DNA of 64,000 nucleotides from Parcubacteria group bacterium Gr01-1014_30 (GTDB lineage Bacteria; Patescibacteriota; Minisyncoccia; Minisyncoccales; 2-12-FULL-40-12). The notes under the pieces were generated by a model. That model made no database searches, was not told the DNA's origin, and worked only from the letters and a program-made list of their open reading frames with translations. Below, in pieces: positions 1 through 64,000 of this stretch; the first letter of the stretch is position 1, and every line of letters starts with the position of its first letter. The position numbers were made by a program, and so were the translations under genes. The DNA is taken from assembly GCA_007376185.1 (NCBI GenBank), contig VMFS01000001.1, forward strand, positions 10,768-74,767. Reading direction: 5' to 3'.

Positions 1-1020
1 AGAAGGGTAAAGGTGCTGGTAAGGTTTCAACGCCTGGTAAATTTTTTCGCCTTTTCTGACCTTCTCGGCGGCATCTGCCATTGCCTCTCTGAAGTAAAAG
101 TTACCCAAAGACCTGGAAATAATCTCCAAGCCTCTCACAATCGGTACTCCGGCCTTAATTAGAGAACTCAAAGTTCTTGCCGTGGCCGCGGAATTGATTT
201 TCCTGACAAGGCCGGAAATAACCGGAAACCTCAAAAATAACTTGGCCAGCAGGCGCTTGCCGACTTTTAAGTTGAGGACTAAGCGAAACAAAATAAAAAG
301 CAAAAGCGCCGTCAAAATAAATAAATACCACCTTTGGACCAAGGAAGTTCCCAAAAAAATTACAAACTTGGTGGTAGGAGGAAGTTCAACGCCGAGCTCG
401 TTAAAGGTTTCGGCCAGTTTGGGAATAACCACTACAAGCATAAGCACGCCTACTCCTACCATCGCGGTCAAAACCACTGCGGGGTAAACAGTAGCGCCGG
501 CAATTTTTGATTTCAGCTCGTGTTCTTTTTCCATTTGTTCTGCCAAAACATTGAGAACTTCTTCCAAGGTGCCCGACTCCTCGCCCACTTTTATCATGTT
601 CTGGAAAAGCTCCGGAAAAATTCCCTGGTGGCGAGACAGCGCCTGAAAAAAACTTTCTCCTGTGGTTATTTGGTGGGCGATGTCCAGCAAAGCGGCTTTG
701 AACTTTTTTCTTTTTGTTTGTTCAGCAAGTATCCGCAAAGCCCGCGGCAGAGATATGCCCGAAGCCACCATCACCCTTAAATTTCTGGTAAAGAACATTT
801 TCTCCTTCAGCCCCACTCCTCCGAAAATCGGCAGCAAAGAGTTCAGTTTTTTAAAAAAGGCGGCGGCCGACCTCCTCTCTTCTTCTTCCAATACTGCTTT
901 AACCAAAAGCCAGCCCTCCTCTCTTAAAACTTTGGACAACTCTTTCTCGTCTTTAGCTTCCAGGAAACCCGACTTTTGCTCCCCATTTTGTGACCTGGCC
1001 GTGTAAAAATACTTTGGCAT
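1..1020 (-). CDS. pilC: Type II secretion / type IV pilus platform protein (GspF/PilC family), C-terminus cut by window edge
   Basis: Absent from ORF track because it runs off the edge. Reverse complement from ATG at 1018-1020 reads MPKYFYTARSQNGEQKSGFLEAKDEKELSKVLREEGW...FTRNLRVMVASGISLPRALRILAEQ...NMIKVGEESGTLEEVL...VYPAVVL. Open for 340 codons to position 1. The + strand ORFs at 182-1006 are antisense shadows. Confidence 0.85.
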   Translation of the reverse strand, partial: MPKYFYTARSQNGEQKSGFLEAKDEKELSKVLREEGWLLVKAVLEEEERRSAAAFFKKLNSLLPIFGGVGLKEKMFFTRNLRVMVASGISLPRALRILAEQTKRKKFKAALLDIAHQITTGESFFQALSRHQGIFPELFQNMIKVGEESGTLEEVLNVLAEQMEKEHELKSKIAGATVYPAVVLTAMVGVGVLMLVVVIPKLAETFNELGVELPPTTKFVIFLGTSLVQRWYLFILTALLLFILFRLVLNLKVGKRLLAKLFLRFPVISGLVRKINSAATARTLSSLIKAGVPIVRGLEIISRSLGNFYFREAMADAAEKVRKGEKIYQALKPYQHLYPS

Positions 1021-1029
1021 CCCCGTATA

Positions 1030-2058
1030 TTATTTTTCTCTGTCCATAACGAAGTCGGCGAGTTTAAACAAAAGGCCTCGCCAGACGTTATCGGGCAAAC
1101 CTCTGAGCTCTTTTTTGGCTTTCTCTAAGAAACCCCTTGCCAAAAAATCCGACTCTTTTCTGCTATTGGTTTTGGCTATCATAGCTATTCCTTTTTTAAC
1201 GTCTTTTGCGGTTACTTTGCCTTTTCTCAATATAGCCAAAAAGTTTTTTTTGTCGGCGGAACTAAACTCTCTGAAACTTTTCAAAATGACGATGTTCCCG
1301 AGCTTTCTTTCCACTATGTCGCCGCCAATGACTTTACCAAATGTTTCTTGTTTACCGAAAATATCCAAGATGTCGTCTTTAATCTGAAACACCAGTCCCA
1401 AATTAAATCCGTACTTTCTTAAAGACGCCAAATCTTTCTTGCTAGCTCCAGCGGCCATCGCGCCCAAAGCGCAGCACGTTCCAAACAAATGCGCTGTTTT
1501 TCCCCCTACCATCATAAAGTAATCTTTTTCGGTTACCTTATAATACCTATTTTCGACAACGTAGGGCTCATCCTCTCTCCCTGACTGTTCAAAGAGAATG
1601 TCCATAATTTCGCCGTCCATAACCGCTTTTAAACTTTCGGCAAAAAGCTCCGCCACTTCAGCCGGCCTTTTTACTTTAGCGGCCGCTTGAAAAGCTGACG
1701 CCGCAAAAGCCCAAGAAACGCATTCAGCAATTGACCTGCCAAACTTGGACCAAACCGTGGGGCTTCCCCTTCTTAAAGTGCTGTTGTCAATAATGTCGTC
1801 TATAATAAGAGTGTAGTTATGCAGTATCTCCAAGCCCGCTGCCTGGCGCAAAACGTCTTTGGTTTTGCCGCCAAGCATTCTGCAGCTGACTATGGCCAAA
1901 ACAGGTCGCAACCTTTTGCCTCCGGTCAAAAAGTGATACTTAACAAGCCCTTGATGCTTTTTATCAACAAAAGAAGCCAAAACTTCCTTGATATAAGAAT
2001 CAATAACTTTGCTGAATTTTCTCAGCGCAAAATCTAACTTTTTAAAACCCCTGCGCAT
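1030..2058 (-). CDS. Polyprenyl diphosphate synthase (trans-prenyltransferase, GGPP/FPP synthase-like)
   Basis: 342-aa ORF carrying both Asp-rich motifs (LIIDDIIDN and FQIKDDILDIFG). Confidence 0.85.
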   Translation of the reverse strand: MRRGFKKLDFALRKFSKVIDSYIKEVLASFVDKKHQGLVKYHFLTGGKRLRPVLAIVSCRMLGGKTKDVLRQAAGLEILHNYTLIIDDIIDNSTLRRGSPTVWSKFGRSIAECVSWAFAASAFQAAAKVKRPAEVAELFAESLKAVMDGEIMDILFEQSGREDEPYVVENRYYKVTEKDYFMMVGGKTAHLFGTCCALGAMAAGASKKDLASLRKYGFNLGLVFQIKDDILDIFGKQETFGKVIGGDIVERKLGNIVILKSFREFSSADKKNFLAILRKGKVTAKDVKKGIAMIAKTNSRKESDFLARGFLEKAKKELRGLPDNVWRGLLFKLADFVMDREK

Positions 2059-2164
2059 TTACTTATATTAACAACTTAATTCACAAATTAAAAGAGAGAG
2101 AGGCTTGGCAAGACTTAGGGTTGACAAGATTTCTTGGGCTGATATAGTAAGAGGTGCAAAAGCA

Positions 2165-2284
2165 ATGGAAAAAATGTCTATGGCAGAAAAGGAAATTTCC
2201 CTTTGCAGAACTTTTGTTAAAAATATCCTCGGGGGAATCGTTTTTGGCATTCACGCCTTGACCTTCGCCAAAATGATTCGTTGA
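2165..2284 (+). CDS. Candidate 39-aa small hydrophobic protein (unproven)
   Basis: MEKMSMAEKEISLCRTFVKNILGGIVFGIHALTFAKMIR, below the ORF-track size cutoff. GAGGTG lies about 8 nt upstream and TTGACA-16-TATAGT at 2121-2148. That promoter would place the TSS inside the SD, so the two signals conflict. Confidence 0.2.
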   Translation: MEKMSMAEKEISLCRTFVKNILGGIVFGIHALTFAKMIR

Positions 2285-2309
2285 CGGGGACTGACCAAAA
2301 GTTTATATT
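2281..2309 (+). promoter_or_regulatory. Sigma70-like promoter upstream of greA
   Basis: TTGACG (2281-2286), 17-nt spacer, TATATT (2304-2309). Confidence 0.4.
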
Positions 2310-2318
2310 TCAAGTTAG

Positions 2319-2342
2319 TCCCCTCAAAAAAGGGGATTTTTT
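2319..2342 (+). terminator. Intrinsic-terminator-like hairpin in the greA leader
   Basis: TCCCCT / CAAAAA loop / AGGGGA followed by T6, ending 16 nt before the greA ATG. Confidence 0.45.
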
Positions 2343-2357
2343 GACCCCCACAGTAAA

Positions 2358-2837
2358 ATGACGGACGAAAAAATTTTTTACCTAACTAAAAAGGGGTTGG
2401 AAAAAGTGAGGCGGGAGTATGCAGAACTCAGAAAGCTTCGTTTAGCCAAGACGAAAGGAGACGTGCCCAGAATTTTGCAGTCAGAGGACGTAAACCCGGA
2501 ATACCTATCTTTCCAGGAGGACTTGGGCTTTTTGGAAATAAGAATAGCCGAACTGGAAAACATCCTGAAAAACACCAGGATGATTAAAATTCCGCCCAAA
2601 GAAAAAAGAGAGGCCGTCAACTTGGGAGCCACGGTAACTTTAGAAGAGCAAGACGGCAAGGTTAACGAGTTTATGATTGTGGGAACTTTGGAGGCCAATC
2701 CTATTCAAGGTAAAATATCTTCGGAGTCGCCCGTGGGCAAAGAACTCTTAGGGAAGCTGGTCGGCGACCAGGTAACCATTTCTTCCCCAGTAAAGGTTGT
2801 TTACAAGATTAAGAAAATAAAGTACCAGCTTTCATAA
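2358..2837 (+). CDS. greA: Transcription elongation factor GreA
   Basis: 159 aa. N-terminal coiled coil (YLTKKGLEKVRREYAELRKLR) and C-terminal domain (ISSESPVGKELLGKLVGDQV) typical of GreA. Confidence 0.9.
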   Translation: MTDEKIFYLTKKGLEKVRREYAELRKLRLAKTKGDVPRILQSEDVNPEYLSFQEDLGFLEIRIAELENILKNTRMIKIPPKEKREAVNLGATVTLEEQDGKVNEFMIVGTLEANPIQGKISSESPVGKELLGKLVGDQVTISSPVKVVYKIKKIKYQLS

Positions 2838-2852
2838 CGCTTTATTACTCAT

Positions 2853-4004
2853 ATGAAAGGCGTTCTTGATTTTTTAATCGCGGCAAAGCAATTAACGGAA
2901 AAACCGAGGGCTGGATGGGTCGCCAGAAGAGTCCAAAGTCCGGAAACAACCGCCGAACATATGTTCAGAGTCGCCTTCATGGCTTATATTTTGGGAAGCA
3001 AAAAAGGGCTCAGATTAAAGAACTGCTTAAAAGAAGCCGTTTTAAGCGACTTTCCTGAAACTAAAAGGGGCTCTGACGATTTTTTGAGGGCGAAAAACTC
3101 TTTGGCAAAATTAACTGCTCCTTTAAGAGAAGACCTTCAGCGCGAAATCACTCTAAGATGGCTGGAGTCAGAAAAAGAAATTTCCAAGGAAGGAAAATTT
3201 GTCGCGCAGCTGGACTTGGTGGAAAACTTGATTCAAGCTTTAGAATATCTCGGTTCAGGAGGCAGCCGGGATTTTCTTGAGTTTGCAGAGAAAAAAGTTG
3301 ACGACCCGCTTTTGAAGAATTTTCTGGAAGTAATCAAAAAAAAGTTTTACGGCGCGAAAAGCGCCAAAAAGCAAAAAGAATTAAAGAACATTCTGGAGTT
3401 CTTGCTGCAAGTCGGCAAGTTAAAAAGGATGGGCAGATTGTATTGGAAGTTGAGAAACATTAAAAATCCGGAAACCGTTGCCGACCATATCTATACCCTA
3501 ACTTTAGCCGCTTGGCTTTTGGCTGCTGGCAGAAAAGAGCTGAGTTTGGAAAAACTGCTCAAAATGTCGCTTTGCCACGAACTGTCAGCCGTTTATACGG
3601 GCGATACCACGCCTTACGACAGGATTTTAAGAGAAGGCGGTACGGAAAAAAGGGAAGAAATATTAAAAAGAGTGATTCGCCTTTCAAAAAAGGAGAAAGA
3701 AAGCATTTTTATTCAGGACTACAAGCAGGAAAAAAGGTCTCTGGAAAAACTCGTGCACTCTCTCGCCCCGCACTTGGCGAAAGAAATAATCAAACTATGG
3801 CAAGAATACAGAACCAAGAGCTCGCAGGAAGGAAGATTTCTGTCACAGCTCAATGTCGCGGTGATGTTGCTCCAGGGGCTCATCTACGAAAAGAAGTACG
3901 ACAATTTTTCAGCGGCTCCACTTTGGGAGTTGGCTTTTGAAATTTCTGACCACACCTTGATCTTGAAGTTTCTTGACGAAATGAAGCAAAAATTCTACAC
4001 CTAA
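2853..4004 (+). CDS. Tandem HD-superfamily (YfbR-like) domain protein; first copy degenerate
   Basis: Two repeats of the PRAGW...ETxAEH / R.YW...ETVADH pattern. The second retains CHELSAVYTGD (an HD-like metal site); the first has LSDFPE instead. Confidence 0.65.
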   Translation: MKGVLDFLIAAKQLTEKPRAGWVARRVQSPETTAEHMFRVAFMAYILGSKKGLRLKNCLKEAVLSDFPETKRGSDDFLRAKNSLAKLTAPLREDLQREITLRWLESEKEISKEGKFVAQLDLVENLIQALEYLGSGGSRDFLEFAEKKVDDPLLKNFLEVIKKKFYGAKSAKKQKELKNILEFLLQVGKLKRMGRLYWKLRNIKNPETVADHIYTLTLAAWLLAAGRKELSLEKLLKMSLCHELSAVYTGDTTPYDRILREGGTEKREEILKRVIRLSKKEKESIFIQDYKQEKRSLEKLVHSLAPHLAKEIIKLWQEYRTKSSQEGRFLSQLNVAVMLLQGLIYEKKYDNFSAAPLWELAFEISDHTLILKFLDEMKQKFYT

Positions 4005-4043
4005 AATAGTTTTTATCCTGTCAAAATCGGCCCTAAAATAAAA

Positions 4044-4072
4044 AGCGGGGTTGCACCCCTGCTTTTGTTTTT
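4044..4072 (+). terminator. Rho-independent terminator after the HD gene
   Basis: AGCGGGG-TTGCA-CCCCTGCT stem-loop followed by TTTTGTTTTT. Confidence 0.6.
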
Positions 4073-4151
4073 GAGGTGAGTGGGATAAAACCCCGCACCT
4101 TTTCACGTTTTGTATTATATCTCAATAATCCAAACAAAACCTTTTATTTCG

Positions 4152-4180
4152 TTGACCAAAGAAAAGGTGCGGGGTAAAAT
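4152..4180 (+). promoter_or_regulatory. Promoter giving a near-leaderless yjbQ mRNA
   Basis: TTGACC (4152-4157), 17 nt, TAAAAT (4175-4180). ATG at 4190, no SD. Confidence 0.45.
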
Positions 4181-4189
4181 AGAAAAACA

Positions 4190-4600
4190 ATGAAGTTCTC
4201 AGTTTCAACAGAGGGACACAACCACGTTATTGACATCACCGACAAGGTTTCGGAGTTTGTAGAAAAGTTTGGGGTCAAGGACGGCTTTGTTTTGATTTCC
4301 TGCCCCGGGTCAACGGTTGGCATCACGACTCTTGAGGCGGAACCGAACTTGATTGAGGACTTGCGAGAGTTTTTGGAGAAACTGGTTCCTGCAGATAAAA
4401 AGTACCGGCACGCCCAAACCTGGGGCGACGACAACGCGCCCTCGCACATCAGATCGGCCTTAATTCCGCCTTCTCTAACTGTGCCTATCGAGAACAGAAA
4501 ATTGGTTTTGGGCCAATGGCAAAACATTGTTTTAATTGACTTTGACAATCGTCCGAGACAAAGGGAAATTTATGTTCAAGTCAGTAAACAAAGTAATTAA
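4190..4600 (+). CDS. yjbQ: YjbQ/UPF0047 family protein (secondary thiamine-phosphate synthase-type)
   Basis: 136 aa. MKFSVSTEGHNHVIDITDKV...GSTVGITTLEAEP...HIRSALIPPSLTVPIENRKLVLGQWQ matches the YjbQ family pattern. Confidence 0.8.
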   Translation: MKFSVSTEGHNHVIDITDKVSEFVEKFGVKDGFVLISCPGSTVGITTLEAEPNLIEDLREFLEKLVPADKKYRHAQTWGDDNAPSHIRSALIPPSLTVPIENRKLVLGQWQNIVLIDFDNRPRQREIYVQVSKQSN

Positions 4601-5186
4601 AACTCTGGTCTTTTACGACCTTATTCTGCTCTTTGGCTGGGGACTTGTCGTGCCTATTGTCGCGATTTTCATCGTCGAAAACATCAAAGGAGGCAACGCT
4701 CAGGTTGCGGGAGTGGCTATTGGCGTCTACTGGCTCTTAAAATCCGCGTTGCAAGTGCCCATAGCCAACTACTTGGACAAAAATCACGGCGAGAGAGATG
4801 ATTATTACTTTTTGGTAGGCGGAACTATCTTAGCGAGCTTAACTCCTGTTGGTTTTATTTTTGCTTCCCTACCATGGCATATTTATCTTTTACAGGCGTT
4901 GCACGCTTTGGGAATGGCAGCTGCCGTGCCTGCTTGGGCCGGAATCTTTACAAGACACATTAACAGAGGAAAAGAAGCCCAAAGCTGGGCTTTGGACAGT
5001 TCGGCCGTGGGTATTGGCATGGGGGCGTCTGGCATTGTAGGAGGCGCCATAGCAGAAGTTTTTGGCTTTACTCCGGTTTTTATTCTCGTTGGTATCTTGG
5101 GCATAATTTCTGCCTTGCTGCTTTTCCTAATCAAAGAAGACCTTTCGCCCAAAGGAAAAGTATTTCCTATGCCAAAACCGCAGTAA
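4572..5186 (+). CDS. Polytopic membrane protein (MFS-half-like)
   Basis: ATG at 4572 (MFKSVNKVIKTLVFYDLILLFGW...). About 6 hydrophobic helices. The upstream part of ORF 4536 overlaps yjbQ and is unlikely to be coding. Confidence 0.55.
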   Translation: MFKSVNKVIKTLVFYDLILLFGWGLVVPIVAIFIVENIKGGNAQVAGVAIGVYWLLKSALQVPIANYLDKNHGERDDYYFLVGGTILASLTPVGFIFASLPWHIYLLQALHALGMAAAVPAWAGIFTRHINRGKEAQSWALDSSAVGIGMGASGIVGGAIAEVFGFTPVFILVGILGIISALLLFLIKEDLSPKGKVFPMPKPQ

Positions 5187-5187
5187 G

Positions 5188-6933
5188 ATGAAAAATCAGG
5201 AAATAGCCAACATTTTTTACGAGATAGCTGATTTTCTGGAAATGGAAAGAGTGGCTTTCAGGCCCCAGGCTTATAAAAAAGCTGCCCTAACTTTGGAAGC
5301 GATGGAAAAAGACGTGGCGGATGTTTACAAAGAAGGCGGCCGGGCCGCATTGGAAAATATTCCCGGAGTGGGCAAGGGAATTTCAGAAAGGATTGAAGAA
5401 TATTTAAGAACCGGAAAAATAAAGTACTTGGAGCAGTTAAAGAAAAAGACGCCCGTCAACATAGAAGAAATGATAAAAGTTGAAGGACTGGGTCCGAAAA
5501 AAGTGAAAGTTCTTTTTGAAAAGTTGGGGGTAAGAAACTTAAATGACCTGGAAAAGGCGGCCAGAGCTCACAAAGTAGCTCCCCTTTTTGGTTTTGGCGA
5601 AAAGACCGAAAAAAACATTTTGGAAGGCATAGAGTTTTTGAAAAGAAGCAAAGGCAGGTTTTTGCTTGGCGAAATTTTACCCATGGTTTCAGAAATCAAA
5701 GAAAAATTGGAGAAACTGACGGAAGTTGAGCGCGTTGACTACTGCGGCTCAATAAGGAGAATGAAAGAAACAATCGGCGACGTTGACTTTTTGGTGATTT
5801 CAAAAAATCCAGAGAAAGTTATGGATTTTTTCGTTTCTTTGCCCGGCGTCGTCAAGGTCTGGGGTAAAGGAAAGACAAAAGCGTCCGTAAGAGTGAAAGA
5901 CGGCTACGACATGGATATAAGGGTGGTGCCAGAGCGGGTTTACGGCTCTGCCTTCCAGTACTTTACCGGCTCAAAAGAACACAACATCGTTACCAGAAAA
6001 ATTGCCATAGACAAAGGTCTAAAACTTTCAGAATACGGCCTTTTTCGCGGCTCAAGGACTGTTGTGGGCAAAACAGAGGAGGAAATTTACAAAGCGCTTG
6101 GCATGGTCTGCCCACCCCCAGAAATAAGAGAAAATCAAGGCGAGATTGAAGCCGCCCTTCGCCAAGCTCAGGGAAAACCTAACGGATTGCCAAAACTGGT
6201 TGAACTCGATGACGTTAAAGGAGACCTGCACACTCACTCTGACTGGAACGGAGGGAAAAACTCCATTGAAGAAATGGCAAAAGCCGCCCAAAATATGGGT
6301 TATGAGTACATAGGAATAGCTGACCACACCAAGTTTTTGCGAATTGAAAAAGGACTAAATGAAAAACAACTGGAACAACGCAATAAGGAAATAGAAAAAC
6401 TAAATTCTAGATTCCAGATTCAAAATTCTAGATTCCGCATACTCAAGGGGTGCGAGGCGAATATAATGAATGACGGTTCAATTGACATTAAAGACGAGGC
6501 CTTGGCAAAACTTGACTACGTCATTGCCGGAGTTCACTCCAACTTCAAAATGGAAAAAGATAAAATGACGGAGAGAATGATGAGAGCAATGAAAAGTCCT
6601 CACGTTGACGTAATTTCCCACCCTACGGGACGTTTAATTAAAAAACGTGATGAGTACCAAATCGACATGGAAAAAATTTTTAGGGTGGCTAAAGAAACCG
6701 GCACGATTCTAGAAATAAACGCTCATCCCGAAAGATTGGACTTAAACGACCAAAACGTCCGCCGCGCCAAGGACCTCGGAGTCAAAATGATAATCAACAC
6801 CGACTCCCATCACAAAGACCAGTTAAGATTTATGAAGTTTGGGGTAGCGCAAGCCCGCCGCGGCTGGGCCGAAAAAGAAGACATAATAAATACGCAACCG
6901 TTAGAGAAATTGCTGAGATGCTTTAAAAATTAA
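5188..6933 (+). CDS. polX: DNA polymerase X family protein with C-terminal PHP domain (PolX)
   Basis: 581 aa. HhH/Pol-beta-like N-terminal half (GVGKGISERIEEYL, GDVDFLV) and PHP half (DLHTHSDWNGG, GIADH, SHPTGR, NTDSHH). Confidence 0.9.
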   Translation: MKNQEIANIFYEIADFLEMERVAFRPQAYKKAALTLEAMEKDVADVYKEGGRAALENIPGVGKGISERIEEYLRTGKIKYLEQLKKKTPVNIEEMIKVEGLGPKKVKVLFEKLGVRNLNDLEKAARAHKVAPLFGFGEKTEKNILEGIEFLKRSKGRFLLGEILPMVSEIKEKLEKLTEVERVDYCGSIRRMKETIGDVDFLVISKNPEKVMDFFVSLPGVVKVWGKGKTKASVRVKDGYDMDIRVVPERVYGSAFQYFTGSKEHNIVTRKIAIDKGLKLSEYGLFRGSRTVVGKTEEEIYKALGMVCPPPEIRENQGEIEAALRQAQGKPNGLPKLVELDDVKGDLHTHSDWNGGKNSIEEMAKAAQNMGYEYIGIADHTKFLRIEKGLNEKQLEQRNKEIEKLNSRFQIQNSRFRILKGCEANIMNDGSIDIKDEALAKLDYVIAGVHSNFKMEKDKMTERMMRAMKSPHVDVISHPTGRLIKKRDEYQIDMEKIFRVAKETGTILEINAHPERLDLNDQNVRRAKDLGVKMIINTDSHHKDQLRFMKFGVAQARRGWAEKEDIINTQPLEKLLRCFKN

Positions 6934-7126
6934 CCTAATTGACCTAATTATTCTAATCAAATACCGAATCTCGCAAAGCGAGGCGAGGGGGGAGATGAAA
7001 CGAAGTTTCAGCGACCGCCAATGTCTAATACCAGAATGCCAAAAAACGTTTAGACATTAGACATTCAGGTATTAGTATTTGATTAGGTTAATTGGAAATT
7101 AGAATAATTAGAATAATTTATCACAT
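6934..7126. repeat. Nested palindromic intergenic element filling the whole polX-NUDIX gap
   Basis: Outer arms TAACCTAAT..CTAATCAAATAC / GTATTTGATTAGGTTAATT. Inner arms AATGTCTAATACC / GGTATTAG..TAGACATT. The core carries the GAAACGAAGTTTCAGCGAC motif. Confidence 0.6.
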
Positions 7127-7588
7127 ATGCCGGTAGAGAAATCGGCCGGCGCCGTAGTTTTCCGGCGCGAAGGCGAAAATATAAAATACTTGCTCTTGCA
7201 TTATCCGTCTCTAGCTCAATCTGCAAAATCAAGAACCCAAAAAAGTTATTGGGACTTCCCGAAGGGCCACATTGAAAAAGGAGAAAAGGAAATTGATACG
7301 GCCAGACGTGAAGTTAGCGAAGAAACCGGACTGATCGACGTCAAGTTTATTGAAAAATTTAAATCAGTAATAAGATATTTTTTCAGATTTAAGGGGGAAA
7401 ACATTTTAAAGTTCGTTACTTTTTATTTGGCTCAAACCAAAACAAGCGAAGTAAAAATTTCTGAAGAGCATTTGGACTATGACTGGCTGCGCTACGAGGA
7501 AGCGATTGAAAAATTAAAGTTTAAAAACGCCAAAGACGTTCTCAAAGCAGCCAACGAGTTTTTAACACGCAATGAAGCAAAACAATAA
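7127..7588 (+). CDS. NUDIX hydrolase
   Basis: Nudix box GHIEKGEKEIDTARREVSEETGL. Confidence 0.85.
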   Translation: MPVEKSAGAVVFRREGENIKYLLLHYPSLAQSAKSRTQKSYWDFPKGHIEKGEKEIDTARREVSEETGLIDVKFIEKFKSVIRYFFRFKGENILKFVTFYLAQTKTSEVKISEEHLDYDWLRYEEAIEKLKFKNAKDVLKAANEFLTRNEAKQ

Positions 7589-8552
7589 CAAATACCCCGG
7601 TAGTGGAAGTTTGGCAAATCGCCAAGGGCGGCAAAATGGATTTTTGCGGAGCAAAAATCACAGCCGAACTTCTACTACCGGGTACGTTATCGGAGTTGAC
7701 GGGGGCGGAACAAAGACGATTGCCGCCCTAGCCAACTTGCAAGGCAAAATTTTAAAAATGGGTAAATCCGGCGCTTCCAGTCCGAGAAATGTTGGAATTG
7801 AAAAAACCGCCAGGAATGTTGCCAAAGCAGTCAAGAAAGTCTTACCAAAAGAGAGAAGAAAAGTCCTGTCCATTTTTGTCGGCTTGCCCGCCGTACAAGA
7901 GGAGTTTGAGTCAAAAGTTATGGAGATAAAAAAAATAATCTCGCGGCAAGTTAAGGGAAAGTTAGCCGTGGGTTCTGACCAACTGGTGGCTTTCAGGTCG
8001 GGAACCGACAGCAAAGACGGCATAGTCTTGATAGCCGGGACCGGCTGCGTGGCCCACGGCTGGAAAGGCAAGAAAGAACATAAAAGCTCTGGCTGGGGCT
8101 GGCTGGCCGATGAGGGCTCTGGTTTTTGGATAGGCCAAAGAGTTTTTCAAGCGGCTTTCAGGGACTTTGACGGCAGAGGACCAAAGACATCTTTGAAGGT
8201 TCCTATTAAAAAAATATATGCAATATATGCGCAAAATTTTGTTAAAGAAGTTTCTTCGCTTTCAATAATATGCGACCAACGCGCCCGCAAAGGCGACAAG
8301 GTTTCAAAACTCATCTTAACGGAGGCAGGCAGAGAGCTGGCTGAAAGCGTCAAAACCGTAGTAAAAAAACTGAATTTGGCAAAAAACGCATTCCCTTTAG
8401 TTTTGATTGGTAGCGTTTTAAAATCAAAAATTGTTTTGGAGCAACTAAAAAGGGGGGTTAAAAAGTACTACCCAAAGGTTCAGTTTGTTCAACCAGAAAA
8501 AGAGCCGGTAACAGGAGCTGTAAAACTAGCCATAGAGCAAATAAGGAGCTAA
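7572..8552 (+). CDS. BadF/BadG/BcrA/BcrD-type ATPase (N-acetylglucosamine-kinase-like)
   Basis: YVIGVDGGGTKT phosphate-1 motif and AGTGCVAHG. The low-complexity N-terminus suggests the true start may be further downstream. Confidence 0.7.
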   Translation: MKQNNNKYPGSGSLANRQGRQNGFLRSKNHSRTSTTGYVIGVDGGGTKTIAALANLQGKILKMGKSGASSPRNVGIEKTARNVAKAVKKVLPKERRKVLSIFVGLPAVQEEFESKVMEIKKIISRQVKGKLAVGSDQLVAFRSGTDSKDGIVLIAGTGCVAHGWKGKKEHKSSGWGWLADEGSGFWIGQRVFQAAFRDFDGRGPKTSLKVPIKKIYAIYAQNFVKEVSSLSIICDQRARKGDKVSKLILTEAGRELAESVKTVVKKLNLAKNAFPLVLIGSVLKSKIVLEQLKRGVKKYYPKVQFVQPEKEPVTGAVKLAIEQIRS

Positions 8553-8554
8553 AT

Positions 8555-8806
8555 ATGCCATCCTTCCAAGAAAAAGTTTTTCAGGTTGTTAAGAAAATCC
8601 CCAAAGGCAAAGTCTTGACTTATAAACAAGTTGCCCAAAAAGCAGGCAGACCATTAGCTTGGCGCGCCGTAGGGAACATTTTAAACAAAAATAAAAACCC
8701 GAAGATTCCTTGTCATCGGGTAATTCGTTCTCACGGCATCCTAGGTGGCTACCGCTCAGGGCCTAGGAAAAAGGCATTCTTATTAAAGAAAGAAGGTGCT
8801 ATTTAA
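8555..8806 (+). CDS. MGMT-family (methylated-DNA-protein-cysteine methyltransferase DNA-binding domain) protein
   Basis: 83 aa with IPKGKVLTYKQVA...PCHRVI active-site-type motif. Confidence 0.8.
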   Translation: MPSFQEKVFQVVKKIPKGKVLTYKQVAQKAGRPLAWRAVGNILNKNKNPKIPCHRVIRSHGILGGYRSGPRKKAFLLKKEGAI

Positions 8807-9143
8807 CTTTTTCAACTATCTTTTTAAAAATTTCAGGATGGCTTTGAGCCAGAGTTGCCAAAATTTTTCTATCAAGCTCTATTTTATTTCTTTTAAGATA
8901 GTGGACCAGTTTGCTGTAAGAAATCCCAAACTGTTTACAAGCGGCTCCAATCTGTTGTTGCCAAAGCCTCCTAAAGTTTCTTTTTTTTGTTCTCCTGTCG
9001 CGGAAACTGTAAGTCCAAGCATGCAACAGAGCATCCTTTGCCAACCTGTATTTTGCTTTTCTTCCCCAGCGAAAACCTTTTACGTGCGACAATAAGTATT
9101 TCCGGCGCTTGTGCGCCATTTTCCCTCGCTTAACCCTGGCCAT
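8799..9143 (-). CDS. rplT: 50S ribosomal protein L20
   Basis: MARVKRGKMAHKRRKYLLSHVKGFRWGRK... Confidence 0.95.
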   Translation of the reverse strand: MARVKRGKMAHKRRKYLLSHVKGFRWGRKAKYRLAKDALLHAWTYSFRDRRTKKRNFRRLWQQQIGAACKQFGISYSKLVHYLKRNKIELDRKILATLAQSHPEIFKKIVEKVK

Positions 9144-9321
9144 AAATCAACTTTTTAATTTTTTTCGCTTCCCAGCCGGAAACCTCAACCAATTTACGAC
9201 CCTGTCGCACTTTTTTGCCAGATTTTTTTGCACGATAGTGATCCTGACCGGTTCGGCGGCGCAAAACTTTGCCTTTTCTTGTAATCTTGAAACGTTTTAG
9301 TATTGACTTTCTAGTTTTCAT
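9130..9321 (-). CDS. rpmI: 50S ribosomal protein L35
   Basis: MKTRKSILKRFKITRKGKVLRRRTGQDHY...; sits in the infC-rpmI-rplT order. Confidence 0.95.
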   Translation of the reverse strand: MKTRKSILKRFKITRKGKVLRRRTGQDHYRAKKSGKKVRQGRKLVEVSGWEAKKIKKLIYGQG

Positions 9322-9830
9322 TATTGCTTCGAAATAATTATTGTAAACCCTCTCGGCTCTCTTTTTAGATCTCTTTCAGTTTTTACCGGAACCACTTTCC
9401 CCAGCATCTCAAGAAACTGCCTTATCTTCTCTTTGCCCTGGTCTCCGAATGCCTTTTCCCGGCCTCTCAAGGGTAACTCTACTCTTACTTTGTCGCCCTT
9501 TTTTAAGAACTTTTCGGCCTGTTGGGCTCTTATTTCCAAGTCGTGCGCGGAAATGTTGAAACTCAATCTGATGCCCTTGAGTTCGCCGGTGTGCTTTGGC
9601 CGGGTAGCTTTTTCTTTCTTTTGGAGGGTGTAAAGGTACTTGCCGTAATCCATCAACTTGCACACAGGCGGTTCAACTTTCTCGGTAACCTGAATTAAAT
9701 CAAGCTTGCGCTCTATGGCAATGTTCGCCGCTTCTTCAAAAGAAACAACTCCTAATTGCTTTCCGGTCTCGTCAATAAGCCGAAGCTCTTTTGCCTTTAT
9801 TTGTCTGTTGACTAATGGTTTTTTCAGCAA
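9321..9830 (-). CDS. infC: Translation initiation factor IF-3
   Basis: 169 aa. VNRQIKAKELRLIDETGKQLGV...; non-ATG (TTG) start as is usual for infC. Confidence 0.95.
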   Translation of the reverse strand: MLKKPLVNRQIKAKELRLIDETGKQLGVVSFEEAANIAIERKLDLIQVTEKVEPPVCKLMDYGKYLYTLQKKEKATRPKHTGELKGIRLSFNISAHDLEIRAQQAEKFLKKGDKVRVELPLRGREKAFGDQGKEKIRQFLEMLGKVVPVKTERDLKREPRGFTIIISKQ

Positions 9831-9859
9831 AATTGGTTTACCCTGAACTTGTTGAAAAG

Positions 9860-9979
9860 TGGTCTATTCTTGAAATAGTTCGGACGCATCTCGCCGCCTG
9901 CGGCGGCGAGAGTTTGGCCAAAAATTCCGAACCGAAATCCTGAACTTTGACAATTTCAAGTTTTTCTTTGGCGGCAAAT
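9860..9979 (-). repeat. Cassette right-boundary element, copy A (structured)
   Basis: On the minus strand: TTGCCGCCAAAGAAAAACTTGAAATTGTC ... TTCGGAATTT ... CTCGCCGCCGCAGGCGGCGAG ... CGTCCGAACTATTTCAAGAATAGACCA. The same blocks recur in the same order at 40983-41148 (+). Confidence 0.65.
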
Positions 9980-9982
9980 TCT

Positions 9983-10843
9983 TTACAAATTTATGAATTT
10001 GAACGAGTTTATCATTCCTTCAAATGTCGCATCTTTTCCAGTAGCATATCCAGCTTCTGGTTCAGTGCTGATTATATATAGAAAATCATCCTTTGTCACG
10101 AAAACATTTCTGTGCATACCTTCTTCTCCGCATGTATCTATCTCAGAACCTTGGATGCCATCGAATTTTGGTTGTGGACGCAGACCCGATGCTACACAAC
10201 GATTTAATCCAAGAAAAGAGTTGGCGTTCAAGAACTCAAGATTTTGCGGCGAGGCGACGAAGCTTGGCGCAATGTATAATTCAACCTCACAATAAAATTC
10301 TGCTCGCTCCACTGATGCAAAACAAATATTCAAAAGAGGAGAAAATTCCGGTGGTCGGTAAAATAAGGCTTGTCCTTCTAGTGGCTCAATAGTGGGAGGA
10401 TACTTAATTTCAAATCTGTATTTGTCATTCCGATATGCTTGCCAGTTTAAGGTTTCAATTTTTGTTGTTTGTGAAATGGGGATGTTTGTTAACTTTGGCT
10501 CTGATAATTTTGATTCAGGTAGAAAACGAAGCACGAGGAATAAGGTTATCCCCGCAATTATTAGGATTAAGCTCGTAATCGAAAGTATTTTCTTGTTTTC
10601 TCTACGGAAACTGATAAGAGAAAAAATGATACCAAGCAACGGCAAAACAATAGGGAAACCAAAGTGTTGTGGTAGATAACCCAGTGGATAATCCGGCAAA
10701 TAGGCTATAAGAATTATAGGAAATAAAACAGAAGCAAGCGGATGTGTTTCCGGAATATCCATAAAAGCTATCACTGCCTGTGTAAAAACTAGAACACTTA
10801 TAATGAAAGAAATTATTGCAAACTTTGAAAATTTTGTTTCCAT
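9983..10843 (-). CDS. Membrane-anchored protein with extracytoplasmic C-terminal domain (hypothetical)
   Basis: Start reset to METKFSKF (ATG at 10841-10843); the listed 9983..11011 ORF runs into tmRNA. Several TM helices, then a W.AYRNDKYRFEIKYP domain also present in ORF 45685-46635. Confidence 0.6.
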   Translation of the reverse strand: METKFSKFAIISFIISVLVFTQAVIAFMDIPETHPLASVLFPIILIAYLPDYPLGYLPQHFGFPIVLPLLGIIFSLISFRRENKKILSITSLILIIAGITLFLVLRFLPESKLSEPKLTNIPISQTTKIETLNWQAYRNDKYRFEIKYPPTIEPLEGQALFYRPPEFSPLLNICFASVERAEFYCEVELYIAPSFVASPQNLEFLNANSFLGLNRCVASGLRPQPKFDGIQGSEIDTCGEEGMHRNVFVTKDDFLYIISTEPEAGYATGKDATFEGMINSFKFINL

Positions 10844-10926
10844 ATGTGAAAAAATTTTCTTTCCCCAAAATGCGGAATCGCCAACTGATTTTCTCGCCCC
10901 AAAAACCTTACGATTTGGCCGCCGAG
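10844..10926 (-). repeat. Cassette left-boundary / leader element, copy A
   Basis: Minus strand CTCGGCGGCCAAATCGTAAGGTTTTTGGGGCGAGAAAATCAGTTGGCGATTCCGCATTTTGGGGAAAGAAAATTTTTTCACAT|ATG. About 85% identical by eye to 39584-39669 (+). Confidence 0.65.
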
Positions 10927-10966
10927 CGAAGCGAGGCGACTGCCCCTTGCTTGCATTTTCCTGTCC

Positions 10967-11315
10967 GGTGGAGATGCCGAGAGTTGAACTCGGATCCAGA
11001 AAGTTTGCCAAAATCGTCTACAAGCTTAGTCGGTTTAGCCACCTCAAAACGCTGGATATAAAGCCGACAAAACTCCAACATTCCTAAGTCCCTTGAGTTC
11101 CCTGGTTCTGCGGGACGAAAAACCAAGACATCTCGATTTTATGACACCTGATGCCGCCTATCGAGAATCAGCGGTTCAGATGCCGCTAAGCTAAAGCTAA
11201 AGCGGGTTCTCTGTTAAATAAGTTGGCGCTTATTTTTTGTTTTGCCCGCCTGCGCAGGCAGGCGGGCAGGCCTGCTGATTTTGACAAATCATTCCTGTCT
11301 ACGCCTTCCATCCCC
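10967..11315 (-). ncRNA. ssrA: tmRNA (SsrA), tag peptide ANLFNREPALALA
   Basis: 5' GGGGATG pairs with 3' CATCTCC-A-CC, including G3:U. T-arm CCGAG-TTCAACT-CTCGG. Tag ORF GCC AAC TTA TTT AAC AGA GAA CCC GCT TTA GCT TTA GCT TAG at 11186-11227. Directly adjacent to smpB. Confidence 0.88.
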
Positions 11316-11328
11316 CGATAGTTCAAAT

Positions 11329-11778
11329 TTAGTCGCCCGTTTTTAAGGCTCGTTGGATTTCTCTATCCGCCTCTCTTTTTTTTATCAACTCCTTTTTGTC
11401 AAACTTTTTCTTCCCTCGAGCCAATCCGAACTCAAGTTTTATTCTCGCTACCTTAGTATAAACCTTCAAGGGCAGCAAAGTCAAGCCCTTTTGCTGCGCT
11501 TTACCTGTTAAGTATTTGATTTCCTTTTTTTTCAACAGCAGTTTTCTGGAGCGTTCCGGGTTGTAATCAGCAGGCGCGTTTTTGGGCTGGTAGGGCGATA
11601 TTTTGGCCCCAACCCAAAATGCCTCGTTGTTCCGCAAAACCACATAGGAACCTGCCAAATTCACTCCCCTCGTTTTTATTGACTTCACTTCCTGCCCAAG
11701 CAAAGAAATACCAGCCTCAAACTTCTCAAGGATTTCGTAATTGAAGTAGGCCTTTTTATTTTCAGCCAATACAGTCAT
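11329..11778 (-). CDS. smpB: SsrA-binding protein SmpB
   Basis: 149 aa. NKKAYFNYEILEKFEAGISLLGQEVKSIK...LLLKKKEI. Confidence 0.95.
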   Translation of the reverse strand: MTVLAENKKAYFNYEILEKFEAGISLLGQEVKSIKTRGVNLAGSYVVLRNNEAFWVGAKISPYQPKNAPADYNPERSRKLLLKKKEIKYLTGKAQQKGLTLLPLKVYTKVARIKLEFGLARGKKKFDKKELIKKREADREIQRALKTGD

Positions 11779-11816
11779 CTATTTCATTCTACCAAAAAAC
11801 CCTGTAAAATAGTAAA

Positions 11817-11838
11817 GGGACTGTCCCTCCCCTGTCCC
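11817..11838. repeat. Left hairpin flanking the Y1 transposase gene
   Basis: GGGACTGTCCC palindrome followed by a second CTGTCCC, 9 nt before the ATG. Confidence 0.6.
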
Positions 11839-11846
11839 TATAATTC

Positions 11847-12479
11847 ATGAGGCAGCCGAGAAGCTTTAGCAAAGATAGTTTTTGGCACGTTCTTAACCGC
11901 GGAGTAGCTAAAGAAAGCATCTTTCGCGAGAAAGGAGACTTTATCTTTTATCTTTATAAAATAAAAGAGCTTATTAAGAAGTACCCCGTGGGAATTCACT
12001 GTTATAATTTTATACCTAATCACGTTCACTACTTATTAAAACAAACGACTGACGTACCTCCTGGCAAATTCATTGGCAGCCTTCACACAAGCCTAGGGAT
12101 TTATATTAACAAAAAATACTCTCGTTCTGGCCACTTATTTCAAGATAGGTATAAAGCAAGGCCTCTGGGAGAAGAAGCTCTGTTGCCAGTATCTGTTTAC
12201 ATTAATCTGAATAAAGTTCTTGAACAGACTCAACACGTTCAAGAGAAACGAATTTCAAAAAACCAGTTAAATAAACTACTAGAAGAAGCAACAACAGACC
12301 CCTGGAGCAGTTATGCTGTTTATTTAGGACTAAGAGAAGACGGTATTACAGATAGTAAGTTCATTTTATCCTTACTATCCGACGATATTCAAAAAGCTCG
12401 CAAAGAGTATAAAAAACTGGCAGAGGAACTTATCACTTCTGGCTTCTTCTTGAAAACGCGCGGCATCGTTTTCGACTAG
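11847..12479 (+). mobile_element. IS200/RAYT-like Y1 (HUH) transposase gene
   Basis: 210 aa. FWHVLNRGV..., HUH motif NHVHYLLKQ, and LFQDRYKARPL containing the catalytic-type Tyr. Flanked by GGACTGTCCC-containing hairpins. Confidence 0.75.
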
Positions 12480-12487
12480 GTTTGTTA

Positions 12488-12509
12488 GGGACAGTCCCCG
12501 GACTGTCCC
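12488..12509. repeat. Right hairpin flanking the Y1 transposase gene
   Basis: GGGACAGTCC-CC-GGACTGTCCC, perfect 10-bp arms, starting 9 nt after the stop codon. Confidence 0.65.
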
Positions 12510-12723
12510 TCTTTCCTCTTAGAATTCTCTCCGGGCTGCATCGCATTCGGAATCTTCAATTCTCTTACTTTCCGCACCAAGTAGCAACAAGTGCAATGCG
12601 TATAGTGCGGCACGCCGAGAGCAGAAGTATCCGCTCTCGCTCTGGCGCGCGCTATCGCGGAGTTCGACCGCGCGGAACCTTGGCCCCGCACGCACTATCT
12701 ACTATCCGCAATGATTATATCAC

Positions 12724-12764
12724 AAAAAAAACGGGCTCCGCGACAATTGTCTTGTCGGGAGCCC
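12724..12764 (-). terminator. Rho-independent terminator of the 12844-13452 gene
   Basis: Minus strand GGGCTCCCGACAAGACAATTGTCGCGGAGCCC long stem followed by T8. Confidence 0.65.
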
Positions 12765-12843
12765 AAAGAATAAATCTGCCTGTTGGTCGGAAGTACCCAA
12801 GGACCCAAAGATACAAAACCTAGGGACCAAGGGCCAAAGTGCG

Positions 12844-13452
12844 CTACTTGCCGGAGACAGCGATACGACCGCGGCGATCCACGCCGCGGCCCAACCAGCC
12901 CCAGTGCAGGCACCAGCGCCGGCCGCCCTGGTCCAGACAAGCCACGCACCGGCCGCTGTCCGAGTTCACCACGACGATACCCGGGAAGTCAATATAGACC
13001 TTCCCGAGAAGAGCCACGAAGGCCGGATGCTCGTCCTGGTGTTCCACAAGCCAGTTGGCCTGCTGGTAACCATGCAGGATGTCCTGCTTTGGCTGGAGGC
13101 GGCGCTCGTACTCCGCGCCGTTGATATAATGCTCGCCCTCGCGGATGACGGTGCCGAGGTGAAATGTAACCGCCTCGGTCGGAGAGGTGTCGCGCTCAAT
13201 GCCTTCCTCCTCGCGGATCCAGGGGTACTTCTCCCTGAGATCTTCGAATGTCGGGCACGGCAGGGCCGGGATCTGGAGCGTGAGCTCGTCCGTCAGAATG
13301 AGCGTCTCCGCCACTGCGATAATCTCTTGCACCTTGGCGATGGCGAAATCAGCGCTCACGAACGCTCCCTCCTTGCGCCGGAGGATACGCTCTGCCTTAC
13401 GGCACTTGCGCACGAACTCGTCTACCTTGTCGGCCGTATTCTGGTACAGCAT
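12844..13452 (-). CDS. Hypothetical 202-aa protein in the GC-rich island
   Basis: Protein-like composition (MLYQNTADKVDEFVRKCRKAERIL...YINGAEYERRLQPKQDILHGYQQANWLVEHQDEHPAF...). SD AAAGGAGAGGA before the ATG and a terminator downstream. The opposite-strand ORF 12904-13503 is Ala/Leu/Arg-rich shadow. No family recognised. Confidence 0.6.
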   Translation of the reverse strand: MLYQNTADKVDEFVRKCRKAERILRRKEGAFVSADFAIAKVQEIIAVAETLILTDELTLQIPALPCPTFEDLREKYPWIREEEGIERDTSPTEAVTFHLGTVIREGEHYINGAEYERRLQPKQDILHGYQQANWLVEHQDEHPAFVALLGKVYIDFPGIVVVNSDSGRCVACLDQGGRRWCLHWGWLGRGVDRRGRIAVSGK

Positions 13453-13804
13453 TCTATCCTCTCCTTTGCCTGCCGCTTATCCTGCAGGATTGCAGGAACT
13501 TAGGCAGGACTGGTTGCTCGTCGGAAAATATCTAAATATCCTCCAGCGAGCAACCAACTTTACAGGCAGTAAAAATATATTGTAAAAGTGCAATTTAAGC
13601 TGTTTCCAGCTTGATATTTATATTATATACCAATATAGAATAATTGTCAATAGTTTGTAATGGTTCAATAACTTAGAAGCACTGCGGGGTAAAATTAAAG
13701 CTCTGCGCCAAATCTCGCAGTTAAAAGTAAAATTACCAGAAGAAGAGATGCTTTTAATTTAGGCAAGAATACGATAAAGTGAATCCAAGCAACACCGCAA
13801 TAGT

Positions 13805-15418
13805 ATGATAAGGCAAGAAATTATAAAGTCAATTGAGAAAGCAACGGGCAAGAAAAACATACGCTTGGAACGGTCAGAAAACCCAGAGCACGGCGACTAT
13901 TCCACCAGTATCGCCTTGAAACTGAAGAAAAACCCGCAAGAAATTATCAAAAAACTCCTGTCTGCGCAGGCAGAAAAGTCGCCTTTATTTGAAAGAGTGG
14001 AAGCGGCTGGGCCCGGATTCATCAATTTTTACTTGTCGGAAAAATACATACTAAAAGAACTCGCCAAAGCTCAAAAAGACCTGTCTCTGACCAACCCCGC
14101 GTGGAAAGGCAAGAAAGTGGCGGTTGAGTTCACCGACCCCAACCCGTTCAAAGTATTCCACATAGGGCATCTTTATACAAACACTGTGGGTGAAACAATA
14201 TGCCGACTTCTGGAGGCAAGCGGGGCTAAAGTGAAAAGGATAAATTACCAAGGAGACGTAGGTTTGCATGTAGCTAAAGCGGTTTGGGCGCTCAAGCTTA
14301 GTTATCCACTTGAACGCGCCTATGCTACGGGTAATAGCGCCTTTGAAACAGACCCTGTGGCAAAGAAAGAAATAGAAGGATTGAACAAAAAGATTTACGA
14401 AAGAAGCGACCCTGCTGTCAACAAAATTTACGACAGAGGTCGAGCTCAGAGTTTAGCCGCGTTTGAAAAAATTTACAAACGCTTAGGAACTAAGTTTGAC
14501 TTCTACTACTTTGAAAGCGAAATTGGGAAAATTGGGAAAAAAATTGTTGAAGAAGGCCGGAAAAAAGGCGTTTTTGAAAAATCTGAAGGAGCAATTGTTT
14601 TTCCCGGAGAAAAATACGGTCTGCACAAAAGGGTTTTCATAACCTCTGAAGGTCTGCCAACTTACGAAACAAAAGAATTGGGTTTAGCCCCCATAAAATA
14701 CAAGGGCTTCAAATACGACCTTTCAATTATTGTTACCGGCTCTGAAATTATTGATTATTTCAAAGTGCTAATTGCGGCATTGAAAAAGATTTACCCAAAA
14801 CTTGGCCAAAGAACTATGCACTTAGCTCACGGCATGCTTTTACTAAAAAGCGGGAAAATGTCTTCAAGAAAAGGAAATATCGTTAGGACCGAGGATTTGC
14901 TTAACCAGGTTAAGCAAATGGCTCTGCAAAGAAGCAAAAACGAGGAGATTGCTGAAAAAGTGGCTTTGGCCGCTGTAAAATATTCTCTTTTGCGGGTTGG
15001 TCTTGGCAAGGATATAATTTTTGACGCTGTTGGCTCTTTAAGTTTGGAAGGCGACACAGGCCCTTACTTACAGTACACTCACGCGCGTTTCAAAAGCATT
15101 TTGCGTCAACCAGGTGTTGAACTGAAAAAACTGCCAGCTTCTGTTAAAATGAGTCAGCTTGAGAGGCGGCTGGCAGTAGCGCTTTTGCGTTTTGCCGAAG
15201 CAATTCAGGACGCGGCAAGCTCTTTCTCGCCGAATGTTTTGGCAAACTACCTGCACAACACAGCTATGCTGGCTAACGAATTCTACCATTCCCACCCTGT
15301 TACGCAGGAAAAAGACAACGCTAAAAAGCAATTAAGAGTCGGCCTCGTAAAAGCTATAGCCGCGACTCTTCAAAAAGGTCTTAGCATTTTGGGCATTTTT
15401 GCCCCGGAAAAAATGTGA
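13805..15418 (+). CDS. argS: Arginine--tRNA ligase
   Basis: 537 aa. N-terminal ArgRS add-on domain, HIGH-type FHIGHLYT, C-terminal anticodon-binding DALR-like region. Confidence 0.93.
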   Translation: MIRQEIIKSIEKATGKKNIRLERSENPEHGDYSTSIALKLKKNPQEIIKKLLSAQAEKSPLFERVEAAGPGFINFYLSEKYILKELAKAQKDLSLTNPAWKGKKVAVEFTDPNPFKVFHIGHLYTNTVGETICRLLEASGAKVKRINYQGDVGLHVAKAVWALKLSYPLERAYATGNSAFETDPVAKKEIEGLNKKIYERSDPAVNKIYDRGRAQSLAAFEKIYKRLGTKFDFYYFESEIGKIGKKIVEEGRKKGVFEKSEGAIVFPGEKYGLHKRVFITSEGLPTYETKELGLAPIKYKGFKYDLSIIVTGSEIIDYFKVLIAALKKIYPKLGQRTMHLAHGMLLLKSGKMSSRKGNIVRTEDLLNQVKQMALQRSKNEEIAEKVALAAVKYSLLRVGLGKDIIFDAVGSLSLEGDTGPYLQYTHARFKSILRQPGVELKKLPASVKMSQLERRLAVALLRFAEAIQDAASSFSPNVLANYLHNTAMLANEFYHSHPVTQEKDNAKKQLRVGLVKAIAATLQKGLSILGIFAPEKM

Positions 15419-15744
15419 ACACTATGAAACTTCATCAAAAAAAATGCGTGCCATGCGAGGGTTATGAAAAACCGCTTGAGCCCTTAAGGGTCGCCGATTA
15501 TTTGGCCCAAGTTGATGCTTGGCAGACCGACAACAAAAAAATATGGAAAGAGTTCAAATTCTCCGACTTCAAAGAAACGATGAGTTTCGTGAACAAAGTG
15601 GCTGATTTGGCAGAAAAAGAAGGGCACCATCCTGATATGCAGGTGCATTATTCCAGAGTGAAAATTGAGCTTTGGACTCACGCCATTTCCGGCCTTTCTG
15701 AAAACGATTTCATACTGGCAAGCAAAATAGACAAGCTTCAATAA
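15415..15744 (+). CDS. Pterin-4a-carbinolamine dehydratase (PCD/DCoH family)
   Basis: CVPCEG..., FVNKVADLAEKEGHHPDMQVHYSRVKIELWTH signature. Confidence 0.85.
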   Translation: MNTMKLHQKKCVPCEGYEKPLEPLRVADYLAQVDAWQTDNKKIWKEFKFSDFKETMSFVNKVADLAEKEGHHPDMQVHYSRVKIELWTHAISGLSENDFILASKIDKLQ

Positions 15745-15746
15745 AG

Positions 15747-16334
15747 ATGCGCAAACTCAGAAACACCTACTACGTTTTGCGGCACGGGCAGACGATTTAT
15801 CAAACAAGAAAGCTGGCGTGGATGTACCCGAAAATTGACAGTAAGAGGGTAAAATTAACAAAGAAAGGCGAAAAACAGATAAAACTTGTAACAAAAAAGC
15901 TCAAACGACTTAAGATTGATTTGATCTTTTCCTCCGATTTTTTCAGAACCAGACAAACAGCAAAAATAGTGTCAAGAGCGTTGGCTCCAAAGAAGGTGGT
16001 TTTTGACAAAAGGTTGAGAGACATAAATTTGGGTGTTTACATGGGCGGAAAAAAAGGATCATTTTACGAACACTTCCCTAAGAAGTCAAAAGTGAGATTT
16101 ACAAAAACGCCTCACCGCGGTGAAAGCTGGCTGCAATGTCAAAGGAGAATCGTGGGCTTTTTGAAAAAAATTGACAGAAAGCATAAAAACAAAAAAGTTT
16201 TAATTATAAGCCACGGCGATTCTTTGTGGCTTTTGGAAGGACGGATTAAGAACTGGTCGCAAGATAAATTGCTCAAAGAAAAGAAGATGAGTTACATAAA
16301 CACGGGCGAATTAAGGAAATTATATGGAACTTAA
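15747..16334 (+). CDS. Histidine phosphatase family protein (phosphoglycerate-mutase-like)
   Basis: YVLRHGQT catalytic RHG motif; ISHGDSL near the C-terminus. Confidence 0.8.
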   Translation: MRKLRNTYYVLRHGQTIYQTRKLAWMYPKIDSKRVKLTKKGEKQIKLVTKKLKRLKIDLIFSSDFFRTRQTAKIVSRALAPKKVVFDKRLRDINLGVYMGGKKGSFYEHFPKKSKVRFTKTPHRGESWLQCQRRIVGFLKKIDRKHKNKKVLIISHGDSLWLLEGRIKNWSQDKLLKEKKMSYINTGELRKLYGT

Positions 16335-19224
16335 CTTTCCCGAAATAGAGAGAAAAATACTGAACTTTTGGGCAAAAAAAAGAATTTTTGAAAAGCTTCG
16401 AAAAAAAATAAAAGGGGGGAAACGCTTCTCGTTTTTGGACGGACCCATAACCGCCAACAATCCAATGGGCGTTCACCACGCATGGGGCAGAACTTTAAAA
16501 GACCTCTTCCAGCGATACAAAGCAATGCAGGGTTTTGACCAGAGGTTTCAGAACGGGTTTGACTGCCAAGGTCTTTGGGTTGAAGTTGAGGTAGAAAAAG
16601 AACTTGGTTTCAAAACAAAAAAAGACATTGAAAAATACGGCATAGACAAGTTTGTCAAAAAATGCAAAGAAAGGGTCCTGAAGTATTCCAAAATTCAAAC
16701 TGAACAGTCAATTCGTTTGGGCCAGTGGCAGGATTGGAAAAACTCTTACTACACGATGTCTGACGAAAACAACTATGCCATCTGGGGATTCTTGAAAAAG
16801 TGCTGGAAAAAAGGGTACTTATACAAAGGTAGGGATTCTATTCCATGGTGCCCTCGCTGCGGAACCGCCATTTCCCAGCACGAAATTTTAACAGAAGAGT
16901 ACAAAGAGGTGTCGCATGAATCGGTTTATTTCCGTTTGCCGGTTGTCGGCTCCAAAAACGAGAACTTGCTTTTGTGGACGACTACTCCGTGGACTCTTCC
17001 TGCCAACATTGCGGCTGCGGTTGACAAGGACTTGGACTACTCTTTGGTCCAAGATTATCAGGGACTAAGAAACTGGGTTGCCAAAGATTTGGCCAAGAAA
17101 GTTTTCGGCGAGGGGGCTAAGGTCGTGAAAACCGTCAAAGGAAAGGATCTGGCCGGGCTAAAGTACTCTTTTGTTTTTGACGACCTGCCTAGAGTAAAAA
17201 AAGCAGCCGAAAATTCACCCGACAAATTTCACTCGGTTGTGTTAACGGACAGCCACTTGCTTCCCATAACAACGGAGCAGGGAACGGGACTTGTGCACGT
17301 GGCGGTTTCTGCCGGGCAGGAGGACTTTCAGCTCGGAAAAAAGTTAAACCTTCCTATGGTTGAGATCATTGACGAGGATGCAACCTATTTGGACGGTCTT
17401 GGCGAGTTTTCAGGCAAAAACGCAAAAAAAGAACCAAAAGTCATTTTAGATTTTTTGGCTTCCAAGGAAGGAACTATTTTTAAAGTTGAAAGCTACAAAC
17501 ACCGCTACCCTACTTGCTGGCGCTGCAAAGAAGAGCTGGTTTGGCGCGTTGTTGATGAGTGGTATATTTCTATGCAGAAATTAAGAACGATTTTGATGGA
17601 AACCGCCAAAAAAATAAACTGGATACCTTCTTTTGGCCTGGAAAGGGAGCTTGATTGGTTAAAAAATATGCAGGACTGGCTTATTTCAAAAAAAAGATAC
17701 TGGGGGCTTGCTCTGCCAATTTTTGAGTGCGCCTGCGGTAATTTTGAAGTAATCGGCTCAAAAAAGGAGTTAAAGCAACGAGCTGTCAAAGGATGGGAAA
17801 AGTTTAAAGGACACTCTCCCCACAGGCCGTGGGTTGATAAAGTTAAAATACAATGTAAAAAATGCGGCCAACCCGTTTCAAGAGTAAAGGACGTTGGCAA
17901 CCCTTGGCTGGACGCCGGCATAGTTCCTTTTTCCACGTTAAAGTATTTTTCAAACAAAAAGTACTGGGAGAAATGGTTCCCGGCAGAACTCATCTGCGAG
18001 TCCTTCCCCGGACAGTTCAAAAACTGGTTTTACTCTTTGCTGGTGATGTCTCAGGTCTTGGAAAACACGAATCCGGTTAGAACAATTTTCGGGTACGCTT
18101 CCGTGAGAGACGAAAAAGGCGAAGAAATGCACAAATCCAAAGGCAACGCCATTTGGTTTGATGAAGCAGTGGAGAAACTGGGAGCTGACCCTCTTAGGTG
18201 GCATTACGCCAAACACAATCCCGAAAATAACTTGCTGTTCGGCTGGAAAGCTCTTCAAGAAACAAAAAGAACTCTTATGACTCTGCAAAATTGTTTCGTC
18301 TTCTTTTTCACGTACGTGGAAAAAGGAAAAATTAAAGAACAAAGCTCAAAACTGCCCCCTAAAAGTAAAAATCTGTTAGACCTATGGATTGTTTCGCGGC
18401 TCAACGGCTTAATTGGCAAAGTCGCCGAGAACTTAGATGAATACAACGTTTCTTTTACCGCCTCTTCAATTGAAAAATTCTTTGTTGACGACTTGTCTCT
18501 CTGGTACATTAGACGTTCCAGAAAGAGATTTCACGAGACAAACGCAAGAGAAGACAGAAAAATGGCGGCGGCTACTTTAGAGTACCTACTGCTGAATCTC
18601 TTGAAACTAACTGCTCCCATAATACCGTTTTTAACAGAAGAAATTTATCAGGGTCTGCGCTTAAAAAGAAGGCGAGAGTCGGTACACTTTTACGACTTCC
18701 CCGAAGCCAACAAAAAATTGGTTAACCTGAAGCTGGAAGAAAAAATGCTCAAGGTAAGAGAAGTTGTAACTCAAGCCCTGGCTGAAAGGGGCAAAGCGAA
18801 GATTAAAGTGAGACAACCGCTAAACGAATTAAGAATTACTGATTACGGATTACGGAACGAAAAGGGTTTGCTGGAGCTGATAAAAGAAGAAGTTAACGTA
18901 AAGAAAATAACTTTTGGCAAAAAGCTGAAACTGCAAAAGGAAATCACCCGCCAGTTAAAAGAAGAGGGCCTAATGCGAGAAATTATCCGTAACACCCAGG
19001 AAATGAGAAAGAAAGCAGGTTTGACTCCAAAAGACAAAATTGAAGTCAGATATTTTGGGACGCCTGCTTTGAGTAAAATTTTAGAAAGAAACAAAAAAGT
19101 TTTTCTGCGAGAAACTTTTTCTGAAAAGCTTAATTTTTGGGAAGATAAGAAAGAAAGTTTAATAGCTGAGAAAGCGTTGGAAGTTGACCACATGAAGCTT
19201 TGGCTGGGAATAAAAAAATGTTAA
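16324..19224 (+). CDS. ileS: Isoleucine--tRNA ligase
   Basis: 966 aa. PITANNPMGVHHAWGRT (HIGH-type), KSKGN (KMSKS), Zn-type CWRC / CKKCG pairs. Confidence 0.95.
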   Translation: MELNFPEIERKILNFWAKKRIFEKLRKKIKGGKRFSFLDGPITANNPMGVHHAWGRTLKDLFQRYKAMQGFDQRFQNGFDCQGLWVEVEVEKELGFKTKKDIEKYGIDKFVKKCKERVLKYSKIQTEQSIRLGQWQDWKNSYYTMSDENNYAIWGFLKKCWKKGYLYKGRDSIPWCPRCGTAISQHEILTEEYKEVSHESVYFRLPVVGSKNENLLLWTTTPWTLPANIAAAVDKDLDYSLVQDYQGLRNWVAKDLAKKVFGEGAKVVKTVKGKDLAGLKYSFVFDDLPRVKKAAENSPDKFHSVVLTDSHLLPITTEQGTGLVHVAVSAGQEDFQLGKKLNLPMVEIIDEDATYLDGLGEFSGKNAKKEPKVILDFLASKEGTIFKVESYKHRYPTCWRCKEELVWRVVDEWYISMQKLRTILMETAKKINWIPSFGLERELDWLKNMQDWLISKKRYWGLALPIFECACGNFEVIGSKKELKQRAVKGWEKFKGHSPHRPWVDKVKIQCKKCGQPVSRVKDVGNPWLDAGIVPFSTLKYFSNKKYWEKWFPAELICESFPGQFKNWFYSLLVMSQVLENTNPVRTIFGYASVRDEKGEEMHKSKGNAIWFDEAVEKLGADPLRWHYAKHNPENNLLFGWKALQETKRTLMTLQNCFVFFFTYVEKGKIKEQSSKLPPKSKNLLDLWIVSRLNGLIGKVAENLDEYNVSFTASSIEKFFVDDLSLWYIRRSRKRFHETNAREDRKMAAATLEYLLLNLLKLTAPIIPFLTEEIYQGLRLKRRRESVHFYDFPEANKKLVNLKLEEKMLKVREVVTQALAERGKAKIKVRQPLNELRITDYGLRNEKGLLELIKEEVNVKKITFGKKLKLQKEITRQLKEEGLMREIIRNTQEMRKKAGLTPKDKIEVRYFGTPALSKILERNKKVFLRETFSEKLNFWEDKKESLIAEKALEVDHMKLWLGIKKC

Positions 19225-19233
19225 GATAAACCA

Positions 19234-19890
19234 ATGCGCCGTTCCGTTAATTTTTCCGTACCGATTTTTACGGCTTTGTTGCTTTTCGTGGCAGCACCTT
19301 TGCTGTTGTTCAGTTCAACATACCTATTCTACCAAGAGGCAATTAAACAACTGACTGCCGAAGGCTTTTGGCTGGAGGCAGATTTAGAGTTGGTGAAGGA
19401 AGCTACGCTTAAGATAGCTCTATGGCAGGGCGTGGCCGTCTTTATTGTTTTAACCTTAGTGTATTTAGTTTTGTATCTTGTTTGGTATGCGGTAATATTA
19501 GCCCCCTTGCGCCGACTCTACAAAACCATACTAAGGGTACGGCAAGGAGACATAGAAGCCAAAGCCGAGATTCGCGCAAAAAACGAAATTGGAGAACTGG
19601 CCAACTCATTCAACGAGATGGTCAACGAGCTGAAAAAATACCAGGCGGACTTGCAGGAGACAAAACAGTCGCTGGAAATAAGAGTTGCATCCAGGACAAG
19701 GGAGTTACAAGAGATTGCCGACACTCGGGAAGAAACAATCAAAGCGAGAACCAGAGACCTTCAGGCCAAAGTAGACGAACTGGAAAGGTTTCACAATTTA
19801 ACAGTGGGCAGAGAGTTAAAGATGATAGAATTAAAAAAGGAAATAGCTAAACTGAAAGAAGAGTTGTTAAAGAATAAACCCCGCCCTTGA
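19234..19890 (+). CDS. Membrane HAMP-domain protein with coiled-coil tail and no output domain
   Basis: Two TM helices, HAMP (LAPLRRLYKTILRVRQGDIEAKAEIRAKNEIGELANSFNEMVNEL), then heptad-rich tail. Confidence 0.7.
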   Translation: MRRSVNFSVPIFTALLLFVAAPLLLFSSTYLFYQEAIKQLTAEGFWLEADLELVKEATLKIALWQGVAVFIVLTLVYLVLYLVWYAVILAPLRRLYKTILRVRQGDIEAKAEIRAKNEIGELANSFNEMVNELKKYQADLQETKQSLEIRVASRTRELQEIADTREETIKARTRDLQAKVDELERFHNLTVGRELKMIELKKEIAKLKEELLKNKPRP

Positions 19891-19993
19891 AGTTGACCGC
19901 GCCAAGCGCGACTTATTATTTTTAATGTCAACTTCAAAGGCGGGGTAAAGGTCGAAAATAAATAATAAGCGTAACGCGGATTAAGCTCGTATT

Positions 19994-21178
19994 ATGACCA
20001 AAGCAGGAGTAGGTTTAAGTCAAAACTTGGACGACCACAGAAAGGCCGGTTTTGAAGCGGCCTCTCAAGCGGTGGAAAAACTGGGAGGTTTAGCGCCTTC
20101 CATTCTGTTTTGTTTCTCTTCCATTAAATACAATCAAGAAGAAGTGTTAAGGGGCATTAGAGAAGCTGCTCCCGCAGCTAGCATTGTGGGCGGAAGCGCT
20201 GCTGGCGAGATTACTTCTTGGTCAACCGTTTTTGACGGCGTAAATGTTTTGGCGATTTCTTCTAACTCAATAAGGTTTGTTACCGGGGTGGGAAAAGGAG
20301 TGTCAAAGGACAGTTTCAAAGCAGGAACCGCCGCGGCCAAAGACGTCGTGAGTAACTCTGGCGGCAAAAAACCAAATCTCTTTATTATGCTGCCAGACGG
20401 CATGACGGGAAACGGGGCGGCAATTGTTGACGGGATAAAGAGTGTCTTGGGAGAAAATGCTCCAATAATCGGCGGGTCCTTGGGCGATGACTACTTCTTC
20501 AAAAAAACATTTGAGTACCACCAAGACCAAGTGCTGACCGACTCAGTTGTCGGAGTAGGCCTTTACGGCAGTTTTGAGTACGGTTTTGGCATTAAACACG
20601 GCTGGGAGCCGGTAGGGCTTCCACTCAAGGTAACTAAAGCTGACGGAGTAAAACTGCAGGAGGTTGACGGAAAGCCGGCGCTCAAGGTTTACGAGGACTA
20701 TTTCGGTAAAGAAGCGGCTGAACTGGTTAGAGAACCCTTAGCGCGCATGGCTTACACATATCCTCTTGGTTTGGCGGTGGAGGGATCGGACGAACTTCTG
20801 ATTAGAGATCCGGTCATAGCCAACGAGAAAGGGGAAATTACCATGGCCTCGGCGATTCCCGAAGGCACGACCATAAGGCTTATGATCGGTGACCGCGATA
20901 AAGCCATTGTAGCTGCAAAAAAGGCGGCTCAGGTTGCGCGCGAACAACTAGAAGGGGCCGAACCCAAGTTCATCCTGATGTTTAACTGCATGGCTCGCAA
21001 TCGTCTTTTGGGCGTCAGGTGCCATGAAGAAAACGAAACCGTCTCTCAAGCCATTGGGTCTGGCGTTCCTATGAGCGGCTTTTATACCTACGGCGAGCAG
21101 GGACCGCTTCTCGGTAAAAAAGGAACGCCCGCATACTTCCACAACGAAACAATGACTTTGTTGGTAGTGGGCGAATAA
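19994..21178 (+). CDS. FIST-domain signal-sensing protein
   Basis: 394 aa with FIST_N/FIST_C-like layout, ending in the typical GFYTYGEQGP motif. Confidence 0.7.
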   Translation: MTKAGVGLSQNLDDHRKAGFEAASQAVEKLGGLAPSILFCFSSIKYNQEEVLRGIREAAPAASIVGGSAAGEITSWSTVFDGVNVLAISSNSIRFVTGVGKGVSKDSFKAGTAAAKDVVSNSGGKKPNLFIMLPDGMTGNGAAIVDGIKSVLGENAPIIGGSLGDDYFFKKTFEYHQDQVLTDSVVGVGLYGSFEYGFGIKHGWEPVGLPLKVTKADGVKLQEVDGKPALKVYEDYFGKEAAELVREPLARMAYTYPLGLAVEGSDELLIRDPVIANEKGEITMASAIPEGTTIRLMIGDRDKAIVAAKKAAQVAREQLEGAEPKFILMFNCMARNRLLGVRCHEENETVSQAIGSGVPMSGFYTYGEQGPLLGKKGTPAYFHNETMTLLVVGE

Positions 21179-21179
21179 G

Positions 21180-22511
21180 ATGAATAAGGTTCAGCGAACG
21201 GCGTCTCCTTTAGCGAAGCGAAACGCGGGGGTAAAGGAAATAAAACGGCTCCGAAATACGTTGAGAGTGCGTGATTTGGAGTTGGCCGAACTTAAAAAAA
21301 AACACGCCATTGACCTGCAAGAACTGGATAAAGTCGCCAAAATGCTGGTGCAGCGAGACCTGGAGCGTTCGCAGATAACAGAAAAGAGGGAAGACGAGTT
21401 AAAGCAGTTAAAGGAATCGCGCGCGGCGTTATTAAACATACTGGAGGACGCGCAAGCTGCAAGGAAGTTTGTCCAAGAAGAAAAAGAGAAAATTTCTGCA
21501 ATAATCGCCAACTTATCCGACGGACTTTTGTTGTTTGACGCTCAAGACCGATTGTCTATGGTTAATCCCCAGACGGAAAAAATTTTTGCCGTCAAAGAAC
21601 AAGACCTAATCGGCAAAACCATTCCACAGCTGGCTGCCTTTCCAGCTACAAGACCAGTGGTGATTCTGGTGAAAAACGAAGGGGAGAAAATTTTCAGAAA
21701 AGAAATCAAGCTAAGAGAAAAAATGACGCTGGAGGTTACAACCGTGCCTTTGACGATTGGAAAAAACCAGCTTTGGACCTTAGTGGTCTTGCACGACGTT
21801 ACCAGGGAAAAACTTATAGAAGAGATGAAAACCGAGTTCGTATCTCTTTCCGCGCACCAACTTAGAACACCTCTCTCGGCCATAAAGTGGACTTTAAGAT
21901 TACTTCTGGACGGAGAGCTGGGAAACATAACCCAGGAACAGCGAGGTTTTCTTGAAAAGACCTATCAGTCAAATGAACGAATGATTGCTTTGATTAATGA
22001 TCTCTTGAACGTTACCAGGATTGAAGAAGGAAGGTACCTTTCCAGGCGCGTCTTGATAGAGCTTGAACAGATCTTGCAGATTGTGGTAAACTCTTACAAG
22101 GAGGAGTCAAAGAGAACGAACATCGGATTTAAACTGGAAGTCTCAAAAGAACCTCTGCCTAAGGTGTTGGTTGATTTAGAGAAAATACAAGTAGCTATGC
22201 AGAATCTTCTTGATAACGCTTTCAGGTACACTAGGGCCGGGGGGCAAGTGACAGTTTCTTTGAAAAGTGATAAGAAAGAAGTAGAGCTCTCTGTAAAAGA
22301 TAGCGGAGTGGGGATCCCCAAAGACCAGCAAGAAAAAGTGTTTTCCAAGTTCTTCAGAGCCGCCAACGCGGTTAGAATAGAGGCGGAGGGTTCCGGACTT
22401 GGGCTTTTTATCGCCAAAAATATCGTTGAGTCGCACGGCGGCAGGATCTGGTTTGAATCCGAGGAAGGAAAAGGTTCAACGTTCTATTTCACTCTGCCGG
22501 TTGCAGGTTAA
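21180..22511 (+). CDS. Soluble sensor histidine kinase (coiled coil-PAS-HisKA-HATPase)
   Basis: H-box SAHQLRTPLSAIKW, N-box LLDNAFRYT, G-boxes DSGVGIP and GSGLGLFIAKNIVESHGG. No TM segment. Confidence 0.9.
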   Translation: MNKVQRTASPLAKRNAGVKEIKRLRNTLRVRDLELAELKKKHAIDLQELDKVAKMLVQRDLERSQITEKREDELKQLKESRAALLNILEDAQAARKFVQEEKEKISAIIANLSDGLLLFDAQDRLSMVNPQTEKIFAVKEQDLIGKTIPQLAAFPATRPVVILVKNEGEKIFRKEIKLREKMTLEVTTVPLTIGKNQLWTLVVLHDVTREKLIEEMKTEFVSLSAHQLRTPLSAIKWTLRLLLDGELGNITQEQRGFLEKTYQSNERMIALINDLLNVTRIEEGRYLSRRVLIELEQILQIVVNSYKEESKRTNIGFKLEVSKEPLPKVLVDLEKIQVAMQNLLDNAFRYTRAGGQVTVSLKSDKKEVELSVKDSGVGIPKDQQEKVFSKFFRAANAVRIEAEGSGLGLFIAKNIVESHGGRIWFESEEGKGSTFYFTLPVAG

Positions 22512-22575
22512 ATAAAGGTATTATAAAATATATAAAGCTTCACTCCGCTCAGTACCATCTTAATCAACACTTTTT

Positions 22576-22944
22576 ATGAAAAAAATATTGCTTGTAGAGG
22601 ACGAAGAGATTATTTTAGACCTCATAAAACGGAAGTTGTCCCAAGAGGGCTACGAAATCGCAAGTGCCAAGGACGGCGAAGAAGGGTTAAAGGCTATGAA
22701 ACAGTTCAAGCCCGACCTTGTTTTGCTTGACGTCGTTATGCCCAAGCTTGGTGGTTTTGAGGTTATGGAAGAAATGAAAAAAGACGACCAGTTAAGAGAG
22801 ATGCCCGTGATCATTATTTCTAACTCGGGGCAGCCAGTGGAGATTGACAAAGCTAAAGAGCTGGGTGTCAAAGACTGGCTGATAAAAACAGAGTTTGACC
22901 CGCAGGAAGTAGTTGACAAAGTGGTCAATCAAATAGGTAAGTAA
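22576..22944 (+). CDS. Single-domain response regulator (receiver only)
   Basis: KILLVEDEE...PDLVLLDVVMP...IIISNSG...K pattern. Confidence 0.9.
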   Translation: MKKILLVEDEEIILDLIKRKLSQEGYEIASAKDGEEGLKAMKQFKPDLVLLDVVMPKLGGFEVMEEMKKDDQLREMPVIIISNSGQPVEIDKAKELGVKDWLIKTEFDPQEVVDKVVNQIGK

Positions 22945-22986
22945 AGTACTTCGCTCTGCTCAGTATTATCTTAATCAACACTTTTT

Positions 22987-23349
22987 ATGAAAAAAATATT
23001 GATCATCGAGGACGATAAATTTTTAAGAGAGCTGATTGCCAGAAAACTTGAAAAGGAAGGGTACGAAACTCCGCAAGCCGTGGATGGAGAAGAAGGTTTT
23101 AAAAAAGTCGTGTCAGAAAAACCTGACTTAGTTCTGTTGGACCTTATACTGCCCGGTATTGACGGCTTTGAACTCCTGTCAAAGATAAAAAACGACGACC
23201 AGCTTTCACGCATTCCGGTGATAATCCTTTCCAATCTAGGGCAAAGAGAAGACGTTGACAAAGGACTTAGCCTAGGAGCCATTGATTATCTAATTAAAGC
23301 TCACTTCACTCCCGCAGAAATTATAGAAAAAGTCAAGAAAGTTTTATAG
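22987..23349 (+). CDS. Single-domain response regulator (receiver only), tandem paralogue
   Basis: KILIIEDDK...PDLVLLDLILPGIDG...VIILSNLG...K. The leader and first codons duplicate those of the upstream RR. Confidence 0.9.
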   Translation: MKKILIIEDDKFLRELIARKLEKEGYETPQAVDGEEGFKKVVSEKPDLVLLDLILPGIDGFELLSKIKNDDQLSRIPVIILSNLGQREDVDKGLSLGAIDYLIKAHFTPAEIIEKVKKVL

Positions 23350-23452
23350 TGAACCCTGTTAGAAGTTTGCCATAATCAAGCACGTCAAATCTTGAACAAC
23401 TACTCTATTTGGTCACACCTACGTCAAAAAAAAAGGCCTTGGGTCTTTTTGG

Positions 23453-25042
23453 TTGATAACGCGTATGCAAACTTCTAACGGGGTGAATAAAAACGCGCGC
23501 CTATTTGCTGACAACTACCTGAAAGTCGGCAAGGCCTCGGATATTGCCCAAAGAAGGCAAAGAACGATCTACAGAACCTTTGAGATGCTTCCTGGGGGTC
23601 TCGCTTGGGGAGCTCTTTTTTTGGTTGTTTTCCTTTCCTGGAAAAGGCCTATTTGGATATCTTTTTTTATCATTGCTTTCGTTTTGTACTGGCTGACAAA
23701 GTCGGTTTATCTTTATTTTCACCTAAGGGGCGGCTACAAAAAAATGCGAGAGCATGAAAAAATTGACTGGCTTGAAAAACTTAAGGGTTTGAAGTTTGGA
23801 GACTGGGAAGACATATATCATTTGGTTATTTTCCCTATGTATCTTGAGTCACTAGAGATAATCCGCGAGAGTTTTTTGGCTTTGCAAAAATCAGACTACC
23901 CAAAAGATAAACTGATTGTTGTCCTGGGATGCGAAGAAAGGGTAAGCCAACACGCTCAAATCGTTGCCTCGGCAATTCAAGAGGAGTTCGGCTCCAAATT
24001 TTTCAGGTTACTGATTACTTGGCACCCGGACGACCTGCCTGGCGAAATTCCAGGGCACGGCTCAAACGAGACCTGGGCCGCAAAAAAAGCCAAAGAGCAA
24101 GTTATAGATAAGCTGGCAATTCCATACCAGAACGTCATTGTTTCCTCTTTTGACGCCGACTGCCAAGTTTTTCCAAAATACTTCAGCTGTCTGACATGGC
24201 ACTACTTAACCGCAAAAAGGCCTCTGCGCACAAGTTTTCAGCCCTTACCCCTTTATATAAACAACGTCTGGCAAGCCCCTATTTTTTCTCAAATTTTCGC
24301 TTTTTCGGCGAGTTTTTGGCACACCATGAACCAAGAAAGGCCCGACAAACTCATCAGCTTTTCCTCGCACGCTCTTCCATTCCAAGCCCTCTTTGAAGTC
24401 GGTTTCAAACAGACCAACGTGGTTTCGGACGACTCCAGAATTTTTTGGCAGTGTTTTTTGCACTATGATGGAGACTACAGGGTACAGCCTCTTTACTACC
24501 TGGTTTCCATGGACGCAAACTGCGCGAAAAACTTTTTTAAGACGGTTGTCAACACTTACCGCCAACAAAGAAGATGGGCGTGGGGTGTTGTTGAGATTCC
24601 CTACTTTCTTTTCGGTTTTTTAAAGAACAAAAAGATTCCTCTTTCAAGGAAATTTTCGCTTGGGTCAGAAGTAATAGCCGGCCATTTTTCGTGGGCAACC
24701 GCGCCCATCTTAATATTTCTTTTAGGTTGGCTACCTCTGGTTTTGGGAGGACCTGATTTTTCACAAGCCCTCATCTCTTATAATCTGCCAAAGATTGTCA
24801 GCAGAATACTTACCTTGAGCATACTGGGATTGGCGATTTCGGCTTATCTGAGCATTATGCTTTTGCCGCCCAAACCCCTGGACTTGGGCCGCTTTAGATA
24901 CTTGGTTTTCGGTTTAGGGTGGCTTCTGGTCCCGGTGATGATGATTTTTTTCTCCGCGCTCCCGGCTCTTGACGCTCAGACCCGTTTGATGCTGGCTAAA
25001 TACATGGGTTTCTGGTCAACCGAAAAAGTGCGAAAATCATAG
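23453..25042 (+). CDS. Membrane glycosyltransferase (GT2-like)
   Basis: 529 aa. N- and C-terminal TM bundles around a cytoplasmic domain with VVLGCEERV, SSFDADC and QQRRWAWG (QxxRW-like) motifs. The start may be ATG at 23465. Confidence 0.6.
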   Translation: MITRMQTSNGVNKNARLFADNYLKVGKASDIAQRRQRTIYRTFEMLPGGLAWGALFLVVFLSWKRPIWISFFIIAFVLYWLTKSVYLYFHLRGGYKKMREHEKIDWLEKLKGLKFGDWEDIYHLVIFPMYLESLEIIRESFLALQKSDYPKDKLIVVLGCEERVSQHAQIVASAIQEEFGSKFFRLLITWHPDDLPGEIPGHGSNETWAAKKAKEQVIDKLAIPYQNVIVSSFDADCQVFPKYFSCLTWHYLTAKRPLRTSFQPLPLYINNVWQAPIFSQIFAFSASFWHTMNQERPDKLISFSSHALPFQALFEVGFKQTNVVSDDSRIFWQCFLHYDGDYRVQPLYYLVSMDANCAKNFFKTVVNTYRQQRRWAWGVVEIPYFLFGFLKNKKIPLSRKFSLGSEVIAGHFSWATAPILIFLLGWLPLVLGGPDFSQALISYNLPKIVSRILTLSILGLAISAYLSIMLLPPKPLDLGRFRYLVFGLGWLLVPVMMIFFSALPALDAQTRLMLAKYMGFWSTEKVRKS

Positions 25043-25153
25043 ATTTTCGCACTTTTAGAATTCAGAATCTTGAATTTTGAATTTAGGGAGGCCTTCCCTC
25101 TATTCCACATTCTGTATTCCAATTCCAGATTCTATATTCTAAATTCTAGATTC
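25043..25153. repeat. Palindromic GAAT-word element filling the convergent GT2/recG gap
   Basis: Central hairpin AGGGA-GGCC-TCCCT, flanked by TAGAATTCAGAATCTTGAATTTTGAATTT and ATTCCACATTCTGTATTCCAATTCCAGATTCTATATTCTAAATTCTAGATTC. Confidence 0.6.
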
Positions 25154-27295
25154 TTACTCAAGATGCACTCTTTCCCTAAACTCTCTTAACCTCTCCCTTA
25201 ATAAGGGGTATTTTTCTAATTCCGGGTCCAAGTGCAAAATGTCTTTTGCTTCGTTTCTCGCTTTCTCAACCAAAGAAACGTCAGCTAAGGAAGCCATTGC
25301 CAAATCTGGCAGACCCCACTGCCTCTGCCCGGAAAAGTCGCCAGGTCCCCTTATCTTCAGATCCTTTTCAGCCAACTCAAACCCGCTGTCTGAAGACACT
25401 AAAGCGCGCAAACGCCTATTGGTGATTAAGCCCGGTGATTCGGTAAACAAAAAACACCAGGACTGCTCTTGCCCTCTCCCAACCCTGCCGCGAAACTGGT
25501 GAAGCTGGGCCAAGCCGAACTTCTCCGCTCCCTCAATAAGCATTATGGTGGCGTTGGGTATGTCAACTCCAACCTCAACCACCGACGTTGCCACGAGCAC
25601 GTCTATTTCCCCTTCTTTGAAGTTCTGCATAACTTGTTCTTTTTCTTTTGTTTTCATTTTGCCGTGAAGCATGCCGACTTTCAGGTCGGGAAAAACGTCT
25701 TTGGAGAGCTTCTCATACTCTTGTTTCACCGCTTTTACGTCCAACCAACTGAACTGCCTTTGACTAACCTGCCCGTTTAATTGGCCATTAGAAGTTTTGG
25801 AGGGTTCAATTCTCGGGCATATCACAAAGACCTGCCTTCCTGCCTTTACTTTTTCTCTTATAAACTCGTAGGTCTCTCTTTTTTCTTGCGGTTTCACTAT
25901 TTTTGTGATTACTTTTTTCCTGCCCTCGGGCATTTCATCAAGCAGAGACAAGTCAAGGTCGCCAAAAACCGTCAAAGACAAAGTGCGCGGTATGGGGGTT
26001 GCGGTCATAGAAAGCAGGTGCGGAATGAGTTTTGCTTGCCCGCCGTAGCCTCGGCAGAGGCGGGCCCTTTGCTCTACTCCGAAGCGGTGCTGTTCGTCCA
26101 CAACCACAAGGGCAAGATTCGGAAACTTCACCCCTTCCTGAATCAAAGCATGCGTTCCTACGGTAACGTCGGCTTCTTCTTTGATTTTTTTCTTGCCAGT
26201 CATAAGACCTACTTTTATATCAAACACGGCTAGCAGTCTGTCAAAAGTGTCGTAATGTTGGTTTGCCAAAATTTCAGTTGGCGCCATAAACGCGGTTTGA
26301 AAGCCGGCTTTGACGACATTCAAAATTGCAATTGCCGCAACCACGGTTTTACCGGAACCCACGTCACCCTCCAGCAAACGGTTCATGGGTCTTGGTTTTT
26401 CCAAGTCCTTTAAAATCTGCCAAGCGGCTTTCTTTTGAGCTGAAGTTAACTTAAAAGGCAATCCTCCTACAAACTCTTTAATCACTCCCAAATTAAGCGG
26501 TACGGCCTGGGCTTTTTCTTTCGCAAGTTTCAGTCGTTCTCGCAAAACAAAAATAGATAGTTCAAACAACTCTTCAAAAGCGAAGCGTTTTTTAGCTTCT
26601 TGCGAGGACTCAAGATTGTCGGGGAAATGAATCTGCCACAAGGCCTGGTTAAGAGGCAAAAAATCAAACTTTTGTCTTATTGTTTGGGGCAAGGGATCTG
26701 GCAACTTGTCTTTTATTTCCAAAAGCACGGGTTTTACTATAAATCTCAGCCACTTTGACGACAGTCCTTCGGTTTCCGGATAAACAGGAATGAGACGTCC
26801 TGTATGCGTTAAGTTGGAATTTGGAATTTGGAGTTTGTTTAGAACTTCGGATTTAGGATTTCGGATTTTCTCATAAGCCGGGCCTGATAAATACATAGCC
26901 CTTCCTTTTTTGGTCACTTTGCCAGCCAAACAAACGTAGTCGCCCTTTTTGAAAGTGCTAATTAAATACGGCTGGTTGAACCAAATTGCTTTTAAAGTTC
27001 CGGTTTGGTCTTTTAAGGTCGCTTGGGTCAAAACCATTCTTTTCCTGAAAGTCCTTATGTTTTTTAGGTCGGTGATTTCGCCCTGAAAACAAAAAGGCTT
27101 GCCCGAGGAAGCTTCAGCGAAGGCGGGGCCGCCTTCTTCAATGTGAGCTATCGGAATAAGATTTGAGAAGTCCTCGTAGCGGTGAGGAAAGTGAAAAATA
27201 ATGTCGCGCACCGTTTTGATGCCCAAGCGCTTTAGCCGTTTTTGATACCAGGGCCCAACTCGCGGCACTTTTTCAACGGGAGTTGAGAGTTCCAT
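25154..27295 (-). CDS. recG: ATP-dependent DNA helicase RecG
   Basis: 713 aa. Wedge domain, Walker A GDVGSGKT, DEQHRFG, TATPIPRT, QLHQFRGRVGRG. Confidence 0.95.
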   Translation of the reverse strand: MELSTPVEKVPRVGPWYQKRLKRLGIKTVRDIIFHFPHRYEDFSNLIPIAHIEEGGPAFAEASSGKPFCFQGEITDLKNIRTFRKRMVLTQATLKDQTGTLKAIWFNQPYLISTFKKGDYVCLAGKVTKKGRAMYLSGPAYEKIRNPKSEVLNKLQIPNSNLTHTGRLIPVYPETEGLSSKWLRFIVKPVLLEIKDKLPDPLPQTIRQKFDFLPLNQALWQIHFPDNLESSQEAKKRFAFEELFELSIFVLRERLKLAKEKAQAVPLNLGVIKEFVGGLPFKLTSAQKKAAWQILKDLEKPRPMNRLLEGDVGSGKTVVAAIAILNVVKAGFQTAFMAPTEILANQHYDTFDRLLAVFDIKVGLMTGKKKIKEEADVTVGTHALIQEGVKFPNLALVVVDEQHRFGVEQRARLCRGYGGQAKLIPHLLSMTATPIPRTLSLTVFGDLDLSLLDEMPEGRKKVITKIVKPQEKRETYEFIREKVKAGRQVFVICPRIEPSKTSNGQLNGQVSQRQFSWLDVKAVKQEYEKLSKDVFPDLKVGMLHGKMKTKEKEQVMQNFKEGEIDVLVATSVVEVGVDIPNATIMLIEGAEKFGLAQLHQFRGRVGRGQEQSWCFLFTESPGLITNRRLRALVSSDSGFELAEKDLKIRGPGDFSGQRQWGLPDLAMASLADVSLVEKARNEAKDILHLDPELEKYPLLRERLREFRERVHLE

Positions 27296-27305
27296 AATGC
27301 TTGAA

Positions 27306-28145
27306 CTAAGTAGAATGCCAAATAAGCTCTAAAATGTCTTGCAAGTTCTGCTCTTCAATAAACTCTGAGCGGTCATCTCTGTTATGGTAATGTTTCATAA
27401 TTTTCGGAACTTTGCCTCTGCCCAATAGGTTATACCTTAAAAGTTCAAAGGCAAATCGCAGTTTAGCTTTACCTCTAAAGAGTGGCTCTAAAAAAGGCGT
27501 GTCTTCTTTGGGAAAGGTAGTTAAAGAAACGGCCTGCTCAAAACCAGCTTCAATAAAAGAATGGTGGTCTGAAACGAAGCCGCGTTCAACTGGAAAACTG
27601 ATTAGCGGTATTCTGCTCAAAGGCAAGTGGATAACGGAAAATCCTAAATTTTCAGCAATCTGCGATACCGGCTTCAACCGACCCGTCTTTGTGCTTGGCC
27701 AAAACAACAGCATGCGCCCCATACCCACGCCTTCCAAATTGTAAACTTTTTCCAAATCAGCTATGCCAAACTCTTTCACGTACACTTTTGACCCGCCACG
27801 AACGGCCCAGCCGTCTTCCAAATCAAAGAAAATAAATCTAAGCTGAGCGTTTTTTGGTCTTTGCAACAAACGTTCCAAAAAGCCCAAAAGCACAGAGACG
27901 CCTGAAGCGTTATCGTTGGCTCCCGGCGTCCTGAACCAAGCGTTATAATGGGCAGTCAAAAGAGTTCTTTTGCCGCCGTAGCTTTTGTTAAAAGGATAAT
28001 CAACAATAATGTTTTGTCCTCTTGCCAATAGCGTTTTAAACTGCTGAACAGAAAAAGGGATGTTTCTTTGCTGAAAAAAACTTTTGATATACTCTCCTTT
28101 TTGCTGGTTATTTCTAGCCTCCAGCTCTTGTATGTACTTGTTCAT
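27306..28145 (-). CDS. M28-family metallopeptidase
   Basis: TAHYNAWFRTPGANDNASGVSVLL and FFDLEDG motifs. Confidence 0.8.
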   Translation of the reverse strand: MNKYIQELEARNNQQKGEYIKSFFQQRNIPFSVQQFKTLLARGQNIIVDYPFNKSYGGKRTLLTAHYNAWFRTPGANDNASGVSVLLGFLERLLQRPKNAQLRFIFFDLEDGWAVRGGSKVYVKEFGIADLEKVYNLEGVGMGRMLLFWPSTKTGRLKPVSQIAENLGFSVIHLPLSRIPLISFPVERGFVSDHHSFIEAGFEQAVSLTTFPKEDTPFLEPLFRGKAKLRFAFELLRYNLLGRGKVPKIMKHYHNRDDRSEFIEEQNLQDILELIWHST

Positions 28146-28237
28146 CTCTAGCCCGTGTATCTCTCTCTAAAGTACTATAAATTTTCTCAAAAATCAACTC
28201 GACTACAGTGATTGAATCTTGACCTCAGCAAGAATAG

Positions 28238-28276
28238 TAATATACTAATAAATAAGCATATGCATAATTATTAGTA
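28238..28276. promoter_or_regulatory. Operator-like near-palindrome, copy 1 (upstream of the PaaX-like gene)
   Basis: TAATATACTAATAAATAAGCATATGCATAATTATTAGTA. Within it, 28243-28276 is a 34-nt near-palindrome centred on CATATG. Confidence 0.5.
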
Positions 28277-28283
28277 CAAGCTA

Positions 28284-28850
28284 ATGCGAAAGGTTACGAA
28301 AATAAAAATAAAATACTATTCTAAGGAAACCTTAAAATATTTGCTTTTAGCGGGAGTAATTTACATTGCAGCTTCTAATCCACACTTTTCTTTGAGGATA
28401 GCTAAAAATCTCTCAAAGATACGCAAAGATTTATCCAAAGAGAAAGCGCGTAGATCATTTAACTACTTAAAGAACAGGGGGCTGGTTGAAATAAAAAAAG
28501 ATGGCCATGATGTTATTATTGCCTTGACCAAAGAAGGAAAAAAGATGGCCGGGAAGTATCAAATAAACGATTTGGAAATTGAAAGGCCAAAAAAGTGGGA
28601 CGGAAGGTATAGATTGGTCATTTTCGATATTCCCAATAGCACGGGATTTATTCGCAACGTTTTAAGAAGGAAGTTAAAGGAGTGGGGATTCTACTTTCTT
28701 CAAAGGAGTGTTTGGGTTCACGCGTTTGACTGTAAGGAGGAAGTAAAATTGCTTAAGGAATTTCTTGGATTAAGTAAAAAACAGGTTCAGTTTTTGGAAG
28801 TTAGCAGAATAGAAGACGATACTTACCTAAGAAAGTTCTTCAATCTCTAA
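28284..28850 (+). CDS. PaaX-like / Cas2-fold transcriptional regulator (putative)
   Basis: 188 aa. wHTH-like SFNYLKNRGLVEIKKDG, then WDGRYRLVIFDIPNSTGFIRNVLRRKLKEWGFYFLQRSVWVH, which matches the PaaX C-terminal pattern. Confidence 0.5.
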   Translation: MRKVTKIKIKYYSKETLKYLLLAGVIYIAASNPHFSLRIAKNLSKIRKDLSKEKARRSFNYLKNRGLVEIKKDGHDVIIALTKEGKKMAGKYQINDLEIERPKKWDGRYRLVIFDIPNSTGFIRNVLRRKLKEWGFYFLQRSVWVHAFDCKEEVKLLKEFLGLSKKQVQFLEVSRIEDDTYLRKFFNL

Positions 28851-28886
28851 TATACTAATAAATATGCATATGGACAATCATTGGTA
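28848..28886. promoter_or_regulatory. Operator-like repeat, copy 2 (upstream of the 28958 operon)
   Basis: TAATATACTAATAAATATGCATATGGACAATCATTGGTA. The first 17 nt are identical to copy 1. It begins at the regulator stop codon. Confidence 0.5.
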
Positions 28887-28922
28887 TATAACCTGCTTAA
28901 CGAGGTGGTGCCTGATTGCATG

Positions 28923-28951
28923 TTCATATTTGTTAAAAATTTTAGTATAAT
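28923..28951 (+). promoter_or_regulatory. Promoter giving a leaderless 28958 mRNA
   Basis: TTCATA, 17 nt, TATAAT (28946-28951). The A of the ATG lies 7 nt downstream. Confidence 0.4.
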
Positions 28952-28957
28952 GCGCCA

Positions 28958-29566
28958 ATGGCTAGAGAATGGAAAAACGCTATCTTGGCAGGTTTTGTAA
29001 TTTTCTTGTTTTCGGCTGCCTGGCTTTACTTAAGACGTTGGGGTGCGCCTTTGAGCGAGGTTTACGTTAAGCTTTCTTTTTCGGGGGTTGCCGTCTCGGG
29101 AACCGCTCTAATTGCCATGGCTTATCTTTTTGGTTCTATGGCGCATTTCTGGCCAGAGACATGGGAGGCAAAAAAGGGGCTCCGCAAGTACTACGGGCTT
29201 TTCGGGTTTTATTTGATTGTGCTTCATTCAACGTGGGGATTTTTATATCTGTACCCATCGTTTGTCGACTTGCCCTTTATTCTTGGTATTTTGGCGTTTC
29301 TTGTCTTTTCGGTCGTGGCCTTTGCTTCTTTATCATTCGTTGCCGAAAGAATGGCGACTTCTGTCTGGCTTTTTGTTCAACGATTGGGGTACTTGGCGCT
29401 TTTGCTGGCCACTGTGCACTTCGCTCTCCTTAAATGGAGGGGATGGCTGGCCTTTTCAAGCTGGCCTTATTTTCTGCCGCCTTTGTCTTTGCTGCTCTTT
29501 ATTTTTGTGACGTTTGTTTTTATAATGAGAATACTTACATGGATACAGGGAAGCAAAAAATCTTAA
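28958..29566 (+). CDS. Six-TM ferric-reductase/MsrQ-like membrane protein (tentative)
   Basis: 202 aa with conserved-looking His residues in TM helices (YLIVLHSTWGF; LLATVHFALLKW). Confidence 0.4.
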   Translation: MAREWKNAILAGFVIFLFSAAWLYLRRWGAPLSEVYVKLSFSGVAVSGTALIAMAYLFGSMAHFWPETWEAKKGLRKYYGLFGFYLIVLHSTWGFLYLYPSFVDLPFILGILAFLVFSVVAFASLSFVAERMATSVWLFVQRLGYLALLLATVHFALLKWRGWLAFSSWPYFLPPLSLLLFIFVTFVFIMRILTWIQGSKKS

Positions 29567-30243
29567 TAGTGTTTTACAGTTTGGGGGGCAGTTTGGCGAA
29601 AGTGGCAAAGGAAATCGCCAAAGGGGCAAAAGAGGTTGAAGGCACTGAAGTTGAAATAAAAAGAGTGAAAGAGCTGGTGGCAGATGAGGTTTTTGAAAAA
29701 AACCCGAGAATGAAACGGGATAAAGAAATGCTTGAAAAGGAATTTGAAGAAGCCGCGGTTGAGGACTTGATTGAGGCCGACGGCGTTGCCATTGGCACGC
29801 CCGTGCACTTTGGCTCTTTCGCCTCTCAAATAAAGCAGTATTTAGATCAGCTCTCGCCCGTGTGGCTTGAAGGAAAGCTGGTCAACAAGCCGGTTTCGGT
29901 TTTTTGCGCTTCGGGCTCCCTGCACGGGGGAGAAGAAGTGGCTCTTTTTTCCTTGTTGTCGCCGCTCATTAACTTTGGTATGATACCAGTTGGCATACCA
30001 TACCCTATACAAGGAGAAGGCCCCGAGTTTGACGCCGGCTCCCCTTTTGGTGTGGTTTACGTTACGGGCCACGGGAAAAACAGAAAAGAGTTTTCCGAAT
30101 CCGACAAAAAAGTTGCCAGAATCCTGGGAAATCGTTTGGCCACCATGACCAAAATAATCAAGTGCGGCTGTGACAGCTGCAAGGTCTGCCGCTCAATGGC
30201 TCAACTGCCGAGTTCCGCGTCAGCGAAGCGAGGCGCTCACTAA
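29539..30243 (+). CDS. WrbA-type flavodoxin-like NAD(P)H:quinone oxidoreductase
   Basis: Start reset to MDTGKQKILIVFYSLGGSLAKVAKEIAKGA. Also GTPVHFGSFASQIKQYLD. Unusual Cys-rich tail (IKCGCDSCKVCRS) runs into a repeat element. Confidence 0.75.
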   Translation: MDTGKQKILIVFYSLGGSLAKVAKEIAKGAKEVEGTEVEIKRVKELVADEVFEKNPRMKRDKEMLEKEFEEAAVEDLIEADGVAIGTPVHFGSFASQIKQYLDQLSPVWLEGKLVNKPVSVFCASGSLHGGEEVALFSLLSPLINFGMIPVGIPYPIQGEGPEFDAGSPFGVVYVTGHGKNRKEFSESDKKVARILGNRLATMTKIIKCGCDSCKVCRSMAQLPSSASAKRGAH

Positions 30244-30315
30244 GCTACGCTCAGCTCGCACCCGTCGCTTCGTTTGGGCGTGAGAGGAACGCAAAGCGTT
30301 CAGCGAACGGCGCAC
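30215..30315. repeat. Structured GC-rich dispersed element (AGCGAAGCGAGGCG ... GGGCGTGAGAGGAACG..GTTCAGCGAACGGCG)
   Basis: Exact 14-mer AGCGAAGCGAGGCG is also at 10925-10938. Exact 15-mer GTTCAGCGAACGGCG is also at 21189-21203. The GGGCGTGAGAGGAACG..AAG..TTCAGCGAAC block is also at 49168-49196. Confidence 0.55.
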
Positions 30316-30319
30316 TGAA

Positions 30320-31042
30320 ATGCCGGAAAAAGCTAGGTTCAAAAGAATACTGCTTAAGTTGTCGGGCGAAACCTTGGGAGGGCGGGGAGGTTTTGGTCTT
30401 GACGTAAAAGCGGCTGAATACATAGCCGGAGAAATTAAGTCATCGAGCGACCTCGGCTGCCAAACTGCAGTTGTCATCGGCGGAGGAAACTTTGTTAGAG
30501 GAGAAAAATTATCCCACTTTGGCGTTGACCGCTCAACAGCAGATTACATGGGCATGCTTGGAACCGTGATTAACGGCTTGGCTTTGCAGAGCATACTTGA
30601 AAAAAAATTCGGCTTGGCAACGAGAGTCATGACGTCTTTTGAGATGAAAGCGGTGGCTGAACCATTCTTTCGCCGTAGGGCCTTGAGGCACCTTGAAAAA
30701 GGTAGAGTTGTAATTTTTGCCGGAGGCACGGGAAGCCCTTATTTTTCCACGGACACGGCAGCTGCGCTCCGCGCCTCGGAAATAGAATCTAAAGTTATTT
30801 TGAAAGCCACCAAAGTAAGAGGAGTTTACGAGAGCGACCCTAAAACCAACAAAAACGCCAAGTTCCTGCCGTCTATCTCCCACCTTGATATGGTAAAAAT
30901 GGGGCTAAAAGTAATGGATTTGACCGCCTTGACCTTAGCTATGTACAACAAAATTCCGGTAATTGTGTTTGACGTTTTTAAAAAGGGAAATTTGGTAAAA
31001 CTTCTGCTTGGACAAAAAATTGGAACTGAGATACGAGGGTAA
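30320..31042 (+). CDS. pyrH: UMP kinase
   Basis: RILLKLSGETLGG, VVIGGGNFVRG, GTGSPYFSTDTAAALRA. Confidence 0.95.
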   Translation: MPEKARFKRILLKLSGETLGGRGGFGLDVKAAEYIAGEIKSSSDLGCQTAVVIGGGNFVRGEKLSHFGVDRSTADYMGMLGTVINGLALQSILEKKFGLATRVMTSFEMKAVAEPFFRRRALRHLEKGRVVIFAGGTGSPYFSTDTAAALRASEIESKVILKATKVRGVYESDPKTNKNAKFLPSISHLDMVKMGLKVMDLTALTLAMYNKIPVIVFDVFKKGNLVKLLLGQKIGTEIRG

Positions 31043-31070
31043 TTGTGAATATCCTGTGGACAAAGCGCGG

Positions 31071-31097
31071 TTGACAAACTTTTGGCGGTTGTATAAT
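31071..31097 (+). promoter_or_regulatory. Near-consensus promoter of the orphan RNA
   Basis: TTGACA (31071-31076), 15-nt spacer, TATAAT (31092-31097). Confidence 0.6.
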
Positions 31098-31103
31098 CTA
31101 ATA

Positions 31104-31266
31104 GCCGAGGGGGTGCGGGATTTATTCCTTAAGGACACGGGACTCGGAGAAAGAGGTTAGATGTAGCTGTCTGGATAGGTCCAACTCCAGGGAATTCCAA
31201 ATTAACCGAATTCAGCGAGACCGCCCCCTCTTCAAAAAACCCGGTCGGCTTGCGTCCGGGTTTTTT
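31104..31266 (+). ncRNA. Unclassified structured RNA candidate (about 160 nt)
   Basis: Lies between a consensus promoter and an intrinsic terminator, with no ORF. The closing stem GAGGGGGUG / CCGCCCCCUC encloses the hairpin CUGGA-UAGGUCCAAC-UCCAG. Confidence 0.4.
31240..31266 (+). terminator. Rho-independent terminator
   Basis: CCCGGTCGGCTTGCGTCCGGG stem-loop preceded by A6 and followed by T6. Confidence 0.7.
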
Positions 31267-31280
31267 GATTAACGAACTTA

Positions 31281-31289
31281 TGGTAAAAT
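31281..31289 (+). promoter_or_regulatory. Extended -10 element giving a leaderless 31296 mRNA
   Basis: TGgTAAAAT. The A of the ATG (31296) lies 7 nt after the hexamer. No SD. Confidence 0.45.
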
Positions 31290-31295
31290 AAAAAC

Positions 31296-31865
31296 ATGAA
31301 AAGGGGAGAAAACTTTGAAATAGTCGTTTCAGGTGCGGCTCATATGACGCACTGCTGTTCAGGCATTAAAGAACTGTCTAAGGAAGTGGGGCGAGAAGTT
31401 GCTCGCCAGGGCTGCAACTTGGTTACCGGCGCCACCACTGGAGTCCCTTACTACGCGGCTCAGGGATGCAAGAGTGAGGGCGGTTTTTCCATTGGTTTTT
31501 CTCCAGCTTCCTCCGAAAAGGAACACTTAAAAACATACCGCCTGCCTTTGGACGCTTTTGATGTTATGATTTACACGGGCGCCGACTATGTGGGCCGCAA
31601 CGTTCTTATGACAAAATCGGCCGACGGCGTAATAATAGTTTGCGGCAGAATAGGCACTCTGCACGAATTTGCCACGGCCTTTGAGATTCAAAAGCCCATT
31701 GCGGTTTTAGAGGGCTCTGGCGGCACCGCCGACAAAATAAGGCAGCTTGCTTTGGGGCCTCACCGCGGCTTCACGAAAATTATTTACGAAAGAAGCCCAA
31801 AAGAACTGGTTAAAAAACTTATAGCCTTGGTTAAGGCAGAGAAAAAGAACAACCACAAGGTATAA
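31296..31865 (+). CDS. TIGR00725/LOG-like (SLOG) Rossmann-fold protein
   Basis: 189 aa. GATTGVPYYAAQG and IVCGRIGTLHEFATAFE (GGxGTxxE-like). Confidence 0.7.
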   Translation: MKRGENFEIVVSGAAHMTHCCSGIKELSKEVGREVARQGCNLVTGATTGVPYYAAQGCKSEGGFSIGFSPASSEKEHLKTYRLPLDAFDVMIYTGADYVGRNVLMTKSADGVIIVCGRIGTLHEFATAFEIQKPIAVLEGSGGTADKIRQLALGPHRGFTKIIYERSPKELVKKLIALVKAEKKNNHKV

Positions 31866-31896
31866 AAAGGTCGGAGCATTACAAAACTAACCAAAC

Positions 31897-32166
31897 ATGG
31901 CGCAAAAAACTCCTTTGTCGGAAGGGAAACCAATCGGCAAAGTAAGCCACTATTTTTCCAACATAGCCGTTGCCGTTATTGATTTGACTGGCGGCCTTAA
32001 TATTGGTGATACCATTAGATTCGTCGGCGGGGAAACCGATTTTTCACAGGAGATCTCGTCAATGGAGATTGATCACAAAAAAGTTGAAAAAGCCAAATCT
32101 GGCGACTCGGTCGGAACGAAGGTTGAACAGAAAGTCCGTGAAGGATACAAAGTTTATAAACTCTAA
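31897..32166 (+). CDS. Small EF-Tu domain-2-like beta-barrel protein
   Basis: 89 aa. IGKVSHYFSNIAVAVIDLTGGLNIGDTIRF...KAKSGDSVGTKV resembles translation-factor domain II. Confidence 0.45.
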   Translation: MAQKTPLSEGKPIGKVSHYFSNIAVAVIDLTGGLNIGDTIRFVGGETDFSQEISSMEIDHKKVEKAKSGDSVGTKVEQKVREGYKVYKL

Positions 32167-32207
32167 ACTATAAACCGTAAACTCTAAACCCTAAACTCTA
32201 AGCTTTT

Positions 32208-32633
32208 ATGGAGATTTTTATTCAGTTGCTTTTGGCCGCTCTTTTGGGTGGATTTATCGGCCTGGAAAGAGAATACAAGAAGAAGGAGGCCGGCCTCAGA
32301 ACCTATTCTTTGGTTGCTTTGGGAGCTTGTTTTTTTGTAATAGTCGCCTTCGAAAGTTTCAACGTTTTTAAAAATGAGGCGGCAGTGGATTTTGATCCTA
32401 CTCGCATAATCGGCCAAATTGCCGTGGGGATAGGTTTTCTGGGAGCGGGACTGATTATTTTCCGCGGTTTCCACGTTGAGGGCTTAACGACGGCCGCGGG
32501 CCTATGGGTGACGGCAGCAGTCGGAGTTGCCGTTGGAGCGAAGCTCTATTTGCCCTCGGTCTTTGTTGCTCTGTTGGCCGTTATTGTCCTAGCCGGCCTG
32601 CGGTTTGCCGAAGAAAAATTTTTTAGAAAGTAA
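32208..32633 (+). CDS. MgtC/SapB family membrane protein
   Basis: LLAALLGGFIGLEREYKKKEAGLRTYSLVALGA signature. Confidence 0.85.
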   Translation: MEIFIQLLLAALLGGFIGLEREYKKKEAGLRTYSLVALGACFFVIVAFESFNVFKNEAAVDFDPTRIIGQIAVGIGFLGAGLIIFRGFHVEGLTTAAGLWVTAAVGVAVGAKLYLPSVFVALLAVIVLAGLRFAEEKFFRK

Positions 32634-32917
32634 TGGAAAAAGCCAAGGCGCACATTTTTGTTTCTGGAAGTGTACAAGGCGTTCTTTTTCGCGACAGCGC
32701 CAGGAGAAAAGCCCGGAAGCTTAAGGTAAAGGGCTGGGTTAGGAACTTGCCAGACGGCAGAGTGGAGATAATTGCTGAAGGAGAAAAAGACAGAGTTGAA
32801 CAAATGATTAATTGGGCAAGAACAGGCACAATTTTAGCAAGGGTTGACAATGTTGACTTTGAGTTTGAGGAATATAAAGGAGAGTTTGACGACTTTGAAA
32901 TAAGGTATGCCCCGTAA
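32633..32917 (+). CDS. acyP: Acylphosphatase
   Basis: VSGSVQGVLFRDSARRKARKLKVKGWVRNLPDGRVEI. Confidence 0.9.
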   Translation: MEKAKAHIFVSGSVQGVLFRDSARRKARKLKVKGWVRNLPDGRVEIIAEGEKDRVEQMINWARTGTILARVDNVDFEFEEYKGEFDDFEIRYAP

Positions 32918-32989
32918 TACAACTTCCAGTGCGTTTTTCCAAAGAGAAACACAAAACCGCCGGAGGCGACTGGAAGATGATATACGGGG
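32910..32989 (+). repeat. Hairpin element, copy 1 (CCCCGTAATACAACTTCCAG ... GCGACTGGAAGATGATATACGGGG)
   Basis: The termini are identical to the reverse complement of 34891-34960; the interior differs. Confidence 0.7.
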
Positions 32990-32990
32990 T

Positions 32991-33308
32991 ATGGGTAAAA
33001 TTTTCTGGACTACGCACTCAAAACAAAAAATGCGTTATTACCAGCTGTCGGAAAAAAGAGTTCTGAGAGTGTTGAGAAAACCCAACAGAAAAGAAGAAGG
33101 CATTGTTGATGGAACAATCGCCAATATGCAGATAGCTGGTACCAAGAAACGGCCAACTGAGGTTTGGACTATGTACGTAATTTTGAAAAGACCAAAAGGC
33201 GTTAAAATCATCAGTGCCTGGCGCTACCCCGGCAGGACTCCTCAGGGCCAAAGGCCTATTATTCCAGACGACGTTCTAAAAGATATACTAAAAGAGCACT
33301 TAAAATAA
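32991..33308 (+). CDS. DUF4258-like small protein (hypothetical)
   Basis: Start reset to MGKIFWTTHSKQKMRYYQLSEKRVLRVLRKP; the upstream 28 codons of the listed ORF are the hairpin element. Confidence 0.45.
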   Translation: MGKIFWTTHSKQKMRYYQLSEKRVLRVLRKPNRKEEGIVDGTIANMQIAGTKKRPTEVWTMYVILKRPKGVKIISAWRYPGRTPQGQRPIIPDDVLKDILKEHLK

Positions 33309-33320
33309 TTCTGTAAGATT

Positions 33321-34565
33321 ATGCAATTCGTCGCTGACTTTCATATACACTCAAAATACTCGAGAGCGACCTCAAAGGAGATGAACTTGGAACAGCTTGA
33401 CAAGTGGGCAAAGCTAAAAGGCATTAAGGTTTTAAGTTGTGGCGACTTCACGCATCCAGAATGGTTCAAAGAGCTGAAAGAAAAATTGGAGGAACAAGAG
33501 CCCGGGCTTTATAAACTGAAGAATTCCGCCAGCGGCACCAGGTTTATTCTTACGACAGAAATCAGCTGTATTTACTCAAAAAAAAATAAAGTTCGTAAAA
33601 TCCACATTTTGATTTTCGCTCCTTCGCTTGAGTCGGCGGAAAAAATTAACGCTAACTTGAGCTGGATAGGCAACCTGAAAGCTGACGGCAGGCCCATTTT
33701 GGGAATTGACGCAAAAGAGCTGGCCAAAATTGTCTTGAACGTTTCAGAAGAATGTTTAGTCGTTCCGGCTCATGCGTGGACGCCTTGGTTCAGCATCTTC
33801 GGGTCAAAATCCGGTTTTGACTCAATTGAAGAATGTTTTGAAGAATACTCCAAATATATTTACGCCATTGAAACAGGTTTATCAAGCTCGCCAGGTATGA
33901 ACTGGCGGTTGTCGACTCTAGATAAAATAACTCTTATTTCAAACAGCGACAGCCACTCTGCCAGAAAAATAGGCAGGGAAGCAAACGTTTTTGACACAGA
34001 ACTTTCTTTTGCCGCAATCGCTGAAGCTATAAAGAATAAAAACCCGCAAAAACTTTTATACACGGTTGAGTTTTTCCCCGAGGAAGGAAAATACCATTGG
34101 GACGGCCATCGTCTTTGCCAAGTAAGTTTGGCGCCTGAGGAGTCAAAAAAATCACAAAACATTTGCCCAAAATGCGGTAAAAACTTAACGATCGGTGTGC
34201 TGAACAGGATTGAGGAATTAGCCGACAGGCCAGATGGTTCAAAGCCACCCCAAGCCATCCCCTTCAAAAGCTTGATTCCTTTAGAGGAAATAATTGCCGA
34301 CGCTCTGGGCGTATTGCCAGGCGCCAAACAAGTTGAGTCTGAATACAAAACCTTAACTGAAAAATTTGGTTCTGAGTTTGAAGTTTTGCTGAACGTTTCT
34401 CGCCAAGATTTAGAAAAGGCCTCATCTTCAAAAATAGCTGAAGGCGTTGAAAGAGTGCGAGAGGGCAAAGTTCAAATTTCTCCGGGCTACGACGGTGTTT
34501 ACGGGAAAATTAAAATTTTCTCTGAAGGCAAACCAGCACCGTCAAGTCAAAAGTCGCTTTTTTAA
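33321..34565 (+). CDS. Endonuclease Q-like PHP-domain nuclease
   Basis: 414 aa. DFHIHSKYSRATS, VPAHAWTPWFS, SNSDSHS, GKYHWDGHR, and zinc finger CPKCGKNLTIGVLNRIEELAD, collinear with archaeal/Bacillus EndoQ. Confidence 0.8.
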   Translation: MQFVADFHIHSKYSRATSKEMNLEQLDKWAKLKGIKVLSCGDFTHPEWFKELKEKLEEQEPGLYKLKNSASGTRFILTTEISCIYSKKNKVRKIHILIFAPSLESAEKINANLSWIGNLKADGRPILGIDAKELAKIVLNVSEECLVVPAHAWTPWFSIFGSKSGFDSIEECFEEYSKYIYAIETGLSSSPGMNWRLSTLDKITLISNSDSHSARKIGREANVFDTELSFAAIAEAIKNKNPQKLLYTVEFFPEEGKYHWDGHRLCQVSLAPEESKKSQNICPKCGKNLTIGVLNRIEELADRPDGSKPPQAIPFKSLIPLEEIIADALGVLPGAKQVESEYKTLTEKFGSEFEVLLNVSRQDLEKASSSKIAEGVERVREGKVQISPGYDGVYGKIKIFSEGKPAPSSQKSLF

Positions 34566-34576
34566 CTTTTATAAAC

Positions 34577-34604
34577 CAAAAACCCCGCTATAAGCGGGGT
34601 TTTT
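34577..34604. terminator. Bidirectional terminator between convergent genes
   Basis: A6-CCCCGCT-ATA-AGCGGGG-T5. Confidence 0.7.
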
Positions 34605-34621
34605 GCGCTGCTCGCGAGATA

Positions 34622-34825
34622 CTAGAATCTCCTAGGTCTGCTGTCACGAAACTTTCTCATGCAGTCCTGACACCTGATGGTGTCCAAGCGCGCCGGGTCT
34701 GGCTGAAAAGGCAGTTGGGTAACCGGAGTTCCGCAGTCCTTGCATTTGATGTTCATTTCGGTTACGTCGTACATCTGCCTTTGGAAGCCGCCTGAGCGGT
34801 TTTCGTCAAACTTTTGAAATGCCAT
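34622..34825 (-). CDS. CxxC...CxxC zinc-ribbon protein
   Basis: 67 aa. CKDCGTPVTQLPFQPDPARLDTIRCQDC. Matches a family common in CPR genomes. Confidence 0.7.
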   Translation of the reverse strand: MAFQKFDENRSGGFQRQMYDVTEMNIKCKDCGTPVTQLPFQPDPARLDTIRCQDCMRKFRDSRPRRF

Positions 34826-34890
34826 GTAATTTGAGTGTTAAATAAAAAGCGACCTTTTTTGACTTCTAAGCCGCTTTCTACTTAACTTTG

Positions 34891-34960
34891 CCCCGTATAT
34901 CATCTTCCAGTCGCCTGCGGCGATTTGCGCGCGGAGCGCGCTGGAAGTTGTATTACGGGG
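34891..34960 (-). repeat. Hairpin element, copy 2 (inverted relative to copy 1)
   Basis: CCCCGTATATCATCTTCCAGTCGC ... GCTGGAAGTTGTATTACGGGG. Confidence 0.7.
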
Positions 34961-35308
34961 CTTTGGCTTTTTAAGCTTACTTAAGATATCCAACGACTTA
35001 TACTGTCTAGAGCCATTATACACTACTCAAAAGAAATGTCAACTGCTCTGTGTATCTTTACAGTACGGCTCGAAACCATTTTCTGAAAAATTGCTAACGC
35101 AATTTTGAAACTTCTCCAAATCCGCTCGGGTGCGGCGGAAGGAGGGGGCAAAAAGAAAAAGGGATAATAATTTGGAAAGAAATTCGCGAAGTTCTTTTTT
35201 CGTTTTGGCTTGATTATTATTGACATTTCTTGTAATGTGATTTTGGTATTAAGCCCGATTGTCGGGCTTAAATCGTACATTCCCAACTAAAAACAGGAGG
35301 ACAGCGAC

Positions 35309-36148
35309 ATGAATGACCGAAACTTCCGACAGATGCTGGAAGCCCAGTGGTCTCGCGGCAATTTCGTCTGCGTCGGACTCGACAGCGAGTTTGGCAAGAT
35401 TCCAGAATCGGTAAAAACGGATCGTCGGGAGGACTACATAGAGACCGTAGTTGACTTCAACAACAAGATCGTTGAGGCAACGAAAGACCTCGTGTGCGCC
35501 TACAAGCCGAACGCCGCGTTTTACGAGGCGCACGGCGTAGAGGGTATGAGAGCTTTGCGCCATACGATCGAGAACATCCATCTGATGGCGCCAGACGTTC
35601 CGGTGATTCTCGACGCGAAGCGCGCGGACATCGGCAATACCAACGCGGGCTACGTGGATGCGGCATTCGGCTTTCTGCGTGCGGACGCAATCACAGTGCA
35701 TCCGTATCTCGGAGCCGAAGCGCTTCAGCCATTCCTCGCACGAGCGGAGAAGGGTGTCATCGTGCTTTGTCGCACTTCCAATCCGGGCGCGGGCGAGTTT
35801 CAGGATTTGTCCGTGAACGGCGAGCCGCTCTATCGCTTCGTCGCGCGTCGTGTAGCAAGCGAGTGGAACAAGAACGGCAACTGCGCGCTCGTCGTGGGCG
35901 CAACGTATCCCGATGAACTCCGCGAAGTCCGCGGACTCGTCAGCGATATGCCGATTCTCATTCCGGGCATCGGCGCGCAAGGTGGCGACGTGGAGAAGAC
36001 CGTTTCCGCGGGCAAGAACAGCCGCGGACAGGGCATGATCGTGAACTCCTCGCGTGGCATCATCTTCGCCTCGAAAGGCGCGGACTTCGCGGAAGTGGCT
36101 CGACGCGAGACCGAGAAGCTCCGCGATCTCATCAACCAGCACCGATAG
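35309..36148 (+). CDS. pyrF: Orotidine 5'-phosphate decarboxylase (long, type 2)
   Basis: 279 aa. NFVCVGLDSE, ILDAKRADIGNT, PGIGAQGG. SD AGGAGG at 35295-35300. Confidence 0.9.
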   Translation: MNDRNFRQMLEAQWSRGNFVCVGLDSEFGKIPESVKTDRREDYIETVVDFNNKIVEATKDLVCAYKPNAAFYEAHGVEGMRALRHTIENIHLMAPDVPVILDAKRADIGNTNAGYVDAAFGFLRADAITVHPYLGAEALQPFLARAEKGVIVLCRTSNPGAGEFQDLSVNGEPLYRFVARRVASEWNKNGNCALVVGATYPDELREVRGLVSDMPILIPGIGAQGGDVEKTVSAGKNSRGQGMIVNSSRGIIFASKGADFAEVARRETEKLRDLINQHR

Positions 36149-36163
36149 AAAGGAGGTGAAATC

Positions 36164-36799
36164 ATGAACGAGCAAGAAGTTCTGCAAGTCCTCGGCAAGG
36201 TCGGAGCGGTCATCGCCGACAGCCACATCGTCTACACGTCAGGGCTACACGGCACGGCATACGTCAACAAGGATGCGGTCTATCCGCACACTGCGGAAAC
36301 GTCCCGCCTCTGCCGCGCAATCGCCGAGCGGTTCGCGGATGACAACGTGCAAGTGGTCATCGCCCCAGCAATCGGCGGCGTGATTCTCTCGCAGTGGACG
36401 GCACATCATCTCTCCGAAATGAACGGCCACGAAGTGTTCGGAGTCTACGCCGAGAAGTCCGAAGGCGGAGACGCCTTCGTCATCAAGCGTGGCTACGACA
36501 AGCTCATCGCTGGCAAGAATGTTCTGGTGGTGGAAGATGTTCTCACCACTGGCGGCTCTGCCAAGAAAGTGGTCGAAGCCACGCGAGCCATCGGCGGCAA
36601 CGTCGTTGGTCTCGGAGTCCTCTGCAACCGCGGAGGAATCACGCCGCAAGATGTGGCAGACGTTCCGAAGCTCACATCGCTCGTGAACGTGAAGCTCGAC
36701 GCGTGGGACGAGGCAACTTGTCCGCTTTGCGAGCAGAACGTTCCGGTCAACACGGATGTCGGCAAGGGGCGCGAGTTCCTCGCACGCAAGCAAGCATGA
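36164..36799 (+). CDS. pyrE: Orotate phosphoribosyltransferase
   Basis: 211 aa. PRPP-binding motif VLVVEDVLTTGGS. SD AAGGAGGTGA at 36150-36159. Confidence 0.9.
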   Translation: MNEQEVLQVLGKVGAVIADSHIVYTSGLHGTAYVNKDAVYPHTAETSRLCRAIAERFADDNVQVVIAPAIGGVILSQWTAHHLSEMNGHEVFGVYAEKSEGGDAFVIKRGYDKLIAGKNVLVVEDVLTTGGSAKKVVEATRAIGGNVVGLGVLCNRGGITPQDVADVPKLTSLVNVKLDAWDEATCPLCEQNVPVNTDVGKGREFLARKQA

Positions 36800-36817
36800 A
36801 TCCGCAACGGGTTCCAC

Positions 36818-36856
36818 GGGTTCGCTATCGTAAGGTAGCGAACCCTTTTTCTTTTT
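36818..36856 (+). terminator. Rho-independent terminator after pyrE
   Basis: GGGTTCGCTA / TAGCGAACCC 10-bp stem followed by TTTTTCTTTTT. Confidence 0.75.
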
Positions 36857-36880
36857 GTAGAAATTTCAAGGAGCAAATTT

Positions 36881-36933
36881 ATTGCGAAAACAAATTTTTT
36901 CAGCTATCATTTAGTTGTATTTGTTTTCGCAAT
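36881..36933. repeat. Perfect 15-bp inverted repeat
   Basis: ATTGCGAAAACAAAT (36881-36895) and ATTTGTTTTCGCAAT (36919-36933), with a 23-nt loop. Confidence 0.7.
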
Positions 36934-37127
36934 TGTCGGCGCAGAGTAAATCAAGCTATACACTTAAATTACTCTCAATGAGCTTGTCCAACAGCTTAGA
37001 GGGCGGGGCGGGTCTACCTTGGGGTGGTTATACAACAGACCCAGGGCTCCTGTTCCCCTCCTTTAGGAGGGTGGACAGGAGAACTCGCGAAGCGAGTTTA
37101 ATTAACGAAGTAATTTTGCGGGCTCTA

Positions 37128-37583
37128 TTATAGCGGGCAATCAACCACTGCCCAGCCGCCGTCTGCCAAACCAGTCCACTCCATTACTCCGATTACATCA
37201 AAGAACAAGCTGACAATTATCCAAGCGGCGTAAATCAAAACCAATCCGATTATTGTCCAAGTGAAGGTTTGCTTGGCTCTTGAAAGCAAAGCTGGACCCC
37301 CCTCTCCTCCCTTTGCCACCACGCCAAAGTAGGCAAACACATACATAAACCCGCCGATGGCTATCATTAAAATGGCTAAGGGTGGAACAATCCTGGTTAA
37401 AAGGTACTGAACTACGTTTTGGAAAAGAACAAAGATGTGACAAAGCTGACACGCTGGCTCATCTTGCCCTCCGCAAGGCACGAGCCCAGCCGCAAAAGAA
37501 ACCAAAGGCATGAGCAAGATTCCCAGAATAATCGTTATAAACAAAATTGAAAATTGAAAATTGAAAATTGAAAATTTCCCCAT
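37128..37583 (-). CDS. VirB2/TrbC-like 'pilin' membrane protein
   Basis: 151 aa. Signal-like N-terminus, Cys pairs (CGG..ACQLC), and two long hydrophobic helices around a GGEGGP loop. Same architecture as the N-termini of ORFs 57367 and 62762. Confidence 0.6.
   Translation of the reverse strand: MGKFSIFNFQFSILFITIILGILLMPLVSFAAGLVPCGGQDEPACQLCHIFVLFQNVVQYLLTRIVPPLAILMIAIGGFMYVFAYFGVVAKGGEGGPALLSRAKQTFTWTIIGLVLIYAAWIIVSLFFDVIGVMEWTGLADGGWAVVDCPL
37543..37577. repeat. Heptanucleotide tandem repeat (AAAATTG x4 plus AAAATTT) inside codons 3-14 of the pilin-like gene
   Basis: Read directly. The coding strand is ATTTTCA x4, giving FSIFNFQFSI. Confidence 0.85.
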
Positions 37584-37659
37584 GGTGCGCCTGGTAGGAT
37601 TCGAGCCTACAGCCTGCGGTTCCGAAGACCGCCGCTCTATCCGGTTGAGCTACAGGCGC
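37583..37659 (-). tRNA. tRNA-Arg (anticodon UCG), CCA encoded
   Basis: GCGCCTG-TA-GCTC..GAGC-G-GCGGT-CT[TCG]GA-ACCGC-AGGCT-GTAGG-CTCGAAT-CCTAC-CAGGCGC-A-CCA. Confidence 0.9.
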
Positions 37660-37699
37660 GCAAGCCTACTCTACCACAAAAATTGAAAAAAACAAGAAA

Positions 37700-37815
37700 A
37701 TCAATTAGAATTAGGAATAAAGAATGGGAATTTTGAATAAAGAATTTAGAGAAACCCCCTTTATTCTGAACCCTATATTCTCACCCTTAATTCTTAATTC
37801 ATAATTCTGTATTCT
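37700..37815. repeat. GAAT-word palindromic intergenic element
   Basis: AGAATTAGGAATAAAGAATGGGAATTTTGAATAAAGAATTTAGAG ... CTTTATTCTGAACCCTATATTCTCACCCTTAATTCTTAATTCATAATTCT. Arms are imperfect. Confidence 0.45.
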
Positions 37816-37830
37816 TGTTTGCGTTTTAAC

Positions 37831-39279
37831 ATGAAAATCCCTGCCCAAGTAAAAGAAGTTATTAACAAATTACAGAAAAGCGACTTTGAGGCCTACGTTG
37901 TCGGCGGGTGCGTGAGGGATTTGTTGCGCGGCGTGGAACCTGGCGATTGGGATGTGGCGACTTCGGCAAAACCAGAAGAAATTCAAAAAGTATTTCCGAA
38001 AAGTTTTTATAGCAACCAATTCTTCACGGTAACAGTTCAAACTGGCGGCACCAAAGCCCAACTTAAAGAAGTGGAAGTTACGACTTTCAGGAAAGAGGCA
38101 AAATATACCGACAAAAGACACCCAGACAAAGTTGAGTTCGCCAACTCGCTTAAAGAGGACTTGGCAAGGAGAGATTTCACTATAAACGCAATAGCCGCTG
38201 ACAGTAAACTTGAAATAACCGATCCTTTCTCGGGGCAAAAAGATCTTAAAAGTAAAGTTATTCGGTCTGTTGGAAATCCGCAAGATCGCTTTAATGAAGA
38301 CGCTTTGAGAATGATGAGAGCTGTCCGGTTGGCTACGGCTTTGGGGTTCGCTATCGAGCCAAAAACGGCTGACGCAATTAAAAAAAACTCTCCCTGGCTG
38401 CAGGCGATTTCCAAGGAAAGAATCAGAGACGAATTCGTAAAAATCGTTATGACAGAAAAGGCGGCAGAGGGCGTGGAACTGTTAAGAGAGCTTGGCCTTT
38501 TAAGATATATTGTTCCAGAATTGGAAGAGGGCTACGGAGTGGGGCAAAACAAACACCACATTTACGACTGCTATCACCACAACCTTTATGCCCTAAAGTA
38601 TGCCGCTCAACAGAACTTCAGCAGAGACGTTCGTCTGGCCTCCCTACTGCACGACATAGCCAAGCCGAGGGTGAAAAAAGGAGAAGGGCCCGATTCTACT
38701 TTTTACAATCACGAGGTCGTTGGCGCCAAAATGACGGCTCAAATTTTAAGCCGCTTGAGGTTTGCCAAAAAAGACATTGAAAAAATAGCCAAGCTTGTCA
38801 GATACCATCTTTTTTACTACAATGTCGGCGAAGTAGGGACATCCTCGGTAAGACGGCTGGTAAGGCAGGTGAGCCCTGAAAATATGGAAGAGCTTTTGCA
38901 GGTGAGACAGGCAGACAGAATCGGCTCTGGAGTTCCCAAGGCAGAACCCTACAAATTGAGGCACTTAAAGTACTTGATTGAAAAAGTGAGCAAAGATCCC
39001 ATCTCTCCGAAAATGCTCAAAGTTTCTGGCAACGACGTAATGAAGGTTTTGAAAATAGGGCAAGGGCCAAGAGTGGGGCAAGTTTTGGACGTTCTGCTCG
39101 GCTATGTGCTGGAAGACCCGAAGAAAAACAAGCGGGATTTTTTGGAAAAAGAAATTGAAAAACTGGGTAAGCTATCCGACGAAAAATTAAAAAAATTATC
39201 CGAAATCTCCAGAAAAGAAAGAGAAAAACTGGAAACAAAAAGGGACAAAATGACAAAGAAGAAATATTGGGTTACTTAA
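37831..39279 (+). CDS. cca: CCA-adding enzyme (tRNA nucleotidyltransferase with HD domain)
   Basis: AYVVGGCVRDLLRG..DWDVAT, RDFTINA, HD region LLHDIAKP. ATG at 37831 is preferred over the TTG at 37819. Confidence 0.9.
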   Translation: MKIPAQVKEVINKLQKSDFEAYVVGGCVRDLLRGVEPGDWDVATSAKPEEIQKVFPKSFYSNQFFTVTVQTGGTKAQLKEVEVTTFRKEAKYTDKRHPDKVEFANSLKEDLARRDFTINAIAADSKLEITDPFSGQKDLKSKVIRSVGNPQDRFNEDALRMMRAVRLATALGFAIEPKTADAIKKNSPWLQAISKERIRDEFVKIVMTEKAAEGVELLRELGLLRYIVPELEEGYGVGQNKHHIYDCYHHNLYALKYAAQQNFSRDVRLASLLHDIAKPRVKKGEGPDSTFYNHEVVGAKMTAQILSRLRFAKKDIEKIAKLVRYHLFYYNVGEVGTSSVRRLVRQVSPENMEELLQVRQADRIGSGVPKAEPYKLRHLKYLIEKVSKDPISPKMLKVSGNDVMKVLKIGQGPRVGQVLDVLLGYVLEDPKKNKRDFLEKEIEKLGKLSDEKLKKLSEISRKEREKLETKRDKMTKKKYWVT

Positions 39280-39371
39280 TCCGAAGGATTAAGTAAGGGT
39301 TCTATCATTGGGGAGTTTATATAATGAACCCAGGGGTGTCGCACCCCTCTGGAAGAGGGGGAAGGCACATA

Positions 39372-39442
39372 CGGGGCATAGTATACCGGCAGTACACACC
39401 CTTCGGGAGGGTGAAGATTGAGTTCAATTCTCAATGCCCCGA
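39372..39442 (+). tRNA. tRNA-Pro (anticodon CGG), no encoded CCA
   Basis: CGGGGCA-TA-GTAT..GTAC-A-CACCC-TT[CGG]GA-GGGTG-AAGA-TTGAG-TTCAATT-CTCAA-TGCCCCG-A. Confidence 0.85.
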
Positions 39443-39443
39443 C

Positions 39444-39517
39444 GGGCCATTAGTATAGTGGCAATACACCGCATTCGCATTGCGGAGACGTGAGTTCGAT
39501 TCTCACATGGTCCACCA
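39444..39517 (+). tRNA. tRNA-Ala (anticodon CGC), CCA encoded, G3:U70
   Basis: GGGCCAT-TA-GTAT..ATAC-A-CCGCA-TT[CGC]AT-TGCGG-AGAC-GTGAG-TTCGATT-CTCAC-ATGGTCC-A-CCA. Confidence 0.9.
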
Positions 39518-39583
39518 TTTCAGATTTGGGTCGGAAGTTGCCTCGCGGAGTTTATCCCGCACCGAGCTTGCTCTGGTGCGGGG

Positions 39584-39669
39584 CTCGGCGACCAAATCAT
39601 AAGGTTTTCTGGGCGAAAAAACCAGTTGGCGATTCTGTTTTTGGGAAAAGAAAATTTTTAATCATATAT
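39584..39669 (+). repeat. Cassette left-boundary / leader element, copy B
   Basis: CTCGGCGACCAAATCATAAGGTTTTCTGGGCGAAAAAACCAGTTGGCGATTCTGTTTTTGGGAAAAGAAAATTTTTAATCATATAT|ATG. Matches 10844-10926 (-). Confidence 0.65.
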
Positions 39670-40185
39670 ATGCAAGAAAATTTTTACGATATTTTACCGT
39701 ATATAGTTCTAGTTTTGGTTATTATATCTTTCATAGAGAATCGTAATCGTATTATAGAAAAAGAAAAGGCATATACTTTTTTCAAACAAACAAAAAAGTT
39801 TTTTGTACTTTTCGCAGTCATTCAAAGTTCAATACTCTTATATCTACACTTTTTTGTATATCCGACACTCAACAATGCTTTTAGTGAATCTAATTCTACT
39901 TCTTTTCTTCTAAAAATCAGTCCTTACTCAACTTTTGTCATTATTCCCATTGTAATTGCTGTTACTCTCTTTGCTTATTTTTCAAAATCCATTGCGCAGG
40001 AGTTTGAAGAAAACCTAAAAAAGCATAAAGATGATGTAAAGATTAAGATTAGTGATCTAACCACTGGAAAACTTAAATTATTAATTAATTTAGTAATGTA
40101 CTTACCTCTTTTTGTCATAGTACTTTTTGTGCTTATACCTGGTTTCCAACTAATTTCAGTTGCATCAAATTGGCGGTTAAAGTAA
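39670..40185 (+). CDS. Small polytopic membrane protein (hypothetical)
   Basis: Start reset to MQENFYDILPYIVLVLVIISF; the listed ORF start at 39490 lies inside tRNA-Ala. AT-rich. Confidence 0.55.
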   Translation: MQENFYDILPYIVLVLVIISFIENRNRIIEKEKAYTFFKQTKKFFVLFAVIQSSILLYLHFFVYPTLNNAFSESNSTSFLLKISPYSTFVIIPIVIAVTLFAYFSKSIAQEFEENLKKHKDDVKIKISDLTTGKLKLLINLVMYLPLFVIVLFVLIPGFQLISVASNWRLK

Positions 40186-40189
40186 TTAT

Positions 40190-40597
40190 ATGAAAAAATT
40201 GATACTTAAATATCCTTTGGCTACTTGGATGAGTATAGGATACTTAATTTTTATCGCGATCTTATTTATCGGCATTTTTCTAAACCGTTTTGCTGTATTT
40301 GGTGAATTTGGAGACGCACTTAGTATGACATTTTTCCTTTGGCCATATCCATTAGTCCTAGCTTTGCAAACTTGGATAAATCCTAGTGGTATCAATTTTT
40401 TGTTATTTGCATATCCTCTTGGGCTTGGCTTGGTCATTTTTTTCGGATTTTACTTACAACGACTGCTTAAAATTTCTAATGAGTCACCGTATTCTCATGT
40501 GTGGTCAATTTTGTTATTTCCCATTCCTTTAATACTATTGCAGGTTTTTGTTGCTGGGTTTGTATATTTTGTTTTGGGTTTACCGATTGGGGAGTAA
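40190..40597 (+). CDS. Small polytopic membrane protein (hypothetical)
   Basis: 135 aa with about 4 hydrophobic helices. No family recognised. Confidence 0.5.
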   Translation: MKKLILKYPLATWMSIGYLIFIAILFIGIFLNRFAVFGEFGDALSMTFFLWPYPLVLALQTWINPSGINFLLFAYPLGLGLVIFFGFYLQRLLKISNESPYSHVWSILLFPIPLILLQVFVAGFVYFVLGLPIGE

Positions 40598-40630
40598 TTT
40601 TTTAATCATGGCCTGTCACCTTTAACTATT

Positions 40631-40975
40631 ATGGAAGACACACCAAGTAATAACCAAAATCAACAATATTCTTCAAAGCCGGGAAAGATTCTTGCATATC
40701 TTTTTCTTAGTGCTTCAGTGGTAGTTTCTGGTTTGTTCTTTTTTAGTAAATGGGCAATTAACGCAGAATCATTTGGAAAATATGATCTGGGCTATGGGAT
40801 ATTTTTTTCATTTGTTTTTGCTTCTCTCATTTATGTCTCCTTGGGACTTGCCTTTCTTAGTTTTCTGGCAGCGCTGATAAATTTTTTCCGCCATCGCCCA
40901 GTTCGAATATATCTTTTGAGCATGGTTCTTGCATTGTTACCGATGGGCTATCTATTTTTGATTGATATAATATAG
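40631..40975 (+). CDS. Small membrane protein (hypothetical)
   Basis: 114 aa with 3 hydrophobic helices after a polar N-terminus. Confidence 0.5.
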   Translation: MEDTPSNNQNQQYSSKPGKILAYLFLSASVVVSGLFFFSKWAINAESFGKYDLGYGIFFSFVFASLIYVSLGLAFLSFLAALINFFRHRPVRIYLLSMVLALLPMGYLFLIDII

Positions 40976-40982
40976 GGATAAG

Positions 40983-41148
40983 TATTTTGCCGCCAAAGAA
41001 AAACTTGAAATTGTCCTCAGTAGTAGAAGCTACGCTTCACTACGGGTCAGGCATTAGCGCGGCGGAGCCGCAACTTCGGAATTTCGCGGGAGGCTTTCCT
41101 CGCCGCCTGCGGCGGCGAAAACCGTCCGAACTATTTCAAGAATAGACC
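40983..41148 (+). repeat. Cassette right-boundary element, copy B (with an extra internal segment of about 45 nt)
   Basis: TTGCCGCCAAAGAAAAACTTGAAATTGTC ... TTCGGAATTT ... CTCGCCGCCTGCGGCGGCGAA ... CGTCCGAACTATTTCAAGAATAGACCA. Confidence 0.65.
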
Positions 41149-41149
41149 A

Positions 41150-41995
41150 TAAGAGTTATCCACATTGAACCCACAGACCTTCAGAAGGCCGCATAAAATC
41201 TATATTTTCAAGGCCCTCTCAATCCCCGAGACGAGCCTGATTTTCGGGAACTAGACCCCTGGGGATAAGTTGAACCGGTGACGCTGGTCAGGTATCGGCT
41301 GATTGTGAAGTACATTGAGGCGATGCGCGACTGGGAGTTGTGCCCTTGTTGAATTCTGACGCCGTGCTATTCTCAAAGTAGTGAATGAAGGACTTCTGGG
41401 CGCCCCACAGATGATCACTTGTATCGTCATGTCAGCGAACGGTGGCCCTAGGCCAAGCTTGCCAACATCCGTTTGTTTGGTGCTACGAGGTGCGCGATCT
41501 CCTTCGAAGCGTCCCTGATACAACATATGTCCAAACGAGCTCTAAAGATCTCACTAATCGTCCTTATCGTTGCGGCCGCAGCCACAGTGATCTTGATGAC
41601 CAGGACCGAGAAGCCTCTCGAGTCGCCGCCGGATTCCAAAGATCTCATCCGAGATTCCTCTGTCACCGACTCAAACCGCACCGTTTCAAATCGTCAGGCT
41701 GACCTGTCAGTCCGCAATGAGGACGCTATATCGCGCTCACGTGGTCTCCTGAGGAAAGCGCAATTGAATATGCTGTTTCCGCGCTCTCTCGATAGACGGT
41801 CCCTGGGAGGAGCTCTTTCGGAGGCCTGGCGCTCGACCCAATAGTGTCGATTTCACGCCGGAAGCCACCGAGCGAGAGCTGTGTTATAAGGTCGAGGGTC
41901 TAGATGCGAGCGGCAAGATGATTCGCGGTTACGAACCAGTCTGTGTGCCGCCATTCGTGGGAAGCCACAGCCATGAGGAGTAAAGTGAGTTCTGA
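41150..41995. other. GC-rich fragment 3 (compositionally foreign; boundaries approximate)
   Basis: GC visibly higher than the AT-rich cassette on its left and the aminotransferase gene on its right. Confidence 0.5.
41527..41983 (+). pseudogene. Frameshifted gene for a membrane-anchored protein (hypothetical)
   Basis: The first frame reads MSKRALKISLIVLIVAAAATVILMTRTEKPLESP.... A protein-like continuation ...DGPWEELFRRPGARPNSVDFTPEATERELCYKVEGLDASGKMIRGYEPVCVPPFVGSHSHEE* lies in the +1 frame with no start codon of its own. Confidence 0.35.
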
Positions 41996-42055
41996 CTTTT
42001 TCAAGCAAACACCACAATAATTATAAAACTAAAAGAATCAGACAAAAAATTTCTG

Positions 42056-43204
42056 GTGAGAGATTTACCGGCAGAGGATTTGGAAATCATAAAATCTGAC
42101 GGCAATTTTTTGTTTGATTCCAAAAGCAAAAAATACATAGACTTTTTGATGGGCTGGTGCGTTGGAAATATCGGCTGGAACAACAAGGAAGTAAAAAAGA
42201 GGCTCAGCCAGTACAAGGGGCCTGATTATGTAAATCCTGCCTTTTTGTATAAATCGTGGGCGGAATTAGCGGAGCTCCTGGCAAAAATTACGCCCGGAAA
42301 ATTGCAAAAGAGTTTTCGCGCCACCGGCGGCACCGAAGCTGTGGAAATTGCGCTCCAAGCGGCAATGTCGCACACAAAGAGACATAAATTTATATCTATA
42401 GAAGGCAGTTATCACGGCCATTCAATTGGCGCCATGAGCGTTGGTTCTTCTGATTTTCGCAGTTGGTACAGCAACCTTCTGCCCGATTGCTACAAATTAG
42501 AACCGCCGCTTGACGAGAAAGCGGCAGATAAGCTTGAGGAACTTCTTAGAAAAGGCGGCATCGCCGCCCTGATTATGGAGCCGGTAATTTGCAACTTAGG
42601 CGTAGAAATTCCAACAGCGGAGTTTATGAATCGCGCCAAAGACCTATGTAAGCAATATGGCGCACTTCTCATTATGGACGAGGTGGCCACCGGTTTTGGC
42701 AGAACAGGAAAACTTTTTGCGTCAGAACACTATGGAATTGAACCGGATGTTATGTGTTTGGCAAAAGGTATCACGGGTGGATATGGCGGGTTGGGCGCTA
42801 CCATTGCAATAGAGGAGGTTGCAAAATCTATGGAGTACGAATTTAGTTTTTATTCAACATATGGCTGGCACCCCTTAAGCGTAGAGGCGGCTATTGCAAA
42901 TATCAAATATATTGTGAAGCACAAAAAGCAGTTGGAGAAAAACACAAATGAGATGAGTAAATATTTTGTTGAGCGCCTTTCACGAATGAAATTCAAATAT
43001 CCCGCAAAAATTCGCGCAAAGGGTTTGGCAATCGGTGTGGAATTTGAGCGAGCCGGATATGCCAATGAGATCATGAAAAGAGCTCAAGAGAAAGGTGTTT
43101 TGTTCTCGCCTTTAAGCGACAAAATATTTACTCTATTCCCTGCTTTGAATATTGACCATGAAACCGCTCGGAAAGGACTAAATATTATTGAAGAATGTCT
43201 GTAA
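42056..43204 (+). CDS. Class-III (PLP-dependent) aminotransferase
   Basis: GGTEAVEIALQ, IMDEVATGFGRTGKLFA, and LAKGITGG containing the PLP lysine. Confidence 0.85.
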   Translation: MRDLPAEDLEIIKSDGNFLFDSKSKKYIDFLMGWCVGNIGWNNKEVKKRLSQYKGPDYVNPAFLYKSWAELAELLAKITPGKLQKSFRATGGTEAVEIALQAAMSHTKRHKFISIEGSYHGHSIGAMSVGSSDFRSWYSNLLPDCYKLEPPLDEKAADKLEELLRKGGIAALIMEPVICNLGVEIPTAEFMNRAKDLCKQYGALLIMDEVATGFGRTGKLFASEHYGIEPDVMCLAKGITGGYGGLGATIAIEEVAKSMEYEFSFYSTYGWHPLSVEAAIANIKYIVKHKKQLEKNTNEMSKYFVERLSRMKFKYPAKIRAKGLAIGVEFERAGYANEIMKRAQEKGVLFSPLSDKIFTLFPALNIDHETARKGLNIIEECL

Positions 43205-43271
43205 ATCTTTGGCGTCAAAAAATTTGGCCAAAGCACTTGTTGGTTTCGGCTGATGAGTTATTGAAATAAAT

Positions 43272-44189
43272 ATGAAAAAAATAATATTTTCAATACTGAT
43301 AATCGCACTGGTATTTTTTGTACTGATAGTTATCGGGGAAAATAGGTTTGAAAATCCGATAATGGTTTTGGACGATGTTGATTCAAGCCCAGTTCCCGGA
43401 GAACCGGGACTCGCCAGAGTAAATGAGTCGGGCTGGTCGGTTCCTGTAAAGCTCGGATTCAATGACATCGGCTGGGAAGATTCAAGCTATATAACCAAGG
43501 ACGGTAGATATGTTTTGTTTTTTTACCATCCGACTCCGAGCCAGTTTGACGAGGAGGCAAAAAAAGCCACCGGCGTAAATGACGGAAGAATCTATTTTAG
43601 TAAAAGGCCGTTCACCACAAAGGAACTTCATCCTGCTTCCAAGCCAGGCTTTCCTTCGGACGGCGGACCCTACATAGCCCAGAACGGCGATTTTTATTAT
43701 ATGAGCATCGGGATTTTTAAACCGCTTAGAATAGTGAAAAATGGAAAGAGGTTGAACTTGGGTACCGGAGATGAAGAAAGTAATCCGCACTATTGTGATG
43801 CCGAAGATGAATTATATTTCGATTCCCCGGACGGCCAAAGAATAGCGGTTCATAAAAACGGCGAAACCACGTTTTTACCTGAACCGATAAACGTACCCGG
43901 CACTCAAAATTTTCAGGCTTTTGTCGCCGACGATTGCCAGACGATGTATTTTACTTCAACAAGGGACGCCAGTGAGGGGATACTTCCTTTACAGGTTTAT
44001 AAATCACAGAGACTCGGGGAATTTAAATGGAGCCAGCCGCAGCTGTTTCTGATTTATCCCGGAACAGGAGGGGTGGGAGAATTTTCAATGACAAGGGACG
44101 GCAATCAAATAGTGTTCACTCAAATGGCCCGCGATGCAGACGGAGTTTTTAGAAATAATATATATTATGCCGAGAGAGTCAGAAATTAA
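43272..44189 (+). CDS. N-terminally anchored extracytoplasmic protein (hypothetical)
   Basis: Signal/anchor MKKIIFSILIIALVFFVLIVIG. Repeated short D/G-rich strands hint at a beta-propeller, but no motif is secure. Confidence 0.5.
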   Translation: MKKIIFSILIIALVFFVLIVIGENRFENPIMVLDDVDSSPVPGEPGLARVNESGWSVPVKLGFNDIGWEDSSYITKDGRYVLFFYHPTPSQFDEEAKKATGVNDGRIYFSKRPFTTKELHPASKPGFPSDGGPYIAQNGDFYYMSIGIFKPLRIVKNGKRLNLGTGDEESNPHYCDAEDELYFDSPDGQRIAVHKNGETTFLPEPINVPGTQNFQAFVADDCQTMYFTSTRDASEGILPLQVYKSQRLGEFKWSQPQLFLIYPGTGGVGEFSMTRDGNQIVFTQMARDADGVFRNNIYYAERVRN

Positions 44190-44324
44190 TTTATTAGGAG
44201 GGGAATCTTTTATCCATGCGCGTCGTGTTGATGTTGCCGAACTCGAAACGATTGGTGTGAAGGTGAAAAAGTTTACCGTGACAAACAGAAAAAATGATAT
44301 AATATCAACGAGATAACAAAAAAT

Positions 44325-45023
44325 ATGAAATACATTAAACAAGTCATCACAAAGAAAAACTTGCTTTTTATCGCGATTTTTGCTCTCATCGGCTTTGCCG
44401 CGCTGCAAATTCCGGTGGCGCAACTGGAAGGATCCAAGGCAAAGTTCACGGTCTATGACGCTTTTGCTCCCATAGCCGGAGCTTTTATAGGGAGCGTGCC
44501 AGGAGTTATCGCTGTCTTTTTAATGCAGTTTTTCAATTTTCTAGTTAAAGGAGCGCAAATAGCTGATGCAGGCACAATCATCAGGTTCTTTCCAATGCTT
44601 TTTGCCGTGCTCTACTTTGCCAAAAAAGGATGGCTTAACCTTGCCGTTCCGTTAATAGCGGCCGTAGCTTTCATAGCTAATCCTACAGGCCGCGAAGTTT
44701 GGTACTTTACGCTGTTTTGGACAATTCCGATAATTGTTTACTTTCTGCGCGACAGATTTTTGTTTGCCCGGGCCCTGGGCGCCACATTTTCAGCTCATGC
44801 TGTGGGCGGCGCCCTGTGGATTTGGACTTTCGCGCTTCCTGCTTCGGTTTGGCAAGGGTTAATACCGGTCGTCGCCACGGAACGCTTGCTATTTGCTGTT
44901 GGAATCAGCGTATCGTTCGTTCTTGTGAACAACCTTCTCTGTTTTTTGGAGAAAAAAGGCCTATTGCGTTTGGGCTTTAAAATTGACCAGAAATACCTTG
45001 CGCCTGTCTTGCGCAGCAGCTAA
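44325..45023 (+). CDS. Polytopic membrane protein (hypothetical transporter component)
   Basis: 232 aa with about 6 TM helices. TGaTATAAT extended -10 at 44295-44303. Confidence 0.55.
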   Translation: MKYIKQVITKKNLLFIAIFALIGFAALQIPVAQLEGSKAKFTVYDAFAPIAGAFIGSVPGVIAVFLMQFFNFLVKGAQIADAGTIIRFFPMLFAVLYFAKKGWLNLAVPLIAAVAFIANPTGREVWYFTLFWTIPIIVYFLRDRFLFARALGATFSAHAVGGALWIWTFALPASVWQGLIPVVATERLLFAVGISVSFVLVNNLLCFLEKKGLLRLGFKIDQKYLAPVLRSS

Positions 45024-45074
45024 AACAACTACCTAATACCTAACGCCCCCAATTGAGGGGAAGTTAAAAGTATT

Positions 45075-45683
45075 ATGAAAACAGTTTCAGGATCTAATAA
45101 GTCAAATTCTGATACCAACGAAAGTATTTCAGAGCAAAGCTCTACTTTAAGCGGCTTTAAGAATTGGAGACTAAAACACCCTATTTTATGGGCGGTTATA
45201 CTATCTGTGGCATTAATATTTATTACGAGATATATTGTCTATAATATTCCAGAGCTGGATTTACTCTATAGGATTACTCTATGGTTTATTGCGCCTATCC
45301 TTGTATTCGGTGCAATATATAAGCATTTGGCAAAAAGGCCTAAAGATATAGCAACTGACAGCTTAGAGGATGTCAATAGAATAAATAGAAAGCAGGCAAT
45401 TTTACTTCTTTTGCTACTTGCGTTAGAAATGCCATTGTTGCTTCTAAATTTATACGTGTTTATTGGTAACAAAGGCAGTATTTATGGAGATTATGGCGTT
45501 TTAACGTTTATATTCGGACTTACTTTATTTATGCCTAGTCTAATAGCCTTTATTATATTTCTACTCGGATATATAAAAGGAACTTTTAGACATTGGCAAC
45601 AACTAAGCAAGTATAATAGAGCGAGTTTCTTTATATTCTTATTTCAGTTCGTATTGTATTTAAAATTTCTAAACTATTTTTAA
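45075..45683 (+). CDS. Polytopic membrane protein (hypothetical)
   Basis: 202 aa, AT-rich, 4-5 TM helices. Confidence 0.5.
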   Translation: MKTVSGSNKSNSDTNESISEQSSTLSGFKNWRLKHPILWAVILSVALIFITRYIVYNIPELDLLYRITLWFIAPILVFGAIYKHLAKRPKDIATDSLEDVNRINRKQAILLLLLLALEMPLLLLNLYVFIGNKGSIYGDYGVLTFIFGLTLFMPSLIAFIIFLLGYIKGTFRHWQQLSKYNRASFFIFLFQFVLYLKFLNYF

Positions 45684-45684
45684 G

Positions 45685-46635
45685 ATGGATAAAGCGGCTT
45701 TCGTTGTATTAATAATTGTAACCGCCCTTTTAGGAGGAGGCATTATTTACTTTCACATAATTAGCAATACTCCCGCAGAAGATTTAATGGGTGTTGATTC
45801 AAATAATAATGGCGTAAGAGATGATGTTGAAGACTATATCAATAGTAAATTTTCAAAACCAGAAGAAGGGGAGGCATTAATGCAGTATGCCAAAAGGCTT
45901 CAACTACAAATGGCCTCTTATCAAAACCCTGAAGAATCTAACAGATTGAGAGTATCGTCTGATGATAGTTATATTGATTGCGCTGAATATATTTTTGGTC
46001 AAGATAGGGCATTTGATTTAACAGATGAGATAAATGAGGTTGTTATTAATACCCCAAGCAGGCAAAGAGCTTATGACCAATTTAATAGAAATCTTACTGG
46101 TGGGGTATTTGGTCTAGGAGAAGAGCCATCTATAAGTGATTGCGAATTCTACAATGACTTGATTGATGATTGGAAGCTTTATCGTAACGAGGAATATGGC
46201 TTTGAGTTTAAATATCCCGAACTGGGATTAAACCCAGCCGAGATTAATCAAGTCGGAAGCATGATAGAAGTTAAGTACTGGAGCGAACAACTAGATGAAC
46301 ACAGCCTCGTCTATACTATTTCTATAACAGAAAATGAGCAGGGTTTGGATCTATTTAACTGGTATACAACTAATATTGACCCGGAACGCATAGTCTACAA
46401 AAATTTAAATATTGATATTATACGGTTAAAGAGTGGCGCTGAAATGTATAAAATAAATACAAAAACGAAGCCAATTCCTAATGAATACCTAGATAAATAT
46501 GGGCCCATAGACGCTTTGGCCTATATTATGACTCCTGATGAGCGGTTTGTGTTAACAATATCTGGAAACCAAGAGACAGGCCTTAGCGATAAGGATCTAG
46601 ATCTAATTGTTTCAACCCTCAAATTCATTAAATAA
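45685..46635 (+). CDS. N-terminally anchored protein with WxxYRNxxYGFEFKYP domain
   Basis: 316 aa. The C-terminal module (DDWKLYRNEEYGFEFKYP...) is paralogous to the one in ORF 9983-10843. Confidence 0.55.
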   Translation: MDKAAFVVLIIVTALLGGGIIYFHIISNTPAEDLMGVDSNNNGVRDDVEDYINSKFSKPEEGEALMQYAKRLQLQMASYQNPEESNRLRVSSDDSYIDCAEYIFGQDRAFDLTDEINEVVINTPSRQRAYDQFNRNLTGGVFGLGEEPSISDCEFYNDLIDDWKLYRNEEYGFEFKYPELGLNPAEINQVGSMIEVKYWSEQLDEHSLVYTISITENEQGLDLFNWYTTNIDPERIVYKNLNIDIIRLKSGAEMYKINTKTKPIPNEYLDKYGPIDALAYIMTPDERFVLTISGNQETGLSDKDLDLIVSTLKFIK

Positions 46636-46784
46636 CTTTGCATTTTGATTTGTCACTTTGACTTTTAATTTTTGAATTTTCACAAAACTCTCTCAACACT
46701 TAATCTTATAGACAACATCTAAGTCTAAATCTCTTTTGCCCACTAGCTTGCCCTATTCGGTTTTTAGTGGTAGTTTTTATATAT

Positions 46785-47771
46785 ATGGAACAAATGGAAC
46801 AAACAAAAAAAACCGGCTTGCCCGCCGAAACTTCAGCGAAGGTGGGGCCAAAAGACGTGCTTTTGCATATCTTCGTCATTATCGCGCTATATACCAGCAT
46901 GATATCTTTGAGCGCGGTTTTGTTTGGACTGATAAACTTTTACTTTCCAGACCCTCTTTGGGAATATGGACGCTATTTACGAGACGCTTTAAGATGGCCC
47001 TTAGCCGTTCTTACGGTGATGTTTCCCCTGTACCTCTGGGCAAATATTTTTTTGCAAAAAGACGTAGTGCAATATCCTGAAAAAAAGACCCTAAAAACCA
47101 GAAGGTGGCTGCTCTACATCACTCTTTTAATCGCGGTCTTGGTGATAGCGGGAGATTTAATAGCCATAATTTTCAGATACCTCCAGGGAGAATTTACCAT
47201 AAGATTCTTCCTTAAAGCGGTGGCAGTGTTTTTGGTAGCGTCTTCGATTTTCCTATACTACGGTTGGAACGTACGCAAAGAAATTTCGGCGACCAAGGAC
47301 AAAAGAATGAATGTTTTTGTCAAAGGCGCGATTTTGCTGGCAATTGTGTCCATTGCTTTTGGCTATTTTACAACCGGCTCTCCGCAATCAGAAAGAATGC
47401 GCCGCTTTGACGAAAAAAGAGTTTCCGACCTTCAGCAAATCCAATATCAAATTATTGAGTTTTGGAGAGCTAAAAGAATACTACCCGCGTCTTTGGCGAA
47501 TCTAAGAGACGAATTGCGGGGCTTCATTCCGCCCAAAGACCCTGAAACAGGCAAGGAGTATGAATACAGAATAACTGGAGAGTTGTCTTTTGAACTCTGC
47601 GCCGATTTTAAAACGTCCAGCGAACAAGGCTTAAAAAACGCTGTCCCCGCCTATCGCCAACCTGTTGAAATGTTTCCAGGAGAAACCTGGCCTCATTCAC
47701 AAGGCATAGAGTGTTTCCAAAGAACCATAGACCCTGCATTTTACCCGCCTTTAGGTAAGACGATAGAGTGA
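46785..47771 (+). CDS. DUF5671-like membrane protein
   Basis: Start set at MEQMEQTKKT. Four TM helices (LLHIFVIIALYTSMISLSAVLFGLINFYFPD...) and a C-terminal soluble domain. Confidence 0.55.
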   Translation: MEQMEQTKKTGLPAETSAKVGPKDVLLHIFVIIALYTSMISLSAVLFGLINFYFPDPLWEYGRYLRDALRWPLAVLTVMFPLYLWANIFLQKDVVQYPEKKTLKTRRWLLYITLLIAVLVIAGDLIAIIFRYLQGEFTIRFFLKAVAVFLVASSIFLYYGWNVRKEISATKDKRMNVFVKGAILLAIVSIAFGYFTTGSPQSERMRRFDEKRVSDLQQIQYQIIEFWRAKRILPASLANLRDELRGFIPPKDPETGKEYEYRITGELSFELCADFKTSSEQGLKNAVPAYRQPVEMFPGETWPHSQGIECFQRTIDPAFYPPLGKTIE

Positions 47772-47786
47772 ACAAAAAAGAGTTTT

Positions 47787-48167
47787 ATGCAGGGCAAACA
47801 ACTGGGAAGTTTTGGTGAGAAAATCGCGGAAAATTTTCTGAAAAAGAGAGGGTATAAGATTTTGGACAGAAATTATTACTCAAAATTCGCTGCGGGGCCT
47901 CTGCGCGGAGAAGTTGACATAGTGGCAAAAAGGGACAACGTTATCAGCTTTATTGAAGTAAAAACTCTGCTTTCTCAAGAAGCTTTTCTCCCCGAAGACA
48001 AGGTTGACTGGAAAAAGCAGAGAAAACTCGTGAGAACTGCCGAAAGCTGGCTAATGAAAAACAGAATTCCTTTGGAGTCGCCTTGGCAGATTGACGTGGT
48101 AGCGATCATTACCGACTTTAGTCGCAAATCTGCCAAAATAAGGCACTTCAAGAACGCTATCTGTTAA
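47787..48167 (+). CDS. yraN: YraN-family (UPF0102) endonuclease-like protein
   Basis: GEKIAENFLKKRGYKILDRNY...GEVDIVAKRDNVISFIEVKT. Confidence 0.85.
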   Translation: MQGKQLGSFGEKIAENFLKKRGYKILDRNYYSKFAAGPLRGEVDIVAKRDNVISFIEVKTLLSQEAFLPEDKVDWKKQRKLVRTAESWLMKNRIPLESPWQIDVVAIITDFSRKSAKIRHFKNAIC

Positions 48168-48204
48168 AGTGCTTTAAGGCACTTTTTTTATTTTGGAAAA
48201 AGGG

Positions 48205-48210
48205 TATAAT
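48205..48210 (+). promoter_or_regulatory. -10 hexamer giving a near-leaderless rpsO mRNA
   Basis: TATAAT ends 9 nt before the ATG (48220). No SD. Confidence 0.4.
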
Positions 48211-48219
48211 AAATAAAAT

Positions 48220-48486
48220 ATGTTAGAAAAGAAAGAAAAAACAAAAATAATAGAAAAATACAAACTGCACGAGAAAGACACTGGTTCTACGGAAGTTCAA
48301 ATAGCCCTGCTGACGCAAGAAATAGACCGTCTGCTTTCGCATCTCAAAAAGCACAGAAAGGACTTCCACTCAAAAAGAGGTCTTTTAAAGCAAGTTGCCA
48401 AAAGAAGAAAACTCCTCGGCTATTTGAAAGAAGAAGACGAACCAAGGTACAAAAGTATTGCTAAGAAAATAGGACTAAAAAAATAG
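48220..48486 (+). CDS. rpsO: 30S ribosomal protein S15
   Basis: [49 protein letters not shown]. Confidence 0.95.
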
Positions 48487-48629
48487 AAATCCGAAGCACG
48501 AAGCACGAAATCCGAAACAATGCTTAAATTACCAAAATCCAAATGACCAAAACTGGTTTTAAACATTTAAACATTAGAATTTTGAATTTGTTTCGAATTT
48601 CGATATTCGAATTTCGAATTTAACAATTT
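48487..48629. repeat. ORF-less IVS-like palindromic element filling the rpsO-NYN gap
   Basis: Left arm AAATCCGAAGCACGAAGCACGAAATCCGAAACAA (48487-48520). Right arm TTGTTTCGAATTTCGATATTCGAATTTCGAATTT (48588-48621). Same arm words as the elements at 59637-60020 and 62637-62761. Confidence 0.7.
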
Positions 48630-49136
48630 ATGGCTATTAAGCACATCGGTCAGCGAGTTGGCGTGTTGATTGACGTTCAAAACCTGTATCACTCTGCCAA
48701 GAACTTGTATGGCGCGAGAGTGAACTTTAGGGAAATTTTGCGGTTGGCGGTCTCGGGAAGAAACTTAATAAGAGCGCTCGCCTATGTAGTGCGTACGAAA
48801 ACCGGCGAGGAAAAACCGTTTTTTGATGCGCTAACCAAATTGGGTATTGAAACGAGGATCCGTGATTTGCAGGAGTTTTACGGAGGCATGAAAAAAGCCG
48901 ACTGGGACGTAGGCATCACCATTGACGCAGTGAGAATAGCTCCGGACGTTAACGCTGTAGTTTTGGCTTCGGGCGACGGCGATTTTTTGCAACTTGTTGA
49001 GTATTTAAAGAACCAAGGCAAAAGAGTGGAAATTATGGCTTTTGGCCGTTCTGCTTCCTCGCGATTGAAAGAAGCGGCTGACGAATTTATTGACCTAGGG
49101 CAAACCCCCGCAAAATATTTGCTTAAAGGCCGTTGA
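48630..49136 (+). CDS. NYN-domain (LabA/DUF88-like) protein
   Basis: RVGVLIDVQNLYHSAKNLYGARVNF...VVLASGDGDFLQLVEYLK. Confidence 0.85.
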   Translation: MAIKHIGQRVGVLIDVQNLYHSAKNLYGARVNFREILRLAVSGRNLIRALAYVVRTKTGEEKPFFDALTKLGIETRIRDLQEFYGGMKKADWDVGITIDAVRIAPDVNAVVLASGDGDFLQLVEYLKNQGKRVEIMAFGRSASSRLKEAADEFIDLGQTPAKYLLKGR

Positions 49137-49231
49137 GGCTTCGCCTCCTCTGCCCGAGCGTAGCAAAGGGCGTGAGAGGAACGAAGTTCAGCGAACACAT
49201 CTGTGTTTTTAATAAATTAAAAACTTGATAA

Positions 49232-51352
49232 ATGACAGATTATAAATTGGAAATGGGCGGCAGAGAACTTGTTGTAAATATGAATGAACTTGCCGAAATG
49301 GCAAACGGCAGCTGTTCAGTCAGGTATGGAGATACCGTGGTCCTGAGTACGGCCGTGATGTCTCAGCAAGAGCGCGACCTCGGCTTTTTCCCATTAACCG
49401 TGGACTATGAAGAAAGATATTACGCCGCAGGCAAAATCTTGGGCTCAAGGTACATCAGACGAGAAAGCAGGCCTTCAGACGAAGCCATACTGACCTCACG
49501 CCTGATTGACAGGGCCATAAGGCCTCTTTTCCCGCCGCGGTTGAGAAAAGAGATTCAGGTGATTTTAACCTGCCTGTCCTGGGACAGAGAAAACGACCCT
49601 GACATTTTAGGGCTCATGGGCGCGTCTTTGTCTCTTTCGGTCTCAAACATTCCCTGGTCAGGACCCGTGGCTTGCTTGAGAATAGGCCGCGAACAAGGAA
49701 GCTTGATTTTGAATCCGACCTACAAACAAAGGGAAGCAAGCGATTTGGATTTGGTTTTGGCCGGCGTGGAGAGAAGAGGGGAAATTTTTGTCAATATGAT
49801 TGAAGCTGAAGGAGACCAGATACCAGAAGAAATCATATTGGCAGCTTACAAGTTCGCCGAGCCAGAATTAAAAAAAATTATCGCCTTCCAAAACAAAATT
49901 GCCGAGGACTTGGGCCAAAAAAAGGCCTCTTTAAAAGAGAGTAAACCCGACTTGGAGCTGGAAAAAGAAATTAAAAAATTCCTTGGAAAACGGCTTAAGG
50001 AAGCTCTCTTTAACCAAGGCAAAAAAGAACGGGGGACGAATGTCAACGAACTCAAAGAAGAGCTGGCTCATTTCATTGAAAGTGAACACGAGGGAGAAAA
50101 CAAGACAGAGTTGGCCAGAGAGTTTTTTGAAAAAGAGATTGATAAATTAATTCACCAAGAAGCTATAAAAGAAGAAAAGAGGGTTGACGGCAGAAAGTTG
50201 GATGAAATTCGTCAAATCAGCACCCAAGTCGGGCTTTTGCCAAGAACTCACGGCTCAGGCCTCTTTCAGAGAGGGCAAACCAAAACACTTTCCATACTCA
50301 CGCTCGGAGCTCCCGGAGACGTTAAACTTCTTGAAGGAATGGAAATAGTGGGCAAAAAAAGATTTATGCACCACTACAACTTCCCGCCTTATTCTGTTGG
50401 CGAAGTGAGACCTTTGAGGGGGCCAGGCAGAAGAGACATCGGCCACGGCATGCTCGTGGAAAAAGCGCTCCTGCCCGTAGTGCCAGACGTTGACCAATTC
50501 CCTTACACCATCAGAGTGGTTTCGGAGATCCTCTCTTCAAACGGGTCAACATCCATGGCTTCTTGCTCGTCAGCCTCTTTGGCCTTAATGGACGCCGGAG
50601 TGCCAACTTCAGCTGCGGTTGCCGGGATTTCCATTGGGTTGATGCAGGAAGGTCGCAATTACAAACTTTTAGTAGACATTCAAGGACCAGAAGACCACCA
50701 CGGAGATATGGATTTTAAGGTGGCCGGCACCAAAAACGGCATTACCGCAATTCAAATGGACGTTAAGATTGCAGGAATAAGTAAAGAGGTTTTAGAGGAA
50801 TCTTTGTCTCTGGCCAAAAAAATAAGAATTCAAATTTTAGACAAAATGGCGCAAACCTTGCCCTCACCGAGACAAAAGCTTTCTCCCCTAGCCCCGAGAA
50901 TCTTAACCCTTCAAATCAACCCGGAGAAAATCAGAGAAGTGATTGGACCTGGCGGCAAGGTAATAAACAAAATAATACAGGACTGCGGCGTTTTAATTGA
51001 CATTGAGGATTCGGGGCTCGTCTTTGTCACCTCTGAAAAAGAGGAGTCGGCTCTGCAAGCCCTCGACTGGATAAAAAATATCGTGAGAGAAGCAAAACCC
51101 GGAGAGGTATTTGAAGGCAAGGTGAAAAGAATTCTTGACTTTGGAGCTTTTGTTGAAATACTGCCCGGGCAAGAAGGAATGATTCATATTTCGCAACTGG
51201 CGCCCCACAGAGTTCGCAGAGTTGAAGATGTGGTAAAAGTTGGAGACACTGTTCAGGTAAAGGTACTTAACATTGATGAGCAAGGAAGGATAAACTTAAC
51301 CCTTCTCCAAGGAAAACAAAATACTAAAGCGCAAATCATAAGCTCAAAATAG
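49232..51352 (+). CDS. pnp: Polyribonucleotide nucleotidyltransferase (PNPase)
   Basis: 706 aa. Two RNase PH domains, then KH (VIGPGGKVINKI) and S1 (GEVFEGKVKRILDFGAFVEILPGQEGMIHISQL). Confidence 0.95.
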   Translation: MTDYKLEMGGRELVVNMNELAEMANGSCSVRYGDTVVLSTAVMSQQERDLGFFPLTVDYEERYYAAGKILGSRYIRRESRPSDEAILTSRLIDRAIRPLFPPRLRKEIQVILTCLSWDRENDPDILGLMGASLSLSVSNIPWSGPVACLRIGREQGSLILNPTYKQREASDLDLVLAGVERRGEIFVNMIEAEGDQIPEEIILAAYKFAEPELKKIIAFQNKIAEDLGQKKASLKESKPDLELEKEIKKFLGKRLKEALFNQGKKERGTNVNELKEELAHFIESEHEGENKTELAREFFEKEIDKLIHQEAIKEEKRVDGRKLDEIRQISTQVGLLPRTHGSGLFQRGQTKTLSILTLGAPGDVKLLEGMEIVGKKRFMHHYNFPPYSVGEVRPLRGPGRRDIGHGMLVEKALLPVVPDVDQFPYTIRVVSEILSSNGSTSMASCSSASLALMDAGVPTSAAVAGISIGLMQEGRNYKLLVDIQGPEDHHGDMDFKVAGTKNGITAIQMDVKIAGISKEVLEESLSLAKKIRIQILDKMAQTLPSPRQKLSPLAPRILTLQINPEKIREVIGPGGKVINKIIQDCGVLIDIEDSGLVFVTSEKEESALQALDWIKNIVREAKPGEVFEGKVKRILDFGAFVEILPGQEGMIHISQLAPHRVRRVEDVVKVGDTVQVKVLNIDEQGRINLTLLQGKQNTKAQIISSK

Positions 51353-51359
51353 ATTATTC

Positions 51360-53264
51360 ATGGCGAAAAAAGACCAAGCAAAAACAACTTTCTTGCAAGG
51401 CGCGAAAATCAGAACGATGAAAAAAGACATCGTCTGGCTGCAGTCTGGCGGCAAAGAAAAACTGCAGGCCTTAAAAGAAGAGAGGCAAGAGAGGGTCAAA
51501 AAACTGCTGGAGCAAAAGCGTTTCGCTAAAGAGGAACAAGAGGCCGTTGAAAAAATAAGGGAGACAGCCCAAGTTGAGGAAGAAAGAGAGGAAGAAGAGC
51601 AAAGAAGACAGTTGGAAGAGGCGAGGAAAAAAGCTGAAGAAGCAAGAAAGAAAGCAGAGGAAGAAAAAAAGAAAATAGAAGAAGAGCTGGCCCAGGAAGA
51701 ACGGGAAGGAGCCATAGCCGAGGCAGAAAGAGAAAGAATAGAGGAAAAGAGAGAAAAGATTATTGAAGAGCTGAGAGTAAGAGAGGAAGAGGAAAAAAGA
51801 CGGCTCCAAGAACTTGAAAAGAAAACGCAAGAACAGCTCCAGAAAGAGAAAGAAGAAGAAAAGGCAAAAAGAGAGCAAGAGCAAAAAAAGAGGGTTGAGG
51901 AAGGGCTACGTAAAATAGTAGCGGAGAGGAAAGTTCAGGAGCTGAAAAAAAGCGCCATTTTGGAAAAAATGGCGCCCGTTGTAAAGTCCTTGAATGCAAT
52001 CTCAATAAAAAGTGCGAATCTGGAAGAGGAGTTAAAGAAAGTTGAAGAAAAAGAGTCGCAAGCAACTGGGGATAAAGAAAGAAGAGAAGCTGAAAAAAGA
52101 AGGTGGGATTTGGAAGAAAAAAGGCGGCTGGCGGAGCAGGAAAAGTGGTCTTGGCTAGAGGAAAAAAAGAAATTTCAGGAAACATTGGGCAAAATTGAGG
52201 AAGAATATCAGCAAGTCCTGGCAAAAGAAAGAATGCTGAGAGAAGAGCAAAAAGAAATTATCGCTAAAGCCAACAGGGTCAAACTAAAAACAGAAAGAGA
52301 GGGCTTAGAAGGTCAGCTTAAAGAGCTTCATGAAGCCCAAAGCGCGCAAAAAGTGCGAAAAGTAAAAGTATATAAAGAGCTACTGGCCTTGGAAGACGAC
52401 CTGAAGGTTGTCATGGAAATAGAAAGGAAAACGGAAGAGCAAAAAGTCATGCTTGACAAAAAAGAGCAGTCCATGCCCGAACAAGAAAAGTCCGAACTTA
52501 AAAAAGAGAGGTGGGAAATAGAAGAAAAGAGAAGGGCCGTTGAGAAGAAGCGCTGGGGCTTAGAGGATGAAAAAGAAAAAGTGGAGACCAAGGCACAAAA
52601 GGTCGAACAAGAACTCCGACAGTTGGAAGAAAAAGAGAACCGCCTCTCAGCAAGAATAAAAGCGATAGACGAAGCGCTGACTCAAGGCAAAGGAGAGACC
52701 GCAGAAAAAGTCACAGCTACTCCCTCGCGCGCCAAAGAACCGCCCGCGGAAAAAGTTATCCCTGAAGCGCAGACGGAAGTCAAAGAGGAAAAACCGAAAC
52801 GACCTGAGGGAAAAGAGCCCGAAATCGAAAAACCGGAAGAAGCGCTAAAAAAACGGCTTGAAGAGGCTGTAAAGCGGCTGGGAGTGCTGAAAGCACAAAA
52901 AGAGCGGGAAAAAGAAGAAGCCAAAGCAAGAATAAGTAAGATTGCCTTTGCTCCACCGCCAAGTACGCCCCTTCCTCCACTCGAGCGCAACGATAATCGT
53001 TCGCAGAGGAACCTTGGACTAAGGCCAAAACCAATAGAAATTATCAGGCCTCTGCCGGAAAAGCCGACGTTTTTGGAAAAGTTTGGCATTAGGATTGCGA
53101 TTTTGTCGTTGGTTTTCTTAATTTTAACCGTGATTATCGTTTTTTGGATTTGGTTTTTAAGAATGAGGCGGCCCTCTGAACTCCCTCCCCTTTTGCCGCG
53201 CGAGCAACGAGAATCCTTAACTCCGCCCCAACAAGAAACTACAACTTTACCTCAAACACAATAA
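51360..53264 (+). CDS. Glu/Lys/Arg-rich coiled-coil protein with C-terminal TM anchor (hypothetical)
   Basis: 634 aa. N-terminal IRTMKKDIVWLQ, about 480 aa of E/K/R heptads including RRWDLEEKRRLAEQEKWSWLEEKK and ERWEIEEKRRAVEKKRWGLEDEK repeats, and TM FGIRIAILSLVFLILTVIIVFWIWFL. The antisense ORFs are low-complexity shadows. Confidence 0.6.
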   Translation: MAKKDQAKTTFLQGAKIRTMKKDIVWLQSGGKEKLQALKEERQERVKKLLEQKRFAKEEQEAVEKIRETAQVEEEREEEEQRRQLEEARKKAEEARKKAEEEKKKIEEELAQEEREGAIAEAERERIEEKREKIIEELRVREEEEKRRLQELEKKTQEQLQKEKEEEKAKREQEQKKRVEEGLRKIVAERKVQELKKSAILEKMAPVVKSLNAISIKSANLEEELKKVEEKESQATGDKERREAEKRRWDLEEKRRLAEQEKWSWLEEKKKFQETLGKIEEEYQQVLAKERMLREEQKEIIAKANRVKLKTEREGLEGQLKELHEAQSAQKVRKVKVYKELLALEDDLKVVMEIERKTEEQKVMLDKKEQSMPEQEKSELKKERWEIEEKRRAVEKKRWGLEDEKEKVETKAQKVEQELRQLEEKENRLSARIKAIDEALTQGKGETAEKVTATPSRAKEPPAEKVIPEAQTEVKEEKPKRPEGKEPEIEKPEEALKKRLEEAVKRLGVLKAQKEREKEEAKARISKIAFAPPPSTPLPPLERNDNRSQRNLGLRPKPIEIIRPLPEKPTFLEKFGIRIAILSLVFLILTVIIVFWIWFLRMRRPSELPPLLPREQRESLTPPQQETTTLPQTQ

Positions 53265-53344
53265 CCAATATGCCGGGTAGTAGAAATTCGACTGCCGCCT
53301 CGGCAGCAAAAATAATATAATTAGCCGAATTTTCACTACTTAGT

Positions 53345-53710
53345 ATGGACAAAGACTTCATAAATAGAAGCAAAGAAAAACTGGAGGCGCTAAAGAGCAC
53401 CATTGAAAAAGAACTCCAAGTATTTGCAACAAAGGATAAAAACTTAAAAGATGACTGGGACACGAAGTTCCCTAAGTTTAACGGATCTTCTGGCGGCCAA
53501 ATGATGGAAGACGAGGCAGAAGAAGTCACAGAATATGCATCGCGCCTGCCCGTAGAATACAGCTTGGAAACGCGACTCGGAAACATTAATGCGGCTTTGG
53601 AAAAGATAAAGAAGGGCCGCTATGGGAAATGCGAAAAGTGCGGCGGGGACATTTCTCAAAAAAGGTTACAAGTAATTCCCGAAGCAAAAACCTGCCTCAA
53701 GTGTGACTGA
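53345..53710 (+). CDS. DksA/TraR-family C4 zinc-finger protein
   Basis: GRYGKCEKCGGDISQKRLQVIPEAKTCLKC. Confidence 0.85.
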   Translation: MDKDFINRSKEKLEALKSTIEKELQVFATKDKNLKDDWDTKFPKFNGSSGGQMMEDEAEEVTEYASRLPVEYSLETRLGNINAALEKIKKGRYGKCEKCGGDISQKRLQVIPEAKTCLKCD

Positions 53711-53712
53711 AT

Positions 53713-55230
53713 ATGTTAGCTAAGGTCTTTTCAGCTGCCATAGTGGGCTTGGACGCCCAGCTTATTGAAGTAGAGGTGGAAACAAGTTACGGCCTTCGCC
53801 ATTTTGCCATTGTGGGTTTGCCCGACAAAGCAGTGGAAGAGGCAAAAGAAAGAGTGGCTTCGGCCGTCAAAAGTTCCGGCTTCCAATCGCCCAACCAGCA
53901 ACCTGTTAGGATTTTGGTTTCTTTGGCTCCCGCCGACTTGAAAAAAGAAGGGTCGCTCTACGACCTGCCCATAGCTTTGGGCTATCTTTTGGCGGCCAAG
54001 AAGGTAAAATTTGAACACTCAAACAGGATTTTCCTGGGAGAGTTGGCTTTAGACGGCCGCCTGAGGCCCATAAAGGGAGTGGTGTCTTTTGCCATCGCCG
54101 CCAAAGAAAAGGGAATTTCAGAAATAATTTTACCGAAAGAAAACGCTCAGGAAGCTGCTTTAATAAAAGGAGTAAAGGTTGTCGGCGTCGAGAACCTAAA
54201 AGAGGTTATTGACTATTTGGAAGGCAGCAAAGAAATTAGCAGCTTGCACTTGGACCCCGAACTGTGGAGAAGCCAAAGGGAGTACTCAATGGACCTCTGC
54301 TACGTCAAAGGCCAGGAGTCCTCAAAAAGAGCTTTGGAGATTGCGGCTTCCGGAGATCATAACCTTTTAATGACTGGGCCTCCGGGAGCCGGCAAAACCA
54401 TTATGGCGAAATCCCTACCCTCCATACTGCCTCCTCTAGAGTTTGAAGAAGCCCTGGAAGTAACAAAGATTTACAGCGTGGCCGGCCTCCTGCCAAAAAA
54501 CAGGCCCCTGATTTCAGCCAGGCCCTTTCGCTCCCCCCACCACACCAGCTCTGAAGCCGCCCTCATTGGCGGAGGAACCCCGCCAAAGCCCGGCGAAATA
54601 ACGCTTTCCCACAGAGGCGTTTTGTTTTTAGACGAATTCCCTGAGTTCCATCGCGATGTTTTGGAGTCCTTGCGCCAGCCTCTTGAAGATAGGCAAATTA
54701 CCGTAATGCGCGCCAGACATTCAACAACCTTCCCTTGCTCCTTCCAGCTGGTGGCTTCAGCCAATCCATGTCCTTGCGGAAACTTGGGAGACGAAGAAAA
54801 AAATTGCGGCTGCACAACCTCCCAGGTTAGAATGTACACAAGAAAAATGTCGGGCCCTCTAATGGACAGGGTTGACTTATTTATAAACGTTCCCAAGTTA
54901 AAGTACGAGAAGCTGGCCGCAGACCAGGAAAAATGCTCTTGCGAGGAAACGAGAGAAAGGGTGAAAAGCGCGCGAGAAATTCAAAAAGCGCGTTTTAACA
55001 AAACTGCTACCAACTCCGAAATGACCCTGCCTCAAATAAAAAAGCACTGCCAAGTAAATAGTTCTTCCTCTGAGCTCTTAAAAAAATACGTTGATTCTGG
55101 AAAACTTTCTGCCAGGGGCTACCACCGTGTTTTAAAAGTTGCCAGAACAATAGCCGATTTGGACAACTCATCAAGCGTCAAGTATAGCCACGTTTCGGAA
55201 GCTTTAATGTACAGAGTAAGGGCGGACTAA
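53713..55230 (+). CDS. YifB/ComM-family Mg-chelatase-like AAA+ ATPase
   Basis: Lon-like N-terminal domain, Walker A GPPGAGKT, GVLFLDEFPEF, and C-terminal RGYHRVLKVARTIADL. Confidence 0.9.
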   Translation: MLAKVFSAAIVGLDAQLIEVEVETSYGLRHFAIVGLPDKAVEEAKERVASAVKSSGFQSPNQQPVRILVSLAPADLKKEGSLYDLPIALGYLLAAKKVKFEHSNRIFLGELALDGRLRPIKGVVSFAIAAKEKGISEIILPKENAQEAALIKGVKVVGVENLKEVIDYLEGSKEISSLHLDPELWRSQREYSMDLCYVKGQESSKRALEIAASGDHNLLMTGPPGAGKTIMAKSLPSILPPLEFEEALEVTKIYSVAGLLPKNRPLISARPFRSPHHTSSEAALIGGGTPPKPGEITLSHRGVLFLDEFPEFHRDVLESLRQPLEDRQITVMRARHSTTFPCSFQLVASANPCPCGNLGDEEKNCGCTTSQVRMYTRKMSGPLMDRVDLFINVPKLKYEKLAADQEKCSCEETRERVKSAREIQKARFNKTATNSEMTLPQIKKHCQVNSSSSELLKKYVDSGKLSARGYHRVLKVARTIADLDNSSSVKYSHVSEALMYRVRAD

Positions 55231-56417
55231 CGGGAAAACGGATTTCTTGCCCCGGTTACTCCAAAGTGCACGTGACATCCTGTTGACATTCCTGCTCCGG
55301 CTGAACCTGGCTGACCTCCCATTAAAGCTATTGTTTGGCCTTGTGACACCTGCTGCCCTTGGCCGACCAAGCTCGTTGAAATGTGCCCGTACATCGTTAC
55401 CACGCCGTTTGGATGAAGTATCGTTATGTGGTTACCGGCTCCCCCAAAAGCGTACCTGGAGTCAGAAGAAGTCAAAGCCACTCTCTGAGCCTGACCTTGC
55501 GCCGCGGCTCGAACAATATCGCCGCATCTTCCTGAAAAGTCAATGGCGTTGTACCAATGAAGTCCTTGACTCACGCGGCAGGAACCAGTCGGGCAAATAA
55601 AGTAGCTATCGCCCAAAGGAGCATTGGGCGTGGCAATCGTTTTTGTCGGAGACGGCATGACACCCCCTGGAACAATAATAATATCTCCTATATAAATTGA
55701 GCCCTCTTGAGTAAGTTCATTGAAAGCGATAATTTGTTCCGTCTCAACCTTATATCTCTCGGCAATGCTTGAAATAGTGTCTTTTTCCTTAACGTGGTGT
55801 ATGACCCCGGAAACCGGCGGAATCACGAGTTTCTGCCCAACTTTCAGAGAGGAGCTTTTAGTTAAGTCGTTAGCCCAAAGAAGGGTGTCCAAAGAAACAT
55901 CAAACTCTTTAACCAAAGACGACAAAGTATCTCCCGCCTCAACGACGTATTCGGTAACAACTTTTCTCTGGGCTTTAGCGTCATCCGTCAAAAATAAAGC
56001 TCCCAGCGCTTGAGGGGTTATGACAGCTGTCGGAGCCGCGGCGAGTAAGCTGGAATTGCCCAAAAGCATAAGCTCGGGAGAGCCGAACAACAACCCTTCA
56101 TTCGCCCCCATAAATGGGGCTGGAACCGACTGACTTGAGCTTTCAGAGATGGCGGCCGAAAGCAGTGTTTTGCCTCCGTATCTTGGATATTTTGCCGCCA
56201 AGGAAAAGCCAATTGTCAAAATTACAAAAAAAACCGCGAAAAATGCCGCAAAATAAAGGAAGAGGCTTGACAGAGACCCTCTTTTGAAAATTAACTTTAC
56301 TTTCTTTTTTAATTTTTTTAGGCCAGAGTTCAGTCGCTGAGCTCCTCGGAGCCGAGCGAGGCGCGAGAGGAGCCGAAGGCTCCTCGAGCGCTTATCCAAA
56401 GGCAAAAATATGCCCAT
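55227..56417 (-). CDS. LysM-domain M23 peptidase
   Basis: Two LysM repeats (YVVEAGDTLSSLVKEF..; HHVKEKDTISSIAERY..) and M23 motifs (HITILHPNGVVTMYGHIS; GCHVHF). The N-terminus overlaps a dispersed repeat, so the start is uncertain. Confidence 0.85.
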   Translation of the reverse strand: MGIFLPLDKRSRSLRLLSRLARLRGAQRLNSGLKKLKKKVKLIFKRGSLSSLFLYFAAFFAVFFVILTIGFSLAAKYPRYGGKTLLSAAISESSSQSVPAPFMGANEGLLFGSPELMLLGNSSLLAAAPTAVITPQALGALFLTDDAKAQRKVVTEYVVEAGDTLSSLVKEFDVSLDTLLWANDLTKSSSLKVGQKLVIPPVSGVIHHVKEKDTISSIAERYKVETEQIIAFNELTQEGSIYIGDIIIVPGGVMPSPTKTIATPNAPLGDSYFICPTGSCRVSQGLHWYNAIDFSGRCGDIVRAAAQGQAQRVALTSSDSRYAFGGAGNHITILHPNGVVTMYGHISTSLVGQGQQVSQGQTIALMGGQPGSAGAGMSTGCHVHFGVTGARNPFSR

Positions 56418-56447
56418 ATTTTATAAATCTACTTCATTGCAAGGACA

Positions 56448-57281
56448 ATGTCAAGGGTCAAAAACGTCTTTAAAAAACACCGCATTCAGCCTTTAAAGCG
56501 CCTCGGGCAGCACTTTTTAGTCGATAAATTCGCGCTTTTTAAGGTGATTTCGGCCTCTGAGCTAAAAACTCAAAACGTTGTTTTGGAAATTGGGCCCGGA
56601 ACAGGCCTTTTAACCCAAGAGTTGGCAAAAAGATCCCGAAAGGTCATCGCTGTTGAAAAAGACCCGAAAATGATTGACATACTTTCAGAGACATTAAAAG
56701 GTTTTAGGAATATTGAAGTTATGTGGGGGGACATACTTAAAATGCAAAGCGCAAAACTAAAAGCGAAAAATAGCAACGTAAAATTCAAAATTGTCGGGAA
56801 CTTGCCGTTTTATTTGACGGCGCCAGTTATACGAAAATTCCTTGAGGCAAAAGTCCAGCCGGAATTGATGGTCCTTGTGGTTCAAAAAGAAGTGGCTCAA
56901 AGAATTTGTTCAAAGCCTCCCAAGATGAACCTTTTAACCGTCGCAGTACAATTCTACGCCGATCCGAAAATTGTCGCCTATATCCCTAAAACCTCCTTCT
57001 GGCCCCAGCCCAAAGTTGACTCGGCCATTCTCAAGATAACTCCCCGTGCCGATAAATATGAGGCAGACAAATCATTTGTAAACAAGTTTTTTCGACTCGT
57101 TAAAGCTGGTTTTTCTCACCCAAGAAAACAGCTTGTAAACAACCTGTCACAAGGGTTAAAACTAAACAAAGAAGAGACGGTAGCTTTGCTCTCACAAAAC
57201 AATATTAAGCCAGAACAAAGAGCTGAAACACTATCACTTGAAAACTGGCGCGCTCTCGCCAAAAGCAGTATAACCAGGTAG
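56448..57281 (+). CDS. rsmA: 16S rRNA (adenine1518/1519-N6)-dimethyltransferase
   Basis: LGQHFLVD, VLEIGPGTGLLT, VGNLPFYLT. Confidence 0.95.
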   Translation: MSRVKNVFKKHRIQPLKRLGQHFLVDKFALFKVISASELKTQNVVLEIGPGTGLLTQELAKRSRKVIAVEKDPKMIDILSETLKGFRNIEVMWGDILKMQSAKLKAKNSNVKFKIVGNLPFYLTAPVIRKFLEAKVQPELMVLVVQKEVAQRICSKPPKMNLLTVAVQFYADPKIVAYIPKTSFWPQPKVDSAILKITPRADKYEADKSFVNKFFRLVKAGFSHPRKQLVNNLSQGLKLNKEETVALLSQNNIKPEQRAETLSLENWRALAKSSITR

Positions 57282-57350
57282 GGAAAGTTCGGCCGTCTTC
57301 GCCGTTTTATAGCCGCCGAAGGCGGCTATGCCGAACTTTCGCTACCTGGT
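57273..57350. repeat. 78-nt nested inverted repeat bridging the rsmA stop and the next promoter
   Basis: ACCAGGTAGGGAAAGTTCGGC (57273-57293) pairs with GCCGAACTTTCGCTACCTGGT (57330-57350), 21-nt arms with 1 mismatch. The inner hairpin is ATAGCCGCC-GAA-GGCGGCTAT. Confidence 0.7.
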
Positions 57351-57355
57351 ATAAT
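57347..57355 (+). promoter_or_regulatory. Extended -10 promoter of the secreted-protein operon
   Basis: TGgTATAAT. ATG at 57367, so the leader is about 5 nt with no SD. Confidence 0.5.
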
Positions 57356-57366
57356 TCAATAATCCA

Positions 57367-59631
57367 ATGGCCCAAAAAACCAAACTTATTACTCTTTTTG
57401 TCTTGTATTTTCTTTCTATTTCTTCTCTCACTCCTGTTTTGGCACAAGAGAGGGGGTTGGAAGTTGACTACCCGGAAGTTTTTGGGGACCAACCCCAAAA
57501 CGTAACCACCCTCCTCCCTGAGTACGTAAAATATTTATTCGGTTTGGGAATCTGGCTAGTGGGCTTGGTAGCTTTCGGAGCAATGGTTTGGGGAGGCATA
57601 ATTTGGCTGACTGCCTCTGGCAGCCCTGAAAAGATAAAAGAAGGCAGAGACCGCATAACTTCGGCTTTCTTGGGAATAATAATCCTGCTTGCCTCTTACA
57701 TAATACTCAATATTATCAACCCGCAACTGATTTCTTTTGACGTGCGGCCTCTGCTTGGCATTCCCACAGAGCCAAGGACCCCACCCCCTCCTCTTGAACC
57801 AGATGAAATTACTCTAATCGCCAAAGAAATACCTCTTGGCCAGGTCTTGGAACGAGGAGTTTGGGAGCAAGAAAGAACAAACCGGATAAGAACGATTTTT
57901 GAGCAGCTTAATGCGTTCCTGCAAGAAGAAATAACGAATAACCCGCGCATAAACCGAATTTCGGATTTGCAAAAATACCTCAAAAAACTTACCGAGGATT
58001 GCCAGTGCGGCTTGATGGACGCTTTTTCAGCCGGCCCCTGGCAGGGCGGAGGCGGAGTCGCCTGCACAGGAGAGCCGTGCCCGGAAGAAAACTTGGAAAA
58101 AATACGGGAAATTCTTGACGTCAACGAAGAAAAAGTAAGGCGGCTTGTTGGGTTCCGCCAACTGCTAGCCCAAGAAAAAGAATTGCTTGAAACCGCCTTG
58201 TCCCGTTTAGCCGACATAGAGCAAGACATAAACGATTGTCAAAACGCCTCGGGCGGCATTTACTCTTTGGCCGAATACTCAAACTTGGCCCAGTTTTACG
58301 AGGACTCAGGCAGTAAAACAGCTACAATAGAAAACCCTTACTACGCAAGCAGGGCTGACCCTCTAACTTTTTACTGTCCGACGGGAGGAACCGCTTTTGA
58401 CTTCCCTTACGCGGCCGAAGTTGACCTTTCCCTTAACGAGCCCATTCCCTTTGAGGCCTCGGCCGACTTTGCTTTTGAACAAATAAGTTGCCCTGTTGAA
58501 ATACCGGTTGGCGAGGTCTTGGACGGCCTGCGCCAAGAAGCAATTTTGCTTTCAATCAAAATGGAAAAGTCAATATTGCTGATTGACGATCTAACCCGAG
58601 AGCTCGCCAGAATTTCCGACCTGATAGACCAGTTCAATGGAAGCCAGTGCGAAGTTTCAACCGGCTGCTTTCGTCCTCCTTTTTTCTTTTTCCTGCCGTG
58701 CCTTCAAGTACTCGGAAGCTGCACTGGCACTCCCGGACCCAGAGACGAGCTCGCTGACGCCGTGCAATCAGTAAAAGAGGCCGAAGACGAACTCCTGCTG
58801 ACAATAGAGCAAACAAAAGAAATATTCCCGAAAGTTGACTTTTTAATAAGGTCTCCTCAAAACCCAATTAACCTGCAAAACGTCAGAACTTCGGTTCAAC
58901 TGGCTTCCAGTCCTTACAAAGCCGGCGAGTTTGGGCCTGAACAAGATTGGGTTTTGTTAAACTGCGAGGAAGCTGTTGGCAACGTTGGCCCTGACGGCCT
59001 GACAATCGCCTCGTGCCAACCGAGAAATTTTTACGCCTGTACGTCAACCGGAGCCACAGAGCCAGCTTTCCCGTCTGTGATTAAAGACAGACCAGCCACC
59101 ATTATACCTGAAAAGCAATACGAGCCCTTAGAGGCCGCCTCGGACAACTGTCCCGAGGGTTGGCTGTGCAACCGAGACGTAACCTTCTACAATCAATACA
59201 CAGACGCCTCAGAGCCGGTAAAACAGCTGCTTTCCTGCATGAGACAACGTTTGGACAGGGTTGAAGAAGAAAAAGAGCTGGAAGGAACGCTTGGCCGCAT
59301 AACCAGCATTTCAGACAGCAAGCTGACCATAGGAACTTGCGACTGGGGAGCGGGGCCCTCGGAGCCTGGCGGCTGCAGTCACACTTACACCGTACGCCAG
59401 GGCCGAGAATCAGTTTCAGCTCACTACGGCGGCTCTCTTTGCCGTTACCAAAAAACGTCTTATGCCATTGACGTAGGGGCTAGAGAACCTCTGGAAAAAA
59501 GATACGCTGAAGAAATAATTGCAGCCGCCAAAGAATGCGCTCCCGCAGCTTGGATAGGTTACCAGATTCCGGGCCACTATGAACACATACACATAAGTAT
59601 TGGCAGGGTCAATCAGTGCGGAGCAAATTAG
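57367..59631 (+). CDS. Pilin-like (VirB2/TrbC-type) N-terminus fused to a large Cys-rich ectodomain with C-terminal LAS/M15-like zinc-peptidase motifs
   Basis: 754 aa. Signal peptide ..TPVLA/QE, LPEYVKYLF, two TM helices around TASGSPEKIKEGRDRI, INPQL. Module DCQCG...GEPCPEE plus coiled coil. C-terminus SAHYGG...YAIDVG...GHYEHIHIS (SxHxxG..AxD..ExxH). Confidence 0.6.
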   Translation: MAQKTKLITLFVLYFLSISSLTPVLAQERGLEVDYPEVFGDQPQNVTTLLPEYVKYLFGLGIWLVGLVAFGAMVWGGIIWLTASGSPEKIKEGRDRITSAFLGIIILLASYIILNIINPQLISFDVRPLLGIPTEPRTPPPPLEPDEITLIAKEIPLGQVLERGVWEQERTNRIRTIFEQLNAFLQEEITNNPRINRISDLQKYLKKLTEDCQCGLMDAFSAGPWQGGGGVACTGEPCPEENLEKIREILDVNEEKVRRLVGFRQLLAQEKELLETALSRLADIEQDINDCQNASGGIYSLAEYSNLAQFYEDSGSKTATIENPYYASRADPLTFYCPTGGTAFDFPYAAEVDLSLNEPIPFEASADFAFEQISCPVEIPVGEVLDGLRQEAILLSIKMEKSILLIDDLTRELARISDLIDQFNGSQCEVSTGCFRPPFFFFLPCLQVLGSCTGTPGPRDELADAVQSVKEAEDELLLTIEQTKEIFPKVDFLIRSPQNPINLQNVRTSVQLASSPYKAGEFGPEQDWVLLNCEEAVGNVGPDGLTIASCQPRNFYACTSTGATEPAFPSVIKDRPATIIPEKQYEPLEAASDNCPEGWLCNRDVTFYNQYTDASEPVKQLLSCMRQRLDRVEEEKELEGTLGRITSISDSKLTIGTCDWGAGPSEPGGCSHTYTVRQGRESVSAHYGGSLCRYQKTSYAIDVGAREPLEKRYAEEIIAAAKECAPAAWIGYQIPGHYEHIHISIGRVNQCGAN

Positions 59632-59636
59632 CGGGT

Positions 59637-60020
59637 AAGCACGAAATCCGAAATTCGAAATCCGAAACAAATTCGAATGGCTGAAATTCAAAATTCAAAA
59701 CACTACGACCTTGAAAAACGAACTTTTGAATTTGCTAAAGCAGTAAGAATATTTATCAAAAAACTCCAGAAAAACATTTCGAATTTTGAAGACGCAAAAC
59801 AGCTCGTAAGATCTTCAGGCTCTGTTGGTGCAAACTATATTGAGGCAAATGAGTCGCTGAGTAAAAAGGATTTCATGATGAGAATTATGATATCTCGTAA
59901 GAGAAGCTGTAGAATTAATGATGATTTTCAGCGCAATTATGAGAAAAGCTAAATAGTTTATGATATTAGAATTTTGGATTTAGGTATTGTTTCGAATTTC
60001 GTGCTTCGTATTTCGAATTT
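59637..60020. repeat. IVS-like palindromic element carrying a four-helix-bundle gene
   Basis: Left arm AAGCACGAAATCCGAAATTCGAAATCCGAAACAA (59637-59670). Right arm ATTGTTTCGAATTTCGTGCTTCGTATTTCGAATTT (59986-60020). Confidence 0.7.
59677..59956 (+). pseudogene. Four-helix-bundle (23S rRNA IVS-type) protein gene, internally deleted and frameshifted
   Basis: MAEIQNSKHYDLEKRTFEFAKAVRIFIKKL...VRSSGSVGANYIEANESLSKKDFMMRIMISRK follows the family pattern. The listed frame then ends in atypical RSCRINDDFQRNYEKS*, while the +1 frame gives a family-like C-terminal helix EAVELMMIFSAIMRKAK* ending at 59956. Confidence 0.55.
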
Positions 60021-60026
60021 AAGACA

Positions 60027-62636
60027 ATGGCTTTCAATAAAAAACTAATTATCATATCTCTGTTGCTTGCTAGCGCAATAATAGCCGGCGCTGTTTTTGC
60101 CGAACAGATTGCAAAACTGGGGCAAAAAATTGAAAATCGTCTGGAAGTTTACGCTCAAACGACGCCTTTGTACTTTATGCCTCGTTTCCCCGACCGCCTA
60201 AGCTTCATGGTTTCCGAGCTGGCAATAGCGAGCCAAGAACTGGAATACCTGGGCTCAACTTTAAGTTCTGGAATATCAGACTGCGGCTGTCAAAACGCGG
60301 CTTCTGAGTGCTTTGACTGCAACCCAGGAAGAGTTTTAGGCGACCCCTGTCCTCAAAGGCGGCAAATTGAAAGAGACCAGTTTGACCTTGAAATAAAGGC
60401 GGACCAAGTTGTATTTTTGCGCCGCCTTCTGGAAAAAGAGCTAGAAATCTCGCTACAAAGAGAACTGGCAACTCTAAGACAAGACGACGCCCAAAATCTG
60501 GAAAGCTACCTGGACGACATTCTGTCGCAAATCCAGACAATTCTAGACAGTTCGCGGAGTATCTCGGACCTTTCGCAAACAACCACAGAAACCATAAGCC
60601 AGTGCGGGGCGCAATGCGGTTCGGTTGGCGGAGGTTTCGGTTGGCGGGCATGCGTGGGCTTGGTTAGCCAGCAAAAACCTTGGACGGTAAAATGGTCGGC
60701 TGGCGTTGCGCTAAGCGACTTGGAGCTTGGCGGAGTTCAAATAAGAAACATTAACCTTGGCTTGCCCCAGGAAATTACGACTCCCCGACTACCCGACCTG
60801 CCTTCTTTCGCGGTACAGCTTCCTACCGTGCAAATCAACTTCCCGGAAACGCCCTTGGGACAAGCCATTAACTTGGCTCCCCAGCCGGTTGTTTTTCGGC
60901 CGCCATCACCCCAAGTTCCCCTGCCTCCAACCCTTACTTTATCTTGTCCGTCTTTGCCCAACCTGTCTTCATCTTATCAGTGGCCTGACTCGCAAGAACA
61001 AGAGACGATTGCATTTACGCCTTCTGGTTGGGAAGACTGGTTTCAAACCTTTGAAACGTTAAGAGGCATGTGCTTGAACGTCTTGCTTTTTACCTACGGA
61101 GGCAACCACAGTTTCGACTACTTCAACTCTCCTGAATACGCGGCCTGCCAAGACCCACCGCAGGTCAGTCCAACTCTTACTGCTATGTGCAACTCTCTTT
61201 TGGTGGAGTACCAAAACTGCATAAACAACCCGCCAATAGTATGCGTTCCTCCGCCGCCTGAATGCGACTCGCCTCCGCCTGATTTTGACCCGCAACTCTC
61301 TGACAGTTCTCTTGAGCAAGGCGGCGGCTCAGCAACGGCTACGAGCCAAACCATCGGCAACTTCCCCAAAAGCACGCTTGATTGCCCAGTTTCGCCGCCA
61401 ACCATTCCGAAAATCAGGTTTCCCGACATAATCATACCTGACGTCGTAACCCCCGACTTTAGAGTTTGGCCCTTCATTGACATAAAACTGCCTAATTTTA
61501 TTTTTGAGGATTTAATCCTGCCAGACCTCTATCTTTGCGACATAAACAACTGCTCTAACCTCTTTCCTGACTTGCGTTTCCAAACGCCGTTTCTTAACAT
61601 TCCAGAAGTTGCGCTGCCTGCAATTTGTCTGCCTCAGGCTCCTATATTTGCGCCAGGCGCAGGAAACGTTTCAGTAATTATGCCCTGCGTTGGAATAAAC
61701 AACATAAAATACCCAGTAATGCCTTACATTTCTTACCAGTTGTTCAATTTAGGCAACCTTTTGACCCCCGAGGTGGAATTGCAAGGGATTGAGTTTCCTC
61801 TGCCTCGTCTAACTTTTGCCTTCAGAGGCGTTGACATTGACTTCATAGGTCTTCTCTTGGGTTTGTTCTTACCGCCCTTGCCTTCTGGCTGTCTCTCCTT
61901 TGACGTTTTGGGTCTTCCCTTAAGAGTCCACTTTGACGATGTAATTTTTAGCTGGCCTTCTTTTCCGCAGGTGCCCGAAATTCCTTTTTGCAGCGAGATT
62001 AACCAGTTTTGCCGGCAAATAAGATTGAATATGGCCGACGTAACCAGCAAAGTCGGGCAAATACAAAATATCGTCAACAATGTTATGCAAACCCAAATGC
62101 AGACGCGCCTAAACACCGGAGCTCAAACCATAAATCAGCGAATAGCCCAAGCCATTCAGGACCAGCTTGAAGCCCGCGCGCAAAAAGTGCGAGAAAAAAT
62201 AGAAGAACACGTTCGCCTCAACGCCAGAGTCGTGGCTGGCAAAGTGCAAGTTTCGCCTCTGACAATTCAACTTGACCCGATTGTCATACCCCAGCTTTCT
62301 CTGCAAAGTTTATTAGGTATACCAGCCACAATTCAAATTCCGTGGCCCGAAAATCTCAAAAGGGTGCTTTTGAGCCGACCAATAACCTACCAACTGCCTA
62401 AGGTGCCTTTGTCTCAACTTAGCTATGAAACCGAGTTTGACTTAAAAATTCCCGGGTTTCAAATGGCAAGGCCAATCGCCACTTTGGGTCCTTTAAGAGG
62501 CGGCTGTGAAGCTCAAGCGCCTTCAGGCGGCAACCCCTACCCTGTGGGCCAGATTGATTTGGCTCTTTCTGGCTTGACTCGTGCAAAAAACCAAATTGAA
62601 GAAACTTCCCAAAACATAATTGATATATTAAGATGA
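60027..62636 (+). CDS. Large secreted/anchored Cys- and Pro-rich protein, N-terminal region paralogous to ORF 57367
   Basis: 869 aa. Signal/anchor LIIISLLLASAIIAGAVFA. Module DCGCQ...GDPCPQR plus coiled coil, parallel to 57367. QCGAQCGS. Long P-rich tracts. C-terminal Gln-rich helices. Confidence 0.6.
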   Translation: MAFNKKLIIISLLLASAIIAGAVFAEQIAKLGQKIENRLEVYAQTTPLYFMPRFPDRLSFMVSELAIASQELEYLGSTLSSGISDCGCQNAASECFDCNPGRVLGDPCPQRRQIERDQFDLEIKADQVVFLRRLLEKELEISLQRELATLRQDDAQNLESYLDDILSQIQTILDSSRSISDLSQTTTETISQCGAQCGSVGGGFGWRACVGLVSQQKPWTVKWSAGVALSDLELGGVQIRNINLGLPQEITTPRLPDLPSFAVQLPTVQINFPETPLGQAINLAPQPVVFRPPSPQVPLPPTLTLSCPSLPNLSSSYQWPDSQEQETIAFTPSGWEDWFQTFETLRGMCLNVLLFTYGGNHSFDYFNSPEYAACQDPPQVSPTLTAMCNSLLVEYQNCINNPPIVCVPPPPECDSPPPDFDPQLSDSSLEQGGGSATATSQTIGNFPKSTLDCPVSPPTIPKIRFPDIIIPDVVTPDFRVWPFIDIKLPNFIFEDLILPDLYLCDINNCSNLFPDLRFQTPFLNIPEVALPAICLPQAPIFAPGAGNVSVIMPCVGINNIKYPVMPYISYQLFNLGNLLTPEVELQGIEFPLPRLTFAFRGVDIDFIGLLLGLFLPPLPSGCLSFDVLGLPLRVHFDDVIFSWPSFPQVPEIPFCSEINQFCRQIRLNMADVTSKVGQIQNIVNNVMQTQMQTRLNTGAQTINQRIAQAIQDQLEARAQKVREKIEEHVRLNARVVAGKVQVSPLTIQLDPIVIPQLSLQSLLGIPATIQIPWPENLKRVLLSRPITYQLPKVPLSQLSYETEFDLKIPGFQMARPIATLGPLRGGCEAQAPSGGNPYPVGQIDLALSGLTRAKNQIEETSQNIIDILR

Positions 62637-62761
62637 AAGAAGGCGTTAAATCCGAAGCACGAAATCCCAAGCACGAAACAAACTCAAATATCAAATGACC
62701 AAAATCCAAAACGTTTTGAATTTAGAATTTCGAATTTAGATATTGTTTCGAATTTAATTGT
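62637..62761. repeat. ORF-less IVS-like palindromic element
   Basis: AAATCCGAAGCACGAAATCCCAAGCACGAAACAA ... CCAAAATCCAAAACGTTTTGAATTTAGAATTTCGAATTTAGATATTGTTTCGAATTT. Confidence 0.7.
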
Positions 62762-64000
62762 ATGAATGCTCTGAAAAAGTTTATAGTGTCAGCCGTACTC
62801 GCCTTACTGCTTTTTTCTTTCCTGCCCTCTCAGGCGTTTGCCCAAGAAGAAAGGCCGCTTGAGGTCGTGTACCCAAGCATTCCCGGAGCCCCAACTCCAA
62901 CCAGCGTTGAAACCGCCCTGCCAGAATACGTTCAATACATTTTCCGGTTCGCGCTCATTATCATCGGCTTCATAATTTTCGGCGTCTTGATTTACAACGG
63001 AGGCCTATATATGACTTCCTCGGGAAATCCTACAATGATGGGAGAAGCGAGAAGCGGAATTTTGGCGGCAGTTTTCGGCCTATTAGTTCTGCTCGGCTCC
63101 TGGCTTATTTTCAACACCATCAACCCGCAGTTGGTAGTGCTTGAACAAACACCTTTGGATCCTTTAAGACCCGTAATGCAAGCTGGCATCTATGTTTGCG
63201 TTGACGGGGGGCAAGCGGCTCCCGTAATTTCCAGCTTGCTTCCCAGCTACATAGAGGGTGACCGCGACATACAAATTGAAGCCGCCAAACAAATCGGAGA
63301 AACAATGATAGAGTTCAGCTGCTTTAGATTGGGTGCTTCTGGAAACTTTAATAACTTTACGGTGAGACAAGGCCAAAACACTTTCTTCAGCGTGCCCGAC
63401 GTAAGGGTAAATGAACAAAACGACCTCGTGTATGACGTTTACGAGTACGGCTTAATCTTGCACGAAAAAGACAATTTCAGGGGAAAAGCCATACTCGTTG
63501 AACCGCCTTACGCCAGGTTTAACCCCCTTGCCACTGCCAACCTCGGGAGAAGCGGCAACTTCCCTCCTCTCAATTTCATTGCAAAATCATTTACTCTTTT
63601 CAGGAAAGTGCCGGAACCCTTAACAGAAAGCCCTGGAGCCACTTTGTTTGCCTGCTTAAACTACAACGAACCGCCTTTTGCGTGCAAAGAAGAGGGCGAC
63701 GAAAATATTTCTGCCTCTTTCGGAACGGCAGGCGGCGACACAGCATACTTCAGAGAAGCCGATCTTAACACCAACATCACACTAGCTGAAAACACCAGGT
63801 CAATACAACTTGAGTCTGAAGACGGTATGTTTGCGGTTATGTTCAGCGAAAACAACTTCAGAGGCGACACCGTTGAAGTGATTAAAGCCGGCGACAGAAA
63901 CCTTCAAGACAACCCCATTGGTCGGTGCGGCAACGCCTGCACCGCCGTCATTGGCGGAGTTATTAGAATTTTTGGGGGAGAATGCGACTCCTGCGTCAGG
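62762..64000 (+). CDS. Pilin-like N-terminus fused to beta/gamma-crystallin-like repeats; 3' end beyond the window
   Basis: Absent from the ORF track because it runs off the edge. ATG at 62762, 413 open codons. Signal ..SQAFA/QE, LPEYVQYIF, TSSGNPTMMGEARSGI, INPQL. Later LILHEKDNFRGKAILV and AVMFSENNFRGDTVEV (Y/F-x4-F-x-G Greek-key-like). Confidence 0.6.
   Translation, partial: MNALKKFIVSAVLALLLFSFLPSQAFAQEERPLEVVYPSIPGAPTPTSVETALPEYVQYIFRFALIIIGFIIFGVLIYNGGLYMTSSGNPTMMGEARSGILAAVFGLLVLLGSWLIFNTINPQLVVLEQTPLDPLRPVMQAGIYVCVDGGQAAPVISSLLPSYIEGDRDIQIEAAKQIGETMIEFSCFRLGASGNFNNFTVRQGQNTFFSVPDVRVNEQNDLVYDVYEYGLILHEKDNFRGKAILVEPPYARFNPLATANLGRSGNFPPLNFIAKSFTLFRKVPEPLTESPGATLFACLNYNEPPFACKEEGDENISASFGTAGGDTAYFREADLNTNITLAENTRSIQLESEDGMFAVMFSENNFRGDTVEVIKAGDRNLQDNPIGRCGNACTAVIGGVIRIFGGECDSCVR

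Follow-up and report, generated by a model that had tools for sequence, protein, structure and literature searches.

Related integrative systems

Genomic islands and prophages at tRNA and tmRNA genes mostly use tyrosine integrases and carry a displaced tRNA fragment, tens of nucleotides long, as a direct repeat. The serine integrases of phages and ICEs (e.g., those of A118, phiC31, Bxb1, and TP901-1, as well as TnpX/TndX) usually target protein-coding genes. In SCCmec and SCC-like cassettes, a large serine recombinase (LSR; CcrA/B/C) inserts a cassette of 20–60 kb at the very 3' end of rlmH, a conserved housekeeping gene; the cargo of such cassettes is variable, and ccr-less non-autonomous cassettes and composite arrays are known. 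The general scheme of integration at t(m)RNA 3' ends, with hybrid attL and attR sites, has been described elsewhere (PMC7192596).

Here, we analyse two gene cassettes, one located downstream of the tmRNA gene and the other downstream of a tRNA-Ala gene, in a 64-kb stretch of the genome of Parcubacteria group bacterium Gr01-1014_30 (hereafter, the window). Comparison with other genomes makes it highly probable that both cassettes are integrated, recombinase-less copies of an LSR element family that targets t(m)RNA 3' ends and is widespread in Parcubacteria/Patescibacteria. No prior description of this Parcubacteria element family was found in the literature.

The closest parallel is provided by the SCC-like cassettes, with which the family would share LSR-mediated insertion at the 3' terminus of a conserved gene with a housekeeping role, variable cargo, non-autonomous cassettes, and composite arrays. 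The differences are in the target (tRNA or tmRNA), the size (1.1–2.7 kb), the recombinase (a single protein rather than a pair), and the borders, which here are ~100-nt arms overlapping the recombinase coding sequence. The window copies are best read as analogous to SCC cassettes without ccr. The likeness to Islander/TIGER-type t(m)RNA islands and prophages lies in the 3'-end insertion, the candidate attL and attR sites, the sporadic occupancy, and the integrase gene at one end, the latter being a feature of the full elements found elsewhere, where the LSR gene abuts the tRNA, and not of the window copies. In contrast to these islands, the recombinase is of the serine type, the common core comprises just CCA(C), and the hosts include various tRNAs along with the tmRNA.

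The domains of the LSR (Resolvase, Recombinase, and zinc ribbon) are those of phage and ICE serine integrases, but the best identity to annotated phage and plasmid LSRs is merely 23–30%, and no phage or conjugation genes are located beside this LSR. Like CIMEs, cis-mobilisable elements, and MITE-like derivatives, the window copies retain both att-bearing ends and lack the recombinase; unlike classical MITEs, they carry genes. Integron cassettes are similar in having conserved flanks around a slot with unrelated single genes, but here the enzyme is of the serine type, with neither an IntI tyrosine recombinase nor an attI-linked array. Inspection for attC sites revealed no R''/L''/L'/R' structure, and the GTTRRRY/RYYYAAC boxes are not in the right places.

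Gene order and host genes

The host of the first insertion is the tmRNA gene (10966–11315, minus strand, with the lower coordinate at 10966/7), identified by ARAGORN and by Rfam (RF00023, 111.6 bits). Its tag is ANLFNREPALALA, and its 3' end, ...CATCTCCAC, as read from the sequence, includes the 4-nt core CCAC at 10971–10968. The gene order on the minus strand is smpB, tmRNA, left element, one gene encoding a protein of 286 aa, right element, and infC-rpmI-rplT. The infC gene (IF-3; 9321–9830, minus strand), assigned by its ORF and Pfam, followed by rpmI and rplT, shows synteny in relatives and is the gene that originally lay downstream of the tmRNA. A gene for an IS200-like Y1 transposase (PF01797 Y1_Tnp) at 11847–12479 adjoins smpB.

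At the second locus, on the plus strand, tRNA-Pro(cgg) (39372–39443) directly abuts the host gene tRNA-Ala(cgc) (39444–39517), both being identified by ARAGORN and Rfam; these are followed by a left element, three small membrane-protein ORFs, and a right element. Both host RNAs are complete according to ARAGORN and Rfam, and the elements begin directly after CCAC in the tmRNA or CCA in tRNA-Ala. The gene predictions thus bear out the initial annotation, which had placed one cassette directly 3' of the tmRNA, in this order on the minus strand, and a second one, with the same borders, order, and polarity, 3' of tRNA-Ala; its coordinates were right to within a few bases. The same annotation had linked the two sites through the alanine identity of the host RNAs and their G3:U pair. 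The pair is indeed seen directly in both sequences, but other hosts of the family include tRNA-Val, Leu, Gln, and Lys besides Ala, and hence the alanine/G3:U link is not supported.

Structure of the two insertions

The whole element inserted at the tmRNA locus (9859–10967, minus strand) comprises 1109 nt, from the first base past the tmRNA CCAC to the terminal ...AATAGACCAC. Both its attL and attR junctions are also present on independent Logan contigs (L001 and L002, run SRR8863434). The left arm, denoted arm B (10872–10967, minus strand), consists of modules M1b, M2, and M3b, retrieved by module blast at 96, 100, and 90%, respectively; M2 holds an imperfect palindrome GCCTCGCTTCGCTCGGC. This arm would be the P' arm of attL. 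The adjacent module M4 (ATTTTGGGGAAAGAAAATTTTTTCACAT; 10844–10871, minus strand; module blast) is a conserved leader that extends up to the cargo ATG, and it is also found ahead of the LSR gene in full elements. The cargo ORF (9983–10843, minus strand) encodes a 286-aa protein, TSC75857.1, that has N-terminal transmembrane segments and a C-terminal domain that weakly matches PsbP-like proteins (Pfam PsbP_2 at E 2.4e-5, which does not reach the gathering score) and forms a singleton cluster. Module M6 (AAGAATTTGCCGCCAAAGAAAAACTTGAAATTGTC; 9949–9984, minus strand) overlaps the cargo stop codon and is a sense fragment of LSR codons ~29–40 (EFAAKEKLEIV). It is followed by a short variant of the right arm M7 (9859–9948, minus strand) containing hairpins TTCGGA/TCCGAA and CTCGCCGCC-GCA-GGCGGCGAG and the invariant end CGTCCGAACTATTTCAAGAATAGACCAC; this arm is a putative P arm of attR. 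The same short variant was observed in Portnoybacteria (L009) at tRNA-Val(gac), with unrelated cargo.

At the tRNA-Ala locus, left arm B (39518–39637, plus strand) includes M1 in degenerate form, M2 interrupted by a nested hairpin insertion of ~36 nt (GGAGTTTATCC...), and M3b (98%). Module M4 (39639–39669, plus strand), identical to the consensus at 29/29 positions, leads to the first cargo ATG. The cargo (39670–40975, plus strand) is formed by three small membrane-protein ORFs (39670–40185, 171 aa; 40190–40597, 135 aa; 40631–40975, 114 aa), whose products have no significant match to a Pfam or NCBIfam family. The right element (40983–41149, plus strand) contains M6 (40986–41015; 100% by module blast), a 41-nt hairpin insertion, M7a (41057–41098; 93%), and M7b (41099–41149; 51/51), with the end ...AATAGACCA.

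The left elements (10851–10927 and 39583–39659) are 81% identical over 77 nt, in line with the ~85% over ~80 nt that had been estimated by eye. The collinear blocks claimed for the right elements are also confirmed: they share an exact 30-mer (9949–9978 and 40986–41015), an exact 27-mer (9860–9886 and 41123–41149), the CTCGCCGCC..GGCGGCGA hairpin, and TTCGGAATTT, while different middles result in lengths of 119 nt at the first locus and 164 nt at the second. The 30-mer and the 27-mer each occur twice in the window, vs. 0.00 expected from shuffles. Protein comparison upheld the claim that the cargo of the two loci is unrelated. The presence of common borders around unrelated genes is not accounted for by chance.

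Two copies in one genome, alike in order and polarity, are what an ancient intragenomic duplication of a single flanked locus, with no mobility involved, would leave. However, the window copies are closer to copies in other phyla-level lineages than to each other: arm B of the tmRNA copy is only 62% identical to that of the tRNA-Ala copy vs. 89–90% to the B arms of L005 and L031. Furthermore, the M7 variants of the two window copies differ, and dozens of genomes contain the modules. A 23-mer taken from the right border has exact matches in 24 stretches from GTDB species genomes, often two per contig; of these, 23 bear Patescibacteria titles (Vogel-, Yanofsky-, Portnoy-, Sung-, Niyogi-, and Liptonbacteria among them), and the remaining one, L010, is titled Gammaproteobacteria. 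Given the spread of the 23-mer, the M7 variants, and the arm B identities, the duplication hypothesis has a negligible probability and, on these comparisons, is already refuted.

Empty and occupied sites in relatives

In the three closest IF-3 relatives found (L041, L043, and L044; 75–77% identity), which are related at the level of genus or family rather than being strains of the same species, smpB and the tmRNA gene are directly followed by infC. In these empty sites, the tmRNA end ...CATCTCCAC is separated by 9–20 nt from ATTTTGCTG, the start of infC. Hence the window holds a clean 1109-nt insertion, bounded by CCAC...CCAC and missing in these relatives. The far-end repeat of the target, just CCAC at the first locus or CCA at the second, is too short to be diagnostic and is compatible with a serine-recombinase crossover. 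A displaced 3' fragment of the tmRNA, considered as a candidate attR, was rejected, as the resemblance to the end of the tmRNA is no more than faint.

In one of these relatives, the MAG GCA_964372865.1, the tmRNA site is empty and tRNA-Ala(cgc) is unoccupied, and a cassette of the same build follows tRNA-Lys(ctt); the free tRNA-Ala(cgc) and the occupied tRNA-Lys are seen in L046. For the original attB of the second window locus the evidence is weak, as the sequence of L045 breaks 36 nt past the tRNA. The position at the t(m)RNA 3' end with an intact host gene recurs at eight other tRNAs in related loci. A metagenome scan with the tmRNA 3' end yielded seven matches, all of them in unrelated organisms without the modules. 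The comparison of relatives that the initial annotation had proposed thus shows elements at t(m)RNA 3' ends, an empty tmRNA site, a cassette at a different place (tRNA-Lys), and varying cargo, so that neither of the refuting outcomes named there is seen.

The associated large serine recombinase

No integrase had been noticed in the window, and a tblastn search of the 64 kb indeed found no LSR gene; such a gene is located within the same modules in other genomes. The modules enclose an LSR ORF of ~500 aa in at least nine loci (in L015, L013, L023, L005, L003, L029, L031/L032, and L033). The LSR gene is always convergent to the tRNA, which may be Ala-tgc, Ala-cgc, Val-cac, or Leu-caa, or Gln in the case of a gene fragment in L018.

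The LSR of L015 contains a Resolvase domain (PF00239, E 1.5e-20, residues 4–150) with the YxRxS serine motif in the form YARKST, a Recombinase domain (PF07508, E 1.5e-15), and a borderline zinc ribbon (Zn_ribbon_recom, PF13408, E 2.1e-5, 25.2 bits vs. the cutoff of 25.3); the Recombinase and zinc ribbon domains are precomputed for most of its homologues. In NCBIfam, the LSR is most similar to CcrB (E 5e-27) and XisF (E 5.5e-26), but the score of 94.7 bits vs. an equivalog cutoff of 900 shows that it does not belong to Ccr. Among solved structures, that of the A118 integrase (4kis/6dnw, E ~2e-6) is the closest. Across candidate phyla, the LSR proteins are 85–90% identical. More than 7000 related proteins were found at E<=0.001, the best 120 of which are all at least 70% identical. 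Many of the relatives reside on contigs of ~2 kb, as expected of a repeat that breaks assemblies. One identical LSR protein (P0095) was found on 19 contigs with the same context in all of them, and thus it gives no direct sign of recent movement.

The possibility that the element is a phage was also considered and received no support: the 23-mer has no match among viral contigs, and the only LSR relatives there are on two contigs, with the gene cut at residue 117.

Read in reverse complement, the last ~45 codons of the LSR gene correspond to M5a-M3-M2-M1. The left border in the window is antisense to the C-terminal codons (the last ~40), and the first 33–36 nt of the right border are a sense fragment of codons ~29–40, the remainder being a conserved non-coding arm with the end ...GACCA(C). 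In tblastn searches, residues 458–498 of the L015 LSR match positions 10870–10992 of the window (56% identity, E 1e-7), and the LSR C-terminus matches positions 39637–39485 at the second locus (E 1.4e-5). Module M6 lies inside the LSR ORF in L015, L013, L005, L023, L031, and L033, and in the window it is identical (36/36 nt) to positions 93–128 of the LSR gene of L033. This make-up of the shared borders, with the LSR C-terminus in antisense on the left and the N-terminus in sense on the right, can be seen only through comparison with other genomes. An SSV-type split integrase was rejected for the window-type element, as the N- and C-terminal fragments are on opposite strands and cannot rejoin as one ORF. 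A circularly permuted version of the split-integrase scheme could apply to the "cargo arc" of full elements.

The content of the slot between M4 and M6 is unrelated across 11 cassettes; in different genomes, it includes genes for membrane proteins and PsbP-like, DUF218, PRAI, and LOG proteins. Very short "solo" forms, with M1 fused to M7b, were observed in L012 and L014. The flanks beyond attR start with CCAAA in 7 of ~21 cases, which fits an old tRNA CCA end followed by its trailer. Taken together, the common flanks, the varied cargo, the t(m)RNA anchoring, and the linkage to an LSR elsewhere support the site-specific cassette or island system suggested by the initial annotation.

Age of the window copies

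A possible, although less probable, explanation is that the window copies are dead fossils of old full LSR elements, of the same origin but with no present mobility, in which the recombinase arc has been deleted, the cargo has been domesticated, and the borders have been kept for expression. Consistent with this, the window is devoid of an LSR, and small hairpin insertions are present in the modules, as might be seen in decaying DNA. Moreover, the tRNA-Ala locus and the distant L033 agree in the host tRNA(cgc) and in the surrounding gene order (tRNA-Arg, cca, tRNA-Pro ... tRNA-Ala), and M2 carries a related GGAGTTTATCC... insertion in both, beside an LSR gene in the case of L033; this looks like old vertical inheritance. 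On the other hand, neutral fossils of such age should have decayed, whereas the terminal modules are 96–100% identical to those of LSR-bearing elements despite 57–78% identity of housekeeping proteins of the respective genomes. In the comparison of the window with L033, the module DNA is 77–100% identical, and the CCA-adding enzymes are only ~57% identical. The absence of the tmRNA copy from the closest relatives found also argues against this explanation.

Structure and expression signals of the borders

Another reading, improbable in our opinion, is that of a portable expression module, with a promoter and leader in M3-M4 and a terminator or mRNA-stabilising structure in M6-M7, that has been spread by ordinary recombination and is adjacent to tRNAs incidentally. 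It agrees with the fact that M4 always reaches a start codon, be it that of a cargo gene or of the LSR, with the covarying hairpin after M6 inside the LSR gene, and with the stable hairpins of M7; relative to shuffles, single-sequence folds show only a mild gain in stability (z = -2.1 and -2.7). At the same time, scans revealed neither a sigma-70-like promoter nor an intrinsic terminator consensus inside the elements, an A-run rather than a T-run follows the hairpin, and the covariation term of RNAalifold over 16 copies is -0.09; the promoter/terminator module that had been suggested as a minimal interpretation is thus not supported. This reading also leaves unexplained the CCA(C) junctions, the contrast between the insertion and the empty site, and the constant linkage to the LSR.

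Even less credible is the possibility that the right element is a gene of a structured non-coding RNA, or that the whole unit represents a REP/MITE-type repeat mobilised by the adjacent IS200-like Y1 transposase, although inverted repeats are nested within the right element, which terminates in ...ACCA, several modules carry small palindromic insertions, and the Y1_Tnp gene lies beside smpB. Rfam searches of both window loci and of the contiguous copies in L015 and L021, at gathering scores and at permissive E-values, retrieved only the tmRNA and tRNAs, and a structured RNA was rejected as there is no covariation in the RNAalifold analysis of the 16 aligned copies, with a double change in one of 19 pairs. 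Unlike REP/REPIN-RAYT systems, there are just two copies in 64 kb, none of them adjoining the Y1_Tnp gene, and elsewhere the modules accompany the LSR, not Y1 transposases. Inspection also showed that the TTCAAG loop is not placed, with respect to the end, as it would be in a tRNA T-arm. A pseudo-tRNA end, with CTATTTCAAGAATAG-ACCA of M7b as the T-arm and acceptor, was likewise rejected, since the TTC of the loop is 5 nt out of register with respect to the junction.

Proposed mode of integration

Under the preferred reading, that of non-autonomous derivatives of an LSR element family, integration would occur by recombination between attP and attB, presumably catalysed by the LSR. The attP site would be formed by the joined ends of the element (...AATAGAC-CA(C) followed by M1...), and attB would correspond to the terminal part of the acceptor stem in the t(m)RNA (...CCA(C) followed by the trailer); the expected products are attL, in which the tRNA is joined to M1-M2-M3, and attR, in which M7b is joined to the old trailer. 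The predicted circular attP is ...AATAGACCA followed by CCGGACAGG or CATTTTAG, and the predicted empty attB sites are ...CTCCAC followed by TTTTCAACAAG for the tmRNA and ...CCACCA followed by TAAGAG for tRNA-Ala. The crossover is likely to be positioned within CCA(C). The junction core common to both ends is only 3–4 nt (CCA/CCAC), and hence the att model rests on comparison rather than on long direct repeats; neither an excised circle nor an attP read was seen.

The window copies retain both arms, the M4 leader before the cargo, and the M6-M7 tail. Neither of them has a recombinase, and therefore they are classed as derivatives and not as autonomous members of the family; they have lost the recombinase gene or never had it. 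Their movement, if any, would need an LSR encoded elsewhere, so that these copies may be mobilised in trans.

Full elements have an additional feature that is not accounted for by the simple att model, namely, an internal inverted junction of M7b with M1, accompanied by inverted repeats of ~100 nt. Repeats of this kind might point to flipping, but all nine LSR loci are in one orientation and thus give no indication of it.

Where the LSR gene is intact, M6 and the AAAACTGCCAAAGAACCTG block next to it show no variation, synonymous sites included, and the hairpin between them covaries at the cost of amino-acid changes. In full elements, there is a second, inverted attP-like junction, and the arms evolve in concert. 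All these observations would fit a second recombination site in the LSR gene. Pieces from the 5' region of the recombinase gene itself, namely, the leader M4 and codons ~29–40 (M6), frame the cargo slot. One may speculate about a self-contained cassette platform, in which a second site inside the LSR gene would allow for swap or capture of cargo at t(m)RNA ends across Parcubacteria, similar to recombinase-mediated cassette exchange, but we consider this unlikely. In a further contrast to integron cassettes, the boundaries of the slot vary by ~10 nt, and this speaks against exact excision of a cassette at M4 or M6.

Implications

The combination of a serine recombinase with tRNA and tmRNA targets is unusual, as these are usually the territory of tyrosine integrases. 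LSRs are sought as genome-engineering tools, and the present clade, which is large and tightly conserved and whose att sites are easy to infer, lends itself to direct testing. The genomes of Parcubacteria (CPR) are tiny, and the mobile DNA in them is little understood; the LSR element family appears to be very common there and accounts for frequent assembly breaks beside tRNA genes. Elements of 1–3 kb that carry single, highly variable genes, many of them encoding envelope proteins, suggest a route by which surface and accessory functions could be turned over rapidly in these symbiotic bacteria.

Shared borders of the two cassettes

Locus 1, the cassette 3' of the tmRNA (minus strand, 9859–10967), has the gene order smpB, tmRNA, left element, a single gene for 286 aa, right element, and infC-rpmI-rplT. 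At locus 2, on the plus strand, tRNA-Pro and tRNA-Ala(cgc) are followed by a left element, three small membrane-protein ORFs, and a right element. ARAGORN and Rfam place the tmRNA at 10966/7–11315 (minus strand) and the two tRNA genes at 39372–39443 and 39444–39517 (plus strand); the latter are contiguous with zero spacer (39443/39444), and CCA is not encoded in tRNA-Pro. The infC gene seemingly starts with ATT (9828–9836, ATTTTGCTG...), within a sequence that is also kept in two relatives (L041, L044). ATT, though rare as a start codon, is characteristic of IF-3 genes.

The proposal of the initial annotation that the same borders enclose both cassettes holds: the left elements are 81% identical across 77 nt, and the right elements have in common an exact 30-mer, an exact 27-mer (two occurrences each vs. 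zero expected from shuffles), and a GC hairpin, their middles being unlike. The left arm (arm B, below) is only 62% identical between the two window copies vs. 89–90% to stretches L005 and L031 from other genomes. Since each copy is closer to those of other lineages than to the other window copy, the two are independent, and local duplication is rejected as their origin.

Border modules in other genomes

Exact copies of a right-end 23-mer (TCCGAACTATTTCAAGAATAGAC) are present in 24 stretches from the species-representative genomes searched, by record title 23 from Patescibacteria and one (L010) labelled Gammaproteobacteria. Modules were defined by reading these loci and were then mapped with BLAST: M1-M2-M3 form the left arm, named B; M4 is the leader up to the ATG; M7a-M7b form the right arm; M5 and M6 complete the scheme. 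The left element in the window is M1b-M2-M3b-M4, and the right one M6-M7. Between the window and L033, module DNA is 77–100% identical, whereas the CCA-adding enzymes are only ~57% identical; such conservation above the host background speaks for horizontal spread or for strong constraint on the modules. Independent Logan contigs (k = 31) from the sample behind the window (SRR8863434) break at window positions ~10925 (end of L001) and ~9888 (start of L002), i.e., at the center of the M2 palindrome and just ahead of the invariant right end. As neither point lies in a 31-nt repeat of the window, other copies or variants of the modules are probably present in the sample.

Small palindromic insertions of 36–130 nt were seen mid-module in otherwise conserved modules: in M2 (window 39555–39590; L033 ~1440–1480), in M6 (L031 4734–4796; L046 4340–4480), and between M6 and M7a (window 41016–41056). 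They may represent a distinct class of very small hairpin insertions that these genomes carry.

Consensus scans placed neither a promoter nor a terminator inside the elements, which does not bear out the earlier suggestion of a portable promoter/terminator module. No Rfam family matches the border elements, either at the window loci or in related copies, and 16 aligned M7 copies fold into three hairpins with essentially no covariation; hence a structured RNA was rejected for the right arm. What is conserved in the borders is the primary sequence, as would be the case for recombination arms bound by protein.

A linked large serine recombinase

In L015 (Sungbacteria), a 500-aa ORF between the modules matches the Pfam Resolvase, Recombinase, and, at a borderline score, zinc-ribbon domains, which identifies it as a large serine recombinase (LSR). 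The gene occurs in the same setting, at 73–90% amino acid identity, in L013, L023, L005, L003, L029, L031/L032, and L033, always convergent to a tRNA gene (Ala-tgc, Ala-cgc, Val-cac, or Leu-caa), and in L018 an LSR fragment adjoins tRNA-Gln. The final ~45 LSR codons are read from the complementary strand of M5a-M3-M2-M1, the ORF ending inside the tRNA in antisense; therefore, the window left elements are the antisense of the region encoding the LSR C-terminus, and tblastn with this C-terminus matches both of them (E = 1e-7 and 1.4e-5). M6 corresponds to codons ~29–40 (EFAAKEKLEIV), where the window and the L033 gene are identical at 36/36 positions. No LSR gene was found by tblastn within the 64-kb window.

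The LSR clade comprises more than 7000 matching proteins, the best 120 of which are all at least 70% identical. Identity to annotated phage or plasmid recombinases is only 23–30%, and the nearest named relatives, CcrB, XisF, and the A118 integrase, are all far under family cutoffs. Two IMG/VR contigs classed as viral (L027 4–354, L028 60–410) start with a 74%-identical recombinase gene; the match ends within PTFWFE.TPQG, at residue 117, with unrelated DNA beyond. The gene may be interrupted by another element or by a contig boundary.

Wherever the LSR gene is intact, neither M6 nor the block AAAACTGCCAAAGAACCTG varies, synonymous sites included. Between them lies a hairpin of 17–21 nt at codons ~41–46 (L015 6405–6471, with equivalents in L013, L023, L005, L032, L033, L030, L050, and L027). 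Its stem varies (GCTTCC/GGAAGC, GCCTCT/AGAGGC, GCCTCG/CGAGGC, GGTCCGAC/GTCGAGACC) through compensatory changes that also affect the amino acid sequence (ASFEEA, ASFQEA, ASLCEA, GPTFVET), and the 27 and 20 nt on its two sides do not vary, even synonymously. The region resembles a nucleic-acid signal set within coding sequence. Together, the internal M7b/M1 junction (below), the identity of arms and of M7 copies within one element, and invariant M6 and AAAACTGCCAAAGAACCTG around the covarying hairpin suggest that the recombinase gene contains a second cis-acting site.

Architecture, insertion, and cargo

On the tRNA strand, the full, LSR-bearing element reads tRNA / M1 M2 M3 / M5a-LSR (antisense)-M4rc / M3rc M2rc M1rc / M7brc M7arc M5rc / M4-cargo-M6-M7a-M7b / flank, and holds an inverted internal M7b/M1 junction. 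The window type, tRNA / M1 M2 M3 M4-cargo-M6-M7 / flank, is by its module order the full element minus the recombinase arc. It is also found at tRNA-Val(gac) in L009 (Portnoybacteria), which shares a short M7 variant with the tmRNA copy and carries unrelated cargo; L012 and L014 contain much-shortened forms in which M1 is joined to M7b. The ~97-nt inverted B arms flanking the LSR gene (L015 6184–6280 vs. 7687–7784; likewise L005, L013, L003, L031, and L023) are 94–100% identical within one element vs. 76–95% between genomes, and no difference separates the two M7 copies within one full element. This is a pattern of long inverted repeats evolving in concert.

Among the relatives found, the three nearest by IF-3 (75–77% identity) keep the argS-smpB-tmRNA-infC synteny, the tmRNA end ...CATCTCCAC lying 9–20 nt from the infC start. 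The window has 1109 additional bases past the tmRNA CCAC, and the insert terminates in ...GACCAC; judging by this comparison, the tmRNA cassette was inserted cleanly, its two junctions sharing a core of 4 nt. In the MAG providing one of the empty tmRNA sites, tRNA-Ala(cgc) is unoccupied too, and a diverged cassette of like build follows tRNA-Lys(ctt). In several genomes, the flank past M7b starts with CCAAA, as would be expected of a former tRNA CCA end with its trailer. Following the general scheme of integrative elements (PMC7192596), attB would be tRNA ...C[CA](C) joined to the trailer, and attP M7b ...GAC[CA](C) joined to M1; recombination would yield attL (tRNA/M1) and attR (M7b/trailer). 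All four kinds of junction observed agree with this simple scheme.

Proteins encoded in the M4–M6 slot of 11 cassettes are mostly unrelated, including transmembrane proteins, PsbP-like domains, DUF218, PRAI, LOG, and unknowns. The slot edges are ragged (~10 nt), which argues for cargo exchange by sloppy replacement rather than by precise excision at M4 or M6.

Neighboring DNA

Adjoining the tmRNA locus, ~2.0 kb separates smpB and argS (11779–13804; GC 0.48–0.49 vs. ~0.42 around), with an IS200-like Y1 transposase gene (11847–12479; PF01797) and a 202-aa ORF without a Pfam match (12844–13452). The corresponding gap is 42 nt in L041, and L043 has there a small ORF and a weak ParE-toxin match, possibly a toxin–antitoxin pair. 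The interval is a second insertion hot spot. The tRNA-Ala cassette is followed immediately, past its right element, by ~850 nt of GC-rich sequence (41150–41990; 0.53 vs. 0.33–0.39 in the cassette). This stretch, with no convincing ORF and no Pfam or Rfam match, reaches as far as the aminotransferase gene that starts at 42056 and could be left over from other foreign DNA or reflect a chimeric assembly.

A gene for 151 aa that matches TrbC/VirB2-type pilins (37128–37583) begins on the last base of tRNA-Arg(tcg), and the CCA-adding enzyme gene (37819–39279) lies between this tRNA and tRNA-Pro/tRNA-Ala; the arrangement recurs in L033, L045, and L046. Inverted-repeat pairs at 32909–32998 and 34882–34961 (45 nt at 87%; 25 nt at 96%) flank a 1.9-kb segment with ORFs of 133 and 414 aa.

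Identity of the cassettes

Our literature searches found no description of a tRNA/tmRNA-targeting LSR mini-element. The pattern pointed out in the initial annotation is real and non-trivial, and its nature, a cassette or island system at tRNA-type genes, had been guessed broadly correctly: the most fitting description of the window cassettes is two copies, both lacking the recombinase, of a large-serine-recombinase mini-element that targets tRNA and tmRNA genes, their nearest analogue being an SCC cassette without ccr.

Follow-up and report, generated by a model that had tools for sequence, protein, structure and literature searches.

Genomic context and sequence features of the locus

The window analysed here is the whole 64,000-nt stretch of Parcubacteria group bacterium Gr01-1014_30 (GCA_007376185.1, VMFS01000001.1:10768-74767), and positions are counted from its first letter. 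Between pyrH and a gene of the SLOG cluster-4/TIGR00725 family, it contains a promoter, a folded RNA core of ~125 nt whose two ends pair and an intrinsic terminator, all on the + strand (Table 1). A preliminary description, made from the sequence alone, had presented this interval as an orphan structured RNA of about 160 nt, without an ORF, with a consensus promoter and an intrinsic terminator, and this observation is confirmed, since the sequence features that it named are present at the positions it gave.

Table 1. Features of the RNA locus and its neighbourhood in the window
Position	Strand	Feature	Supporting observations
30320-31042		pyrH	TIGR02075, 289 bits
31071-31076	+	-35 hexamer TTGACA of the RNA's own promoter	TTGACA present at this position in all 58 distinct family members
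31092-31099	+	-10 region, read as TATAAT (31092-31097, 15-nt spacer) or, in the family register, TAATCT (31094-31099, 17-nt spacer, 7 nt before P1)	Spacer of 16-17 nt and TAnnnT in 57 of 58; 6-7 nt between the -10 and the first G of P1
31105-31268	+	Predicted transcript (~160 nt): folded core 31107-31230 (124 nt) plus terminator hairpin; ends inferred	Covariance model R1 hits 31103-31239 at 104.3 bits, E about 1e-24, + strand only; start inferred from promoter spacing
31107-31113	+	P1 5' strand GAGGGGG, pairs with CCCCCUC at 31224-31230	99.8% of cells paired; GC to AU change at the inner pair
31117-31129	+	P2 hairpin (GGGA-UUUAU-UUCC)	99.6% paired; 3 of 4 pairs changed on both sides (AU/GC/CG/UG/UA)
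31133-31136	+	Pseudoknot 5' strand GGAC in J2/3, pairs with GUCC at 31179-31182 in the P5 loop	100% paired in 62 sequences; one position is AU in 42, GC in 14 and CG in 6
31138-31151	+	P3 5' strand (long-range helix), pairs with 31211-31223	All 13 pairs changed on both sides; 84.7% paired
31152-31154	+	Conserved internal loop, 5' side (family consensus GGA, AGA in the window), facing 31208-31210 (RAN, invariant A at 31209)	Invariant G and A columns in alignment A3
31155-31159	+	P4 5' strand GGUUA, pairs with UAACC at 31203-31207	All 4 modelled pairs changed on both sides; 85.5% paired
31163-31170	+	Palindrome 1 (GUAGCUGU), self-complementary 8-mer directly 5' of P5; proposed intermolecular duplex	Perfect in 61 of 62 sequences, 18 different sequences; 49 of 62 at the same offset against 2.6% background
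31171-31190	+	P5 hairpin CUGGA-UAGGUCCAAC-UCCAG; loop carries the pseudoknot 3' strand	4 of 5 pairs changed on both sides; the lower paired fraction (79%) is due to misalignment of one clade
31191-31198	+	Palindrome 2 (GGAAUUCC), self-complementary 8-mer directly 3' of P5; proposed second intermolecular duplex	Perfect in 46 of 62 sequences (about 19% expected by chance), 14 different sequences
31203-31230	+	3' strands of P4 (31203-31207), internal loop (31208-31210), P3 (31211-31223) and P1 (31224-31230)	
31232-31268	+	Intrinsic terminator AAAAAACCCGG...CCGGGUUUUUU: A-tract, GC stem and U-tract (UUUUUU at 31261-31266), directly abutting P1	Hairpin present in the MFE fold; the first 50 nt after P1 fold at -23.3 kcal/mol
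31281-31289	+	Extended -10-like element TGgTAAAAT, 6 nt before the SLOG ATG; inferred separate promoter, leaderless or near-leaderless mRNA	Similar element in at least 36 of 58 relatives
31296-31865	+	SLOG cluster-4/TIGR00725-family gene	Pfam PF18306, E 2.4e-34
31897-32166	+	EF-Tu-domain-2-like beta-barrel, 89 aa	Downstream of SLOG in 80/80 loci
32208-32633	+	MgtC	Downstream of SLOG in 70/73 loci
33321-34565	+	TIGR00375/PHP-type protein	Downstream of SLOG in 50/55 loci
35042-35015	-	Further perfect promoter (12/12 match)	

In the window, an acylphosphatase gene and a 133-aa ORF lie between the genes of the conserved cluster. A promoter scan requiring a spacer of 16-18 nt did not return the RNA promoter in its 15-nt reading, and the minus-strand match in Table 1 shows that it is not the only perfect promoter in the region. 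Two mechanically called ORFs overlap the RNA (31008-31160 on the + strand and 30935-31138 on the - strand), but they are not supported, as the family alignment contains indels that break the reading frame and its variation follows the helices. A small ORF (AUG-UAG after the SD-like GAGG) was likewise rejected because it is not conserved. Folded as a single sequence, the RNA is only modestly better than shuffled sequences (z = -2.4), so that the case rests on comparison rather than on thermodynamics.

Search for known RNA families and for homologues

At gathering score, Rfam 15 models identified only a tmRNA and three tRNAs in the window. A permissive local scan of 30950-31400, at E up to 10, gave only sub-threshold noise on the terminator, five divergent members of the family also gave no Rfam match, and ARAGORN found no tRNA or tmRNA at the locus. 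The divergent housekeeping RNA proposed in the preliminary description (SRP RNA or 6S RNA) has in its favour a strong promoter, paired 5' and 3' ends and a compatible size. However, no SRP or 6S model matched in any of these scans, and the fold described below is branched, carries a pseudoknot and lacks both the SRP helix-8 motifs and the central bubble of 6S RNA, the only hairpin loop with conserved sequence (UAUGUCCAAC) being engaged in the pseudoknot. The RNA is also absent from related CPR loci and confined to one SLOG clade. This reading is therefore largely refuted and very unlikely. A Moco or M-box riboswitch was excluded by the lack of covariance-model hits, and literature searches on TIGR00725, SLOG cluster 4 and Patescibacteria RNA motifs returned nothing relevant.

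Exact-protein look-ups of the window's own genes returned only the source organism, and a scan of reference genomes based on pyrH, which is too conserved for this purpose, returned 80 loci from unrelated phyla that served only as negative controls. Protein searches identified four relatives with pyrH and SLOG on one contig, and in all four the intergenic RNA and its promoter are conserved, together with a terminator of different sequence. Named relatives are annotated as Paceibacteria/Pacebacteria or 'Patescibacteria group'. Two types of loci with altered context were decisive: Sungbacteria loci with pyrH but no SLOG lack the RNA, whereas a locus with SLOG but no pyrH (L097) has a strongly diverged copy with the same layout and visibly compensated helices. 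An nhmmer profile built from five close homologues missed this L097-type RNA, which was found by eye and later by the covariance model. We then searched metagenomes with the SLOG protein, and every locus with at least 200 nt of upstream sequence carries the RNA, giving 58-62 distinct sequences. A pattern scan of viral contigs gave six chance matches, with no covariance-model hit and no SLOG gene.

Covariation supports a pseudoknotted fold

We tested a model comprising P1, hairpin P2, long-range helix P3 (13 bp), P4, hairpin P5, a 4-bp pseudoknot between J2/3 and the P5 loop and the self-complementary 8-mer 5' of P5. A first MAFFT alignment without flanks (A2) had a ragged 3' end and was replaced by one including the natural flanks (A3), which was not fitted to any structure. 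In A3, 87.8% of cells are paired against 41-57% in slid controls, 33 of 42 pairs changed on both sides and the covariation score is 0.42 against 0.08-0.15. A second alignment (A5) was obtained from a search with covariance model R1, leaving out weak reverse-strand hits that had entered an earlier version (A4). In A5, with 62 distinct sequences, 90.7% of cells are paired against 40-56% in slid controls, 32 of 41 pairs changed on both sides and the score is 0.46 against 0.07-0.15. In both alignments, 0 of 500 shuffles reached the observed score, although the sequences are related by descent and shuffle statistics overstate their independence, so that the slid-partner controls and the number of distinct pair types are the more reliable measures. 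Covariation in relatives and a match to an Rfam family had been named beforehand as tests of the RNA, and the former was found while the latter was not. The covariation supports both the P1 pairing and hairpin P5, which the preliminary description had named, whereas that description missed the pseudoknot, the long P3/P4 rod and the meaning of the palindromes.

G-U pairs are frequent, and covariance-model scores on the reverse strand are at most 18 bits against 83-130 bits on the forward strand, which shows that the constraint acts on the + strand RNA and not on DNA. The presence of palindromes and promoters could suggest a DNA-level feature, such as protein-binding palindromes or a regulatory region. 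However, the palindrome sequences differ between lineages, so that no single binding site is conserved, and this very unlikely reading is refuted by the covariation pattern. A CsrA-type GGA sponge was also rejected, since the first GGA covaries as part of the pseudoknot.

Self-complementary segments flanking P5

The 8-mers directly 5' and 3' of P5 remain self-complementary while their sequence changes. The central, physically adjacent nucleotides of palindrome 1 are complementary in all 61 sequences that have letters there (GC 34, AU 11, CG 9 and UA 7). Given that adjacent bases cannot pair within one molecule, the only RNA-level explanation is a duplex between two copies, and a symmetric homodimer or higher oligomer is thus implied, as an inference from covariation alone. 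RNAcofold of two copies always favoured domain-swapped dimers and is uninformative. A per-segment shuffle test was weak (median p 0.16-0.29), because the automatic detection of P5 clipped the palindromes and shuffled palindromic segments readily form new ones, and it was replaced by the position-anchored background test reported in Table 1. A further palindrome named in the preliminary description, CCUUAAGG, is not conserved as a palindrome and straddles the P2 3' strand and the J2/3 segment.

Transcription signals and the riboswitch reading

The promoter spacing, established by alignment with 57 relatives, indicates that the transcript should start at P1. Terminators are stable and begin 0-1 nt after P1; their stem sequence varies while the hairpin and U-run are kept, and the ACUAAA/UUUAGU arms at the base covary. 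In one clade, P1 is followed directly by a U-run. Between the terminator and the SLOG ATG, at least 36 of 58 loci carry TGnTAnAAT 6-9 nt before the ATG, mostly at 6, 7 or 9 nt, and this extended -10 form also occurs upstream of other genes in the window. Inverted-repeat insertions of 70-190 nt are tolerated between P1, the terminator, the promoter and the gene in several lineages.

A riboswitch or cis-regulatory leader, in which the folded domain would sense a metabolite or ion linked to the SLOG/MgtC cluster and control read-through from the strong upstream promoter, with the extended -10 giving only basal expression, has several points in its favour. The RNA is always directly upstream of, and on the same strand as, a conserved operon; it has the size of an aptamer, a covariation-supported fold with a pseudoknot and invariant junction nucleotides, and it is followed immediately by a terminator. 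SLOG relatives bind small nucleotide-like ligands, as seen from PDB hits to LOG enzymes and the Moco carrier protein. Only 4 of 43 long ORFs in the window have a Shine-Dalgarno-like motif, so read-through transcripts could still be translated and a cis role cannot be excluded. Nevertheless, two anti-terminator tests were null: the 3' part of the putative aptamer against the 5' arm of the terminator gives a mean z of 0.1, with 5% of sequences below -1.64, and appending that arm gains -1.7 kcal/mol against -1.65 for a shuffled arm, with P1 intact in 46 of 48. The RNA thus lacks the mutually exclusive expression platform that defines terminator riboswitches, and covarying palindromes that imply a dimer are not a usual riboswitch feature. 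Together with the separate promoter-like element and the tolerated insertions, these results favour two tandem transcription units, and a non-classical riboswitch or leader is an unlikely, but not excluded, alternative.

Gene linkage and distribution

Covariance model R1 gave one + strand hit in each of 86 SLOG loci with enough upstream sequence, one in the 64-kb window, and none in the SLOG-less pyrH loci of Sungbacteria or in the 80 loci from other phyla. All copies were found through SLOG, so that these counts cover SLOG loci and about 0.5 Mb of flanking sequence only. Upstream, nine unrelated neighbour families were found in 48 loci, the commonest being a UbiE-type methyltransferase (31 of 48), and tRNA-Arg(CCG) is present in about 40 of 52 loci. 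pyrH is upstream in only 4 of 62 loci, and its presence in the window lineage, which has no tRNA-Arg(CCG) within 64 kb, is incidental. A T-box-like reader of the neighbouring tRNA-Arg was rejected because there is no conserved specifier. Downstream, the RNA heads a conserved cluster in which SLOG is followed by an 83-89-aa beta-barrel resembling EF-Tu domain 2, the U32 C-terminal domain and tRNA-binding Pbp11, then by MgtC and a full-length TIGR00375/PHP-type protein.

An sRNA, base-pairing in trans or otherwise independent, whose function is unrelated to SLOG and which is adjacent to it only through retained synteny, would be consistent with the RNA's own promoter and terminator, and 31 of 48 loci do share the same wider context of methyltransferase and tRNA-Arg(CCG), so part of the linkage is plain synteny. 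However, the upstream flank was rearranged at least 8 times, while the 30-60 nt RNA-SLOG junction was never broken in 86 loci, and nearly all conserved nucleotides are engaged in intramolecular structure, which leaves little seed-like single-stranded sequence. We consider this reading improbable.

In a library clustered at 50% identity, the whole RNA-bearing SLOG clade (at least 70% identity) collapses into one representative, and the next relatives are 45-53% identical. Four of these sister lineages were examined (Harrison-, Portnoy-, Roizman- and Azambacteria), with upstream gaps of 22, 188, 57 and 7 nt, and no covariance-model hit exceeded 11.7 bits with filters off. In these lineages, SLOG follows a beta-CASP/RMMBL ribonuclease or precedes S21-YqeY-YbeY. 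The RNA is thus a clade-specific addition to an older, RNA-metabolism-flavoured gene; the protein does not need it, which weakens an obligate RNP model and keeps open a regulatory role. The absence of the RNA from sister lineages is also what is expected for an add-on regulator, a point in favour of the riboswitch or leader reading.

The SLOG protein is extremely conserved (about 79% mean column identity), keeps a LOG-like GRxGTLHE motif and has a Lys-rich C-terminal tail. Its closest solved relatives are TM1055 (1RCU, function unknown), a Moco carrier protein and LOG enzymes. The Lys-rich tail and the similarities of the beta-barrel are only weak hints of RNA binding.

Interpretation

It is close to certain that this is a genuine, conserved structured RNA of a family absent from Rfam 15 and from the searchable literature. 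It would be the founding example of this family, which is confined to one clade of Parcubacteria/Paceibacteria (CPR). The reading that we consider somewhat more likely than not is that of a free-standing, probably abundant, self-pairing RNA of about 160 nt. In this view, transcription starts about 7 nt after a near-consensus sigma-70 promoter, essentially at P1, and stops at a constitutive terminator. The core would fold into a rod of stacked helices (P1-P3-P4), with P2 branching off near the base and the distal P5 loop contacting the P2/P3 junction, and the two palindromes would pair with the same segments of a second molecule to give a symmetric homodimer. Because the RNA gene is never separated from the SLOG/beta-barrel/MgtC/TIGR00375 cluster in the loci examined, the RNA most likely acts on or with the products of that cluster, as an RNA partner or trans-acting regulator made next to them, and most likely not as a terminator-switching riboswitch. 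The family, its fold and strand, the gene linkage, the covarying palindromes and the lack of an anti-terminator are established by the analysis, whereas the transcript ends, the abundance, dimerisation in vivo and the functional link to the cluster, including any binding of its proteins, are inferred from sequence.

The interpretation given in the preliminary description is therefore partly supported. A structured RNA with its own strong promoter and terminator, a downstream gene with its own extended -10 and a new class rather than a known Rfam family are all supported, while high expression is only inferred from the invariant TTGACA. The RNA is not an orphan, being strictly linked to the SLOG cluster, and neither the association with pyrH nor the housekeeping identity is supported.

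A more speculative reading, tentative at best, is that function requires the symmetric homodimer, held by two covarying palindromic duplexes and possibly by a pseudoknot formed in trans, and that this dimer assembles with the dimeric SLOG protein and/or the EF-Tu-D2-like beta-barrel into a new ribonucleoprotein acting on nucleotides or RNA. If true, this would be a new RNA class with a new mode of architecture, in organisms where almost no RNA biology is known. CPR/Patescibacteria make up a large share of bacterial diversity, yet almost no lineage-specific non-coding RNAs are known from them. This RNA has the hallmarks of an important functional RNA, namely a conserved near-consensus promoter, a pseudoknotted fold backed by dozens of compensatory changes and strict linkage to a very highly conserved gene cluster of unknown function. 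The palindromes provide comparative evidence for RNA-RNA self-association in an RNA of only ~125 nt, making the idea of natural homo-oligomeric RNAs testable in a small, tractable molecule, and the RNA offers a handle on the unknown function of the SLOG cluster-4 family.

Comparison with known systems

In type III toxin-antitoxin loci such as toxIN, a promoter, a structured pseudoknotted RNA, a terminator and a protein gene follow one another, as they do here, and the RNA could be viewed as an antitoxin for the downstream protein, with the terminator setting their ratio. However, no tandem repeat was found in 30900-31400 and there is a single covariance-model hit per locus, the downstream protein is a conserved SLOG/LOG-like Rossmann protein rather than an endoRNase toxin, SLOG has a putative promoter of its own, and the locus is stably inherited within a conserved operon, unlike patchy toxin-antitoxin modules. 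This possibility is very unlikely. Transcription-terminating riboswitches share with this RNA an aptamer-sized domain closed by P1, with a pseudoknot and invariant junction bases, followed by an intrinsic terminator upstream of a conserved operon, but they differ in the anti-terminator, promoter and palindrome features discussed above, and no Rfam riboswitch family matches.

The implied self-association resembles that of the homo-oligomeric RNAs OLE, ROOL and GOLLD (PMC12286853), in that self-complementary segments maintained by covariation imply pairing between identical molecules. In this it also resembles palindromic dimerisation sites such as the retroviral DIS. Here, the core is only about 125 nt, and the two palindromes are linear, not loop-loop, and flank one hairpin. 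The RNA is a member of none of these families, but it would work most like the gene-linked structured RNAs OLE, encoded with oapA, and bacterial Y RNA (YrlA), encoded with rsr. There is no sequence or covariance-model similarity to them, the RNA is much smaller than OLE (~600 nt) and has no tRNA-like module as in YrlA, the putative partner would be SLOG or the EF-Tu-D2-like beta-barrel, and sister lineages have the protein without the RNA. As in these systems, a conserved, intricately folded RNA with its own transcription signals is kept adjacent to a particular protein gene across lineages, and OLE also forms homo-oligomers (PMC12286853).

tRNA genes and mobile-like repeats around the RNA-SLOG loci

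A tRNA-Arg(CCG) gene was found on the same strand as the structured RNA, 30-170 nt upstream of its -35 element, in about 40 of 52 SLOG loci, and the isoacceptor was always the same. In contrast, no tRNA-Arg(CCG) gene was detected in the 64 kb of the window, which contains only tRNA-Arg(TCG). Considered together with the EF-Tu-domain-2-like gene of the cluster, this association may hint at a tRNA-related function, or it may be plain synteny. Downstream of pyrH in a Sungbacteria locus (L088), we observed duplicated tRNA-like halves separated by AT-rich sequence, which may correspond to a split, duplicated or intron-containing tRNA gene. The window also encodes a tmRNA (111.6 bits) with the tag peptide ANLFNREPALALA, which is ordinary.

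A recurrent inverted-repeat element (CCCCGTTAGARA...TCTAACGGGG), 70-190 nt long and resembling a miniature mobile element, was identified in several SLOG loci. In some lineages it serves as the terminator hairpin of the RNA, while elsewhere it is inserted, with apparent target duplications (TAAAA, TAAAC), between the RNA, the terminator, the promoter and even the SLOG start codon. This element is absent from the window. In one clade of SLOG loci, the RNA has no separate terminator hairpin, and P1 (GAGGGGG/CCCCCUC) is followed directly by UUUUU, as if the closing helix of the folded domain itself served as the terminator stem.

Positions of the additional features in the window and in the SLOG and pyrH loci (L, locus)
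Sequence	Positions	Strand	Feature
L097 (SLOG locus)	5712-5784		tRNA-Arg(CCG)
L102 (SLOG locus)	1712-1784		tRNA-Arg(CCG)
About 38 other SLOG loci			tRNA-Arg(CCG)
Window	37583-37659	-	tRNA-Arg(TCG)
L086	2370-2500		Inverted-repeat element
L115			Inverted-repeat element
L117	790-900		Inverted-repeat element
L119			Inverted-repeat element
L138			Inverted-repeat element
L160	1920-1990		Inverted-repeat element
L163			Inverted-repeat element
L174			Inverted-repeat element
L175	510-574		Inverted-repeat element
L111	150-330		RNA without separate terminator hairpin
L126			RNA without separate terminator hairpin
L134			RNA without separate terminator hairpin
L187-L194			Sister SLOG/TIGR00725 genes
L088 (Sungbacteria)	6800-7100		Duplicated tRNA-like halves
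Window	10966-11315	-	tmRNA
Window	31296-31343		SLOG 5' segment upstream of the annotated start
Window	35015-35042	-	TTGACA-16-TATAAT, perfect promoter match

Expression signals, gene annotation and sister SLOG lineages

Only 4 of 43 long ORFs in the window have a Shine-Dalgarno-like motif within 16 nt of the start, and several genes have TGnTATAAT-type extended -10 elements close to the ATG. Thus, this genome appears to rely on SD-independent and partly leaderless initiation. A perfect match to the promoter consensus was also detected on the minus strand of the window. Regarding the SLOG gene, the protein deposited at NCBI is 173 aa long and starts at the internal ATG at 31344. Given that homologues cover the full 189 aa and that the conserved N-terminal FEIVVSGAA motif lies upstream of that ATG, the deposited annotation is probably N-terminally truncated.

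The sister SLOG/TIGR00725 genes (~50% identity) examined in Harrison-, Portnoy-, Azam- and Roizmanbacteria have no upstream RNA. They are embedded either next to a beta-CASP/RMMBL ribonuclease or next to S21-YqeY-YbeY-FtsA-FtsZ, which suggests that the protein family has an RNA- or ribosome-related role.

Follow-up and report, generated by a model that had tools for sequence, protein, structure and literature searches.

Some genomic islands and islets lie integrated at tRNA or tmRNA genes, integrase-less elements mobilisable in cis among them; in mobile insertion cassettes and in palindrome-associated non-autonomous elements, passenger genes are moved in trans. In integrons, gene cassettes mostly have no promoter of their own and carry an attC site, with RYYYAAC and GTTRRRY cores, at their end. 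Leaders known from pyrimidine genes include the PyrR-binding attenuator (RF00515) and the UTP-sensitive pyr leaders. Patescibacteria, for their part, are thought to live on host-derived nucleotides.

The pyrF-pyrE pair analysed here belongs to Parcubacteria group bacterium Gr01-1014_30, a metagenome-assembled genome, and was studied within a window of 64,000 nucleotides on a 163-kb contig. The pair encodes the same two enzymes, decarboxylase first, as pyrF-pyrE operons and fused UMP synthases (NF004034; PDB 3qw3/3qw4), and in Chthoniobacterales a pyrF-pyrE pair belonging to the same subfamilies is native and syntenic. Unlike in the fused UMP synthases the window genes are separate, and unlike in pyrF-pyrE operons they are compositionally foreign, apparently mobile and probably uncoupled from other pathway genes. 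Our analysis indicated that the segment from about 35050/35150 to 36943 is probably a horizontally acquired, self-contained expression cassette that is exchanged among CPR and whose products would lead from orotate to UMP.

Genes, composition and expression signals

PyrF matched the type-2 model TIGR02127 over residues 6–262 of 279 (250.4 bits, cut-off 110.6) as well as PF00215 (109 bits against 27), and its best solved-structure match was the OMPDC domain of Leishmania UMP synthase (3qw3, E 7e-54), with which the DAKRxD motif (ILDAKRADIG) and the AYKPN segment aligned. The Asp-x-Lys-x-x-Asp motif and the upstream Lys are catalytic in OMP decarboxylase. A fused OMPDC-OPRT model (NF004034) reached 159 bits, its cut-off being 656. 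The PyrE score for TIGR01367 (118.7 bits) fell under the cut-off of 150.25, although this was still the top family by a wide margin; the protein also matched PF00156, contained the PRPP-binding loop VLVVEDVLTTGGS that is a type-I PRT signature, and had its best PDB matches in 4paw (OPRT, E 7.5e-12), 2p1z (deposited as ‘Phosphoribosyltransferase’) and 5hkf (OPRT). Source records call it a ‘phosphoribosyltransferase family protein’. The original prediction of a two-gene unit of type-2 OMP decarboxylase and orotate phosphoribosyltransferase was thus in agreement with both profile and solved-structure matches, with PyrE below the TIGR01367 cut-off. Judged from the alignments the catalytic motifs of both proteins are intact, and OPRT and OMP decarboxylase activities are predicted for the cassette products. 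Both genes are under purifying selection, with dN/dS values of 0.08–0.21 for pyrF and 0.05–0.19 for pyrE.

Table 1. Features of the pyrF-pyrE cassette and its surroundings (window coordinates).
Feature	Position	Strand	Basis
Native UMP kinase (pyrH)	30320-31042		
Host hairpin-repeat copy, left flank, outside the cassette	34890..34961	not assigned	palindrome/repeat comparison
Cassette-associated element of ~100 nt with sharp outer end (GTGTATCTTTACAGTACGGCTCGAAA...)	35050..35148	+	recurrence beside closest cassettes
Left arm of 15/15 inverted repeat	35149..35163	not assigned	partner is the terminator tail 36843-36857
A/T-rich hairpin and T-run upstream of promoter, conserved	35176..35206	+	palindrome search, cross-locus alignment
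Inferred promoter TTGATT, 17 nt, TAATGT	35210..35238	+	both hexamer pairs conserved across cassettes
Conserved 5' leader, ~64 nt	35244..35308	+	covariance model R1, stem covariation
Antisense ‘shadow’ ORF, 325 aa, non-gene	35249..36226	-	coincides with pyrF and pyrE, both of which match families strongly
pyrF, type-2 orotidine-5'-phosphate decarboxylase, 279 aa	35309..36148	+	TIGR02127, PF00215
pyrE Shine-Dalgarno (SD) site AAGGAGGT	36150..36157	+	6 nt 5' of ATG; anti-SD duplex -18.9 kcal/mol
pyrE-like orotate phosphoribosyltransferase, Thermus/Helicobacter type, 211 aa	36164..36799	+	TIGR01367, PF00156
Intrinsic terminator: 12-bp stem, 4-nt loop, T-run	36818..36857	+	terminator scan
Conserved downstream module with 15-bp perfect hairpin (36881-36895 / 36919-36933)	36858..36943	+	cross-locus conservation
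Native right flank: T4SS-pilin-like gene directly 3' of tRNA-Arg(tcg)	37128..37659	-	

GC content was 0.525–0.555 in the 1-kb bins of 35001–37000 in comparison to 0.443 for the whole window. GC and GC3 were 0.590 and 0.721 for pyrF and 0.599 and 0.726 for pyrE, whereas the remaining 58 window ORFs had a mean GC of 0.432 (sd 0.051) and a mean GC3 of 0.455 (sd 0.085), a difference of z ~3.1–3.3 that placed the pair at ranks 2 and 3 among 60 ORFs both for GC3 and for codon-usage distance. Codon choice differed strongly between host and cassette for Arg AGA+AGG (61% vs 3%), Leu CTC (9% vs 69%), Ile ATC (17% vs 77%) and Lys AAG (27% vs 83%), and the compositional switch was abrupt at both cassette borders. 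The cassette deviates in composition from its host as genomic islands do, and windowed GC, GC3 and codon usage all bore out the GC-rich island unlike its flanks that had been noted from the sequence. The antisense ORF that had been ascribed to high GC is present, and is a by-product of that composition since sense-strand GC3 is 0.72. Elsewhere, no Rfam family matched the GC-rich region around 41 kb of the window.

The expression signals would follow one another in the order of terminator-like hairpin, promoter, structured leader, SD-led pyrF, SD-led pyrE and intrinsic terminator. The first hairpin looks like a terminator or an insulator; its stem was constant and its loop variable in four related cassettes (L001, L002, L003 and L068; related loci are given L numbers here), and a strict terminator scan requiring at least 3 GC pairs made no call on it. 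The cassette promoter stayed below the threshold of a strict consensus scan, which gave no call, so its assignment was made from conservation only, and an alternative pair (TTGACA at 35220–35225 with TGGTAT at 35244–49) was likewise conserved. The promoter and the transcription start site are putative.

The leader is composed of a hairpin (35249–35271), the single-stranded box AAUCGUACAUUCCCAAC (35271–35287), an A-rich spacer and AGGAGG (35295–35300). Covariance model R1 scored 66 bits at the window leader and all of its matches in 1.2 Mb were cassette leaders, while the stem showed 20 double changes in comparison to 7.0 +/- 2.1 in shuffled alignments (0/500 shuffles) and the fold had a z of -2.55. 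No relevant Rfam match was found for the leader or the flanking elements (34550–37700, E up to 1). The leader is a candidate cis-regulatory RNA.

The AGGAGG lies 8 nt upstream of the pyrF ATG with an anti-SD duplex energy of -10.3 kcal/mol, and the stronger site of pyrE is kept in cassettes with a type-1 pyrF too. Only one of the other 58 genes reached -9 (the second GC-rich ORF, 12844–13452) and most were weaker than -5, so that just three of 60 window genes had strong SDs, two of them pyrF and pyrE, in accordance with the original reading of strong sites in SD-poor surroundings. The own strong terminator claimed for the end of the unit was also found, its 12-bp stem (36818–36845) and T-run being the sole good plus-strand terminator call in 34500–37700, and the stem was preserved through compensatory changes in L002, L004, L008 and L010.

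Cassette ends, relatives and mobility

DNA conservation with L003, L068 and L001 reached its left limit at 35149, whereas its right limit was the 36858–36943 module, kept in L002, L004 and L008 and partly in L003. The 35050–35148 element occurred only beside the closest cassettes, on the same side in L003 (with one additional copy there) and inverted and downstream in L002 and L004; it folds stably (z -3.3) and was absent from 80 host-relative loci and from IMG/VR. A second inverted arm pair (35094–35109 vs 36854–36869) matched at 14/16 positions (p ~0.006 by shuffling), and the inverted repeat is interrupted, of low complexity and overlaps the terminator tail. Neither a target-site duplication nor att-like direct repeats were found around the window cassette, and its 3' hairpin has no RYYYAAC or GTTRRRY cores. 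Both flanks named in the original prediction were confirmed, namely a copy of a hairpin element, of which a second copy at 32909–32989 is 80% identical, and a tRNA-Arg-linked pilin-like gene. The latter (37128–37583, minus strand) matched PF18895 and TrbC and abuts tRNA-Arg(tcg) (37583–37659, minus strand), and an adjacency of pilin and CCA genes was also seen in host relative L144.

Window DNA from about 35150 to 36943, leader and terminator included, was 75–91% identical to cassettes in many other Patescibacteria and in a diderm ‘Oligoflexia’ genome. Among the near-complete carrier genomes are the contigs CAYNQD010000001 (594 kb) and CAZTXT010000001 (675 kb) and the Oligoflexia genome GCA_035324065.1. 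Across pyrF and pyrE this range applied to L001–L004, L008, L010–L013, L018 and L068, and identity extended into non-coding DNA (35149/35205–35310 and 36800–36943, 80–91%). The closest copies were from Taylorbacteria, Wildermuthbacteria and Paceibacterota, and the cross-phylum copy, in the diderm genome, lies beside BamA, Skp, FabZ and LpxA with a GC of 0.537 vs 0.406 in its flanks. Database-wide, more than 40 cluster representatives of PyrE were at least 90% identical (top match 97%), while the best non-self match was 83% for the native PyrH and 78% for the native PHP protein. PyrE was also closer than a neighbouring host protein at individual loci (96% vs 47% in L001, 92% vs 52% in L006, 81% vs 61% in L016, 73% vs 37% in L029 and 71% vs 45% in L038), whereas in vertically inherited Chthoniobacterales, which served as calibration, PyrE was 63–84% identical, not more conserved than its neighbours and not GC-shifted. 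Flanking genes were not common to the CPR loci, in contrast to the syntenic Chthoniobacterales loci. Cassettes were almost without exception richer in GC than their flanks; for the 22 loci whose PyrE reached 75% identity or more, pyrE GC exceeded flank GC every time, by +0.109 on average across host GC of 0.33–0.55 (slope 0.27). Foreign composition, portable expression signals and near-identity across divergent hosts are observed features of the cassette, and horizontal acquisition was strongly supported by alien codon usage, non-coding identity, non-synteny and PyrE-versus-neighbour discordance.

The idea of a foreign import was supported as regards acquisition, but the unit is neither a one-off nor from a clearly foreign lineage, as the cassette family is found mainly in other Patescibacteria. 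Placement within the same lineage with similar composition, which had been named as counter-evidence, was seen in part: the relatives are indeed CPR, but composition was discordant in 22/22 close loci. A PyrE neighbour-joining (NJ) tree was built as the original prediction proposed; it was star-like at depth, with CPR sequences scattered and enclosing clades of Verrucomicrobia, Alphaproteobacteria and Bdellovibrio-like sequences, and it named no donor lineage. Copies nearest compositional equilibrium were held by CPR genomes of 52–55% GC, and the likeliest source is another, higher-GC Patescibacterium.

The pyrF slot was swapped with ORF precision, either a type-2 or a type-1 decarboxylase being found while the leader before it and the pyrE after it stay the same. 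This can be interpreted as cassettes recombining as modules, with exchange of pyrF type and a pyrF/pyrE mosaic, in a family that would be exchanged among Patescibacteria/CPR and occasionally across phyla. Members appear to insert in unrelated intergenic sites, and very commonly immediately behind the 3' end of a tRNA or tmRNA gene. Such a gene ended within 300 nt upstream in 19/69 cassette loci (18 on the same strand; expected ~2.6%) and lay downstream in 1/76, and many different tRNAs adjoin family cassettes. The window cassette has no upstream-adjacent tRNA; the tRNA-Arg, which is the nearest, lies 784 nt downstream on the opposite strand and is separated from it by a native gene. At L014 the 3' end of tRNA-Lys recurs as an att-like repeat of 26 nt that bounds pyrF-pyrE and one more gene, and a systematic search for tRNA 3'-end repeats downstream of tRNA-adjacent cassettes found them in this locus alone. 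Neither the window flanks nor 10 ORFs situated downstream of other cassettes included an integrase or transposase. Two transfer routes are candidates, recombination at tRNA 3' ends by an enzyme supplied in trans and recombination following DNA uptake. Phage carriage was rejected, with no close PyrE relative in IMG/VR and a single match of 23% identity among GenBank phages, as was plasmid carriage, with PLSDB PyrE matches of at most 34%. An IS200-like Y1 transposase gene elsewhere in the window has its own flanking palindromes (GGGACAGTCCC); these were unrelated to the cassette ends and a link was likewise rejected.

Origin and function of the cassette

Two alternatives to acquisition concern the origin of the segment. 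An assembly chimera, with a fragment of a GC-richer organism spliced into a Parcubacteria contig, would fit the abrupt composition change at both borders, the metagenomic source and the repeats close to the left border. It is nevertheless extremely improbable, as the segment is internal to the contig (each window end is over 27 kb away), host-type sequence on both sides would require two chimeric joins 1.9 kb apart, and dozens of assemblies made independently, in different studies and with different assemblers, contain the same cassette within low-GC flanks. Native vertical inheritance, where GC, codon bias and SDs reflect selection (e.g. for high expression) and CPR similarity reflects purifying selection, would agree with the widespread occurrence of the family in Patescibacteria, with low dN/dS and with a few cassettes lying close to homologues of the same window genes (those at 31.3–33.3 kb for L001, L006 and L029, an adjacent CCA for L016). 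In view of these loci, some vertical persistence in a variable region is conceivable. As a whole, this explanation is also very improbable, given that leader and terminator DNA is as conserved as stated above, that pyrE dS to the closest copies (0.26–0.5) is far too small for hosts with neighbouring proteins 37–61% identical, that vertically inherited Chthoniobacterales show neither hyper-conservation nor a GC shift of PyrE, and that a diderm genome carries this cassette too. It is further opposed by the host-relative loci (80 metagenome relatives of the flanking PHP protein, 66–78% identity), as neither pyrE nor pyrF was present in any of the 80 (749 kb in total), 43 of which continue for 2.5 kb or more past the PHP gene. 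Synteny upstream of PHP was conserved among these relatives and gene order downstream was variable, so the exact empty site was not recovered.

The function of the acquired cassette can also be read in other ways than orotate salvage. The pyrE-like gene might encode a phosphoribosyltransferase of other specificity, so that the unit would not simply convert orotate to UMP; the sub-threshold TIGR01367 score and the generic database name point in this direction, as does the absence of an adjacent pyrF from 19/80 loci (those having at least 1 kb of upstream sequence), which is a poor fit with a strict two-step unit. However, the best family and solved-structure matches are OPRTs, and the direct linkage of pyrE to a type-1 or type-2 pyrF in 51/80 loci is hard to explain unless the PyrE product is OMP, which makes another specificity improbable. 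A cassette completing an ordinary de novo pathway, with pyrB, pyrC, pyrD and carAB elsewhere in the genome, is a somewhat unlikely but more serious alternative. The window covers 64 kb of the genome, and the homologous pair in Chthoniobacterales and Alphaproteobacteria presumably serves a full pathway. Yet none of the 60 window ORFs was pyrB, pyrC, pyrD or carAB, the window nucleotide genes (PNPase, SLOG/LOG-like protein, NUDIX, HD-domain nucleotidase-like protein and UMP kinase) form a repertoire of scavenging type, and the two last steps alone travel together. Our literature search returned no papers tying orotate, pyrE or pyrF to Parcubacteria, CPR or Patescibacteria. A recent preprint bears on both sides, in that 93% of Patescibacteria genomes were reported to be without de novo nucleotide synthesis while about 7% do have it, and treed nucleotide-biosynthesis markers, OMP decarboxylase among them, had scattered phylogenetic distributions (bioRxiv 10.64898/2026.06.21.733656).

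Under the orotate salvage reading, the cassette products would convert orotate and PRPP to OMP and then to UMP, which would pass to the native UMP kinase. It is plausible that orotate is scavenged rather than made and feeds pyrH through these predicted last two steps. If this is true, a portable cassette for the final two steps of UMP synthesis would suggest orotate as a traded metabolite, and would bear on how Patescibacteria fill metabolic gaps. Horizontal acquisition, if correct, would mean recent gene flow in a radiation usually seen as genomically static, the cassette being nearly unchanged in distant ultra-small bacteria and a diderm bacterium. Its promoter, leader, SDs and terminator evidently work in SD-poor CPR hosts, which may be useful for future genetics. 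A more far-reaching proposal, put forward only tentatively, is that the family represents an undescribed, phylum-crossing and insulated ‘metabolic patch’ of two genes, complete from promoter to terminator, which would give nucleotide-auxotrophic ultra-small bacteria the ability to turn orotate into UMP. It would combine a new cis-regulatory leader RNA, exchange of the decarboxylase between two enzyme types and spread by recombination directed to tRNA/tmRNA 3' ends, with the enzyme acting in trans.

Comparison with known mobile and regulatory elements

The cassette shares with pyr leaders a conserved structured 5' leader ahead of pyrimidine genes. It differs from PyrR-binding and UTP-sensitive leaders in its length of ~64 nt and its single hairpin with a single-stranded box, and in having neither a terminator/antiterminator pair nor an Rfam match. 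Like integron cassettes it is a small modular unit present in many genomes with exchangeable modules, but it possesses its own promoter, leader and terminator, its 3' hairpin is without attC cores and no integron integrase was seen. Short inverted repeats and subterminal hairpins enclose the passenger genes without any transposase inside, which is suggestive of mobile insertion cassettes, although the inverted repeat, besides being short, has an interruption and overlaps the terminator tail, and no target-site duplication accompanies it. From tRNA islands the cassette differs in its size of ~1.9 kb, in the lack of an integrase beside the window copy and 10 other loci, in the many tRNAs involved and in a window copy without upstream tRNA or direct repeats. 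Similar to tRNA islands, however, the cassette family is foreign in composition, patchy in distribution and biased to the same-strand 3' side of tRNA/tmRNA genes, and in one of its members (L014) a 26-nt repeat of a tRNA 3' end forms the boundary.

Composition and expression signals of the pyrF-pyrE cassette

Windowed analysis of this stretch, which derives from a 163-kb contig of Parcubacteria group bacterium Gr01-1014_30, bore out the original prediction that pyrF and pyrE are richer in GC than their flanks. The two 1-kb bins over 35-37 kb reached 52.5% and 55.5% in comparison to 44.3% for the window, and GC3 was 0.72 in comparison to a mean of 0.455 (sd 0.085) in the remaining 58 window ORFs, whose mean GC was 0.432 (sd 0.051). 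Codon choice in the cassette was qualitatively different from that of the host, where AGA/AGG made up 3% versus 61% of arginine codons, CTC 69% versus 9% of leucine codons, ATC 77% versus 17% of isoleucine codons and AAG 83% versus 27% of lysine codons. The predicted 325-aa antisense ORF was present as a by-product of the high GC3 of both genes.

The claim of strong Shine-Dalgarno (SD) sites in otherwise SD-poor surroundings also held. When the 22 nt preceding each of the 60 gene starts were scored against the anti-SD, pyrF (AGGAGG, 8 nt 5' of the ATG) and pyrE (AAGGAGGT, 6 nt 5' of the ATG) were outliers at -10.3 and -18.9 kcal/mol, while only one other gene reached -9 kcal/mol and the majority were weaker than -5. 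Several window genes were apparently leaderless or lay 3' of TATAAT-like boxes. The unit's own strong terminator and its flanks, a hairpin repeat on one side and a tRNA-Arg-linked pilin-like gene on the other, were found as predicted (Table).

Alignment to pyrE-related loci from other genomes (L numbers) showed DNA identity of 75-91% that spanned both genes and continued into non-coding DNA. Upstream identity, running up to the start codon, began at 35149 (L003, L068, L001) or 35166 (L002), and at ~35205 in L008, L010, L011, L013 and L018; downstream it extended from 36800 to about 36860-36943. The conserved unit is a cassette that reaches beyond the two genes. Its leader is followed by SD-led pyrF, SD-led pyrE, the terminator, whose stem is maintained through compensatory changes, and then another module, which holds a perfect hairpin of 15 bp. 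The leader itself comprises a 5' hairpin, a conserved single-stranded box AAUCGUACAUUCCCAAC, an A-rich run and the SD. A covariance model seeded with 23 leaders and searched against both strands of 1.2 Mb returned 25 matches at E < 0.05, all cassette leaders and four of them outside the seed. Compensatory changes occurred in 5/5 modelled stem pairs, with 20 double changes versus 7.0 +/- 2.1 in shuffles (0/500), in an alignment that is model-fitted and biased towards structure. The leader had no Rfam match, and a weak UUCC-SD helix in its MFE fold was missing from the centroid structure.

Features of the cassette, its surroundings and related loci (window positions unless a locus is named)
Feature	Coordinates	Strand	Details
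A/T-rich hairpin and T-run	35176-35206		first element of conserved unit
-35/-10-like boxes			conserved; TTGATT-17-TAATGT is best fit across clades
Leader			~64 nt, between -35/-10-like boxes and SD-led pyrF
pyrF	35309-36148	+	GC 0.590, GC3 0.721
pyrE	36164-36799	+	GC 0.599, GC3 0.726
Terminator	36818-36845		3' of pyrE; 12-bp stem and T-run
Hairpin repeat	34890-34961		second copy 32909-32989
T4SS-pilin-like gene	37128-37583		PF18895 domain; adjoins tRNA-Arg(tcg), starting at its last base
HD-domain nucleotidase-like gene	2853-4004		nucleotide scavenging
NUDIX gene	7127-7588		nucleotide scavenging
UMP kinase gene	30320-31042		nucleotide scavenging
SLOG/LOG-like gene	31296-31865		nucleotide scavenging
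PNPase gene	49232-51352		nucleotide scavenging
pyrF-pyrE beside ssrA (tmRNA)			50-233 nt 3' of ssrA; Chthoniobacterales L035, L037, L039, L041, L044; Kaiserbacteria L046
L014 islet	L014 262-3730		tRNA-Lys to 26-nt repeat; type-1 pyrF, pyrE, AT-rich 462-aa beta-lactamase-like gene

Other parts of the window also departed from its average composition. A 202-aa ORF at 12844-13452 (-) was a second outlier (GC 0.62, GC3 0.80) with its own strong SD and had no match in Pfam, NCBIfam or PHROG; the family to which it belongs is a real one (cluster representatives: 329 at E<=1e-3, 64 at E<=1e-30), and the ORF adjoins an IS200-like Y1 transposase gene at 11847-12479 (+) with GGGACAGTCCC palindromes on both sides (REP/RAYT-like). 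A GC-rich stretch at ~40980-41850 (0.53-0.55), whose ORFs had no family match and which had no Rfam match, includes 68 nt (40986-41052) with 95.6% identity to L001 10708-10775, directly 3' of the L001 cassette, and could represent a further small shared element or an RNA not described so far. AT-rich blocks at 39490-40975 and 45075-46635 (GC ~0.33, GC3 ~0.29; ORF family matches none or marginal) add to the compositional mosaic of this genome. Additionally, the T4SS-pilin domain (PF18895) recurs in 57367-59631, which encodes a 754-aa protein.

Evidence for horizontal acquisition

The Patescibacteria (CPR) loci shared almost no homologues among their flanking genes; gene order around pyrF-pyrE was constant in the Chthoniobacterales, our vertically inherited comparison set. 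Wherever PyrE was at least 75% identical (22 loci), the GC of pyrE exceeded that of its flanks (mean excess +0.109, host GC 0.33-0.55, slope 0.27), more distant cassettes were more ameliorated (+0.05, slope 0.73), and Chthoniobacterales showed no offset. In loci where a host gene of the window also has a homologue, PyrE was 96, 92, 81, 73 and 71% identical versus 47, 52, 61, 37 and 45%, respectively, for the neighbouring host protein. PyrE identity in the Chthoniobacterales syntenic set (63-84%) was similar to or below that of its neighbours, indicating that PyrE is not intrinsically hyper-conserved. Values of dS for pyrE against L001-L004 and L068 were 0.26-0.5. Dozens of PyrE relatives were at least 90% identical, the named ones including Taylorbacteria (92%) and Liptonbacteria (87%), in comparison to top identities of 83% for native PyrH (named matches Sungbacteria, 74-75%) and 78% for the native PHP protein. 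Among 80 metagenomic loci around homologues of this PHP protein (749 kb), upstream gene order was maintained and neither pyrE nor pyrF was found (0/80). A diderm 'Oligoflexia' genome carried the cassette at 78% DNA identity, leader included, between tRNA-Gly and unrelated genes with BamA, Skp, FabZ and LpxA nearby, and at a GC of 0.537 versus 0.406 in its flanks.

Taken together, the non-synteny, GC excess, identity discordance, low dS, database contrast, absence from host relatives and cross-phylum copy make it very unlikely that the island arose through chimeric assembly or was simply inherited vertically. The same evidence strongly supports the foreign origin originally predicted, and the spread of the cassette through Patescibacteria and to a further phylum is recent.

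Gene identities and proposed role

PyrF scored 250 bits against TIGR02127 (cut-off 110.6), which identifies it as a type-2 OMP decarboxylase; its best solved-structure relative was Leishmania UMP synthase (E 7e-54) and its DAKRxD motif was intact. PyrE was nearest to the Thermus/Helicobacter OPRT clade yet reached 118.7 bits versus a curated cut-off of 150.25, its solved-structure relatives were mostly OPRTs and its PRPP loop was intact. The strongest argument for its putative function is genomic context, as the pyrF directly 5' of the pyrE-like gene was type 2 in 30 and type 1 in 21 of 80 related loci, which were taken from GTDB species-representative genomes. Both genes were under purifying selection (dN/dS 0.05-0.21).

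None of pyrB, pyrC, pyrD or carAB occurred among the 60 scanned ORFs of the 64-kb window, which encodes a UMP kinase, PNPase, SLOG/LOG-like, NUDIX and HD-domain nucleotidase-like proteins. This scavenging repertoire fits the model of RNA feeding put forward recently for Patescibacteria. De novo nucleotide synthesis is reported to be missing in 93% of Patescibacteria genomes, and nucleotide-biosynthesis genes, in a marker set that includes OMP decarboxylase, to be phylogenetically scattered (2026 preprint, bioRxiv 10.64898/2026.06.21.733656). The cassette products would convert orotate and PRPP to OMP and then UMP, a sensible reading given the lack of early pyr genes in the window, the scavenging genes and the 93% of that preprint, with loci carrying pyrE alone as a caveat.

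Module exchange, tRNA neighbourhood and mobility

In two Taylorbacteria loci (L002, L003) the leader and pyrE matched the window at 88-91% DNA identity, and a GC-rich type-1 pyrF replaced the type-2 gene between them, homology ending essentially at the start codon and restarting at the pyrE SD. Divergence varied between cassette parts in the mosaics L068 and L012, and the leader was retained in L001, where only a 3'-end remnant of pyrF persists, and in L038, which lacks pyrF. These swaps and mosaics, and the loci with a leader but no complete pyrF, show that cassettes recombine with one another. In L001 (9720-10001) and L038 (9792-10001), pyrE is preceded or extended by a short stretch that looks coding and has a CxxC motif.

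In 19/69 loci a tRNA or tmRNA gene ended no more than 300 nt upstream of the cassette, in 18 of these on the same strand; the tRNA density of the loci themselves predicts ~2.6%, and a downstream tRNA or tmRNA gene was seen in just 1/76. Many different tRNAs were involved, with tmRNA used in Chthoniobacterales and one Kaiserbacteria locus, and orphan tRNA 3' fragments also clustered upstream. The ssrA-adjacent Chthoniobacterales genes are syntenic and compositionally native. The Kaiserbacteria islet L014 bears a 26-nt repeat of the tRNA-Lys 3' end 1.8 kb past pyrE, a classical att signature, and contains no integrase. The window copy had no tRNA directly upstream and no direct repeats.

No recombinase was encoded among the downstream neighbours of cassettes in 10 other loci tested, and no copies were found on phages, plasmids or in IMG/VR. 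An interrupted inverted repeat (arm pairs 15/15 and 14/16, the second at p ~0.006) frames the window cassette. On the left of the cassette lies an element of ~100 nt whose end is sharply defined; this element is found only with the closest cassettes, where it can lie on either flank and point either way. At 35015-35042 (-), a promoter that matches the sigma-70 consensus perfectly (TTGACA-16-TATAAT, 12/12) faces the Zn-ribbon gene 34622-34825; it sits 8 nt outside the cassette-associated element and therefore helps delimit the insertion. The leading possibilities for movement would be recombination at tRNA 3' ends with the enzyme supplied in trans, or DNA uptake followed by recombination.

Horizontally acquired metabolic islets are of a known kind. 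This one, for which the searchable literature gave no description, combines insulated expression of pyrF and pyrE with a conserved leader, swappable decarboxylase types and a tRNA/tmRNA-proximal habit.
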